A DNA stretch of 43,881 nt from Gemmatimonadaceae bacterium (GCA_035249955.1 DATFFQ010000039.1:1-43881), one strand, 5' to 3'. Counted from the stretch's first letter, positions 1 through 43,881 are shown. Notes: a model not told the origin generated them from the sequence alone. Program-made: numbers and translations.

Positions 1-1218
1 CTCTGCCTGGAGCGCGAGGCGCTCGACGATCGCCGCGTGCATCTCGGGCGCGAAGAACTCCCAGCGCGCGCGACCACCGGTCTTGGCGGCATACATCGCG
101 ACGTCGGCGTTGCGCAACAGCTCCTCCGCGCCCGCCGCATCGCTCGCCTTGGCGATGCCGACGCTCGCCTGGACCTTCACGCTCCTCCCCTCGACGTGCA
201 CCGGTGCGCGCAACGCGGCGACGATGCGCTCGGCGACGACGGCGGCATCCCAGTCCTCGCGCACGTTCTCGAGCAGCACGGCGAACTCGTCGCCGCCCAG
301 CCGCGCCACGGTGTCGCAGCCGCGCGTGGCATTGAGCAGGCGCGAGGCCACGCTCTCGAGCAGCCGGTCGCCGGCACGGTGACCGAGGCTGTCGTTCACG
401 ATCTTGAAGTCGTCCAGATCGAGGAACAGGACGGCGATGCGCTCCGGCTGACGGCGGGCACGCTCGAGCGCGTGCTCCACGCGGTCGCGGAAGAGTGCGC
501 GATTGGCGAGACCGGTGAGCGGATCGTGGAAGGCCTGGTGCGCGAGCTCGGCCTCGCTGGCGCGCAGCGCCTCGCGGACCCGGCGCAACGTGCGCTCGTT
601 GCGCGCGGTGGCGTACGTGCCCACCCACCCCGCGGCGCCGAGCATGAGGAGCTTGAGCGCCTCATCGAGCAGCGACATCCCGCCTAACGACTGCCCGGAG
701 AGGTCACCGGCGTGCACATCCACGAGATCGGTGGCGAGGAAGAGCACGTCGAGCGCGCCATACTGGAGCACGGCCGCCGTCGATGCAATGAACGCGTGCT
801 TGGCGGCGGTGGTGAAGGGGCGCGCGCCCAGGATGATGAGGTACGCCACCCACATGGGCGAGTGGATGGCGAATTCGGGCCGGCCCACCAGGCCGTAGCC
901 GAGCAAGAGCGCCGTCACCGCGGTGACGTCGACCGTCGCGTTGAGCGTGGACAGCCACGGCTTGTACTCGGCCTTGCGGTGCACCAGCACGTGCTGCGCG
1001 ATCGTCCACACGGCCAGCGGAATGAGCACCGCGAGGTGGACACGCGTCAGCTCGGCGGGCAGGCGCACGGCGTACAGGCCGCCGATCGTCGCCAGCAGCG
1101 CCAGGACCCCGGCCCGAACGGTGTTCATCTGCCGCTCGGCCTGCGAGTGCTCCAGGCGGAGGACGGCCTCCGTGTCGTGCTGATCCGACGCGTTCATCCG
1201 GCCAACCTGGGATGTCAT
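1..1218 (-). CDS. Diguanylate cyclase (GGDEF domain) with N-terminal multi-TM membrane sensor region. The C-terminus is cut by the window edge and there is no stop codon in the window, which is why it is absent from the ORF track.
   Basis: Minus-strand translation reads MTSQVGRMNASDQHD..., then about five hydrophobic helices, then ...LTGLANRALFRDRVEHALERARRQPERIAVLFLDLDDFKIVNDSLGHRAGDRLLESVASRLLNATRGCDTVARLGGDEFAVLLE... The RLGGDEF signature and DxLT motif are unmistakable. The + ORF 37..687 is its mirror image. Confidence 0.85.
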   Translation of the reverse strand, partial: MTSQVGRMNASDQHDTEAVLRLEHSQAERQMNTVRAGVLALLATIGGLYAVRLPAELTRVHLAVLIPLAVWTIAQHVLVHRKAEYKPWLSTLNATVDVTAVTALLLGYGLVGRPEFAIHSPMWVAYLIILGARPFTTAAKHAFIASTAAVLQYGALDVLFLATDLVDVHAGDLSGQSLGGMSLLDEALKLLMLGAAGWVGTYATARNERTLRRVREALRASEAELAHQAFHDPLTGLANRALFRDRVEHALERARRQPERIAVLFLDLDDFKIVNDSLGHRAGDRLLESVASRLLNATRGCDTVARLGGDEFAVLLENVREDWDAAVVAERIVAALRAPVHVEGRSVKVQASVGIAKASDAAGAEELLRNADVAMYAAKTGGRARWEFFAPEMHAAIVERLALQAE

Positions 1219-1327
1219 GGAGGGTGAAGTCGGTTCCCGAGAGATGTCTCAGGCTTCTGACTGGTTGCGGATGGCGGTCGTCACGGACGGACGACGGGCG
1301 GCCAACCGGGAGTGGCGGCCGGCAGGG

Positions 1328-1549
1328 TCAGTCTAGGGTCTGCGGATCACCGCGTGAGAGGTGGGAGCGCAGGTTGTGCTCGTCCAGCCGATGCTGACTC
1401 TCGAACTCCTCGTCGCACGTGCGGCATCGGTACTGGGTGGCGGGCGCGGCGTGATTGGTGTGTGCGTGCGCGAGGTGCGAGCGCAGCTTGGCGTGTGACA
1501 ACACCGGGATCCGGCAGATCGGGCACCTGGCGGGCCAGTCTTCATCCAT
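1328..1549 (-). CDS. Small protein with two classical C2H2 zinc-finger motifs. The start is uncertain; an alternative GTG start at 1645 gives 105 aa.
   Basis: Translation reads MDEDWPARCPICRIPVLSHAKLRSHLAHAH...YRCRTCDEEFESQHRLDEHNLRSH. It carries two C-x2-C-x12-H-x4-H units. There is no strong SD for either start. It lies 110 nt upstream of, and co-oriented with, the GGDEF gene. Confidence 0.5.
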   Translation of the reverse strand: MDEDWPARCPICRIPVLSHAKLRSHLAHAHTNHAAPATQYRCRTCDEEFESQHRLDEHNLRSHLSRGDPQTLD

Positions 1550-1924
1550 GATGCATCTATACCAACTCGCAGCGACCAGCGCGCTCTTCTGCGCGTACCA
1601 TGATGGCGGAGGGGCCACACCCCTCGCATGAACCACAGCCCCCACCGCACACCGCGAGCCAGTTCGCCGCGTCGACGCTGGGACTCGTGGACGGCGACTG
1701 CCTGATCACGCTTCCTCCACCCGTGGAGTGCAGGGAAGATACGCCTTGTCGTCCGCGATGAGGAGTCCACGCCGTCGGCGTAGCAAGGTCCACGCCGCAC
1801 CGGAATTCGCCGGCACGCTTGCCTTCACCGCCACCGCGCGTCAGGTTGAACGTTCCGTTCGCGCCTGGCACACAGCGCGACGTGAGCGCTTTCGCCTCGT
1901 GTAACCACCTCCGAGATCGACGCA

Positions 1925-2404
1925 ATGACCCGCTCCTGGAAACCGCTCGCCCTCGTCGGCGTCGTCGCCGCGCTTGGTGCCACACTCACCGCCTCTTCGT
2001 GGCGCCCCGCCGAAGCCGACAGCCCGCTCGCGGCGGCCACTTCGATCACCGTGTACAAGGATCCCAGCTGCGGATGCTGCTCGCGGTGGGTGACGCACCT
2101 GCGTGAGGCAGGTTTCACCGTGGTGGCACGCGACACCTCGGCGATGGATGCCGTCAAGGCGAAGCATGGCGTCACGTCCGAGCTCGCGTCGTGCCACACG
2201 GCGGTCGTGGATGGCTACGTGATCGAAGGGCACGTTCCCGCCGCCGACATTCAGCGCCTCCTCGAGCAGAAGCCGCCGGTAGCAGGGCTCGCCGTGCCGG
2301 GGATGCCCATGGGCTCGCCCGGCATGGAGGGTCCGCGGACCGACGCCTACGACGTGCTGTCCTTCGACCGGCAAGGGCGCACGAAGGTGTTCTCCTCGCA
2401 CTAG
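1925..2404 (+). CDS. DUF411 family periplasmic metal-binding protein (signal peptide; CGCC motif as in copper-resistance-associated DUF411 proteins).
   Basis: The N-terminus MTRSWKPLALVGVVAALGA has signal-peptide character. ITVYKDPSCGCCSRWVTHLREAGF and the GMPMGSPGME C-terminal region are typical of DUF411. Confidence 0.75.
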   Translation: MTRSWKPLALVGVVAALGATLTASSWRPAEADSPLAAATSITVYKDPSCGCCSRWVTHLREAGFTVVARDTSAMDAVKAKHGVTSELASCHTAVVDGYVIEGHVPAADIQRLLEQKPPVAGLAVPGMPMGSPGMEGPRTDAYDVLSFDRQGRTKVFSSH

Positions 2405-2478
2405 GCGGCGAGCGCCGGGAAGCGCGGACACGCGTCGAGGGGAAGCGCGCGGGTGGCCAGCGCTCCGATCGCCTGAGC

Positions 2479-4215
2479 GTGGAGAACGGGCAGGCCACAC
2501 GCGCGGCGGACGCCGTCTACGCGGCGTTCGACCAGTATCATCGCCGTTTCCGTGAGATCACCGGGCGGGCAGCGATGCACTTCGCGGCGCGCGAATGGCG
2601 GGCCGCTCAACGCGATGCCGCCGCTCGTCTGGCGCTCTACAAAGCGCACGTGGATCAGGCCGTCGCCGTCGTGCGGCAGGTGCTGGGCGCCGCGACGACC
2701 GATCCAAACGGCTGGGCGGACATGCGGAACCGGTACGCCGAGCTGATCCGGGCCCGGGATGACTCGGAGCTCGCGGAGACGTTCTTCAACTCGATCACGC
2801 GACGGGTCTTCACCACCGTCGGCGTCGATCCGCGGATCGAGTTCGTGAGTCCCGGGGGGCGCGAGCACGACGCGGCGACCGCCGCGAGCGGATACGAGTG
2901 GTTTTCAGCGTCAGGCAGTGCGCAGATCGTGGCCCAGCGGATTCTCGAGAGTGTCTCGCTTGGCGCGCCGTACGCCGACCTCGAGGGCGATGCGCGCCGC
3001 CTGGCGCGCGTGATCGGCGATCGCATGGGAACGCTGTGGGGGCGCGAGGCCACCGACGGCGTCGATCTCGTGCCGTGGGTGTTCTACCGGAACAAGGGCG
3101 CGTATCTGGTCGGACGGATGCGTCGTGGGCGAGGAATCGTTCCGCTGGTCATCGCGCTGATGAACACGCCCGAGGGTGTGATCGTGGACGCGGCGCTCAC
3201 GACCTCGGACGAAGCGTCGATCGTGTTCGGGTTCTCCTGGTCGTATTTCCACGTGAACACCCCGTGGCCGCGGGCGCTGGTAGAGTTCCTGCGGTCGATC
3301 ATGCCCCTCAAGCGCACGGACGAGCTGTACACGGCGATCGGCTACAACAAGCACGGGAAAACCGAGCTGTATCGCAGCATCCTCGACCATCTGCACCACC
3401 CGGAGGCGCGCTTCGAGGAGGCGGAGGGAACGCGCGGTCTCGTCATGGCGGTGTTCACGCTTCCGTCGCTCAACGTGGTCTTCAAGATCATCCGCGATAC
3501 GTTTGGACCGCCGAAGAAGACCACGCGCCGGGAGGTGATCGACCGGTACCACTTCGTTTTCGTGCGCGACCGGGTCGGCCGGCTGGCCGACGTGCAGGAG
3601 TTCGAGCATCTGGAGTTCCCGCGCAGCTGCTTCCCCGACGAGCTGCTGCGGGAGCTGCTGGACGTGGCGCCGAGCTCCGTGCGCGTGGAGGGAGAGCGGG
3701 TCATCGTGACCCACGTGTACACGGAGCGCCGTCTCACGCCCCTCAACGTGTACCTCACGACCGCCCGTGAGGATGACGCCCGCGACGTGATCGTCGACTA
3801 CGGGAACGCGATCAAGGACCTCGCGCACGCCGACATCTTCACCGGCGACATGCTGCTCAAGAACTTCGGAGTGAGCCGGCACGGCCGAGTGATCTTCTAC
3901 GACTACGACGAGCTGTCCACGCTGAGCGCGTGCAACTTCCGCGAGCTACCGCAGAGTGGGAGCGTGGAGGAGGAGCTCGCCCCGGAACCATGGTTCTCCG
4001 TGCAGGAGCACGACGTCTTTCCGCAGGAGTTCCTGCCCTTCCTGGTCCCCGAGGGCCCGCTGCGCGCGGCGTTCCTGGAGGCGCACGCCGACCTGCTCGA
4101 CGTGCGGTGGTGGGAGTCGGTGCAGGAACGACTCGCCCGCGGAGAGCTGTTCGATGTCTTTCCGTATCACGAGCGCCGGCGCCTGAGGCCGGCGGAGGCT
4201 GACGCCGCTCGATGA
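2479..4215 (+). CDS. aceK: Isocitrate dehydrogenase kinase/phosphatase (AceK).
   Basis: Collinear with E. coli AceK along the whole length: FDQYHRRF..., SIVFGFSWSYF, LPSLNVVFKIIRD, HVYTERR, GDMLLKNFGVSRHGRVIFYDYDE, SEPWF, AHADLL. A GTG start at 2479 in the 2191 ORF frame gives 578 aa, the same length as the E. coli protein. The long N-terminal extension of the tabulated ORF is an alternative-start artefact. Confidence 0.85.
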   Translation: MENGQATRAADAVYAAFDQYHRRFREITGRAAMHFAAREWRAAQRDAAARLALYKAHVDQAVAVVRQVLGAATTDPNGWADMRNRYAELIRARDDSELAETFFNSITRRVFTTVGVDPRIEFVSPGGREHDAATAASGYEWFSASGSAQIVAQRILESVSLGAPYADLEGDARRLARVIGDRMGTLWGREATDGVDLVPWVFYRNKGAYLVGRMRRGRGIVPLVIALMNTPEGVIVDAALTTSDEASIVFGFSWSYFHVNTPWPRALVEFLRSIMPLKRTDELYTAIGYNKHGKTELYRSILDHLHHPEARFEEAEGTRGLVMAVFTLPSLNVVFKIIRDTFGPPKKTTRREVIDRYHFVFVRDRVGRLADVQEFEHLEFPRSCFPDELLRELLDVAPSSVRVEGERVIVTHVYTERRLTPLNVYLTTAREDDARDVIVDYGNAIKDLAHADIFTGDMLLKNFGVSRHGRVIFYDYDELSTLSACNFRELPQSGSVEEELAPEPWFSVQEHDVFPQEFLPFLVPEGPLRAAFLEAHADLLDVRWWESVQERLARGELFDVFPYHERRRLRPAEADAAR

Positions 4216-4922
4216 TGATCGCCGTGGCGGGAATGGTGGGTTCGGGGAAGAGTACGCTCGCTCGCGCGCTCGCCACCCGCTTCGGGCTCAATCTCGCCCT
4301 CGAGAGCGTGGACGACGACAATCCGTGGCTGCCGCTCTTCTACGCCGATCCGGACAATCGGAAGCGCTACGCGCTGCATCTCCAGCTGCACTTCCTCGCC
4401 ACGCGCTTCAGGAGCCTGCGGCAGATGCGAGGCCGGGGAGGGAGCTGGGTGCTCGATCGCACCTGGTACGAGGACGCCGAGGTGTTCGTGCGCGGGCTCG
4501 TGGAGCAAGGGCTGCTCGCGCCCCTGGAACATGGTCTGTACCACCGGCTCTACGCCGAGCTGCTGCACGCACCAGCGGCACGGCCGCCGCGGCTGCTCAT
4601 CTACCTGTACGGATCGCTCGACACGATCGTGCGACGCATCGAGACGCGGGGACGGCCGACGGAGCAGGGAGTGGAGCGTGAGTACTGGGCGCGGCTGCAC
4701 GCTCGCTATCGGGAGTGGATCCGCGAGTTCCGGCACTGCCCGGTGCTGTCCCTCGACGTCACCGAGTACGACATCGTGGGTGATCCGGACGCGATCGAGG
4801 AGATCGCTTCGCTGGTGAGGCTGCGCCTGGAGGGTGAGCTGCCGCAAACGGACCTGTGGCCGGCGACGCCGCGCCGGGCCCGCGGCTCGTGGCGGGAGCT
4901 TCCTTCCGGCCACGAGCCGTGA
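4212..4922 (+). CDS. Deoxynucleoside kinase family protein (dAdo/dGuo/dCyd kinase-like).
   Basis: P-loop VAGMVGSGKSTLA; the DNPWLPLFYADPDNRKRYALHLQLHFLATRF and DRTWYED...RLLIYLY...RIETRGRPTE pattern matches the dNK family. The start ATG overlaps the aceK stop (ATGA). Confidence 0.8.
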   Translation: MMIAVAGMVGSGKSTLARALATRFGLNLALESVDDDNPWLPLFYADPDNRKRYALHLQLHFLATRFRSLRQMRGRGGSWVLDRTWYEDAEVFVRGLVEQGLLAPLEHGLYHRLYAELLHAPAARPPRLLIYLYGSLDTIVRRIETRGRPTEQGVEREYWARLHARYREWIREFRHCPVLSLDVTEYDIVGDPDAIEEIASLVRLRLEGELPQTDLWPATPRRARGSWRELPSGHEP

Positions 4923-4931
4923 CGGCAAGGG

Positions 4932-5261
4932 TCAGGTGCGAGCCTTCCCGGTCAGCCGGTCCCAGCCATCTCGCACGGCATCCTTGATCTCCTCCCAGGC
5001 GGACCTGTTCTCGCCCCGATGCTCGTAGCGATCCCAGCCAGTGCGGAGCTCCGGCTCCACCTCATCGAACCGGCGGCCCTGGTACCGACCGGCGGACTCG
5101 TACCCGTAGCGATAGGCTGGCCGATAGAAGTCGAAGCCGCGGTCGGCCGATGCGTACGGTCTCGATGAGTAGTTCTCCCTCCACCAGGTTTCCTCCGACG
5201 CCCAGTCGCCGAGGTCCCGTCCGGTGGTACCACGGTTGAGCTCAGCATCACGGTTCGCCAT
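4932..5261 (-). CDS. Hypothetical W/Y/R-rich small protein.
   Basis: An internal ATG (MANRDAELNRG...) is preceded by AGGAG plus a 3-nt spacer on the minus strand. Composition is unusual but not low-complexity: WWRENY, YRYGYESAGRYQGRR, WEEIKDAVRDGWDRL. No recognised domain. Confidence 0.45.
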   Translation of the reverse strand: MANRDAELNRGTTGRDLGDWASEETWWRENYSSRPYASADRGFDFYRPAYRYGYESAGRYQGRRFDEVEPELRTGWDRYEHRGENRSAWEEIKDAVRDGWDRLTGKART

Positions 5262-5391
5262 GATCTCCTCCCTGTCGTATCGTCGAGCGGAGCAGCGGTT
5301 GCAATGCGCGCGCCACGAGGAGGAAATGCACACGGGCTGGCGGCGCGAAACTTCGGCTCGGCGACCGGCGTAGAGGAGGACAGGAGGTCTT

Positions 5392-5679
5392 ATGCTCGAA
5401 CTCATCGGGTTGGGAATCGCTGCCGTCGCGTCCGCGGGCGGCTACATCAACGCACGGCGCTTCGTCCGGGGCAAGCTGCGCTTCGTGGACGCCATCCAGA
5501 AGCGGCGCACGCCGTGGGTGGCAGGTGGACTGGCCGCCCTCGCGGCGGCGCCTCTCGCGGCCGTGCTGCCGCTCGTTGGAGGGGGCACGGCGATCGCGTT
5601 CGGCGTCGCCGTGGGGATGGGTACCGCCCATGGCGCCAAGGACGTGCGCCGGGTGAGCGGGGAGGTGTTCAGGGCGTGA
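5392..5679 (+). CDS. Small hydrophobic membrane protein (hypothetical).
   Basis: The ATG is preceded by a tandem AGGAGG/CAGGAGG SD. There are two glycine/alanine-rich hydrophobic stretches. Confidence 0.45.
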   Translation: MLELIGLGIAAVASAGGYINARRFVRGKLRFVDAIQKRRTPWVAGGLAALAAAPLAAVLPLVGGGTAIAFGVAVGMGTAHGAKDVRRVSGEVFRA

Positions 5680-5810
5680 GTCGCGCATTATAGTGTGAAG
5701 GGCCGCCGGCTGCGACGTGCTTGGCCGGCGAACTCGCGTGCGGCCACGTCCCCGAGCGAGGATCCGGCGGCGCACCTTCACACGGCGAGCCCGAGGCTCA
5801 CGAGGTCGTC

Positions 5811-6194
5811 ATGCGGCGGCGACTACTGCTCCTCTTCCTGCTGGTTGCTCCCCTCGCAGCGTGCGCCAGCACGCCCACGCCGGTGTCGCCCGAGAGCTCC
5901 AGCCACATCACCGCGGACGAGATCGCGAGTCTGAACGCGACTACCGCTTACCAGATCATTCAACGCACGCGCGCGGAGTTCCTGCACTCGCGCGGGCCTG
6001 TCACCATCCTGACCGGTGCGTCATCGTCACCGATCGTGTACGTGGACTACGTGCGCTACGGCAGCGTGTCGGCGCTGCGCGGCATCTCGGCGTCCGATGT
6101 GGCCGAGATCTGGTTCCTGAGCTCGCGCGACGCGACCACGAAGTACGGCATGGGGCACGCAGCCGGCGCGATCGAGGTGATCACCAAGCGATAG
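5811..6194 (+). CDS. Lipoprotein with a TonB-receptor plug-like domain.
   Basis: MRRRLLLLFLLVAPLAACAS is a lipobox signal. The C-terminal AEIWFLSSRDATTKYGMGHAAGAIEVITKR resembles plug-domain sequences, compare [29 protein letters not shown] in the SusC-like gene of this window. Confidence 0.55.
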   Translation: MRRRLLLLFLLVAPLAACASTPTPVSPESSSHITADEIASLNATTAYQIIQRTRAEFLHSRGPVTILTGASSSPIVYVDYVRYGSVSALRGISASDVAEIWFLSSRDATTKYGMGHAAGAIEVITKR

Positions 6195-6226
6195 CTCCCC
6201 GCCGTTCTCCGTTCCCAGAGGACATC

Positions 6227-7168
6227 GTGCAGATCCCTTCTTCCCCCCGCGGCACGATCCCCGATGAGCGACAGGCGCTCGAGGCCGGGATCCAGTACGA
6301 CAAGAGTGGGTTTCCGGACCGGGCGCTCGAGCAGCTTCGCCTGGCCGTGCGTCTGGCGCGCGACCCCAAGGTGGCCTCCGAGGCGTGGCGTCGTCAGGCA
6401 GGCGTGCATCGAACGCGGTGCGAGTGGGACCTCGCGCTCGCCGCGGCGCGTGAAGCAGCGCAGATCGCCCGGCGCATCGAGAACGCCGAGCTGCTCGCCG
6501 AGGCGATCAACCAGGAAGCGCTCGTATACCGGACGCAGGGCCGATTCGAGGAGGCGCGCCGGCTGCTCGAGCACGTGTTGACGCGGACGCGTGACGAGCG
6601 CGTGCGCGGCATCGCGCTCCAGAATCTGGGATCCATCGCCGCCGAGACGGGCGATCTGGACACTGCGGAGCGCCGCTTTCACGAATCGGCCGACGCATTC
6701 GAGCGCGCGGGGTACCGGCTCGGGATCGCGTACGCGTTGAACAACTCGGGCGCGGCGGCGCTGGAAAGCGGTCAAGTGGCGCGTGCCGAGGCCACGCTGG
6801 AGCAGGCCGTGCTCGCCGCGCAGGAGGTAGGGGACCTCGACCTCACCGCGCTGGCGACGATGAATTTCGCCGAGGCGCTCGCCGCCCGAGGTAACGTAGC
6901 GCGCGCCGAGGAGCTGGCCAGCGTGAGCCTTGGTTACTTCACGGTAGAAGGCAACACCTGGCGACGCATCGAGTGCCTGCGGCTCGTCGGGGACATCGCG
7001 TTGCGTCGCGGCCAGGACGACGCGGCGCACCGCTGCTTCGAGCAAGGTCTCCGACTGGCCGAGGAGATCGGCGCCACGCACGAGGCGACGATGCTCCGCG
7101 ACCGCATCACGCGGCCGGCGAGGCCGACGAATCACGTGCCGGATACGACTCGAGAGCTGAGGCCGTAG
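6227..7168 (+). CDS. TPR-repeat protein.
   Basis: Repeated A/L/E/R-rich 34-residue helical units, for example EARRLLEHVL, LDTAERRFHESADAFERAGYRLGIAYALNNSG, ARAEELASVSLGYF. A GTG start follows an AGGA with a short spacer, just after the upstream stop. There is no in-frame ATG near the N-terminus. Confidence 0.6.
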   Translation: MQIPSSPRGTIPDERQALEAGIQYDKSGFPDRALEQLRLAVRLARDPKVASEAWRRQAGVHRTRCEWDLALAAAREAAQIARRIENAELLAEAINQEALVYRTQGRFEEARRLLEHVLTRTRDERVRGIALQNLGSIAAETGDLDTAERRFHESADAFERAGYRLGIAYALNNSGAAALESGQVARAEATLEQAVLAAQEVGDLDLTALATMNFAEALAARGNVARAEELASVSLGYFTVEGNTWRRIECLRLVGDIALRRGQDDAAHRCFEQGLRLAEEIGATHEATMLRDRITRPARPTNHVPDTTRELRP

Positions 7169-7327
7169 CGTGGACAGAGTCCTTCAAGAGATGGCGAGAG
7201 TGGAGTGAGTGACAACGGCAAGGGTCAATGGCATGAAGTGCGGTGATGGGTCATCGCGCATCTCATCCCTTTTGCCTACGTCGTAGTCACTCCCTCCACT
7301 CGCAGCACCCCTCTCACCTGCCGGCGC

Positions 7328-7864
7328 TCATTGCGCGAGCGCGTACCTCGACAGGTGATCGGTGACGAAGACGGCGCGCCGTGCGACGCGGTCGTCTTCG
7401 GTGAGCATCGGCGCCACCGGCTGGAGGCTCTCGGTGTCCAAGAACCAGGCCGTCAGCGCCTGCTCCCCGAGCTCATCCACGTCACAGCTCGAGTAGTCGA
7501 GCGCGATCGTGACCGGCTGATCGAAGACGAAGTGCTCCTCGCCGATCGCCGCGATCTGGACGTCCATGTACCTCGATCGCGGCACCGATATCGCGAACAC
7601 CCGTGGCGACGCGAGCGCGCCCGCAGGAACGATCAGCGTCGCCGGGCCGGCGGTGAGCTCGCCGCCGTGCGGGCCGAGCAGCGCGAACGAGAGCGCGAAG
7701 ACCTTGGAGGGGCAGGTGACCAGGTTGACCGATCGCCCGGGGTTCGTCGTCGCGAAGACCGAGGCCGGGGTGCGCGAGCCGGGAGCGGTGGGCTCGCCGC
7801 ACGCGACGGCGATGGCCACCAGCGGCAACAGGAGCGTCGTCGCCCAGTTAGTACGTACCGTCAT
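7328..7864 (-). CDS. Hypothetical lipoprotein.
   Basis: MTVRTNWATTLLLPLVAIAVACGEP is a signal peptide with a lipobox. The rest is a soluble domain with no recognised family. Confidence 0.55.
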   Translation of the reverse strand: MTVRTNWATTLLLPLVAIAVACGEPTAPGSRTPASVFATTNPGRSVNLVTCPSKVFALSFALLGPHGGELTAGPATLIVPAGALASPRVFAISVPRSRYMDVQIAAIGEEHFVFDQPVTIALDYSSCDVDELGEQALTAWFLDTESLQPVAPMLTEDDRVARRAVFVTDHLSRYALAQ

Positions 7865-7984
7865 GTCATCTCTCTGCGCTGGAGACGCGGCGCGCGGTGC
7901 TCGCCAACGCGAACTGCGGCCTGGTTACGAGCGTGAATCGTCCGGCACCGTGCACCAAGCTCGGATGCGCACCATGACGGCGCG

Positions 7985-8000
7985 TGTGACGGGCATCACA
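7985..8000. promoter_or_regulatory. Perfect CRP/FNR-type palindrome TGTGA-CGGGCA-TCACA, in the divergent intergenic region between the lipoprotein gene and the susC-like gene.
   Basis: Read directly: gtgTGTGAcgggcaTCACAcc. It matches the canonical TGTGA-N6-TCACA architecture. Confidence 0.4.
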
Positions 8001-8333
8001 CCGTCAACTCCCGTTACAGCCCGGCAAACTGCAAGGCGACGACGTGTCGATCCGGACGCCGTCCTGATGGGTCATTGTGCGGCGGCGTCCCTGGATTAGT
8101 TTAGCGGAACACGCTCGACATGCCAACGAGGCGTCGTCGATGCCGAAGTCGCGATACCGGCAGCCCATCGCATGATGCACCGTCTGCTCCGTTTCCGTAG
8201 CACTGGCCGTCGCTCGCCCCGCAGCATCCCACCTGCTCCTTCATCACCACGACGTTGTTTCGCGCGCTCGCGGACGTCGTCCCGCGAGCTCGAACCAGCG
8301 CGCGCCGTGCTTTCATCCCTCAGGAGGTCGCCC

Positions 8334-11300
8334 ATGCCATCGCTGTCAGGCAAGACATCCTCTGCCCAGGCGCCATCGCCGCACCACCAATCGGTGTGGC
8401 GGCGATGCAGGCCCGTCTCGGTCGTGGCGTTGATCCTCCTATCGCTTGCCGCAGCGCCGGTGCTGGCGCAGGACGGCGCGGTGGGCGGCACGGTGGTGGC
8501 CGGAGCGGCGGCGACACCGATCGCCGGTGCACAGGTGATCGTGCAGGGAACGACCAACGGTGCCGTGACCGATGCCGCCGGTGCGTTCCGGATCGCCGGA
8601 CTCAGCGGCGCCCAGGTGACGTTGGAAGTGCGGCGCATCGGCTTCCGCATGGAATCGCGCACGGTCAACGTCGGTGACATGGACATTCGCTTCGTGCTCG
8701 TCGAGCGAGCCGTGGATCTCGAGGCGATCGTCGTCACCGGTACGCCCGGCGCGTCGACCAAGCGGGAGCTCGGGAATGCGGTCTCCACCATCGACGCCAG
8801 CGCGGTCAACGAAGCGCAAACGACCAACAACCTGCAGGAGCTGCTCAACGGCCGCGCCGCCGGCGTCTTCATCCAACCCACCAGCGGCGCCGTTGGCTCC
8901 GGCTCCCGCGTCCGCATTCGCGGCGCCTCGAGCTTCTCGCTGTCCAACGAGCCGCTGCTCTACGTGGATGGTGTGCGCGTCAACAACGCCACGGGCGTAG
9001 GTCCCGAGAACCAGGCGTTCGGCTCCAAGTCGATCTCCCGATTGAACGACATCAACCCCGAAGACATCGAGAGCATCGAGATCCTGAAGGGGCCCGCGGC
9101 GGCAACGCTGTACGGCACGGAAGCCTCGAACGGCGTGATCCAGATCATCACCAAGCGCGGGGCCGCCGGTGCCCCGCGCTGGAATCTGATGGTCAAACAG
9201 GGCTCGAACTTCCTCATGGATCCCGAGGGACGCTTCGAGACCAACTATCAGATCGATCCGGACACCGATGAGATCATCACCCTCGACATCGTCGAGGCCG
9301 AAAACGCTCGCGGCACGCCGATCTTCCGCTCGGGACACCTCCAGGAGTACGACCTGAGCCTCAGCGGCGGAGCCGAGCGATATCGCTACTACGTGGGGGG
9401 CGGGTTCGAGCGCAGCGAAGGTGCCGAGCGGAGCAACGACCTGGAGCGCTACAACGCGCGCGCGAATCTCTCGCTCACGCCGTCGGACAACCTCACCATC
9501 AACGCCAGCCTCGGGTACACCGATGGCGCGACGAACCTCAGCGCCGAGGCGGGCTTCGGCGGTCGCGTGTGGTCCACCGTGCTGGCGAACCCGGCTCGTC
9601 TGGTATCGCAGCCGGAGAGTCGCGGCTTCCATAGCGGCACGCCGGAGCAGTACGACCTGCTCTACAACTTCTCGCAGGACGTGGATCGATTCACGCTGGG
9701 CATGCAGGTCCAGCACAACCCCTTCCCGTGGCTGCAGCACAGGCTGAACGCGGGTCGCGATCGCACGTTGGAGGAGAACGTGATCTTCATCCCGCGGGTG
9801 GACTCGCTCCTCACCTCCGTGTTCGGGTCCGAGGCGCTCGGCTTCAAGGAGGTCAACGAGCGCACGATCACGTACACAACCGTGGACTACAGCGCGACCG
9901 CGACCTTCGACCTGACGCCATCGCTACGCTCGTCCACCTCCGGTGGGGCGCAATACTACCGGCAGCGGACGGACTCCGTGTTCGCGACCGGGGCCGTGTT
10001 CCCCGCGCCGGGACTGAGCGCCGTGTCGGCGACCACAGTCGATCGCTTCAACGCCGAAGACTTCGTCGAGGATGTGACGGTTGGCGTGTACATCCAGGAG
10101 CAGATCGCCTGGCAGGATCGCCTCTTCCTGACCGCCGCCGTCCGCGCCGATGACAACAGCGCGTTCGGCGTCAACTTCGATCGGGTCTACTATCCGAAGT
10201 TCAGCGCCAGCTGGGTGCTGAGCGACGAGCCGTTCTTCGAGGTTCCCTTCGTGAACTCGCTGCGGTTGCGCGCGGCATACGGCGAGTCGGGCAAGCAGCC
10301 ACAGAGCTTCGCCTCCCTGCGCACCTACCAGCCGGAGACGGGACCCGGCGACGTCGCGGCGGTCACGCCGCAGTTCATCGGCAACCCGGATCTCGGGCCG
10401 GAGCGTGGGCGTGAGATCGAGGTCGGCTTCGACGCGAGCTTCCTGGAGGATCGCGTCGGGCTCGAGTTCACCTACTACAGGAAGCGAGTCGAGGACGCGA
10501 TTCTCGAGCGTGAGATCGCCCCCTCGGGTGGCTTCGCCGGATTCCAGTTCTTCAACGCCGGTGAGGTCGAGAACAGCGGGCTGGAGATGCTGCTTCGCGC
10601 GCGCCCGATCGACCGGGAGTCCGTGAGCTGGGACCTCACCTTCAGCATCGGCACGAACGACAGCGAGGTGCTGGACCTGGGTACGCCGGGCCTCGAATTC
10701 GTCACCGCGGGAACGTCGCTGCGGCATCAGGTCGGCTTCCCGATCGGCGCGTGGTTCGATCAGAAGGTGGTGAGCGCCGAGCTGGACGCGGACGGCACGG
10801 CCATCAACGTGATGTGCGATGACGGGCAGGGCGGCTCGATGCCCTGTCGGGGCGCGAACGGTGTGTTCGGCGGCGGGGATGACGCCCCAGAGGTCTTCCT
10901 CGGTCGCACGACGCCCGACCTCGAGGGCGCCATCTCGTCGACGGTGACGTTCCTCGGCAATTTCCGGCTGGCGGCCCTGGTGGACTTCAAGCGCGGCTTC
11001 CGGAAGCTCGATGGCAACACGCGCGTGCGGTGCGCCTTTTTCGGCGGACGCTGCCGCGAGAACTTCTTCCCCGAAGAGTTCGACCCGAAGCGCATCGCCG
11101 CGATCCAGTCGAGTAACAATCTGGTCGACTGGCTGATCGACGACGCCGGGTACACGAAGCTGCGCGAGGTGTCGCTCACTTACCTGGTACCGTCCAACTG
11201 GGCGCAGCGATTCGGCGCCGACGCCGCAACGATCACGGTGGCCGGGCGCAATCTGCACACCTGGACGAGCTACGGCGGTCTCGAGCCCGAGGCGAACTTC

Positions 11301-11396
11301 CTCAGCGGCTCACGCGGCGGTCAGTTCAGCGCCTGGGAGCAGACGACGCTGCCGCAACTCTCACAATTCGTGGCGACGATCAACCTCACGTTCTGA
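8334..11396 (+). CDS. SusC/RagA-family TonB-dependent outer-membrane receptor.
   Basis: AGGAGG plus 6 nt upstream of ATG. Signal peptide, then a carboxypeptidase-regulatory-like region (GGTVVAGAAATPIAGAQVIVQGTTNGAVTDAAGAFRI), then plug (IEILKGPAAATLYGTEASNGVIQIITKRG), then a roughly 800-aa beta-barrel ending with a terminal F (ATINLTF). A SusD-like gene is immediately downstream. Confidence 0.9.
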   Translation: MPSLSGKTSSAQAPSPHHQSVWRRCRPVSVVALILLSLAAAPVLAQDGAVGGTVVAGAAATPIAGAQVIVQGTTNGAVTDAAGAFRIAGLSGAQVTLEVRRIGFRMESRTVNVGDMDIRFVLVERAVDLEAIVVTGTPGASTKRELGNAVSTIDASAVNEAQTTNNLQELLNGRAAGVFIQPTSGAVGSGSRVRIRGASSFSLSNEPLLYVDGVRVNNATGVGPENQAFGSKSISRLNDINPEDIESIEILKGPAAATLYGTEASNGVIQIITKRGAAGAPRWNLMVKQGSNFLMDPEGRFETNYQIDPDTDEIITLDIVEAENARGTPIFRSGHLQEYDLSLSGGAERYRYYVGGGFERSEGAERSNDLERYNARANLSLTPSDNLTINASLGYTDGATNLSAEAGFGGRVWSTVLANPARLVSQPESRGFHSGTPEQYDLLYNFSQDVDRFTLGMQVQHNPFPWLQHRLNAGRDRTLEENVIFIPRVDSLLTSVFGSEALGFKEVNERTITYTTVDYSATATFDLTPSLRSSTSGGAQYYRQRTDSVFATGAVFPAPGLSAVSATTVDRFNAEDFVEDVTVGVYIQEQIAWQDRLFLTAAVRADDNSAFGVNFDRVYYPKFSASWVLSDEPFFEVPFVNSLRLRAAYGESGKQPQSFASLRTYQPETGPGDVAAVTPQFIGNPDLGPERGREIEVGFDASFLEDRVGLEFTYYRKRVEDAILEREIAPSGGFAGFQFFNAGEVENSGLEMLLRARPIDRESVSWDLTFSIGTNDSEVLDLGTPGLEFVTAGTSLRHQVGFPIGAWFDQKVVSAELDADGTAINVMCDDGQGGSMPCRGANGVFGGGDDAPEVFLGRTTPDLEGAISSTVTFLGNFRLAALVDFKRGFRKLDGNTRVRCAFFGGRCRENFFPEEFDPKRIAAIQSSNNLVDWLIDDAGYTKLREVSLTYLVPSNWAQRFGADAATITVAGRNLHTWTSYGGLEPEANFLSGSRGGQFSAWEQTTLPQLSQFVATINLTF

Positions 11397-11433
11397 CCGG
11401 GCCGAGCGCCCTCAACCCGATCATTCAGGTGAC

Positions 11434-12732
11434 ATGATGCGATCGACCCAAGATCAAGCGTTACAGGTGGGTGCGCGGTGGCTGACACGCGGCCTCTCGC
11501 TGGCCGTGCTCGTCGGCTCCGTCGCCGCGTGCGACAGCTTGCTCGACGTGGACACGCCGAGCCGAGTACCGGCGAGCCAGCTCGAGCAGCCCGAGAACGC
11601 CCAGCTGTTGGTGAACAGCGCCATCGCCGACTTCGACTGTGCCTTCGGAGCGTACGTCGTGCTGGGCGGACTCATCGGCGAAGAGCTCATGGATGCCACC
11701 CAGACGGCAGACCGGTTTCCCTACGATCGCCGGGACCACCAGCCGAGCGATCGGCGCTATGCCGTGGAGACCTGCGACGACCTTGGCGTATACACTCCGC
11801 TCAACACCGCCCGGGCCTCGGCGGACAATATATTGGATCTTCTGCAGAACGTATGGACCGATGAGGAGGTCGAGAATCGCACGTCGCTCATCGCTACGGC
11901 GGCAGCATACGCCGGATATAGCTTGGTCCTGCTGGGCGAAGGCTTCTGCTCCGGCGTCATTTCCACCGTCGACGAGAATGGACAGATCGTCTTCGGATCC
12001 GAGCTGACGCCGACACAGCTACTCGAGGCGGCGGTGGAGCGATTCACGACGGCCATCGACGCCGCGTCGGGAAACAGCGGCATCCTCAACATGGCGCGAC
12101 TGGGCAGGGCCCGGGCGCTGCTCGACCTGGGCCGCTTCGCGGAAGCCCAGGCCGATGCGGCGCTCATACCCGTCGGATTCGAAGCCCAGGCCACCGCCTC
12201 CGCGACGACCATTCGGCGCCAGAACCGGGTGTGGTCGGAGAACAATCTCACCGGTCAGAACACCTCCGTGGGTGCTCCGTATCGGAACCTCAACGATCCG
12301 CGCGTGCCCGTCGAGGATATCGGCGAGACCGCTGCGGGCACGGGTATCGCGATCTGGGTGCAGACCAAGTACGCCGACGTGTCCGACCCGATTCCGATCG
12401 CCAGGTATGACGAAGCGCAGCTGATCATCGCCGAGGCCGAGCTGGAGAGCGGTGATCTGCCGACGGCGCTCGGCATCGTGAACACCTACCGCGCGCGCGG
12501 CGGGCAGGCGGCGCTTCCCGGTGGCAGCACCGCGCAGCAGATCCGCGATGCGCTGATCGATCAGCGGCGGCGGGAGCTCTTCTTGGAGGGACACCACCTG
12601 GGCGACATCAGCCGCTACGATCTCACGCTCTCGCCGCCGGCCGGTACGGCATACCACGGAAGCGGACAGTACGGAAGCCAGAAGTGCCTCGCGCTACCGG
12701 ACGTCGAGCGGCAGAACAACCCCAACCTGTAG
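11434..12732 (+). CDS. SusD/RagB-family outer-membrane lipoprotein.
   Basis: Signal with lipobox LAVLVGSVAACDS. Length and helical TPR-like composition are typical of SusD partners. It is paired with the upstream SusC-like gene, 37 nt apart. Confidence 0.8.
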   Translation: MMRSTQDQALQVGARWLTRGLSLAVLVGSVAACDSLLDVDTPSRVPASQLEQPENAQLLVNSAIADFDCAFGAYVVLGGLIGEELMDATQTADRFPYDRRDHQPSDRRYAVETCDDLGVYTPLNTARASADNILDLLQNVWTDEEVENRTSLIATAAAYAGYSLVLLGEGFCSGVISTVDENGQIVFGSELTPTQLLEAAVERFTTAIDAASGNSGILNMARLGRARALLDLGRFAEAQADAALIPVGFEAQATASATTIRRQNRVWSENNLTGQNTSVGAPYRNLNDPRVPVEDIGETAAGTGIAIWVQTKYADVSDPIPIARYDEAQLIIAEAELESGDLPTALGIVNTYRARGGQAALPGGSTAQQIRDALIDQRRRELFLEGHHLGDISRYDLTLSPPAGTAYHGSGQYGSQKCLALPDVERQNNPNL

Positions 12733-13005
12733 GGACGAGGGACGCGGGACGCGGGACGCGAACACCGGAGCCCTCTGTTTGGCCGACTAGCGAGGGACTA
12801 GAGGTAGTGATTTCCAGTAATTCAGTGGGAGGTAAGGTAAGAGCTAAGAGCGTAAAAGGGGCACACCCTTACACTTTTACTCTCTCATGCAGTACTGAAT
12901 CACTGGAAATTACTACCGCTAGTCCGTTGCTCGGTGGCCCGACTGAGGGCTTCGCCTGCGCGTCTCCAGTCCCGCGTCTCGCGTCCCGCGTGCCGCGTCC
13001 CCAGT
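12733..13005. repeat. AT-rich imperfect palindrome (foldback element or structured RNA candidate) of about 270 bp, with (GGGACGC)n outer arms.
   Basis: Outer arms: gggacgagggacgcgggacgcgggacgcg (12733-12762) against cgcgtctcgcgtcccgcgtgccgcgtcccc (about 12972-13001), which are reverse complements. Inner arms: ctagcgagggactagaggtagtgatttccagtaattcagt (about 12787-12826) against actgaatcactggaaattactaccgctagtccgttgctcg (about 12891-12930), roughly 85 percent complementary. Central AT-rich loop of about 64 nt. There is a sharp local GC drop. No credible ORF. Confidence 0.6.
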
Positions 13006-13073
13006 AGTGCTGTCTCCGCTCACGCGATAGCTTTCTCACGGCCGGACCTCGCCCTCGCAGCGGAGAACGTGGT

Positions 13074-14399
13074 ATGAGCAAGGCAGTACCCACCTCGACA
13101 CTTCCGAAGACCGAGAACGGCGCCATCGAGACCACCGATGCGCGTACCGGCAAGTCGTACACACTGCCGATCGTCGAGGGCGCGATCAGGGCGATCGATC
13201 TGCGGCAGATTCGCGTCGATGCGGACGACTTCGGCCTCATGAGCTACGATCCCGCCTTTCTGAACACGGCGTCGTGCCGCAGCGCCATCACGTATATCGA
13301 CGGCGACAACGGCATCCTCCGCTATCGCGGGTATCCCATCGAGCAGCTCGCGGAGCAGGCCACCTTCCTCGAGGTCGCGTGGCTCCTGCGGCACGGCGAG
13401 CTGCCCGCGCAGCAGCAGTACGACGGATTCGTGAGCTCGATCAAGTATCGCACCTACGTTCACGAGAACATCCGCAAGTTCCTGGAGGGGTTCCGGTACG
13501 ACGCGCATCCCATGTCGATGCTCTGCAGCGCCGTGGCCGCCATGTCGTCGTTCTATCCCGAAGCGCGCAGCATCTTCGATCCCGAGCAGCGCAACCTCTC
13601 CATGATCCGGCTGCTGGCCAAAGTGCCCACGCTGGCGGCGTTCTCGCTGCGGCACATGCGCGGTCTGCCGGCGGTCTATCCGGACAACAGTCTGTCGTAC
13701 ACGGACAACTTCCTGGCGATGGTCTTCCGCATGGCGGAGCCGCGCTACGACGTGAACCCCGTGTTCTCGCGGGCGCTCGAGATTCTGTTCATCCTGCATG
13801 CCGACCACGAGCAGAATTGCTCGACCAGCGCCGTGCGATCGGTGGGGTCGTCGCAGGTGGATCCGTACTCGGCCATCGCGGCCGGCATCGCGGCGCTGTT
13901 CGGGCCGCTGCACGGAGGCGCCAACGAGCAGGTGCTACGGATGATCAAGGACATCGGTGACACGTCGCGCATCCCGGCGTTCATCGATGGGGTCAAAAAG
14001 GGATCCGGCCGCCTCATGGGGTTCGGGCATCGCGTCTACAAGAGCTACGACCCGCGCGCCAGGATCGTGAAGCAGCTTGCCGACGACGTGTTCAAGGTGA
14101 CCGGCGTGGACCGCGATCTCGAGATCGCGCTGGAGCTCGAGCGGATCGCGCTGTCCGACGACTACTTCGTGTCGCGAAAACTCTATCCGAACGTGGACTT
14201 CTATACCGGGCTCATTTACCGGGCGATGGGCTTCCCGACCGACTTCTTCACCGTGCTGTTCGCCATCGCGCGCATGGCGGGCTGGTTGGCGCAGTGGGAG
14301 GAGATGCTGCTGGACAAGGAGCAGAAGATCGCCCGGCCGCGCCAGATCTACATCGGTCCCGGAGAGCGACAGTACCGCAGCACGCTCGCGCGACGCTGA
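13074..14399 (+). CDS. gltA: Citrate synthase (type II, hexameric class).
   Basis: Full-length match to bacterial citrate synthases: GYPIEQL, LLRHGELP, FILHADHEQNCSTSAVR, GPLHGGANE, GFGHRVYK, DFYTG. GGAGAA lies upstream of the ATG. Confidence 0.95.
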   Translation: MSKAVPTSTLPKTENGAIETTDARTGKSYTLPIVEGAIRAIDLRQIRVDADDFGLMSYDPAFLNTASCRSAITYIDGDNGILRYRGYPIEQLAEQATFLEVAWLLRHGELPAQQQYDGFVSSIKYRTYVHENIRKFLEGFRYDAHPMSMLCSAVAAMSSFYPEARSIFDPEQRNLSMIRLLAKVPTLAAFSLRHMRGLPAVYPDNSLSYTDNFLAMVFRMAEPRYDVNPVFSRALEILFILHADHEQNCSTSAVRSVGSSQVDPYSAIAAGIAALFGPLHGGANEQVLRMIKDIGDTSRIPAFIDGVKKGSGRLMGFGHRVYKSYDPRARIVKQLADDVFKVTGVDRDLEIALELERIALSDDYFVSRKLYPNVDFYTGLIYRAMGFPTDFFTVLFAIARMAGWLAQWEEMLLDKEQKIARPRQIYIGPGERQYRSTLARR

Positions 14400-14430
14400 G
14401 TCGCGCACTCCGGGGAGTGGGTGCCCGCGC

Positions 14431-14841
14431 ATGCTCCGACCGTTCTACTATAGGGAGACAGACGGCATCCGCGTGACGGTGCAGCCGTTGTTCGTGCGCA
14501 ACCAATCGCGACCCGCTCGCGGCCACTACGTGTTCGCCTACTTCGTGCGCATCGAGAACGTCGGCGCGAACGCGGCGCAGCTCCTGCGACGGCGCTGGCT
14601 CATCCACGATTCCATCGGCGAAGACACCGAGGTGGAGGGAGAAGGCGTGGTCGGACAGCAGCCGCGCATCGAGCCTGGCGAGGTGCACGAATACGAGAGC
14701 TTCTGCGTGCTGAAGTCTCCCTCCGGATACATGGAGGGATCCTATCTCTTCGTGCGACCCGACGGCTCCGAGTTCGACGCGCGCATCCCCCGGTTCCTCC
14801 TCGATGCCAGCGAAGCCGGGGGAGAGAAGCTCACCTCCTGA
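14431..14841 (+). CDS. apaG: ApaG (DUF525) protein.
   Basis: ApaG signature along the whole 136 aa: YFVRIENVGANAAQLLRRRWLIHDSIGEDTEVEGEGVVGQQPRIEPGEVHEYESFCVLKSPSGYMEGSY. Confidence 0.85.
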   Translation: MLRPFYYRETDGIRVTVQPLFVRNQSRPARGHYVFAYFVRIENVGANAAQLLRRRWLIHDSIGEDTEVEGEGVVGQQPRIEPGEVHEYESFCVLKSPSGYMEGSYLFVRPDGSEFDARIPRFLLDASEAGGEKLTS

Positions 14842-14985
14842 GCGCGTTCGCCCGGTGTTCGGTGCCCATCGGTTCTCCACCCCGCCGGCTCCTCGAGCAC
14901 CATTAACACGTCGCGGACGGTTGCGTCTACCGAGATGAATCGGGCGCACCGTGCGTCCGCTCGAACGAATCGGCCTGGAGGATTC

Positions 14986-15393
14986 ATGCGTCGCATCCCG
15001 ATCTTGTCGCTCGCCGGCGTGCTCGTGCTCGGCCTCTCGACCAGCGCGGCCGCGCAGACCGCTGCTCCGCGCGTCCTTGCGCACCGCCAAGTGGCGGCCC
15101 ACCGCGCCCACGTGCGCCACGCCTGGCGACACGACCGGCGCGAAGATGTTCGCGACCGGATGGAGAACCGCGTCGATCGTCGCGAGGACATTCGTGACCG
15201 CCGCGAAGACGTCCGCGATCGCCTGGAGGACAGGCTCGACCGCCGGCATCAGGGAGGCTGGCGCGACCGTCTGGAGGACGTATACGACCGGCGTGAGGAC
15301 CGCCGCGATCGTCGCGAGGACGTGCGCGACCGCCGCGAAGATCGCCGCGATCGTCGCGAGGATTGGCGAGACCGACGGCACGGCTCGTTCTGA
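14986..15393 (+). CDS. Secreted protein made of a His-rich segment followed by roughly 12 RREDxRD-type charged heptad repeats.
   Basis: GGAGG lies upstream of the ATG. The signal peptide is MRRIPILSLAGVLVLGLSTSAAAQ. This is followed by HRQVAAHRAHVRHAWRH, then DRREDVRDRMENRVDRREDIRDRREDVRDRLEDRLDRR...DRREDRRDRREDVRDRREDRRDRREDWRDRRHGSF. The underlying DNA is visibly tandem-repetitive. Confidence 0.6.
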   Translation: MRRIPILSLAGVLVLGLSTSAAAQTAAPRVLAHRQVAAHRAHVRHAWRHDRREDVRDRMENRVDRREDIRDRREDVRDRLEDRLDRRHQGGWRDRLEDVYDRREDRRDRREDVRDRREDRRDRREDWRDRRHGSF

Positions 15394-15418
15394 GCGACTG
15401 CGCCAGCAGATAGCGATC

Positions 15419-15455
15419 GGCAGCGGGATCTGGGTCCCGCTGCCGGTTTTCTTTT
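15419..15455 (+). terminator. Rho-independent terminator after the heptad-repeat gene.
   Basis: ggcagcggga-tctggg-tcccgctgcc (10-bp perfect stem) followed by ggttttctttt. Confidence 0.65.
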
Positions 15456-15504
15456 CCACCAGGGTCGCGACATCTTACACCGGTCACCGTCCGGGAGAGC
15501 CGAC

Positions 15505-16080
15505 GTGGGAGTGCCCGTGAGCGCCGTCACCATTAGGCACCCGCCGTGGCTGGCGGCGGCGGTCGATTGGGACCGGCACTACGCGAGCGATGAGGAACGC
15601 ATGCGCCTCACCGTTTCGCTCGCGCGGCGGAACGTGCGCGAGCGCACCGGAGGTCCGTTCGCGGCCGCGGTGTTCGAGCGCGAGTCGGGCCGCCTCGTCG
15701 CCGTCGGCACCAACGGCGTGGTGCGCGCGAACAACTGCGTGCTCCACGGCGAGATCGTCGCGATCATGATGGCTCAGGCGCGGCTGGGCTCCTATACCCT
15801 GCGCGCCGAGGGGATGCGCGAGCACGAGCTGGTGACGTCGTGCGAGCCGTGCGCCATGTGCCTGGGCGCCACGCTGTGGAGCGGGGTGCGCCGCCTGGTG
15901 TGCGGTGCATCGCGCGAGGACGCCCGGCGTCTGGACTTCGAGGAGGGCCCGGTGTTCCCGGAGTCCCACGCCTACCTCGCCGAGCGCGGCATCGAGATCG
16001 TCCTCGGCGTCTGTCGCGCCGAGGCGAACGAAGTGCTGGAGATGTACGTGCGGGAGGACGGGGAGATCTACAATGGATAA
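15505..16080 (+). CDS. guaD: Cytidine/deoxycytidylate-deaminase-fold nucleobase deaminase, most similar to GuaD-type guanine deaminase.
   Basis: GGPFAAAVF, HGEIVAIMMA (HxE), TSCEPCAMCLGA (PCxxC). Close resemblance to B. subtilis GuaD (GGPFGAVIV...HAE...TSCEPCPMCLGA). The start codon is uncertain (GTG 15505 per the ORF track). Confidence 0.7.
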   Translation: MGVPVSAVTIRHPPWLAAAVDWDRHYASDEERMRLTVSLARRNVRERTGGPFAAAVFERESGRLVAVGTNGVVRANNCVLHGEIVAIMMAQARLGSYTLRAEGMREHELVTSCEPCAMCLGATLWSGVRRLVCGASREDARRLDFEEGPVFPESHAYLAERGIEIVLGVCRAEANEVLEMYVREDGEIYNG

Positions 16081-16157
16081 TGCGCGTGGCGCGTGGAGAG
16101 TCCAGTCTCGGTACCTCTCTGACTGACCAGACCCGCCACCCCTATCCAACTGTGCGC

Positions 16158-17393
16158 ATGAACCGTCAACCCGTCCACACGCTCTACGTCGCCGCCGACG
16201 CGCTCACTGCGCGGACGGCGCGTGATGCCGGCGAGCGTGCCCTCGCGGCGCTGGGCGAGTGGGCGCCGAGCCCCGGCGCGTTCGGGCGCGCGCTCGGCTG
16301 GAGCGAGGACGATGAGCTGCTCGACACTGTCTACGCCCGCGTCGTCGAGAAGCTGGAGCGGGAGCCGGTGGAGGATCTGCGCGCCGACTTCGAGGACGGC
16401 TATGGTACACGCACGGACGCCGAGGAAGATGCCGAGGCGCGGCGAGTAGGCGAAGCCATGGCGGCCGCGGCGGCGGAGCACATTCTCCCGCCGTTCTCGG
16501 GGATTCGCGTGAAGCCGTTCACCGACGAGCTGCGTGCGCGGAGCGCGCGGACGCTCGAGCTGGTGCTCACGGCGATCGTCGACCGGTGCGGGGCGCTGCC
16601 GCCGGGGATGCGCATCACGCTGGCCAAGATCACGACGGCGGAGCAGATGGCCCGGTTCGCCGACCTCCTGGGCGAGCTGGAGGCCCGGCTCGGCGTACCG
16701 GGCGGGACGCTGCGGTTCGAGATGATGGTCGAGACGCCACAGTCGCTCATCGATGCGAGCGGCGCTGTCGCACTGCCGCGTCTCATCAGCGCCGGACGTG
16801 GCCGGGTGTCGGCGGCGCACTTCGGCGTGTACGACTTCACTACGGCCTGCGGCATCGCCCCATCGCACCAGCGCCTGCGGCAGCCGCTGGCCGATTTCGT
16901 GAGGCAGACGATACTGGTGGCGCTGGCCGGCAGCGAAATTTGGCTATCCGACGGCTCGACGGCAGTGCTGCCCGTTCCCCCTCATCATGTGAGGGGTACA
17001 TCCGACGAGGAGCAGACTGGCGCTCGACGCGCAGCGGTGTACGACGGCTGGAAGCTCCACTTCGACGACGTGCTCAACTCGCTGGCGCAGGGCTTCTACC
17101 AGGGGTGGGATCTTCATCCCGCGCAACTGCCAGCCCGATTCGCGGCGGTCTACCGGTTCTTCTTGTCGGGGATGAGCGCAACCGCGTCGCGGGTACGTGC
17201 GCTGCTCGAGCGCGCCGAGTCCGGCGCGATCCAGGACGATCCGGCAACCGGGCAGGCACTGATCGCGTTTCTCGCGCGCGGGGTGGCCTGCGGCGCCTTG
17301 TCGAGCGCTGACGTGTGCAGGGCGAGCGGACTGCGACCGGACGAGCTGGGATCGGGCTCCTTCGCCGAGGTACTGCGCGCTCGGCGCCGCTGA
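16158..17393 (+). CDS. HpcH/HpaI aldolase / citrate-lyase beta (CitE)-like TIM-barrel protein.
   Basis: The start is ATG MNRQPVHTLYVAADAL. LRADFEDGYG resembles the DFEDA/DLEDA Mg-site motif of the CitE/malate-synthase superfamily. LAKITTAEQ...LRFEMMVETPQSLIDASGAVALPRLISAGRGRVSAAHFGVYDFTTACGI is collinear with the CitE core (PKVES...ALIETA...AFGAEDY). It is convergent on the uricase gene. Confidence 0.6.
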   Translation: MNRQPVHTLYVAADALTARTARDAGERALAALGEWAPSPGAFGRALGWSEDDELLDTVYARVVEKLEREPVEDLRADFEDGYGTRTDAEEDAEARRVGEAMAAAAAEHILPPFSGIRVKPFTDELRARSARTLELVLTAIVDRCGALPPGMRITLAKITTAEQMARFADLLGELEARLGVPGGTLRFEMMVETPQSLIDASGAVALPRLISAGRGRVSAAHFGVYDFTTACGIAPSHQRLRQPLADFVRQTILVALAGSEIWLSDGSTAVLPVPPHHVRGTSDEEQTGARRAAVYDGWKLHFDDVLNSLAQGFYQGWDLHPAQLPARFAAVYRFFLSGMSATASRVRALLERAESGAIQDDPATGQALIAFLARGVACGALSSADVCRASGLRPDELGSGSFAEVLRARRR

Positions 17394-17420
17394 GGCGACA
17401 CGGTTCCGGCGCGACGCCCG

Positions 17421-18272
17421 CTAGGCTCGCGAGCGCGTGACGACAGCCTCGATGAGACCGTGCGGCTCGTCGGTTGGAACGAAGATCGCATTCTCGTTCG
17501 TGAGCCCGAACGGCGCGAGGTCGACGAGCAGATGATGCTTGTTCGGCAGCGACAGGCTGATCTCGGTGATGCCCGGGCACGCGCCGAGCGCGGCCTCGGC
17601 CATGGCGTACAGTGTGTGCTGCACCGACTTGCTATCGTGCTCGGCGAATCGATCGAGCATGGCCTGGCGAGCGGCCATCCAGCAGCGGTCGTAGTCGAGC
17701 GCGGCTCCGTCGTAACGCCAGCGCGCCGAGATCGTGGTGGCCAGTAGGCGGTCGGTGGTTTCGGCGAGGGTGGTATATCGGTCGCGGGGATAGCCGGCGA
17801 AGGCGGAGTGTGCCGTCTTGAGCACGAGCAGGTCGTCCAGCCCCGCTTCGACACGCACGCCTTCGGGCCGGGCTACGACAGCCGCGATGCGGCGCTCCGC
17901 TGAGCCACGGACGAAGGCGTGCGGGTGCGGTCGCCCGCCGGCGGCGAGCCGCGACCAGTCGTGAGCCTCGATCTGGACGCTCGCGCCCGTGGGTCGTCCC
18001 GCACCGGCGAGGAAATGGCGCGCGAGCGCGATGCCGAACTCCTCCAGGCGATGCGGCTCGTGCCGCGCGGCAAACGCGTAGACGGTGTTCTTCATCGTGT
18101 CCGTCGGCAGCACCGCGCTGTTGTCGCCGTCGACGTGCGCGGCCTGGTAGTCGCCCTCGAGCTGGACGCCCACCGTGAGGTCGATGACGTCGTGCCGATC
18201 GGCGCGCCGCGTCACCTTCACCAGGCGGACGCGAGACTTGCCGTAGTTGCTGCGGGCGATTAAGGCGCTCAC
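17421..18272 (-). CDS. uox: Urate oxidase (uricase).
   Basis: YGKSRVRLVKV, LTVGVQLEGDY, DNSAVLPTDTMKNTVYAFA are classical uricase motifs. GTG start. Confidence 0.9.
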   Translation of the reverse strand: MSALIARSNYGKSRVRLVKVTRRADRHDVIDLTVGVQLEGDYQAAHVDGDNSAVLPTDTMKNTVYAFAARHEPHRLEEFGIALARHFLAGAGRPTGASVQIEAHDWSRLAAGGRPHPHAFVRGSAERRIAAVVARPEGVRVEAGLDDLLVLKTAHSAFAGYPRDRYTTLAETTDRLLATTISARWRYDGAALDYDRCWMAARQAMLDRFAEHDSKSVQHTLYAMAEAALGACPGITEISLSLPNKHHLLVDLAPFGLTNENAIFVPTDEPHGLIEAVVTRSRA

Positions 18273-18273
18273 G

Positions 18274-18615
18274 TCAGCTCCCGCGGTAGGTGGAGTAGCC
18301 GTACGGGCTCAGGAGCAGGGGGATGTGGTGGTGCCGGGTATCGCGAACCTGAAACTCGACCGTCACTTCCGGATAGAAGCTCTCGGTGCCTATCGAGGCG
18401 AAGTACGCCCCGGTGTCGAAGCGCAGGCGATAGACGCCGGGGCTGGCGAGCGCGCCGGCGTCGAGGAGATCGCGTAGGCGTCCGTCCCTGTCGGTCGCGC
18501 CACTGCCGACCACGGCCCATGTGCCGTCGCCCGCGCGTGTCTCCAGCGTCACGCGCACCCCGCTCGCCGGTCGCCCGCGAGCCGTGTCCAGCACGTGCGT
18601 GGTGATCGTGCTCAT
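18274..18615 (-). CDS. uraH: 5-hydroxyisourate hydrolase (transthyretin-like).
   Basis: MSTITTHVLDTARGRPASGVRV...YRLRFDTGAYF...YHIPLLLSPYGYSTYRGS, including the C-terminal YRGS signature. The ATG overlaps the uraD stop (ATGA). The tabulated 160-aa ORF has an artefactual N-terminal extension. Confidence 0.85.
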   Translation of the reverse strand: MSTITTHVLDTARGRPASGVRVTLETRAGDGTWAVVGSGATDRDGRLRDLLDAGALASPGVYRLRFDTGAYFASIGTESFYPEVTVEFQVRDTRHHHIPLLLSPYGYSTYRGS

Positions 18616-19118
18616 GAGCCGAAGAGGCGCTCCATCCTGAGGTGGGTGATCTTCCGCTGCTCTTCCGCGGCCGTGCGCAGCTCGGTCCGTGGATCGTTCC
18701 CGAGTCGCTGCTCGAGCACGGCGAGCAGATCCTCCGCGCTGCGGTTGGCGGCGCACACGATGTAGATGTGGCCGAAACGCTCCTCATACGCGGCGTTCCC
18801 CTTGCGCAATCGCTCCTGGACATCGGGCGCGGCGGTCGCGACGCGAGACTGCTCCTCCCCCGACCAGTCAGCCGACCGCGCGCTGGCCGGAGTGCCCGCG
18901 CGTTCGCCGATGCGCGGGTGATGACCGAATGCTTCCAGCCAATCGTCCTCGTCCAGCTGCCACCAGATCTTGTCGGCCGCGGCGCGCAGCGCGTCCAGCG
19001 AGGCGAATGGCCGGCGATCGACGACGCGGCGCGCCCATCGTTGCGAGCCGCAACAGGCCAGCAGCTCGCGAATCGCGTCCGCCGGCGGCAGCGCATTCCA
19101 CCGATCCAGGGCGATCAC
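18612..19118 (-). CDS. uraD: OHCU decarboxylase.
   Basis: LNALPPADAIRELLACCGSQRWA, FGHHPRIGE, IYIVCAANRSAEDLL. The GTG start overlaps the allantoicase stop (GTGA). Confidence 0.85.
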   Translation of the reverse strand: MIALDRWNALPPADAIRELLACCGSQRWARRVVDRRPFASLDALRAAADKIWWQLDEDDWLEAFGHHPRIGERAGTPASARSADWSGEEQSRVATAAPDVQERLRKGNAAYEERFGHIYIVCAANRSAEDLLAVLEQRLGNDPRTELRTAAEEQRKITHLRMERLFGS

Positions 19119-20122
19119 GCGCGCGGCCTGCCCGTCGTGCCGTAGAGCCGCAGCCGCGCCACGCCGCCATCGGGGAAGATGTTGAAGCGAACGTGCGTGA
19201 CAGCATCGAGGGTCTCGAGCTCGCCGAACTGATGCCGCGTGTGTGGCTGCAGGCGAGCCCTCGGCAGCAGCTCGATCCAGGTGCGCGACGAGTCGGTGAG
19301 CTCTTCCACCGACGCGCCGACCGCGTCATACCCTTCCAGCGAGCAGCTCTCCGGTGCGTTACCCTTGAAGTGATCGGTGTCCACCTCGATCCGGTGAATC
19401 ACGCCGCGTGCCCCAAGCCGGACGATGCTCCAATCGTTGCCTGGTCCCCGGCGGCGCTTCGTCTCCCAGCCGTCGCCCATGTTGAGCGCCCGGCCGGGCA
19501 TGATGAGATTGTGTCGGTGCCCGAAGAACATGTCGCTGCATGCCACGACCAAGCCGCCGTTCTCCACGGACGCGAGATCGACCTCGCCACGCGCCATCGA
19601 GAACCGGCTGGCCGGCGGCTGCACCTCCCCGAACACGCGCATCCTCGCGACGCCACCATCGGGATAGATACTGAGGCGTACGTGTGTGAAGCGATCGGGC
19701 AGCGACACCGCGAACTCGTTCCGCGCATCGCCCTCGAGCGGCGAGCGAGGGACGATGCGCGTCCACGATATCCCCTCGCCCAGCAGCTCGTCCTCACCGG
19801 ACGCACCGCTCAGCGCGCACCCCTCGATCGAGCAGTGCTCGGGGTAATTCCCCGTGAAGTAGCTCGTATCGACGACGATCCCGCGAATCACGCCCGGGAG
19901 GCCGAGCCTGACGATGCACCAATCGTGGCCCGGCGTGCGCCGGCGGCGCGTTTCCCATCCGTCCATCCACTTGCCGCGCTCCGTGTATTTCCCCTCGAGC
20001 CACACCGGCGCCGAAGCGGCGATGAGGTTCTCCTTGGGGGCGAAGAACTCATCGTTGGCGGCGAGCACCGCGCCACCCAGCCGCTCAGAGGCGAGATCGA
20101 TGAGATCGCTGAAGTGCATCAT
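19115..20122 (-). CDS. alc: Allantoicase (two tandem allantoicase repeats).
   Basis: MMHFSDLIDLASERLGGAVLAANDEFFAPKENL, then a second repeat DLASVENGGLVVACSDMFFGHRHNLI; WETRRRR and WETKRRR motifs. The ATG overlaps the allantoinase stop (ATGA). The 638-aa tabulated ORF is an upstream read-through artefact. Confidence 0.85.
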   Translation of the reverse strand: MMHFSDLIDLASERLGGAVLAANDEFFAPKENLIAASAPVWLEGKYTERGKWMDGWETRRRRTPGHDWCIVRLGLPGVIRGIVVDTSYFTGNYPEHCSIEGCALSGASGEDELLGEGISWTRIVPRSPLEGDARNEFAVSLPDRFTHVRLSIYPDGGVARMRVFGEVQPPASRFSMARGEVDLASVENGGLVVACSDMFFGHRHNLIMPGRALNMGDGWETKRRRGPGNDWSIVRLGARGVIHRIEVDTDHFKGNAPESCSLEGYDAVGASVEELTDSSRTWIELLPRARLQPHTRHQFGELETLDAVTHVRFNIFPDGGVARLRLYGTTGRPRA

Positions 20123-21480
20123 GATCGGTTGGGGATGAGGACGCGGCCGCTCGCGCCCCTGGCGAGCGTGCCGCGCTCGTAGATCTTTCGCCCACGCAGG
20201 TAGGTCGCGTCGACCACGCCCTGCAGCTCCGCGCCGGTATACGGTGTGAGCTTGTGTCGGTGCTCGAGCCGCGTGGGGTCGACGCGCAGCGTCTGCTCGG
20301 GCCACCAGGCCACGAAGTCCGCGTCGCGGCCGGCGGCGATCGTCCCCTTGCGCCCCTCGAGGCCGGCGAGCCGAGCCGGTGCCTCGCACATCCAGCCAGC
20401 AACGTCCTGGATGGCGAAGCCGCGGCGGCGAGCGCCGGTCCACGTGACGGGCAGGGACAGCTGCAGCGACGCGATGCCACCCCACGCGGAGAAAAAGTCG
20501 CCGGCCTCGCGCTGCTTCATGGCCGGCGGGCACGGCGAGTGGTCGGTCACCACCATGTCCAGCAGTCCGTCGCCGAGCCCCTGCCACAGACGCTCGCGAT
20601 TCTCGCCCTCGCGAACGGGCGGCGCGCACTTGAGCTCGGTGTGGCCGTCCTGTACCTCCTCGGCGGCGAAGTGCAGGTAGTGCGGACATGTCTCCGCCGT
20701 GACCGGCTGTCGCTCGGCGCGCGCCCGCGCGAGGAGGCTCAACGCCTCGGCGGCGGAGACGTGCACGATGTGGACGCGCGTGCCGAGCTCGCGGCAGAGG
20801 TGCAGCACGAGCCGGATCGCCTCGAGCTCCGCCTGACGAGGGCGTGAGGCGAGGTATCGCGCGTACCGCCGGCGCTCCCGCGGCTCGGTGGGAGCCGCCC
20901 CGAGCAGGTCGGGGAGCTCGGCGTGCACGAGCAGGGGGACGCCGAGCGCGGCGATTTCGCGCATGGCCGCCCGGAGATCGCGCGCCGACAGGGCCGGGAA
21001 TTCGTCGACGCCCGATGGACACAGAAAGCACTTGAAGCCGCGCGCGCCCGCGTCGCGCAGCGCCTCCAGGTCGCTCGTGTTGCCGGGGACGGCGCCGCCC
21101 CAGAACGCCACGTCCACCACACAGCGTTCCGCCGCAGCGGCCGTCTTGAGGCGCAGCGCGTCGACGCAGGTCGTCGCCGGGATGCTGTTCAGCGGCATGT
21201 CGACGAGCGTGGTGACACCGCCGGCGGCCGCCGCGCGGGTGACGGTGTCGAATCCCTCCCAGTCGGCACGCCCTGGATCGTTGATGTGCACGTGGGTATC
21301 GACGAGCCCGGACATCAGCACCGCGTCGCCGACGTCCTCGAGGGGCACGCCGGAGGGAAGGTCGTCGAAGCTGGAGAGCGCGACGATCGTTCCATCATGC
21401 ACGTGCACGGTCGCCGGACGAAGCGCTCCGTCGGCGAGCACGCGCCGTCCACGCACGACGACATCAGGAGGTCGCGGCAC
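20119..21480 (-). CDS. allB: Allantoinase (cyclic amidohydrolase).
   Basis: GLVDTHVHINDPGR, FKCFL, HAE, VTAETCPHYL, DHSP and GRDADFV are metal-dependent hydantoinase/allantoinase motifs. GTG start. Confidence 0.85.
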   Translation of the reverse strand: MPRPPDVVVRGRRVLADGALRPATVHVHDGTIVALSSFDDLPSGVPLEDVGDAVLMSGLVDTHVHINDPGRADWEGFDTVTRAAAAGGVTTLVDMPLNSIPATTCVDALRLKTAAAAERCVVDVAFWGGAVPGNTSDLEALRDAGARGFKCFLCPSGVDEFPALSARDLRAAMREIAALGVPLLVHAELPDLLGAAPTEPRERRRYARYLASRPRQAELEAIRLVLHLCRELGTRVHIVHVSAAEALSLLARARAERQPVTAETCPHYLHFAAEEVQDGHTELKCAPPVREGENRERLWQGLGDGLLDMVVTDHSPCPPAMKQREAGDFFSAWGGIASLQLSLPVTWTGARRRGFAIQDVAGWMCEAPARLAGLEGRKGTIAAGRDADFVAWWPEQTLRVDPTRLEHRHKLTPYTGAELQGVVDATYLRGRKIYERGTLARGASGRVLIPNRS

Positions 21481-22300
21481 GCGCCGTATCGCTCAGAAAG
21501 CGCTCGAGCAGGTTACCTGCCACTCGGCGCCGATAGCGTGCCGTCGAGCGGAGGTCGTCGATCGGCGCGATCTCCGCCTCGAGCTCGGCGCGCGCGTCTT
21601 CCAGGCTTGCACCGGCGGCGAGCGCGCGCTCCGTGCGCACGAGCCTGACGACCGTCGGCGCGACGCTGCCGATCGCGAGCCTCGGCGCCGGTGCGCGCAC
21701 GCCGGCGATCACGATCTTGGAGATCGCTTGCGCGGCCCTCGTGCCCACCTTCCGGAACCACTGTGAGCCGGGCACCGGGGGCACGTCGACGGCCACGATC
21801 AGCTCGTGAGGCCGCATCACCGTGCGCCGGTAGCCGGTATAGAAGGACGTGAACGGCACGGACCGTTCGTCGTCCGCGCTCCGCAGCACGACTGTCGCCT
21901 CGGCCACCGCGAGGACCGGAAGCGTATCACCGGCCGGAGACGCGTTGGCAATGTTACCGCCGAGCGTCCCGCGATTCTGGATCTGCACCCCGCCGATCAC
22001 GCTCGCGGCCTCGACGAGCATGGGCAAGCGCCGGCGCACCGTCGTCGACCGAATGAGGTCGGTGTACGTGGCCAGCGCGCCGATGGTCACCGCGCCGTTT
22101 CTCGTCCTGATGCCGCGCAGCTCGTCGAGCGGCCAGAGGTCGATGAAGCGGCTGGCGGCGAGCGTGCCGGCGTTCAGCGATACATAGACGTCTGTGGTTC
22201 CGGCGATCGGCACGAGCTCGGGATCGTCCCGGAGCATGGAGAGCGCCTCCCGCAGGGTCCGCGGCCGCCGCAGCTCGAGATGAGATACCGAGCCCCTCAT
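21464..22300 (-). CDS. xdhB: Xanthine dehydrogenase family, FAD-binding subunit.
   Basis: From MRGSVSHLELRRPRTLREALSML... with IAGTTD, RNGAVTIGALATYTDL, GTLGGNIANASPAGD (the FAD_binding_5 / CO-dehydrogenase flavoprotein pattern). The ATG overlaps the FeS subunit stop (ATGA), derived from the ORF-table frame. My own nucleotide indexing in this line was off by 1, so coordinates are +/-1. Confidence 0.8.
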   Translation of the reverse strand: MRGSVSHLELRRPRTLREALSMLRDDPELVPIAGTTDVYVSLNAGTLAASRFIDLWPLDELRGIRTRNGAVTIGALATYTDLIRSTTVRRRLPMLVEAASVIGGVQIQNRGTLGGNIANASPAGDTLPVLAVAEATVVLRSADDERSVPFTSFYTGYRRTVMRPHELIVAVDVPPVPGSQWFRKVGTRAAQAISKIVIAGVRAPAPRLAIGSVAPTVVRLVRTERALAAGASLEDARAELEAEIAPIDDLRSTARYRRRVAGNLLERFLSDTARAATS

Positions 22301-22719
22301 GCTTTCCGGATCGCGCGATAGATCGCCTCGTACCCGGTGCAGCGACAGAGATTGCCGGCGAGCCCGTCCCGGATACGGCGCATCGATGGCTTGGGACCGA
22401 GCGCCAGCGCGGCCATGATCATCCCCGGCGTGCAGATGCCGCACTGCGCACCACCCTCCTCGGCAAACGCGCGCTGCAACGGGTGCTGGCCCTGCAGACC
22501 TTCGATCGTCAGCACGTCGGTGCCCTCCACGTGCGCAAACGGAACCAGACAGGAGACCACGGGCGCACCGTTCACGAGCACGGTGCACGCGCCACACTCT
22601 CCTTCGCCGCACCCTTCCTTCGTCCCATACAGCCCGCACTCCTCCCGCAGCACGTCGAGCAGGCGCTTCATCGGGTGCGCGCTCACCTCCACCTGCGCGC
22701 CATTCAACCTGAGCCGCAC
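22297..22719 (-). CDS. xdhC: Xanthine dehydrogenase family, [2Fe-2S] small subunit.
   Basis: CGEGECGACTV (plant-type ferredoxin cluster) and QCGICTPGM...CRCTGY (second cluster). 140 aa, GTG start. Confidence 0.9.
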   Translation of the reverse strand: MRLRLNGAQVEVSAHPMKRLLDVLREECGLYGTKEGCGEGECGACTVLVNGAPVVSCLVPFAHVEGTDVLTIEGLQGQHPLQRAFAEEGGAQCGICTPGMIMAALALGPKPSMRRIRDGLAGNLCRCTGYEAIYRAIRKA

Positions 22720-24812
22720 ACCACCTCCATGATGTGCTCGGGCAGTGCGGGAATCTCGCGCACGTCGAGCGCGAGATGCCGAATGGCGTTCACGACGGCG
22801 GGTGCCGGTCCATCGATGGGCATCTCGCCCACGCCCTTGGCGCCGTACGGGCCATGGCGCGATGGCTTCTCCAGAATCACCACGTCCATCTGCGGCGTGT
22901 CGAGCGTCGTCGGGATGATGTAGTTGGTGAGCTGGGCGTTGGCCATCGCGCCGTCGCGCATCGCGACGTGCTCGATGAGCGCATAGCCGACACCTTGCGA
23001 GGTGCCACCTTCGATCTGACCGGCCACCAGCGATGGATGGATCGCCTTGCCGATCTCCTGCACCGTCGTGATCCGGAGCGGGCGGATCTCATAGGTATCC
23101 GGGTCCATCTGTACTTCGGCGACGTCGCACCCCCACCCGTAGGCGGCGTACGCGTCGCCTGTATAGCCGGCGTCGTCCCACCGCACATCCTCGGGCTTCT
23201 CGTACTGCTTGATGATCACGAGTGGCCCGTGTGCTTTCCAATAGTCCGCAGGGGAGAGGCCGCCGAGGCGTTCCCGCATCTCCTCGGCGCAGCGTTGGAG
23301 GATACGGCCCACCACCATGCACGTGCGCGACGCCACCGTGGGGCCACTGTCCGGGACTACCGCGGTGTCGGGCTGCGCCGTATGCACGGACTCGTACGGG
23401 ATGCCGAGGGTGTCGGCCACGATCTGCGCATGCATGGTGCGCGTGCCCTGTCCGATCTCCGTGCTGGCGACGAGGATCTGAACACCGCGCTCGGTGAGCT
23501 GCAGCGCGGCTTTCGACGCGAGGTGCACTTCGCCGCTCCCCGTGAATCCCGAGCCGTGGAAGAAGAGCGACACGCCGATGCCGCGGTTGGTGCCGGCGTA
23601 CGCGTGCCGCTTTCGGGCGTAGTCCGACCGCCGCACCGCTTCCTGCAGCACCTCGAGCGCGCTGCAGTCGAGATCCATGACCTGACCGGTCGCCGTCGTG
23701 TCGCCCGGCCGTAGCGCGTTGAGCTCGCGCAGGCGCACCGGATCGATCCCCAGACGCTCGGCAATGCGCTCCATGTGCACTTCCATGGCGAACTGCGTTT
23801 GTGGAGCGCCGAATCCGCGAAAGGCGCCGTTGGGCGGCGTGTTGGTCATCACCGTCCGGCCGTCGATCCGGACATGATCGCACCGGTATGGGCCGGCAGC
23901 GTGAATGGCGCCACGCGAGAGCACGACCGGGCTCAGCGTGACGTACGCACCGCCGTCGAGGATGATCTCGATCTCCATTGCCAGCAGGCGGCCGTCGTGG
24001 TCCACACCCGTGCGATGCCGAACGATCGATGGGTGCCGCTTGGTCGTCGCCAGCATGTCCTCGGCGCGATCGTAGACGATCTTGACCGGCCGCCCCGCCT
24101 TGAGAGCCAGCACGGCGGCGTGTCCGGCGATGACCGATGGATACTCCTCCTTGCCGCCGAATCCACCGCCGGTTTCCGTCTGGACGATGCGCACGACTTC
24201 CGCCGGAAGGCCGAGCAACACCGTCAGCGCTTTCTGTACGTAGTACGGGCACTGGAGCGACCCGTAGAGCGTGATCCCGCCCTTCTCCGGCACGGCGATC
24301 ACGCCGTTCGTCTCGATGTAGACGTGCTCCTGATGCCCGGTCCGATACTCGCCGTCGACGATCACCGGGGCGCGGGCCATGGCGTCGCGCACGTCACCCT
24401 TGTCGATGCGAAGCGATTTGTGGATGACGTCCGATGCGAGTGGATCGAGGACAGGCGTGGCGGTCTCGTAGTCGATCTCCACCTGGGCGGCGCGCAGCAC
24501 GTCTCGGTCTTCGTGCGCGAGGAGGAGGATCGGCTCGGCGGTGTGGCGGACCTCGTGCTCGGCGAGGCAGGGTTGGTCGTCTTCGATCAGCGCGACGATG
24601 TTGCGTCCCGGCACGTCGCGAGCGCCGGCGACGACGAAGCCTCGCTGCTCCAGCTGATGGCGAACGGCGAGGATGCGGCCGCGGGGGATCGTCGAGCGAA
24701 TCGTCCGGCCGTGCAGGAGTCCGCGAAAGGAAAGGTCATCGATGTAGCGCGCGGTCCCCGTCACCTTGGCCATACCATCTTTGCGCGTGACGGACTGCCC
24801 GACGGATTGCAT
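22704..24812 (-). CDS. xdhA: Xanthine dehydrogenase family, molybdopterin-binding large subunit.
   Basis: From MQSVGQSVTRKDGMAKVTGTARYIDD (the conserved N-terminus of Mo-hydroxylase large subunits), with GGGFGGK, RHPS and the aldehyde-oxidase/xanthine-dehydrogenase a/b hammerhead plus Mo-binding regions. The first roughly 117 aa of the tabulated ORF is a low-complexity R/H-rich artefact. Confidence 0.85.
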   Translation of the reverse strand: MQSVGQSVTRKDGMAKVTGTARYIDDLSFRGLLHGRTIRSTIPRGRILAVRHQLEQRGFVVAGARDVPGRNIVALIEDDQPCLAEHEVRHTAEPILLLAHEDRDVLRAAQVEIDYETATPVLDPLASDVIHKSLRIDKGDVRDAMARAPVIVDGEYRTGHQEHVYIETNGVIAVPEKGGITLYGSLQCPYYVQKALTVLLGLPAEVVRIVQTETGGGFGGKEEYPSVIAGHAAVLALKAGRPVKIVYDRAEDMLATTKRHPSIVRHRTGVDHDGRLLAMEIEIILDGGAYVTLSPVVLSRGAIHAAGPYRCDHVRIDGRTVMTNTPPNGAFRGFGAPQTQFAMEVHMERIAERLGIDPVRLRELNALRPGDTTATGQVMDLDCSALEVLQEAVRRSDYARKRHAYAGTNRGIGVSLFFHGSGFTGSGEVHLASKAALQLTERGVQILVASTEIGQGTRTMHAQIVADTLGIPYESVHTAQPDTAVVPDSGPTVASRTCMVVGRILQRCAEEMRERLGGLSPADYWKAHGPLVIIKQYEKPEDVRWDDAGYTGDAYAAYGWGCDVAEVQMDPDTYEIRPLRITTVQEIGKAIHPSLVAGQIEGGTSQGVGYALIEHVAMRDGAMANAQLTNYIIPTTLDTPQMDVVILEKPSRHGPYGAKGVGEMPIDGPAPAVVNAIRHLALDVREIPALPEHIMEVVCGSG

Positions 24813-24832
24813 CGGGCGAAAATGCAATGCGC

Positions 24833-26080
24833 TCAGGCGTCGGGCAAGCTGACACCGGGATGTGGAAGTCCCCATCCGAGTGCGCGGTCGGCGCGGAACG
24901 CGACCGGCATGGGTGGCGCGCCGGCGGGACCATCGATGATCGACAGCGCGGCCACGTCTACGACATCGGCACGGACATCGGGAAGCACAGCGAAGGGATC
25001 GTTCACGCTCCGCGGATCCATGTGCACCCAGTTGGTGAGCATGATCACGAACATCTCTCGCTCGGGATCGATCCACAGCGATGTGCCGGTGAAGCCGGTG
25101 TGTCCGTAGGCGCTCGCGCTCAGGTTGTGGCCGCAGCTTCCGGCGCCCTCGCACATCTCCCACCCCAGGCCGCGTGAGCCGGCCGCGCGCCTGGTGAAGA
25201 GCGCGACGGTGGAGTCGCTGACGATGCGCACGCCGTTGTACTCGCCGCCGTTGAGCATCATTTGGGCGAAGATCGACAGATCCGCTGCGGTGCTGAAGAG
25301 CCCGGCGTGGCCGGCCACGCCGCCCAGCACGTAGGCGTTCTCATCGTGCACCTCGCCCCGCAGTGGATAGCCGCGCGGCGGCGCCACCTCGGTGGGCGGA
25401 ATGCGCGAGCGCAGCGCCACCGCCGGACGGAACGTCGTGCTGCGCATGCCGAGCCGGCGGAAGACGTGTCGCATCACGAAGTCGTCGAGCGGCTCCTTGG
25501 ACACCGCTTCGACGACGAAGCCGAGGATGTCGGGGCCGACGTCGGAGTAGAGCTGCCGGCTGCCGGGTGTACTGACGAGCGGTGTGGCGAGCACCATGCT
25601 GCGCGCCTCGCGAGCGGACCGAGCGCGCCGCCACACATCGCGACCGGCCGGCAAGCCACCGCGATGCGCGAGCAGCTGCCGGATGGTCACCCGCGCCTTC
25701 TGCCCGCCGGCGAACGCCGGCAGGTATCTGGCGATCGGATCGTCGAGGGAGAGCTTCCCGGCATCGTACAGGATCATGATCGCCGTCGTCGTGGCGACGA
25801 CCTTGGTGAGCGATGCGAGGTCGTACATCGTCGTGCGCGGATCGACCACCCTGCTGTCCTCGCGCCAATCGAAGCGCCCGAAGCCGCGCTGCCACACGAT
25901 CGCTCCGCGCCGTCCGATGACGACGCTCGCGCCCGGGAACCCGTGTGCGGCCACGCCACGACGCACGACCCGGTCGATGACGGCCAGGCGCTCGGCCGAC
26001 ATGCCGACTTCCTGTGGGGCGCGAACCGGGAGGCCGTCATCGACGGCGGCGAGGACTATGGCGATGACGATGGGAAGCAA
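24833..26080 (-). CDS. Beta-lactamase-family serine hydrolase with an N-terminal signal anchor (penicillin-binding-protein / esterase class).
   Basis: DLASLTKVVATT is the S-x-x-K active-site motif. HTGFTGTSLWIDP is the KTG-like box. The preferred start is TTG, preceded by AGGAG plus 6 nt (MLPIVIAIVLAAV...). The alternative GTG at 26170 has no SD. Confidence 0.65.
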   Translation of the reverse strand: MLPIVIAIVLAAVDDGLPVRAPQEVGMSAERLAVIDRVVRRGVAAHGFPGASVVIGRRGAIVWQRGFGRFDWREDSRVVDPRTTMYDLASLTKVVATTTAIMILYDAGKLSLDDPIARYLPAFAGGQKARVTIRQLLAHRGGLPAGRDVWRRARSAREARSMVLATPLVSTPGSRQLYSDVGPDILGFVVEAVSKEPLDDFVMRHVFRRLGMRSTTFRPAVALRSRIPPTEVAPPRGYPLRGEVHDENAYVLGGVAGHAGLFSTAADLSIFAQMMLNGGEYNGVRIVSDSTVALFTRRAAGSRGLGWEMCEGAGSCGHNLSASAYGHTGFTGTSLWIDPEREMFVIMLTNWVHMDPRSVNDPFAVLPDVRADVVDVAALSIIDGPAGAPPMPVAFRADRALGWGLPHPGVSLPDA

Positions 26081-26291
26081 CGGCGACTCCTGAGGGGCGG
26101 TACGATCAGGCGGGAGTGGCGCTGCGAAGCGTCCAGCCACGACGCTCGTGGTACCCCTCAGACGATCCACAAGTGCCCCGCGGAACGGCTGACCGACATC
26201 GCGCGACCGTTCGACGAGAGGCTGTCAGCAATGTAGCATGGGGGAGCGGGAGGTGTATCGGGACACCATCGGGGCGACGGGACAATCATCC

Positions 26292-26804
26292 ATGAGCGAG
26301 GCCACCGCGCTGCAAACCGGAACCACCGAACCGCTGCCCGCGGACCTGGAGCGGCTCGACCATCGTGTCGTGCGCCTGTGGCGGATGTCGCTCGCGATCT
26401 GGTCGGCGATTTTCCTGTCCGTGTCCCTCGTGCTCGGCATCGTGACGGGTCGCGTTCCAGCGCTCGGACTCGTCACGCTCGCGATGACGGTTGTGGCCGC
26501 GGTGATCGTCGTCCGTTGGCCGGCGGTGCGCTTCGAGGGGTGGGGCTACGTCGTTCGTGAGTCCGACGTCGTGCTGCGGCGCGGCGTCTGGTGGACGATG
26601 GTGAGCATCGTGCCGCACGCGCGCATCCAGCACGTCGATACGCGGCGTGGTCCCCTGGAGCGGGCGCTGCGGCTCGCGTCGGTGACGATCCACACGGCGG
26701 GGAGTACCGGCGCCACGCTCACCATTCCCGGGCTCGACGCGGCGCAGGCGGAGCAGCTGCGCGACCGGCTGGCGGCGCTCAGTGGAGCCAGCGATGCCGT
26801 CTGA
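26292..26804 (+). CDS. YdbS-like bPH_2 (DUF304) membrane protein.
   Basis: Two TM helices followed by a bacterial PH-like domain: RFEGWGYVVRESDVVLRRGVWWTMVSIVPHARIQHVDTRRGPLER. It is paired with the downstream YdbT-like gene; the two genes overlap. Confidence 0.6.
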   Translation: MSEATALQTGTTEPLPADLERLDHRVVRLWRMSLAIWSAIFLSVSLVLGIVTGRVPALGLVTLAMTVVAAVIVVRWPAVRFEGWGYVVRESDVVLRRGVWWTMVSIVPHARIQHVDTRRGPLERALRLASVTIHTAGSTGATLTIPGLDAAQAEQLRDRLAALSGASDAV

Positions 26805-28341
26805 GGCGCCGGACGACATCGCGACGGCAGGAGGGGGGAGGCGCCTGCACCCACTCACGGTCGCCTTCTCGACGCTCGAGATCGCCAGAAGCCTGGTGCT
26901 GCCGGCAGTGGTGGGTGGCGTCTCGGCGGCGGATGGCGACTTCATGCGCGGGCTCACGTGGGTCGCCGCGCTGCTGGCCGTGCCGGCCATCGCGTTCTCC
27001 ATCGCGTCGTACGTCAACTTCAGGTATCTGCTGCGCGGCGACGAGCTCATCGTTCGCTCGGGGACGCTACGACGGCAGTATCGCGTGATCCCGCTGGCGC
27101 GCGTGCAGAATACCGAGCTGCGACAGAGCGCGATGCAGCGGCTCCTTGGCGTGGCCGAGGTGCGCGTGGAGACCGCCGGCGCCGCTGGTGCCGAGGCACG
27201 ACTGTCGGTCGTCTCGCTCGGGGATGGCGAACGGTTGAGGAGCGACATCCTCGCGCGACGCGGGCCGCCGGGCACGGCACACACTTCGGAGGGAGCGACG
27301 GGTGCGCCGGCTGTCCTGCTGAGCCGCCTCAGCGTGCGCGATCTGGTACTGGCGGGCGCGACGTCGAACGAAGCCGGACTGATTCTGGCGGCGATCGCCG
27401 GTGCGCTGGGAATAGTCGACGACTTGCCGCTCCCCCTTCCGGCGTGGCTGGAGGATCCCACTGGATGGCTGCCCGACCGTTCACCGTTAGGCATCGCGGG
27501 CATCGTCGGGGTGGGAGTCCTGGTGGTTCTCGTGGCCGGCCGGCTGCTCTCCATTCTCGGGGCCGTCGTTGGGTATCACGGCTTCACGCTCGAGCGCACC
27601 GGTAGCGAGCTGCGCAAGCGTTACGGACTGCTCTCCAGGCGGGAGGCGCACATCCCGCTCCGGCGCGTTCAGGCGATCCGTGTGGTAGAATCGGCGCTGC
27701 GGAGACGACTCGGGCTCGCCTCGCTCAAGATCGAGACGGCCGCCGGCTTCGCCGGAGAGCGAGAGCTTCGTGGGGCGGAGGCCTTTCTTCCGCTGGCGCG
27801 CACGGCGTCGATTCCGCAGCTGATGCGCGAGGTATTCGGCGAGCTCGATTACGACGCGGTGCGGTTCGAGCCCGTCCACCCGCGCTCACGGCGCCGCGCG
27901 TTCACCAGGTATGTGCTCGTGCTCACCGCGTCGGTGCTGGCGTTGGCACTCCTGTTCGATCCGTGGTGGCTGCTGCTGCTGGCCGCCGCGCCGGCGCTAC
28001 ATCTGCTGGCCGCGTGGCAATACCGGCACCGCGGCTATGCGCGGGTTCCGGGTTTCGTGCTCGCCAGAAGCGGCGCCTTCCGGCGGCAGACGTGGATCAT
28101 TCCCGAGCACAAGCTGCAGACGCTGCACGTGCGCGCATCGCCCTTCCAGCGGCGGCACGACCTCGCGACGCTCGAGCTGGATACCGCGGCGGGGCACGCG
28201 GCGAGCGTGGTCGACCTGGGTGGGGCCGATGCGACGGCGCTGCTGTACCGCCTGGCCAGAGCGGCACTGCGGCCGCGCGCGCAGCGCGCTGACGGCGTTC
28301 TACCGCCTGAAACCGCGCCGGCCGACGGCGCGTATGGATGA
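26794..28341 (+). CDS. YdbT-like membrane protein with three bPH_2 (DUF304) repeats.
   Basis: Three repeats of the TM-hairpin plus YRxxxxxL/IPLxRVQ pattern: RRQYRVIPLARVQNTE, REAHIPLRRVQAIRV, RRQTWIIPEHKLQTLHV. Confidence 0.65.
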   Translation: MPSEAPDDIATAGGGRRLHPLTVAFSTLEIARSLVLPAVVGGVSAADGDFMRGLTWVAALLAVPAIAFSIASYVNFRYLLRGDELIVRSGTLRRQYRVIPLARVQNTELRQSAMQRLLGVAEVRVETAGAAGAEARLSVVSLGDGERLRSDILARRGPPGTAHTSEGATGAPAVLLSRLSVRDLVLAGATSNEAGLILAAIAGALGIVDDLPLPLPAWLEDPTGWLPDRSPLGIAGIVGVGVLVVLVAGRLLSILGAVVGYHGFTLERTGSELRKRYGLLSRREAHIPLRRVQAIRVVESALRRRLGLASLKIETAAGFAGERELRGAEAFLPLARTASIPQLMREVFGELDYDAVRFEPVHPRSRRRAFTRYVLVLTASVLALALLFDPWWLLLLAAAPALHLLAAWQYRHRGYARVPGFVLARSGAFRRQTWIIPEHKLQTLHVRASPFQRRHDLATLELDTAAGHAASVVDLGGADATALLYRLARAALRPRAQRADGVLPPETAPADGAYG

Positions 28342-28445
28342 CACGGGCGTCGCGAGCGATCGCGCCGGGTGATCGCTCGGAAGCGGCTCGGAGCCGGGGT
28401 GCAGCATGGGAGCCGTGCCGGGTGGCGCCGCAAGGGAGGGAGAGC

Positions 28446-28796
28446 ATGTCTGCGATCGGGAAATTGCTGTTCGCCGGAGCGGTCGGGCTGGTGCTGCTGA
28501 TTCCAGCAGCGATCGTGTTGGCGGTGATCGGTGCACCGATCGCGGCCATCCTCGCCGTCGTAGCCCTGCCCCTGTTGCTCGTGGTCGCGATCGTGGGTCT
28601 GCCGGTCGTGCTGGCGCTGGGCGTCGGCGCGATCGTCGTCGCGGTGGTCCTCGGGCTGCTGGTGGCGCTGGTCGGCATCACGCTCGCGCTGCTCAAGCTG
28701 GCCCTCTTCGTGGCGCTGCCCGTGATGGCGGTGGTGTACCTCGTGAGGCGCTCGCGCCGCTCGAGCGACCAGTACGATCTCGACGCGATGGGCTAG
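28446..28796 (+). CDS. Small polytopic membrane protein (hypothetical, about 4 TM).
   Basis: A GGGAGGGAG SD precedes the ATG. Nearly the entire 116 aa are A/V/L/I/G hydrophobic helices, ending in a charged tail RRSRRSSDQYDLDAMG. Confidence 0.5.
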   Translation: MSAIGKLLFAGAVGLVLLIPAAIVLAVIGAPIAAILAVVALPLLLVVAIVGLPVVLALGVGAIVVAVVLGLLVALVGITLALLKLALFVALPVMAVVYLVRRSRRSSDQYDLDAMG

Positions 28797-28818
28797 CCCC
28801 AGGGGAGCCACACGATCG

Positions 28819-28855
28819 AAAAAAAGAGAGGCGCGGGGCAGCGCCTCTCTTTTTT
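28819..28855. terminator. Bidirectional Rho-independent terminator.
   Basis: aaaaaaa-agagaggcgc-ggggca-gcgcctctct-ttttt. A perfect 10-bp stem is flanked by an A-run and a T-run, so it serves both the upstream + operon and the convergent minus-strand gene. Confidence 0.75.
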
Positions 28856-28874
28856 GTGCCGGGCTACGGCGCGC

Positions 28875-29171
28875 TCAGGCGAGCGATTCGAGGTACTCGA
28901 ACAGCTTGGGGTGGATGCTCCGTGCGCGCGACTCGGAGATGCGGCGGCAGCGCTCGCCCAGATACTCGGCGTTGAACAGTGTCGTGGTGACGGGACTGTT
29001 TGGCTCCCGCTTGTCGATTTGTGCGCAGACGGCGTTGAGGCACACACCGCCTTCCTTCACGAAGGAATGTCCCGCCAGGTGGATCGCAATGACGTTGCCG
29101 GCACTGAGCTGCCGCTCGGCATCGATGAACTCTTCGAAGAACCGATACCCACGCATCAGTGAGCTCCGCAT
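28875..29171 (-). CDS. Hypothetical small protein (about 98 aa). The start is ambiguous among GTG 29201, ATG 29171 and ATG 29156.
   Basis: MRSSLMRGYRFFEEFIDAERQLSAGNVIAIHLAGHSFVKEGGVCLNAVCAQIDKREPNSP...KLFEYLESLA. Non-repetitive and globular-looking, with no recognised family. It is bounded by the bidirectional terminator. Confidence 0.4.
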   Translation of the reverse strand: MRSSLMRGYRFFEEFIDAERQLSAGNVIAIHLAGHSFVKEGGVCLNAVCAQIDKREPNSPVTTTLFNAEYLGERCRRISESRARSIHPKLFEYLESLA

Positions 29172-29354
29172 CCCGCACCCCCGGCTCAGGTCCCTGTTCA
29201 CGTATGCATCGCTCGCGCCACCGCGTATACAGCCTGTGAGCTGCTCAGCCTCCGCCGGTGCTCAGTACCAATACCGCCGCTGCATTGTCGCTGTTCCTCC
29301 CGCCGCGCACCGCCTGTTCAGCCACACCCGCGTTGCGCGCCTGCCTCACCCCAT

Positions 29355-29369
29355 GTCACATCCTGTGAC
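29355..29369. promoter_or_regulatory. Palindrome GTCACA-tcc-TGTGAC, 136 nt upstream of aceB (candidate operator).
   Basis: Read directly: ccatGTCACAtccTGTGACacg. 6-3-6 perfect inverted repeat. Confidence 0.3.
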
Positions 29370-29504
29370 ACGCCGGTGCCTCCGTGATCGTTCGCCGCGG
29401 CTTGACCACTCGCATAATCGACTGATGGAAGCGACCATGTAGCATAGCTCTTGCGAATCCGCGCTCACGTCCCGAGCCGCCTCGCCCTCTATCGAGGACA
29501 CGGA

Positions 29505-31094
29505 ATGCCCTCAGGGTTGACTGAACAGATCGAGATCGTCGGACGTGCGGTGCCCGGCCAGGAGCGCGTCCTCACTCCCGACGCGCTCGGCTTCGTTGCG
29601 CAACTCCATCGCGAGTTCCGCGCGGTCCGTGCGCAGCTGCTGGAGCGCCGCGCCGCGCGCCAGCTGGAGCTCGATGGCGGGACGTTGCCCGATTTCCTGA
29701 CCTCGACCGCCAACGTCAGGAGTGGCGACTGGCAGGTGGCTGACTGCCCGGCCGCGCTACTCGATCGCCGCGTCGAGATCACCGGGCCGGTGGAGCGCAA
29801 GATGATGATCAATGCGCTCAACTCGGGGGCCAGCGTGTTCATGGCCGACTTCGAGGACGCGCTGTCGCCCACGTGGACCAACGTGGTCGACGGGCAGAGC
29901 AACCTCATTGACGCGGTGCGTCGGACGCTCTCGCTCACCACGCCGGAAAAGGAGTATCGGCTGGCCGAACGGACCGCGACGTTGCTCGTCCGGCCGCGCG
30001 GCTGGCACCTGTCCGAGAAGCATCTCCTGGTCGACGGCGAGCCGATCTCCGCCAGCCTCTGCGACTTCGGGTTGTACTTCTTCCACAACGCACGGGAGCT
30101 GCTCGATCGAGGCGCGGGCCCGTACTTCTATCTGCCGAAGTTGGAGAGCCACCTCGAGGCCCGCCTCTGGAACGACGTCTTCACCTTCGCGCAGGACCGA
30201 CTGGACCTTCCGCGAGGCACCATCCGCGCGACGGTGCTCATCGAGACGATCCTCGCCGCGTTCGAGATGGAGGAGATCCTCTACGAGCTGCGCGACCACG
30301 CGGCCGGCCTCAATGCCGGACGGTGGGACTACATTTTCAGCGCGATCAAGAAGTTCAGGAACCGCGCCGAATTCATGCTGCCCGATCGTGTCCAGGTGAC
30401 GATGACGGTGCCGTTCATGCGCGCCTACACGGAGCTACTGGTGAAGACCTGCCATCGGCGCGGTGCGCACGCCATTGGCGGGATGGCCGCGTTCATACCG
30501 AGCCGGCGCGATCCGGAGGTCAACGAGGTCGCCCTGCGCAAGGTGCGGGAGGACAAGGAGCGCGAGTCCTCCGACGGCTTCGATGGGACCTGGGTGGCGC
30601 ACCCCGACCTCGTGCCCGTGGCGAAGGAGGTCTTCGACCGCGTGCTGGGCGCGCGGCCACATCAGAAGGAGAAGCGGCGAGACGACATCGCGGTGAAGGC
30701 CGACGAGCTCCGTGACATTCGCGTGCCCTCCGGCCGTATCACGCGGGCCGGCGTCACCGGCAACATCACCGTCGCCCTCCAGTATCTGGACGCGTGGCTG
30801 CGCGGCTCGGGCGCGGTCGCGATCAACAATCTCATGGAAGACACCGCCACGGCCGAGATCTCGCGAGCGCAGCTCTGGCAGTGGGTGCGCCACGGCGCAC
30901 CGCTGGCCGAGGGCGGGACGGTGACGGCCGAGCTGTACCGCGCGGTGCGCGATCAGGAGCTGCAGGCGCTGGAGGGTGAGCGCGGCGGCAACGGCTCGCG
31001 TCTGCGCGATGCCGCGGGCCTGCTCGATGCACTGGTGCTGAACGATCGATTCACTGAATTCCTCACCATTCCTGGATATGGACTTCTCGACTAG
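29505..31094 (+). CDS. aceB: Malate synthase A.
   Basis: GAGGA plus 6 nt upstream of [69 protein letters not shown] and [12 protein letters not shown] match AceB throughout. 529 aa. Confidence 0.9.
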
Positions 31095-31119
31095 CGCCGC
31101 ATCTCGACAGGGGGAACCG

Positions 31120-32427
<1,308 letters not shown>

Positions 32428-32455
32428 CGGCTCACACGGCGAGAGTCGTGGACGA

Positions 32456-32494
32456 CCCCGGATCGATACCAGTCGATCCGGGGTTTTCGTTTTT
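32456..32494 (+). terminator. Rho-independent terminator after aceA.
   Basis: ccccggatcga-taccag-tcgatccgggg followed by ttttcgttttt. Confidence 0.7.
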
Positions 32495-32595
32495 CCTGAT
32501 TGCATTTCCCGCCCGAGCGCCGCACTTTGATCGGAGTCCCTGCACGCGCGGCGCTGGCCCGGCCCGCCGGCGTCCACGGTCCCCTCCGAGCACCA

Positions 32596-33138
32596 ATGAT
32601 CGCGCTCTACATCTTCTCGCTCGTCCTCGGTGGCGGCTTGCTGCTCCTCGGCATATTCGGCGGCGAGCACGACCACGATGTGTCCGGAGACACGGATCAC
32701 CATCTCGGCGGGATGGAGATCTTCTCCCTCCGCACGCTGACGTACTTCCTGTTCGCCTTCGGCGGCGTCGGCGTGGGACTCAGCCTCGCTGCCGGGGGAC
32801 TGTGGAGCGGGCTCATCCTTGGCGCTGCCGCTCTCTCCGGTGCGGCGGTCGCCGGCGTGAGCGCGGCCGTGTTCGGCTATCTCAGGCGCTCGGGCTCAGG
32901 CGATCGGTCGGGCGACACGAGCTTCGTCGGCCTCACCGGTAAGGTGCTGGTGCCGTTCAGCAGCACCGGATTGGGCAAGGTGCAGGTGCAGCGCGGGCCG
33001 CGCACCATCGAGCTGGCGGCGCGTCCGCTGGAGTCGGGCGAGGTGCCCCCGCACCAATGGAAGTCCGTGGTCGTGGTCGAGATGCGCGGCGGTACGGCCC
33101 TCGTCGCGCCCGTGGATGCGTCGCTGGCGGAGTCGTGA
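32596..33138 (+). CDS. NfeD-family membrane protein (short form with a C-terminal OB-fold).
   Basis: Hydrophobic N-terminal helices (MIALYIFSLVLGGGLLLLGIFGG...) and a C-terminal beta-rich segment GKVLVPFSSTGLGKVQVQRGPRTIELAARP...VVVVEMRGGTALVAP, typical of NfeD/YuaF partners of flotillins. Located immediately upstream of the flotillin gene. Confidence 0.6.
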   Translation: MIALYIFSLVLGGGLLLLGIFGGEHDHDVSGDTDHHLGGMEIFSLRTLTYFLFAFGGVGVGLSLAAGGLWSGLILGAAALSGAAVAGVSAAVFGYLRRSGSGDRSGDTSFVGLTGKVLVPFSSTGLGKVQVQRGPRTIELAARPLESGEVPPHQWKSVVVVEMRGGTALVAPVDASLAES

Positions 33139-33184
33139 AGGCGTCGATCGCCGGCCGCAGTTTCAGCCTCTTCTGGAGATCGTG

Positions 33185-34729
33185 ATGGACAACCTGGTTC
33201 TCGTCGGCCCCGCCATCGTCGCCGGCGTCGCGCTCGTCGCCGTGGTGGCCCTGGTCGCCACCATCAAGTCACTCATCGTCATCGTGCCACCCAACTCGGC
33301 GGCCATCATCACCGGCCGCAGCCGCACGCTCGACGATGGAAAGAACGTCGGCTACCGCGCGGTGATCGGCGGTCGCACACTGCGGGTGCCGATCATCGAG
33401 CAGGTGTCGTGGATTCCGCTGGCCACGATCCCGATCGAGCTCACGGTCCAGAACGCGTTCTCCAAGGGAGGAATCCCGCTCTCCGTGCAGGCGGTGGCGA
33501 ACGTGAAGGTGGCCTCCGAGCCCGAGACGACGTTCAACAACGGCGTGGAGCGACTGCTGGGCAAGCGCATGCAGGAGATCGAGGAGCTGGCCAAGGAGAC
33601 GCTGTCGGCCAACCTGCGCGGTGTGCTGGCGACGCTCACTCCTGAAGAGGTAAACGAAGACCGGATGAAGTTCGCCGCCGAGCTGCTGCAGGAGGCAGAC
33701 CAGGATCTCCAGAAGCTCGGACTCCAGCTCGACATCCTGAAGATCCAGAACGTGACGGACGAGGTGGGATACCTGGCGGCGGTGGGGCGTGCGAAGACGG
33801 CGCAGGTGCTCAAGGAAGCGCAGATCGCCGAGGCCGCCAACCAGGCCGAGACGAAGCAGCGTCAGGCCGAGGCGCGTACCCTGGCCGAGGTCACGCAGGC
33901 GCAGAACGAGGCGGAGGTGTTACAGCGGCAGGCTGAAGCGCGCAAACTGGCCGAAGTGGCGCAGGCGAGAGCCGACGCCGAGATCAAGCAGCAGCAGGCG
34001 GAGGCACGCAAACTGGCCGAGGTCGCCCAGGCGATGGTGGAAGCGGAGATCAAGAAACAGCAAGCAGATGCACGACGAATGGCGGAAGTCGCGCAGGCTC
34101 AGGCCGAGGTGACCATCGCCGACGCCCGGAACACGCTCCGGGTGAAGCAGGCGCAGTTCAACCAGGAAGCCGAGACCACCGAGCGTGTGGCGCGCGTCGA
34201 GGCCATGCGTGCCGAGGTGGAAGCGCAGCAGACACTCGAGAGTCAGCGCGTGGAGCTCCAGAAGCGAAGGCTCTCGGCGGACATCGTCGAGCCTGCGGAA
34301 GCGGAGCGGAAGGCGGCCGAGCTGCGCGCCAAGGCTGCATCGGCGCCGATCCTCGAGAACGGGAAGGCGCAGGTCGAGGTGCTGAAGCTCCTCTACTCGC
34401 AGATCAAGGACGCGGGCGAACAGGGGTTCTCGGTGTTCATGGCCGAGAAGCTGCCCGCACTGCTCGCGACGTCCATGGAGGCGGTGAAGGGGATCGATAT
34501 CGAGCGCGTGGTGGTGCTGGACGGCGGGAGCGGCGAAGGGGTGAGCAACGCCGCCAACCAGCGCGTGACTGCCGCGCTGCGCACGATGGAGGGGCTCGCC
34601 TCGGCGTTCGGCGTCGACATCCAGAAGGTGCTGCAGTCGGCGGCGCGGCGCGCGGAGGGTTCGGCGCCCGTATCGGTGCCGCCCGACGGCGGGTACACGC
34701 CCATCGCCGACAAGGTCTCGAAGCGATAA
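33185..34729 (+). CDS. floT: Flotillin-like SPFH/band-7 protein.
   Basis: GGAGA plus 5 nt upstream of ATG. N-terminal TM, then an SPFH domain (VIVPPNSAAIITGRSR...), then a long EA-repeat coiled coil (QAEARKLAEVAQA repeated; tandem repeats of about 57 bp in the DNA), then a flotillin C-terminal region. Confidence 0.85.
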   Translation: MDNLVLVGPAIVAGVALVAVVALVATIKSLIVIVPPNSAAIITGRSRTLDDGKNVGYRAVIGGRTLRVPIIEQVSWIPLATIPIELTVQNAFSKGGIPLSVQAVANVKVASEPETTFNNGVERLLGKRMQEIEELAKETLSANLRGVLATLTPEEVNEDRMKFAAELLQEADQDLQKLGLQLDILKIQNVTDEVGYLAAVGRAKTAQVLKEAQIAEAANQAETKQRQAEARTLAEVTQAQNEAEVLQRQAEARKLAEVAQARADAEIKQQQAEARKLAEVAQAMVEAEIKKQQADARRMAEVAQAQAEVTIADARNTLRVKQAQFNQEAETTERVARVEAMRAEVEAQQTLESQRVELQKRRLSADIVEPAEAERKAAELRAKAASAPILENGKAQVEVLKLLYSQIKDAGEQGFSVFMAEKLPALLATSMEAVKGIDIERVVVLDGGSGEGVSNAANQRVTAALRTMEGLASAFGVDIQKVLQSAARRAEGSAPVSVPPDGGYTPIADKVSKR

Positions 34730-34863
34730 TCGACTCGTAATGCGGCCGTGAGCGATACGTAATTCGCCGCACACACGCTGGTAATGCACGCGTAAGAGGA
34801 CGCTCATCTCTCCTCCCTATTCTGTGACGGGCGGCACGACACGTTACCGGACAGGGAGGAGCG

Positions 34864-35559
34864 ATGTTGAGCACCCTCGTGGAGTCGAGACGGAACCGCT
34901 CGCGGCCGGGGCTTGGCGCGACCGTGAGTGCGGCAGTACACGCAGTGCTGGTGGTCCTCGCTGTCCAGTCCTCCGGCGTGGCGCGATCGCTGCCGCGAGC
35001 ACCGGAGGCGATCGACATCATCTATACGCCTCTGCTCTCCCGGCCGACACCGCGGACGGCGACGGCCACGAGGAGGTCTACCGGAGTGGGCGGCGAGAAG
35101 CGCACGGAGCCGGTCACGCCCGTGCCGCGGGTCGAGCTCCGGGTGCCCACCACTCTGCCGGAACCAGGTGTCACCATCGCCATCGCGCCTGACGAGTTCG
35201 GCGTCGCGCGTGACGTCGGGGCTCCACGCCGACCCGGCGGTGGCGATGGTGCCGGCGAGGTGTACTCGGCCGGTACCGTCGAGCGAGTCGCCGTACCACT
35301 GCCCGGCAACCCGGCGCCCGACTATCCGTCGGCGCCCCGCGCCGCAGGCATAGACGGCTATGTATTGGCGCGCTTCGTCGTCGATACCGGAGGTCGTGCC
35401 GAGCGGGGATCGCTTCGCATCATCGAGTCGTCAGGCGAGGCGTTCAGTGCCTCGGTGCGCCGCGTGCTGCCGCGCCTGCGCTTCGAGCCGGCGCGCGTCG
35501 GTGCGCGAAAGGTGCGGATGCTGGTGGAGCAGTCCTACGTCTTCCGCATCGAGCGATGA
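34864..35559 (+). CDS. tonB: TonB-family energy transducer.
   Basis: GGGAGGAG lies upstream of the ATG. N-terminal TM (AAVHAVLVVLAV), a Pro-rich spacer, and a C-terminal TonB_C domain: PDYPSAPRAAGIDGYVLARFVVDTGGRAE...VRMLVEQSYVFRI. Confidence 0.75.
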   Translation: MLSTLVESRRNRSRPGLGATVSAAVHAVLVVLAVQSSGVARSLPRAPEAIDIIYTPLLSRPTPRTATATRRSTGVGGEKRTEPVTPVPRVELRVPTTLPEPGVTIAIAPDEFGVARDVGAPRRPGGGDGAGEVYSAGTVERVAVPLPGNPAPDYPSAPRAAGIDGYVLARFVVDTGGRAERGSLRIIESSGEAFSASVRRVLPRLRFEPARVGARKVRMLVEQSYVFRIER

Positions 35560-35569
35560 CGCGAAATGC

Positions 35570-36628
35570 TCAGACGCGCGTCGTGTCGGGCTCCGGAACG
35601 AAGTTCCCGCTCTGCTTGCGCTCCTGGTAGCCCATCGCCTTGAGCTTGGCGATGCGGATCGCCATCGGCGGGTGCGTGCCGAGCAGCTCGGCCAGGAAAC
35701 CTTGCTTGGAGTTCAGCTTCCGGCCGGTGGGATCGGCGATACAGAGGTGTGCGCTCCCGCTCTTGATGGACTTGGTGGGCGCCTCGGCGTGCTCGATCTT
35801 TTCGAGCGCGGTAGCCAGCGCGAGCGGATTGCGCGTGAACTGCGCGCTCATCGCGTCGGCCAGATACTCGCGCTTGCGACTCACGCCGAGCGCGAGCACG
35901 CGCGTGATGAGCGGCGCGAGCACCCAGCTGATGATCCACAGCACGACCAGGATCAGAATGATCGGGCCGAGGTTGCTTCCCTTCTTGCCGCCGCCTCCGC
36001 GCCCCGACCGTCCGCCAACGCGCGCGCCGGTGCGCAGCGCGCGACCCACCCCGTCGGAGATGAGCGCCACGGCGCCCACCAGCGCCGCCAGGAGCGTCAT
36101 CAGGCGAACATCCAGGTTCTTGACGTGCCCCATCTCGTGCGCGATCACCGCCTGAAGCTCATCGCGCGAGCAGAGCGCCAGCAGTCCTTCGGTGACGGCA
36201 ACGCTGGCGTTTCGCTCGTCGTGGCCGGTGGCGAACGCGTTGGGGTCGGCCTCGGGAACGATCCAGACGCGAGGGCGAGGAAGTCCCGACGCGATGGCCA
36301 TCTCCTCCACGACGTTCACGAGCTGCTGCTCCTCGGGCGTGGACGGGCTCGTGACCTCGCGCGCGCCGGTGGCCCAGAGCACCTTCCGCGGTCCAGTACG
36401 CCACGCGTACCGGGCGAGGCCCACCGCGATGGCGGTGAGCATGAGTCCGAACCACGGCACCACGTGCCGGTACTCGGCCGGTCCCGCTTCGGCGGTGGAC
36501 AGGTAGAAGATGAGATCGCCGCCGAAGCCCAGCCATGCGAAGAAGAGAACGAAGCCGATCACCAGCCAGCGTGATCGGCGCCTGTTCGCCTCCTGCTGGT
36601 CGAAGAGATTGACGCTCTCGTCGCTCAC
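35570..36628 (-). CDS. htpX: M48-family zinc metalloprotease HtpX homologue.
   Basis: HEMGHVKN (HExxH), EYLADAMS, and an N-terminal TM pair. The GTG start overlaps the lemA stop (GTGA). Confidence 0.8.
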   Translation of the reverse strand: MSDESVNLFDQQEANRRRSRWLVIGFVLFFAWLGFGGDLIFYLSTAEAGPAEYRHVVPWFGLMLTAIAVGLARYAWRTGPRKVLWATGAREVTSPSTPEEQQLVNVVEEMAIASGLPRPRVWIVPEADPNAFATGHDERNASVAVTEGLLALCSRDELQAVIAHEMGHVKNLDVRLMTLLAALVGAVALISDGVGRALRTGARVGGRSGRGGGGKKGSNLGPIILILVVLWIISWVLAPLITRVLALGVSRKREYLADAMSAQFTRNPLALATALEKIEHAEAPTKSIKSGSAHLCIADPTGRKLNSKQGFLAELLGTHPPMAIRIAKLKAMGYQERKQSGNFVPEPDTTRV

Positions 36629-37206
36629 GGCTTCGGGTTCAGCGAGAGATCGACCTTCGGCGTCGCGCGCTCGGCGACGTCCGTGATCTCCCACAGCTCG
36701 GCGGGTGTGGCCTTGGCGAGGCCCGCGACAAGATTCGTCGGGAACTGCATCTGCTTCGTGTTGTATTGGGTCGCCGTATCGTTGTAGAGCTGCCTCGCGA
36801 ACGCGATCTTGTTCTCGGTGGACGTGAGCTCTTCCTGGAGCTGCGCAACGTTGCCGGTCGCCTTGAGCTCCGGGTACGCCTCGACCACCGCGAGCAGCCG
36901 GTGCAGCGCGCCGGTGAGCTGCGTCTCGGCAGCCGCGACGGTGCCGACGCCGGCGTTCGACTGATTGACCTGGATCGCCTGATTGCGCGCCTTCACCACC
37001 GCATCGAGCGTGTCACGCTCGAACTGCATGGCGCCCTTCACGGTCTCGACGAGATTGGGGATCAGGTCGTAGCGCCGCTTGAGCTGGACGTCGATCTGCT
37101 TCCACGCGTTGTACACTGCGTTCTTGAGGCGGATCAGCGTGTTGTAGGCGCTGATCACCCAGAAAGCGATGACGAGGAGGACGACGAGCAGAATGATCAT
37201 TCCCAT
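36625..37206 (-). CDS. lemA: LemA-family protein.
   Basis: MGMIILLVVLLVIAFWVISAYNTLIRLKNAVYNAWKQIDVQLKRRYDLIPNLVETVKG...YNTKQMQFPTNLVAGL is a canonical LemA sequence. Confidence 0.85.
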   Translation of the reverse strand: MGMIILLVVLLVIAFWVISAYNTLIRLKNAVYNAWKQIDVQLKRRYDLIPNLVETVKGAMQFERDTLDAVVKARNQAIQVNQSNAGVGTVAAAETQLTGALHRLLAVVEAYPELKATGNVAQLQEELTSTENKIAFARQLYNDTATQYNTKQMQFPTNLVAGLAKATPAELWEITDVAERATPKVDLSLNPKP

Positions 37207-37227
37207 GGTGCACCCCGGGGGCGAATG

Positions 37228-37350
37228 TGATGGGGACTAGGGATTGGGCATTCGGGATTGGACCTGCATGCACGTTCGGGCACGCGTCACGATCTCTGTT
37301 CTGCAGTCCTCCCAATCCCCAATCCCTGGTCCTCAATCCCTGGCGCAAGA
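37228..37350. repeat. Inverted array of GGGATTGG octamers (2 direct plus 3 inverted copies) flanking a roughly 50-nt spacer. Candidate terminator or regulatory hairpin between a small membrane-protein gene and lemA.
   Basis: ctaGGGATTGGgcattcGGGATTGGacc ... 50 nt ... cCCAATCCCCAATCCCtggtcctCAATCCCtgg. Confidence 0.45.
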
Positions 37351-37356
37351 CTGCGC

Positions 37357-37572
37357 TCAGCTCTGAGGGCGTCGCTGCTCCCCACCGCCGTCACCAGCGC
37401 GGCGGCGCTTGAGCCAGCTGAGTGGGATGAGAAAGAGCGGGGTGAGGAAGATGCCGAGCAGCGTGTTGATCCAGATCAACGCAATGTAGAACGAGATGAG
37501 GCCCAATCCGGCCCACAGCGTCCCGAGCGGTCCGTGCGTCTCCAACGTGATCCTCGGCGTGAGAGTGTGCAT
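37357..37572 (-). CDS. Small two-TM membrane protein (hypothetical).
   Basis: LWAGLGLISFYIALIWINTLLGIFLTPLFLIPLSWLKRRR. It could be spurious. Confidence 0.35.
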   Translation of the reverse strand: MHTLTPRITLETHGPLGTLWAGLGLISFYIALIWINTLLGIFLTPLFLIPLSWLKRRRAGDGGGEQRRPQS

Positions 37573-37716
37573 CGAGCGTCCGCGCCATCAATGTATTGAC
37601 GGTGGCTGGATGGGGCCAGAGTCCGAGGCGCGTCATGCCCCGCGAGCGGAATGCGGCTAAGTTTCGACTCAGCGCCAGCTTCCACTCGCGACCTCGACTC
37701 GTTTTCGATCGCCCGA

Positions 37717-39021
37717 ATGTCATTCCGATCCTCGCCCGATGACGCGGTCCGTGCGGCCCTCGATGGCGCGCTGGCCGGGCGGAGTCGTGTGGTGCTCGCG
37801 GTCTCGGGTGGACGCGATTCGATCGTGCTGCTCGACGCCACGGCACGATGGCACCCGGAGCGAATCGCGGCCGTGGCGACGTTCGACCACGGCACCGGCG
37901 CGGCCGCCACTGCCGCGGCCGACCTCGTGCAGGCTGAGGGCTCGCGGCGAGGACTGCGCGTTGTGCGGGGACGAGCACCATCGGGACTGAGCGGCGAGGC
38001 GGGGTGGCGGGAGGCGCGATGGTCGTTTCTTCGGCGTGTCGCCGACGCTGAGCGAGGCGCTGTCGTGACGGCGCACACGCGCGACGATCACGTGGAGACG
38101 GTGCTGATGCGCGTCTTGCGCGGATCGGGTGCCAGAGGGCTGGCGGCGCTCTATGCGCAGAGCCCAGTGGATCGCCCCTTTCTCGAGCTGGAGCGCCGCG
38201 ACATCGGTCGATATGCAGTGTCACACTCGCTTCGGTGGGTGGAGGACCCGAGCAACCGCTCGCGCGCGCACCTGCGCAATCGCGTACGCCTGGATCTGCT
38301 GCCGGCGCTCGTGCGCGTTCGGCCGGAGCTTCCCGGCGAGCTGCTGGAAGTCGCACGGAGGGCAGCGGCGCTTCGGCGAGAGGTCGACGCGCTGGTCGCG
38401 GGAGTCGTGCCCATCGAGCACGAGCTAGGCGAGCTACGTGTTGCTCGGGAGCATCTCCAGCGCTATGATGCGCATGCGCTTGCACTCCTCTGGCCAGCCA
38501 TCGCCGCGCGCCTCGGCATCACCCTCGATCGGCGTGGAACTCGACGTCTCACATCGTTTACTATTAACGGTAGGCAAGGCAGCCGGATCCAGCTGTCGGG
38601 CGGATTCGAGGCGGTGCTGCATCGCGGTGTCATCGGGTTGCGGGCCGCCACTTCGAGCGTCCCGCGAGTGGAGACACAAACGCTCTCGGATGCCGTAGTG
38701 ATGGATGGCTGGCGGTTCCGGCGCACGCGGCACGTCGCGCCGCGCGATCTCTGGACCGCGGCGCTTCCGGTGGATCGGCCGCTCGTCGTGCGGCCGTGGC
38801 AACCGGGTGATCGAATGATTCCACACGGCGCCGCTACTCCTCGGCGCGTGAAGGGTTTGCTCCGCGATGCCGGCATCGATGCGGCACGGCGCGTGGGCTG
38901 GCCGGTGGTCGTCGCCGGCGACGAGATTGTCTGGATTCCTGGGGTGCGCCGCAGTCCCGCGGCGACCGTCCGGTCCGGTCGGCCGGTGGTGCGGTACGCG
39001 TGTGAACGCATCGATGGCTGA
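37717..39021 (+). CDS. tilS: tRNA(Ile)-lysidine synthetase.
   Basis: VLAVSGGRDSIVLL (PP-loop SGGxDS), HTRDDHVETVLMRVLRGSG, RPW and GDR C-terminal region. Confidence 0.85.
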   Translation: MSFRSSPDDAVRAALDGALAGRSRVVLAVSGGRDSIVLLDATARWHPERIAAVATFDHGTGAAATAAADLVQAEGSRRGLRVVRGRAPSGLSGEAGWREARWSFLRRVADAERGAVVTAHTRDDHVETVLMRVLRGSGARGLAALYAQSPVDRPFLELERRDIGRYAVSHSLRWVEDPSNRSRAHLRNRVRLDLLPALVRVRPELPGELLEVARRAAALRREVDALVAGVVPIEHELGELRVAREHLQRYDAHALALLWPAIAARLGITLDRRGTRRLTSFTINGRQGSRIQLSGGFEAVLHRGVIGLRAATSSVPRVETQTLSDAVVMDGWRFRRTRHVAPRDLWTAALPVDRPLVVRPWQPGDRMIPHGAATPRRVKGLLRDAGIDAARRVGWPVVVAGDEIVWIPGVRRSPAATVRSGRPVVRYACERIDG

Positions 39022-39553
39022 CCCACGACTCGACGGACGTGCCGTACGCCGCGTCGTGTACGGCCCGGAAGAGATCGCTCGGCGAGTTGGGGAGCTTGGC
39101 GCCGAGATCTCGTCGCAGTATCCCGACGGTCAGCTGTTGGTGCTCGGTCTGCTCAAGGGGAGCTTCATCTTCCTGGGCGACCTCGTGAGGCAGATCACCA
39201 GACCGTTGCAGGTCGATTTCGTGGTCGCCTCGAGCTACGGCAACGAGATGCAGTCCAGCGGCCAGGTCCGTTTGGTGTACGATCCGGAAACCGAGCTGGC
39301 GGGCAAACACATTCTATTGGTAGAGGACATCGTCGATTCGGGACGCACGCTGAGCCGGTTGATGGACCTTCTTACCGCGCGCGAGCCGCAGTCGCTCGAA
39401 ACTTGCGCGTTGCTGCACAAACACGTGGCGACGGAGCTGCGGTATCCAGTGCGTTTCGTGGGCTTCGATGCCCCGAACGAGTTTCTGGTGGGTTACGGGC
39501 TGGACCACGCCGAGAATTTCCGACACTTGCCTTACATCGCGAGCTTGCAGTAA
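39014..39553 (+). CDS. hpt: Hypoxanthine(-guanine) phosphoribosyltransferase.
   Basis: LLVLGLLKGSFIFLGDL and ILLVEDIVDSGRTL (PRPP-binding) with YGLD. Overlaps the tilS stop by 8 nt. Confidence 0.9.
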   Translation: MADPRLDGRAVRRVVYGPEEIARRVGELGAEISSQYPDGQLLVLGLLKGSFIFLGDLVRQITRPLQVDFVVASSYGNEMQSSGQVRLVYDPETELAGKHILLVEDIVDSGRTLSRLMDLLTAREPQSLETCALLHKHVATELRYPVRFVGFDAPNEFLVGYGLDHAENFRHLPYIASLQ

Positions 39554-41530
39554 ATGGCCGACAGAATCCCACCGCCGAAGCGCGACTTCAACTGGGGCCG
39601 GTTCTCCAAGACGCTGTCGTTTTGGATCCTCCTCATCCTCATCCCGATCATCTTCATCCGGCTCTCCGGCGCGAGTCAGGAGAAGGCACCGGAGATCGAC
39701 TACACGACGTACCGGCAGGAGTTGAACAACGACAACATTGCCGCCGTCACGATCCGCGATGGCAAGAACATGACCGGCGAGTTCCGCCATCGTGTTCGGG
39801 TGAAGGATCGCGAGGCGCGCAAGTTCTCGGTACGGCTGCCAATGAAGGACGATCCCACCGAGGTGCAGCGGCTCCAGGACAAGCACGTCGTCATTCGCGC
39901 CGAGGATGCGAAGCCGGGGTTCAGCGGCTACATCCTCTCTTACCTGCCGTTCATTCTCTTCATCGGGCTCTGGATCTTCCTCTTCCGCCAGATGCAGGCG
40001 GGAGGCGCGAAGGCATTCTCGTTCGGCAAGTCGAAGGCGAAGCTGCTCACCGGCGACACGCCCAAGGTGACGTTCGCCGACGTCGCCGGCGCCGACGAGG
40101 CCAAGGAGGAGCTGCAGGAGATCATCGAGTTCCTCAAGGACCCGCAGAAGTTCACCAAGCTCGGTGGCCGTCTGCCCAAGGGTGTGCTGCTCGTCGGACC
40201 ACCCGGCACCGGCAAGACGCTCCTCGCCCGTGCCGTCGCCGGTGAGGCGGGACGTCCGTTCTTCTCGATGTCGGGCTCCGACTTCGTGGAGATGTTCGTC
40301 GGCGTTGGCGCCAGCCGCGTGCGCGATCTGTTCGAGCAGGGCAAGGCCCACGCGCCGTGCATCATCTTCATCGACGAGATCGATGCGGTCGGGCGCCATC
40401 GCGGTGCCGGACTCGGTGGTGGGCACGACGAGCGCGAGCAGACGCTCAATCAGCTGCTCGTCGAGATGGACGGCTTCGAGGGGAACGATGGCGTGATCCT
40501 GATCGCGGCCACCAACCGGCCCGACGTGCTCGATCCGGCACTGCTCCGTCCCGGCCGCTTCGACCGGCAGGTGGTGGTCGATTCGCCCGATCTCCGCGGG
40601 CGGGAGGAGATCCTCCGCGTGCACCTGCGCAAGGTGCCCGTCGCCGACGACGTGGACGTCACGCTGCTCGCGCGTGGCACGCCCGGCATGTCGGGCGCCG
40701 ATCTCGCGAACCTCGTGAACGAAGCCGCACTGCTGGCGGCGCGCCGCAACCACGAGAAGGTCTATCTCGCCGACCTCGAGGACGCCAAGGACAAGGTCAT
40801 GCTCGGCGTCGAGCGGAAGTCGATGGTCATGAAGGAGGAGGAGCGCCGGAACACCGCCTACCACGAGGCGGGACACGCCGTGTGCGCGATCAAGACGCCC
40901 GGCTGCGATCCGCTGCACAAGGTGACGATCGTGCCCCGCGGTCGTGCTCTCGGCCTCGCGGCAACCCTGCCCAAGGAAGATCGCTATTCGATCACGCGAC
41001 AGCAGCTGGAGGCGATGCTGGTAATGACGTACGGTGGGCGTGTGGCCGAGGAGATCGTGTTCGGCCACGATCGCGTCACCACGGGTGCCGCGAACGACAT
41101 TCAGAAGGCAACGGGCCTCGCGCGCCGGTACGTCGCGCAGTGGGGTCTGTCCGACGCGATCGGTCCGGTGCTCGTGGGGGACAACGAGCAGGAGGTCTTC
41201 CTCGGCCGTGAGCTGGGACATCGCCGCGAGGTATCGGAAAAGACGGCTCAGCTCGTGGACGCGGAAGTCACGCGCCTCCTCAACGACTCGTATAGCCGCG
41301 CGAAGGCGACGCTCTCCGAGCACCTGGACCTGTTGCACTCGATGGCCGCGGCGCTCCTCGAGCGCGAGACGCTCACCGCCGATGACATCGAGATCCTGGT
41401 CCGCGGCGAGAAGCTGCCGCCGCGCAAGGTCGGGTCGAGCGCGCCGGCTGCCATTCCCACCGAGCCCGTGACGCAGCCGCGTGCGGCCAGGCCGCCGCTG
41501 CTGGGTGGACCGGAGGTGGCGCCGGCGTGA
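39554..41530 (+). CDS. ftsH: ATP-dependent zinc metalloprotease FtsH.
   Basis: [13 protein letters not shown] (Walker A), IIFIDEIDA (Walker B), the SRH region, HEAGHA (zinc site), and two N-terminal TM segments. The start directly abuts the hpt stop (TAAATG). Confidence 0.95.
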
Positions 41531-42387
41531 TGTGGCGATGCCGCGGCCGCGGCATCCCACTCGATCGTCCGATCATCCTCGGCGTCCTCAATGTGACGCC
41601 GGATAGCTTCAGCGACGGCGGGCGATACTTCGCCGTCGAGTCCGCCGTCGATCACGGCGCGCGCCTGCTCGAGGAGGGCGCCGATGTCGTCGACATCGGC
41701 GGTGAGTCCACTCGACCACAGGGAGCGCAGGAGGTCGACGCCGCCGAGGAGCGCCGGCGCGTGCTTCCCGTCCTCTCATCGCTCCGCGCCCGCTTCCCGC
41801 AGGCCGTCTTCTCCGTCGACACCGTAAAGAGTGACATCGCTGCCGCGGCCCTGGATGCCGGTGCCGACATCATCAACGATGTCTCGGCGTTCCGGCTCGA
41901 CTCGTCCATGGCGAGGGTTTGCGCGGAGGCGGGGGCTGGTGTCATCCTCATGCACTCGCGAGGGGGCGTGGCCGACATGGCCACGTACGCCCATGCTCGA
42001 TACAGCGCCGATCCCGTAGCCGATGTGTTGGCCGAGCTCCAACCCAGAGTGGAGGACGCGGAGCGAGCGGGTGTCGCCCGCGATGCGATCGCGATCGACC
42101 CGGGCCTCGGATTCGGAAAGCGCACCGAGCATTCGGTGGCGATGCTGGTGGGGTTGCCGCGGCTTGTTGCGCTCGGCTATCCGGTGGCGGTCGGCGTCTC
42201 GAGGAAGCGGTTCATTGGCGAGTTGAGCGCGTCACCCGATGCGATCGATCGGTTGGAGGGGACGATCGGCGCCAACGTGATGGCGTTGGCGTTGGGCGCA
42301 CGGATCTTTCGTGTCCACGATGTGCGTGCGGCACGGCGCGCGCTCGACGTCGCGTGGGCAATCGTACGGAGCAGGGAAGGCTCGTGA
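41527..42387 (+). CDS. folP: Dihydropteroate synthase.
   Basis: ILNVTPDSFSDGG, DIGGESTRP, DTVK, INDVS and GVSRKRFIG are the Pterin_bind / DHPS motifs. The start overlaps the ftsH stop. Confidence 0.9.
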   Translation: MMWRCRGRGIPLDRPIILGVLNVTPDSFSDGGRYFAVESAVDHGARLLEEGADVVDIGGESTRPQGAQEVDAAEERRRVLPVLSSLRARFPQAVFSVDTVKSDIAAAALDAGADIINDVSAFRLDSSMARVCAEAGAGVILMHSRGGVADMATYAHARYSADPVADVLAELQPRVEDAERAGVARDAIAIDPGLGFGKRTEHSVAMLVGLPRLVALGYPVAVGVSRKRFIGELSASPDAIDRLEGTIGANVMALALGARIFRVHDVRAARRALDVAWAIVRSREGS

Positions 42388-43184
42388 GCGTACTGGACCA
42401 GTTCAGGATCATCGGCTTTGGATGGCGCGACGCCATCGAGATCGCGATCGTCGCGTTCGTGATCTACCGCATCCTGCTCCTGATCCACGGGACGCGAGCG
42501 GTGCAGATGCTCATCGGCATCGTGGTGCTCGTGTTCACGTACGCGGTGGCCTGGCTGTTCAAGTTCACGATGATCACGTATCTGCTCGGGTTGGTCTTCA
42601 CCTACGGCGCCTTTGCCGCGCTGGTGGTGTTTCAACCCGAGCTACGGGCGGCGCTGGCGCACCTGGGTCAGTCACGGGTCACGCGGTTCTTCCGGCGCAT
42701 GGAAGTCGGCGAGGTGGCCGAAGAAGTCGCCGGCGCCGTCGAGCGGCTGAGCCGCTCCGGCATCGGCTCCATCATCGCACTCGAGCGCGAGGTCGGACTG
42801 GGCGAGTACGTGCAGTCGGGGCGCGAGATGCAGGCCAAGGTGTCGGCCGATCTGCTGGCGACCATCTTTACGCCGTACTCACCGCTGCACGACGGCGCGG
42901 TGATCATCCGTGGCGATACCATCATCGGCGCGGGGTGCATCCTGCCGCTGTCACAGGCGCCGCTCAACGACCGCTCGCTCGGCACGCGCCATCGGGCCGC
43001 CATTGGCCTGTCCGAGGAGACGGATGCGCTGGTGATCGTGGTGTCGGAGCAGACGGCCACCATCTCCGTCGCCCAGAATGGCCGCCTGCGTCGTGGTCTC
43101 ACCGCACCGCAGCTTCGCGACATCATCGCCGGCAGGACACCACGCTCCACCGCCGAGCATCCGCTGCTCGAGGTGCACACGTAG
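42384..43184 (+). CDS. cdaA: Diadenylate cyclase CdaA/DacA (c-di-AMP synthase).
   Basis: Three N-terminal TM helices, then a DisA_N domain: GALIVVER-like IIALEREV, LHDGAVII and GTRHRAA. The GTG start overlaps the folP stop (GTGA). Confidence 0.85.
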   Translation: MSVLDQFRIIGFGWRDAIEIAIVAFVIYRILLLIHGTRAVQMLIGIVVLVFTYAVAWLFKFTMITYLLGLVFTYGAFAALVVFQPELRAALAHLGQSRVTRFFRRMEVGEVAEEVAGAVERLSRSGIGSIIALEREVGLGEYVQSGREMQAKVSADLLATIFTPYSPLHDGAVIIRGDTIIGAGCILPLSQAPLNDRSLGTRHRAAIGLSEETDALVIVVSEQTATISVAQNGRLRRGLTAPQLRDIIAGRTPRSTAEHPLLEVHT

Positions 43185-43189
43185 GCGGG

Positions 43190-43881
43190 CCGCGTGCGGT
43201 TGCCGCCGCGGCGTCGATCGTCCTCCTGCTGGTCTACGTCGCGACGCTGGCCCCCGGGGTGACATTTTGGGATGCCGGCGAGCTGATCGCCGCTGTCCAC
43301 TCGCTCGGCATCCCGCACCCGCCCGGTACGCCGCTCTTCGTGCTGGTCGCCCGCGCGACGAGCGATGCGCTGGCGCCGCTCCCGCGCGCGTTCGCCGTCA
43401 ATCTGCTGTCGGCGGTGAGCACCGCCGCGGCGTGCGGTATCCTGGCCTGGCTCACCTGGCGCTGGATGCGCTCGCGCGCGGCGGCGTTCGCCGCCGCGGT
43501 ATGCGCCGGCTCGATGTCGACGGTGTGGCTCAACGCCACCGAGAGTGAGGCGTACGCGGTCTCGCTGCTGCTCGTGGCCGCGATCCTGTTTGCCGCGGAT
43601 CGGGCGCGAGAAACGGGACGCTGGCCCTGGCTGGTGCTCACGGCGTACGGGATCGCGCTGGCGGTGCCGGTCCACGTGGGCGCGCTGGTGGTGGTGCCGG
43701 CGGCGGTCGTCCTGGTGGCCCGGTCACCCGACGGCGGCATCAGGTGGTCGATGGCGGGAACGCTCGCCGCGGTGGGTTTCCTCGTGCTCGGGGTGGGGTT
43801 GGCGTCGCCGGGCATGGTCGCCGCCGCAGTGGGTGCCGGCGCCGCGGCCATCGCCAGTCAGCGACGGCGCGCCATCGGGAG
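43190..43881 (+). CDS. DUF2723 (GT117-like) polytopic membrane protein. The N-terminus and start codon are unresolved, and it continues past the window end.
   Basis: In the +2 frame relative to cdaA: ...IVLLLVYVATLAPGVTFWDAGELIAAVHSLGIPHPPGTPLFVLVA..., which is the FWDxGE...HPPGxPLF signature of DUF2723. There is no canonical in-frame start close to the cdaA stop. The ORF track misses it because there is no stop in the window. Confidence 0.5.

Follow-up and report, generated by a model that had tools for sequence, protein, structure and literature searches.

A heptamer-armed intergenic foldback between a susD-like gene and gltA in a Gemmatimonadaceae bacterium

The spacer between a susD-like nutrient-uptake gene and gltA of a soil Gemmatimonadaceae bacterium carries a 270-nt foldback that we interpret as a locus-specific inverted pair of heptamer arrays, formed and remodelled in place with rapid turnover and playing a terminator-like role as a 3' hairpin. 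We give this statement as a whole a probability of about 0.55. The element, which was analyzed within a 43,881-nt contig of an NCBI TPA MAG (hereafter the window), shows no sign of mobility, nor is it a conserved RNA gene; as to function, the data best support a role as a terminator-like element or 3' hairpin. The over-representation of intergenic heptamers in bacteria has been noted since 2007 and has been detailed for Xanthomonas and Nostoc only, with no function found. The present data show that the same architecture is also frequent in two phyla of soil bacteria that have received little study, Gemmatimonadota and Acidobacteriota. The locus is ordinary for its lineage, and the turnover of repeat units at a fixed orthologous site offers a useful way into a minor question of long standing.

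Anatomy of the susD-gltA foldback

The locus has the gene order susC-like, susD-like, foldback, gltA and apaG. A gene for a susC-like TonB-dependent receptor (8172-11396) precedes the susD/ragB-like gene (11434-12732, + strand; Pfam SusD_RagB, E = 2.7e-13; NCBI name RagB/SusD family, protein HJR62625.1), and the citrate synthase gene gltA occupies 13074-14399 (+ strand; Pfam Citrate_synt, E = 5.6e-135). A preliminary description of this DNA had placed between the susD-like gene and gltA an AT-rich foldback of about 270 bp with GGGACGC-type arms, starting at the susD stop and ending about 70 nt before the gltA ATG. Our analysis confirmed this feature as a nested imperfect palindrome of 270 nt at 12732-13001 (+ strand), centred near 12866. 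The G of the susD TAG stop (12730-12732) is the first G of the heptamer array, and 72 nt separate the end of the foldback from the gltA ATG (13074). A GTAG tetranucleotide stands at either side of the element (12729-12732 and 13004-13007).

The left outer arm (12732-12760, + strand) reads (GGGACGA)(GGGACGC)3 plus G, a sequence that fits the canonical quadruplex motif G3N4 x4. By TRF it has a period of 7, with 4.1 copies and 95% matches, and its lag-7 autocorrelation is 0.95. The right outer arm (12959-13001, + strand) comprises about six degenerate units, GTCTCCA GTCCCGC GTCTCGC GTCCCGC GTGCCGC GTCCCCA (TRF period 7, 4.7 copies, 84% matches), and thus exceeds the left arm by two units. An inverted-repeat search showed the outer arms to be 90% complementary across 29 nt and to pair in several registers (inverted repeats I2-I8). 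From the unequal arm lengths and the multi-register pairing we infer 7-nt slippage within the arms.

Inside these arrays lie two non-repetitive inner arms of 61 nt each, at 12766-12826 and 12894-12954 (both + strand; inverted repeat I1). They are 80% complementary to one another, and the left one lacks a period-7 signal. The preliminary description was therefore right in reporting inner arms, but not in their length (about 40 nt) or complementarity (about 85%). Between them is an AT-rich centre of 67 nt (12827-12893, + strand), which contains an apical hairpin with a 12-nt stem, 92% complementary, at 12847-12858 / 12874-12885 (I11). The AT-rich loop of about 64 nt that had been proposed here is AT-rich as claimed, but it is not a plain loop, as it holds a 12-bp stem. 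Because the centre refolds on itself, all 270 nt form one nested palindrome.

The interior also stands out in composition. Whereas the window as a whole has a GC content of 68%, 100-nt GC values below 0.52 are confined within it to 12761-12940, where the lowest value is 0.43, in agreement with the earlier claim that GC collapses nowhere else in the window; over 12803-12917 the GC content is 0.43. When the interior was considered as a decayed heptamer array, its lag-7 autocorrelation proved to be 0.28-0.29, i.e., background, and an origin from degenerate heptamers was therefore rejected. The AT-rich, non-repetitive interior is not accounted for by heptamer slippage. A marginal lag-8 signal is also present in the interior (0.37, as against a 99% shuffle level of 0.35). 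One analogous foldback, L154, likewise has a long palindromic interior beside heptamer arms. As noted in the preliminary description, there is no credible ORF inside the foldback, where only palindrome-generated or flank-overlapping frames were found.

As RNA, the + strand of the element has a minimum free energy (MFE) of -173.5 kcal/mol, compared with -105.6 +/- 5.3 kcal/mol for shuffled sequences (z = -12.8; none of 200 shuffles was as good), and the - strand folds with -162.1 kcal/mol (z = -11.9). Per nucleotide, no other gap of the window folds with as strong an energy as that between susD and gltA. In an independent ENA assembly the element is identical, while 36 of 21,326 other positions differ from the window; a Logan assembly is identical over the left half of the element and then breaks inside the inner arm. 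An assembly artefact or chimera is thereby excluded, all the more since the arms mismatch at about 20% of positions.

Turnover at the orthologous susD-gltA site

The susC-susD-gltA-apaG synteny is kept in five close relatives, as determined by homologue searches with SusD and GltA. The spacer, counted from the susD stop to the gltA ATG, measures 341 nt in the window. In three contigs of JGI 3300056388, which were compared by spacer length and GltA identity, it measures 328 nt (5,878-nt contig, GltA 99% identical), 119 nt (3,422-nt contig, 97%) and 204 nt (18,767-nt contig, 95%). The corresponding values are 215 nt for the ENA locus L202 (GltA 93% identical) and 202 nt for GCA_050733795.1 (L203/L204; GltA 88% identical). 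The 119-nt spacer of the relative with 97% GltA identity indicates that the large foldback is dispensable.

The spacer sequences themselves were compared for the window, L202 and GCA_050733795.1. In L202, a foldback extends from the TAG stop (-124 kcal/mol, z = -8.2). Its arms consist of GCGTTGC/GCAACGC heptamers, and a hairpin that is rich in GC and unrelated in sequence forms its interior. In GCA_050733795.1, (GGGGTCA)x6 extends from the TAA stop and complementary units stand at the end of the spacer (-77 kcal/mol, z = -5.4); this assembly is broken inside the array, and the two contigs, L203 and L204, overlap. A three-way alignment found only the end of susD and the segment from about 13010 to the gltA ATG, i.e., the last ~64 nt of the spacer, to be conserved. 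Across the three spacers compared in sequence, the position and architecture of the foldback recur at the orthologous site and its sequence does not. With three heptamers and three interiors at one orthologous site, spacers of 119-341 nt and GltA proteins that are 88-99% identical, the locus amounts to a natural experiment in which conservation of position and structure is separated from conservation of sequence, making the choice between function and mutational by-product testable. In more distant Gemmatimonadota, the gltA loci L002-L011, L017, L058 and L076 have no susD upstream, and the element is absent from them.

The conserved gltA 5' block (13010-13073, + strand) is the sole part of the spacer to align with L202 and L204 (alignment A1). 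It contains TAGCTTTC (13028-13035, + strand), a possible -7-like promoter box, and TAnnTT(T/A) is also found upstream of gltA in other Gemmatimonadota loci. This box may be part of the gltA promoter, a reading that is weak given that the window shows no enrichment of the motif: the Bacteroidetes-like -7 box TAnnTTTS has three matches there against 2.1 expected.

These comparisons bear directly on the proposal, made in the preliminary description, that the element is a structured ncRNA (6S-like) or a gltA leader. A dedicated structured RNA of this kind, whether a 6S-like RNA or another sRNA, or else a leader, attenuator or riboswitch of gltA, would fit the extreme stability predicted on both strands and the position directly upstream of gltA. 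It is largely refuted by the orthologous loci, in which the foldback cannot be aligned while the 64 nt beside gltA are conserved, and the element is missing from 11 more distant Gemmatimonadota gltA loci. Conservation of the flanks together with replacement of the palindrome in relatives was among the outcomes named beforehand as arguing against a functional RNA. An Rfam covariance scan of 12500-13300 in E-value mode assigned the element to no family, its best match (E = 2) scoring 18.6 bits where the gathering score is 96; at the gathering threshold the whole window yielded zero matches, and neither tRNA nor tmRNA genes were found in it. A consensus scan detected no sigma-70-like promoter. 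The G-U-compatible mismatches, which had been taken to favour selection at the RNA level, did not bear out that view, as the G-U pairs show no strand asymmetry (nine on the + strand and eight on the - strand); the differences between the arms comprise seven transitions that are wobble-compatible on the + strand, six on the - strand and 14 transversions. We consider an RNA gene or leader at this site scarcely credible.

Mobility was the other proposal. The element could in that case be a MITE of the foldback type, its terminal inverted repeats being the heptamer arrays and its AT-rich core being foreign, which had landed either at the susD stop or within the loop of a heptamer hairpin already present. 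Long terminal inverted repeats, an interior GC content of 0.43-0.52 in a 68% GC genome, polymorphic spacer lengths among close relatives and the GTAG on both flanks all agree with such an insertion. However, copies of the interior were not found anywhere that was searched: there is no second copy in the window or in 2.1 Mb of fetched loci, exact 23-mers of the interior have no match in JGI metagenome contigs or IMG/VR, and the plasmid and phage collections gave no match either. The flanking GTAG is unconvincing as a target-site duplication, since its left copy is the stop codon and its right copy belongs to the conserved gltA-proximal flank. Moreover, to place a different foldback at one and the same nucleotide in each of three genomes, unrelated elements would have had to insert there on three separate occasions. 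The MITE reading thus went unsupported, and we regard it as very unlikely.

Formation and remodelling in place, our preferred reading, would involve two processes. Replication slippage by 7 nt would alter the number of units within an arm, and template switching from one arm of the quasi-palindrome to the other, selection for pairing, or both, would maintain complementarity. Template switching at quasi-palindromes is an established mutational mechanism. Slippage combined with template switching or selection would explain how orthologous sites keep a foldback while both the unit and the interior change.

Heptamer-armed foldbacks in other loci and their possible role

The window contains a second heptamer-armed foldback at 37228-37345 (- strand), which is 118 nt long and has GGGAYTR-type arms (MFE -54 kcal/mol, z = -3.7). 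Its + strand reads GGGGACTA GGGATTG GGCATTC GGGATTGG ... CCCAAT CCCCAAT CCCTGGT CCTCAAT CCCTGG, and it is flanked by a conserved 71-aa ORF (37357-37572, - strand) and lemA (36625-37206, - strand). On the - strand, its G-rich arm comes first and begins about 11 nt past a stop codon. Period-7 GGGA/TCCC runs occur at exactly two sites in the window, 12732/12970 and 37233/37316, in each case a G-run followed by a C-run, and the inverted pairing of arms is likewise found at 37232/37306. At the lemA locus, too, relatives differ: the foldback is absent from L205 and L206 (LemA 95% identical), where a 77-nt spacer contains a plain hairpin only, and in L207 (LemA 92% identical) another hairpin takes its place.

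To survey the architecture more widely, TRF arrays were paired with reverse-complement arrays over 81 gltA loci (1.43 Mb). Tandem-repeat-armed foldbacks were detected in Gemmatimonadota (L008, L076), Acidobacteriota (L041, L044, L046, L059, L060, L064, L069), Chloroflexota (L065) and others. The combined census of fetched loci comprises 49 foldbacks, about 41 of which have period 7. Per 100 kb of sequence, Gemmatimonadota have 2.4 of them and Acidobacteriota 2.8, as against 0 in the 581 kb from Actinomycetota. The repeat unit differs from locus to locus, and several contigs carry two foldbacks with different heptamers. The triplet (GGGACGC)3 was found in at least 120 metagenome stretches; among 80 such loci with one array each, a complementary array lies downstream in 19 and upstream in nine, and the interiors, 10 to 510 nt long, are locus-specific. 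Heptamer-armed intergenic foldbacks are common in Gemmatimonadota and Acidobacteriota. A literature search returned no account of them in these two phyla, although an absence of matches is not proof of novelty. Such foldbacks break short-read assemblies, as in two examples here, and in genome scans they may pass for ncRNA genes or MITEs.

With regard to gene context, a convincing gene 3' end lies within -12 to +30 nt at 34 of 86 testable foldback sides, compared with 2.2% of random positions, an enrichment that is overstated because the random control includes non-intergenic DNA. Stop-codon adjacency was used instead of orientation classes, since the ad-hoc GC3-based gene caller had misclassified known contexts, namely the second foldback of the window and L202. 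Seven foldbacks fill convergent gaps completely, and 15 of the 37 fully testable foldbacks have no adjacent 3' end, as scored with a crude gene caller that misses small genes. T-rich tails were found at 12% of foldback sides versus 3% in controls, and some foldbacks, e.g., L041 13048-13132, resemble canonical bidirectional terminators.

In the susC-susD transcript, the element would fold, from the stop codon onward, into a 3' hairpin of very high stability. This hairpin could serve as a terminator without a U-tract, as a barrier to 3' exonucleases, or as both, and would insulate a separately promoted gltA from susCD read-through. Of the options raised in the preliminary description, that of a large terminator structure survives as the most plausible role, although not in the canonical form with a U-tract: the sequence 3' of the stem is CAGTAGTGCTGTC, which contains none, and the consensus scan found no + strand terminator. 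Several observations speak against a function. The 270 nt of the element far exceed the needs of a terminator; there is no U-tract; the relative with 97% GltA identity has a spacer of only 119 nt; and the class has members in a divergent gap (L076 553-653) and around a small ORF, which is bracketed by the foldback in L084.

The main rival to our reading holds that foldbacks of this type are neutral or mildly selfish by-products, in which lineage-specific 7-nt slippage and template switching inflate small hairpins that then persist in intergenic DNA free of any function. We rate this possibility as unlikely, though worth serious attention. It would account for the differences among close relatives in sequence, length and even presence (spacers of 119-341 nt; L205 and L206), for units that vary by locus and for arms of unequal length. 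The strong lineage bias, with no foldbacks in Actinomycetota, is what would be expected if they stemmed from the machinery of replication or repair, and Rehm et al. found no regulatory role for the Xanthomonas repeats (PMC4692102). Against mere by-products, a foldback occupies the same stop-codon site in all three genomes whose spacers were compared in sequence, with its sequence replaced, and foldbacks lie beside gene 3' ends far more frequently than randomly chosen positions. In addition, bacterial genomes are subject to deletion bias, which should purge 270 nt of useless DNA.

Both foldbacks of the window also raise the question of quadruplex formation, as the only two G3+N1-7 x4 motifs in its 43.9 kb are their G-rich arms. 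A (GGGACGC)4 quadruplex (G4) could form in nascent RNA or single-stranded DNA before the C-rich arm appears some 240 nt later, and the balance between G4 and hairpin could tune read-through into gltA or its promoter. In line with this, the left arm has exactly four units, which matches the preference of the Xanthomonas and Nostoc repeats and their G4 formation in vitro (PMC4692102), and the GCA_050733795.1 ortholog uses (GGGGTCA)n. The GCGTTGC unit of the L202 ortholog is, however, incapable of forming G4, as are many units of the class, e.g., AACTTCC, GTTCAAA and ATTCGCG, and once the element is fully transcribed, G4 should lose out to a duplex of about -170 kcal/mol. A switch of this sort therefore appears highly improbable.

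A more far-reaching extension of the 3'-hairpin reading would unite the foldbacks of Gemmatimonadota, Acidobacteriota, some Chloroflexota and Xanthomonas in a multi-phylum functional class, actively regenerated by 7-nt slippage and template switching. Its members would act as U-tract-less terminators or 3' insulators, with selection for the foldback at the stop codon while the unit is swapped, and a competing G4 would add a tunable switch in the G-rich forms. We offer this as speculation that is quite unlikely to hold.

Comparison with known systems

Intrinsic terminators that lack a U-tract have been described in high-GC bacteria. The element resembles these, and 3' stabilisers of the REP type, in that it places a stem-loop with a GC clamp immediately past a stop codon and between co-directional units, but its stem is longer by an order of magnitude. 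As a canonical intrinsic terminator it was rejected, having neither a U-tract nor a + strand consensus match.

Eukaryotic Foldback (FB) transposons have long inverted termini built of short tandem repeats. Like these and bacterial MITEs, including the cyanobacterial Nezha, the element is non-coding and has long inverted termini, and the tandem repeats of its termini are FB-like. Unlike them, it has no dispersed copies in the sequences searched and no convincing target-site duplication, and no partner transposase was seen.

REPs are sequences of 20-40 bp with stems of 5-13 bp that occur in tens to thousands of near-identical tagged copies; they carry GTAG or CGTC tags, and many are tied to RAYT transposases (PMC3733652). 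Roles in termination and mRNA stabilisation have been proposed for REP, BIME and REPIN sequences, and head-to-head dimers are able to form large hairpins (PMC3733652). The element shares with this group its nature as an extragenic palindrome and differs from it in its 270-nt size, unique sequence and tandem-repeat arms. Membership of the group was rejected on size and copy number.

The cyanobacterial STRRs of Calothrix and Nostoc have the unit CCCCA(A/G)T. Here the likeness is that of intergenic 7-nt tandem units, and CCCCAAT occurs in the C-rich arm of the second foldback of the window and CCCCAGT in the first. STRRs differ from the element in having few, genome-wide consensus units, mostly in direct arrays, and the resemblance of the units is probably coincidental. 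Three tandem heptanucleotides have been reported in Calothrix PCC7601, according to Rehm et al. (PMC4692102).

The closest parallels are found in the heptamer repeats of Xanthomonas and Nostoc. Rehm et al. (2015) reported that each Xanthomonas genome has some 185 intergenic arrays of the (GGGAATC)/(GGGANTN)n type, in which four units are preferred and which lie 0-50 bp from stop codons or overlap them (PMC4692102). Each genome has 70-75 convergent inverted pairs capable of forming stem-loops, most arrays are transcribed, and the same loci vary extensively in length and sequence between Xcc and Xac (PMC4692102). The Nostoc unit is GGGGA(C/T)T, and there are few inverted pairs in that genus (PMC4692102). 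The repeats of both form G4 in vitro, and neither a link to mobile elements nor a function or regulatory role was identified for them (PMC4692102).

Several differences set the element apart from the Xanthomonas and Nostoc repeats: it belongs to the phylum Gemmatimonadota and has the unit GGGACGC; its pair encloses a palindromic, AT-rich interior of about 200 nt that is non-repetitive; and the unit is not genome-wide here, as GGGACGC and GGGAYTR are both found in the window. The similarities are nevertheless extensive. Like the repeats of both genera, the element consists of heptamers with G3-4 tracts, four of which form its left arm. As in Xanthomonas, its array starts at the susD stop and the second foldback follows about 11 nt past a stop, both foldbacks of the window are inverted pairs of arrays, and the orthologous sites vary in length and in unit (GGGACGC, GCGTTGC, GGGGTCA). 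In terms of number, the 43.9-kb window holds two such array pairs, and the density in loci of related Gemmatimonadota is 2.4 per 100 kb. Taken together, these comparisons identify the element as an example, from a new phylum, of a known class of intergenic heptamer-repeat inverted pairs.

Foldbacks and G-quadruplex motifs in the window

Besides the 270-nt heptamer-armed foldback at 12732-13001, between the susD-like gene and gltA, the window contains a second such element at 37228-37345. This foldback is built of GGGAYTR units and lies, in a minus-strand gene context, between an ORF for a conserved 71-aa membrane protein and lemA. In the orthologous spacers of relatives, it is either missing or replaced by a different hairpin. 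When both strands of the 43.9-kb window (68% GC) were scanned for canonical G-quadruplex motifs (G3+N1-7 x4), these were found only in the G-rich arms of the two foldbacks, at 12732-12760 and 37232-37261. Within the interior of the first element (12761-12958), lag-8 autocorrelation was marginal (0.37 vs 0.35 at the 99% shuffle level), with no obvious repeat behind this signal. The same interior is low in GC.

Related foldbacks at other loci

Among the fetched comparison loci, the Gemmatimonadales MAG SMAG_U229 (L076) carries a foldback at 553-653 with tandem 10-mer arms, (GGGCGGTSNA)n and (CACCGCCYTN)n (-83 kcal/mol), immediately upstream of gltA in an apparently divergent gap, as well as a second one at 8447-8550 with 9-mer arms (GCGGCAAGG). 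In another Gemmatimonadales MAG (L008), a direct tandem array of ~15 copies of the octamer GTTGAGTC occupies an apparently divergent intergenic region (18290-18420) and has no inverted partner. The 21-kb locus of an Acidobacteriota MAG (L060) harbors a giant foldback at 16123-16505, in which ~24 copies of GGGTTCC face ~12 copies of AACCCGG (MFE -241 kcal/mol), together with two further foldbacks with heptamer or 10-mer arms, one of them immediately 3' of gltA. The nearest architectural analogue of the window element is an apparent foldback on the reverse strand of L154 (1060-1682; MFE -476 kcal/mol), a possible assembly artefact, with ~90-nt (GGGACTC/GGGACGC)n arms around a ~510-nt interior that, as assembled, is itself a long palindrome. 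Finally, in L084 (1142-1643), the DNA between (GGGACGC)3 and its complement holds a small ORF, whose product starts with a lipoprotein-like signal peptide (MKKFLSLLILFGAACAG...), indicating that inverted arrays do not always surround non-coding DNA.

Two contigs of the relative GCA_050733795.1 (the end of L203 and the start of L204) overlap inside a (GGGGTCA)n array, and a Logan contig (SRR5195115) ends inside the foldback inner arm. Short-read assemblies break exactly within these foldbacks, and elements of this kind are therefore expected to be under-represented in MAGs.

Gene neighborhood and the gltA-proximal block

Gene calls from locus L001 placed aceK (isocitrate dehydrogenase kinase/phosphatase) in the upstream neighborhood (~1-4200) and a purine-catabolism cluster downstream (~17400-24400), comprising uricase, transthyretin-like HIU hydrolase, OHCU decarboxylase, allantoicase, an amidohydrolase, and subunits of xanthine dehydrogenase. 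Two longer tandem repeats, one of a 42-nt unit (x4.4; 15174-15362) and one of a 66-nt unit (x3.8; 33845-34098), the latter strongly A-skewed and inside a region called coding (33116-34729), are probably parts of repeat-containing proteins.

Beside gltA, the block at 13010-13073, which includes TAGCTTTC, is kept in relatives whose GltA is 88-93% identical. Similar TAnnTT(T/A) boxes occur upstream of gltA in other Gemmatimonadota loci. The motif is reminiscent of the -7 promoter element of Bacteroidetes, TAnnTTTG, but shows no enrichment across the window.
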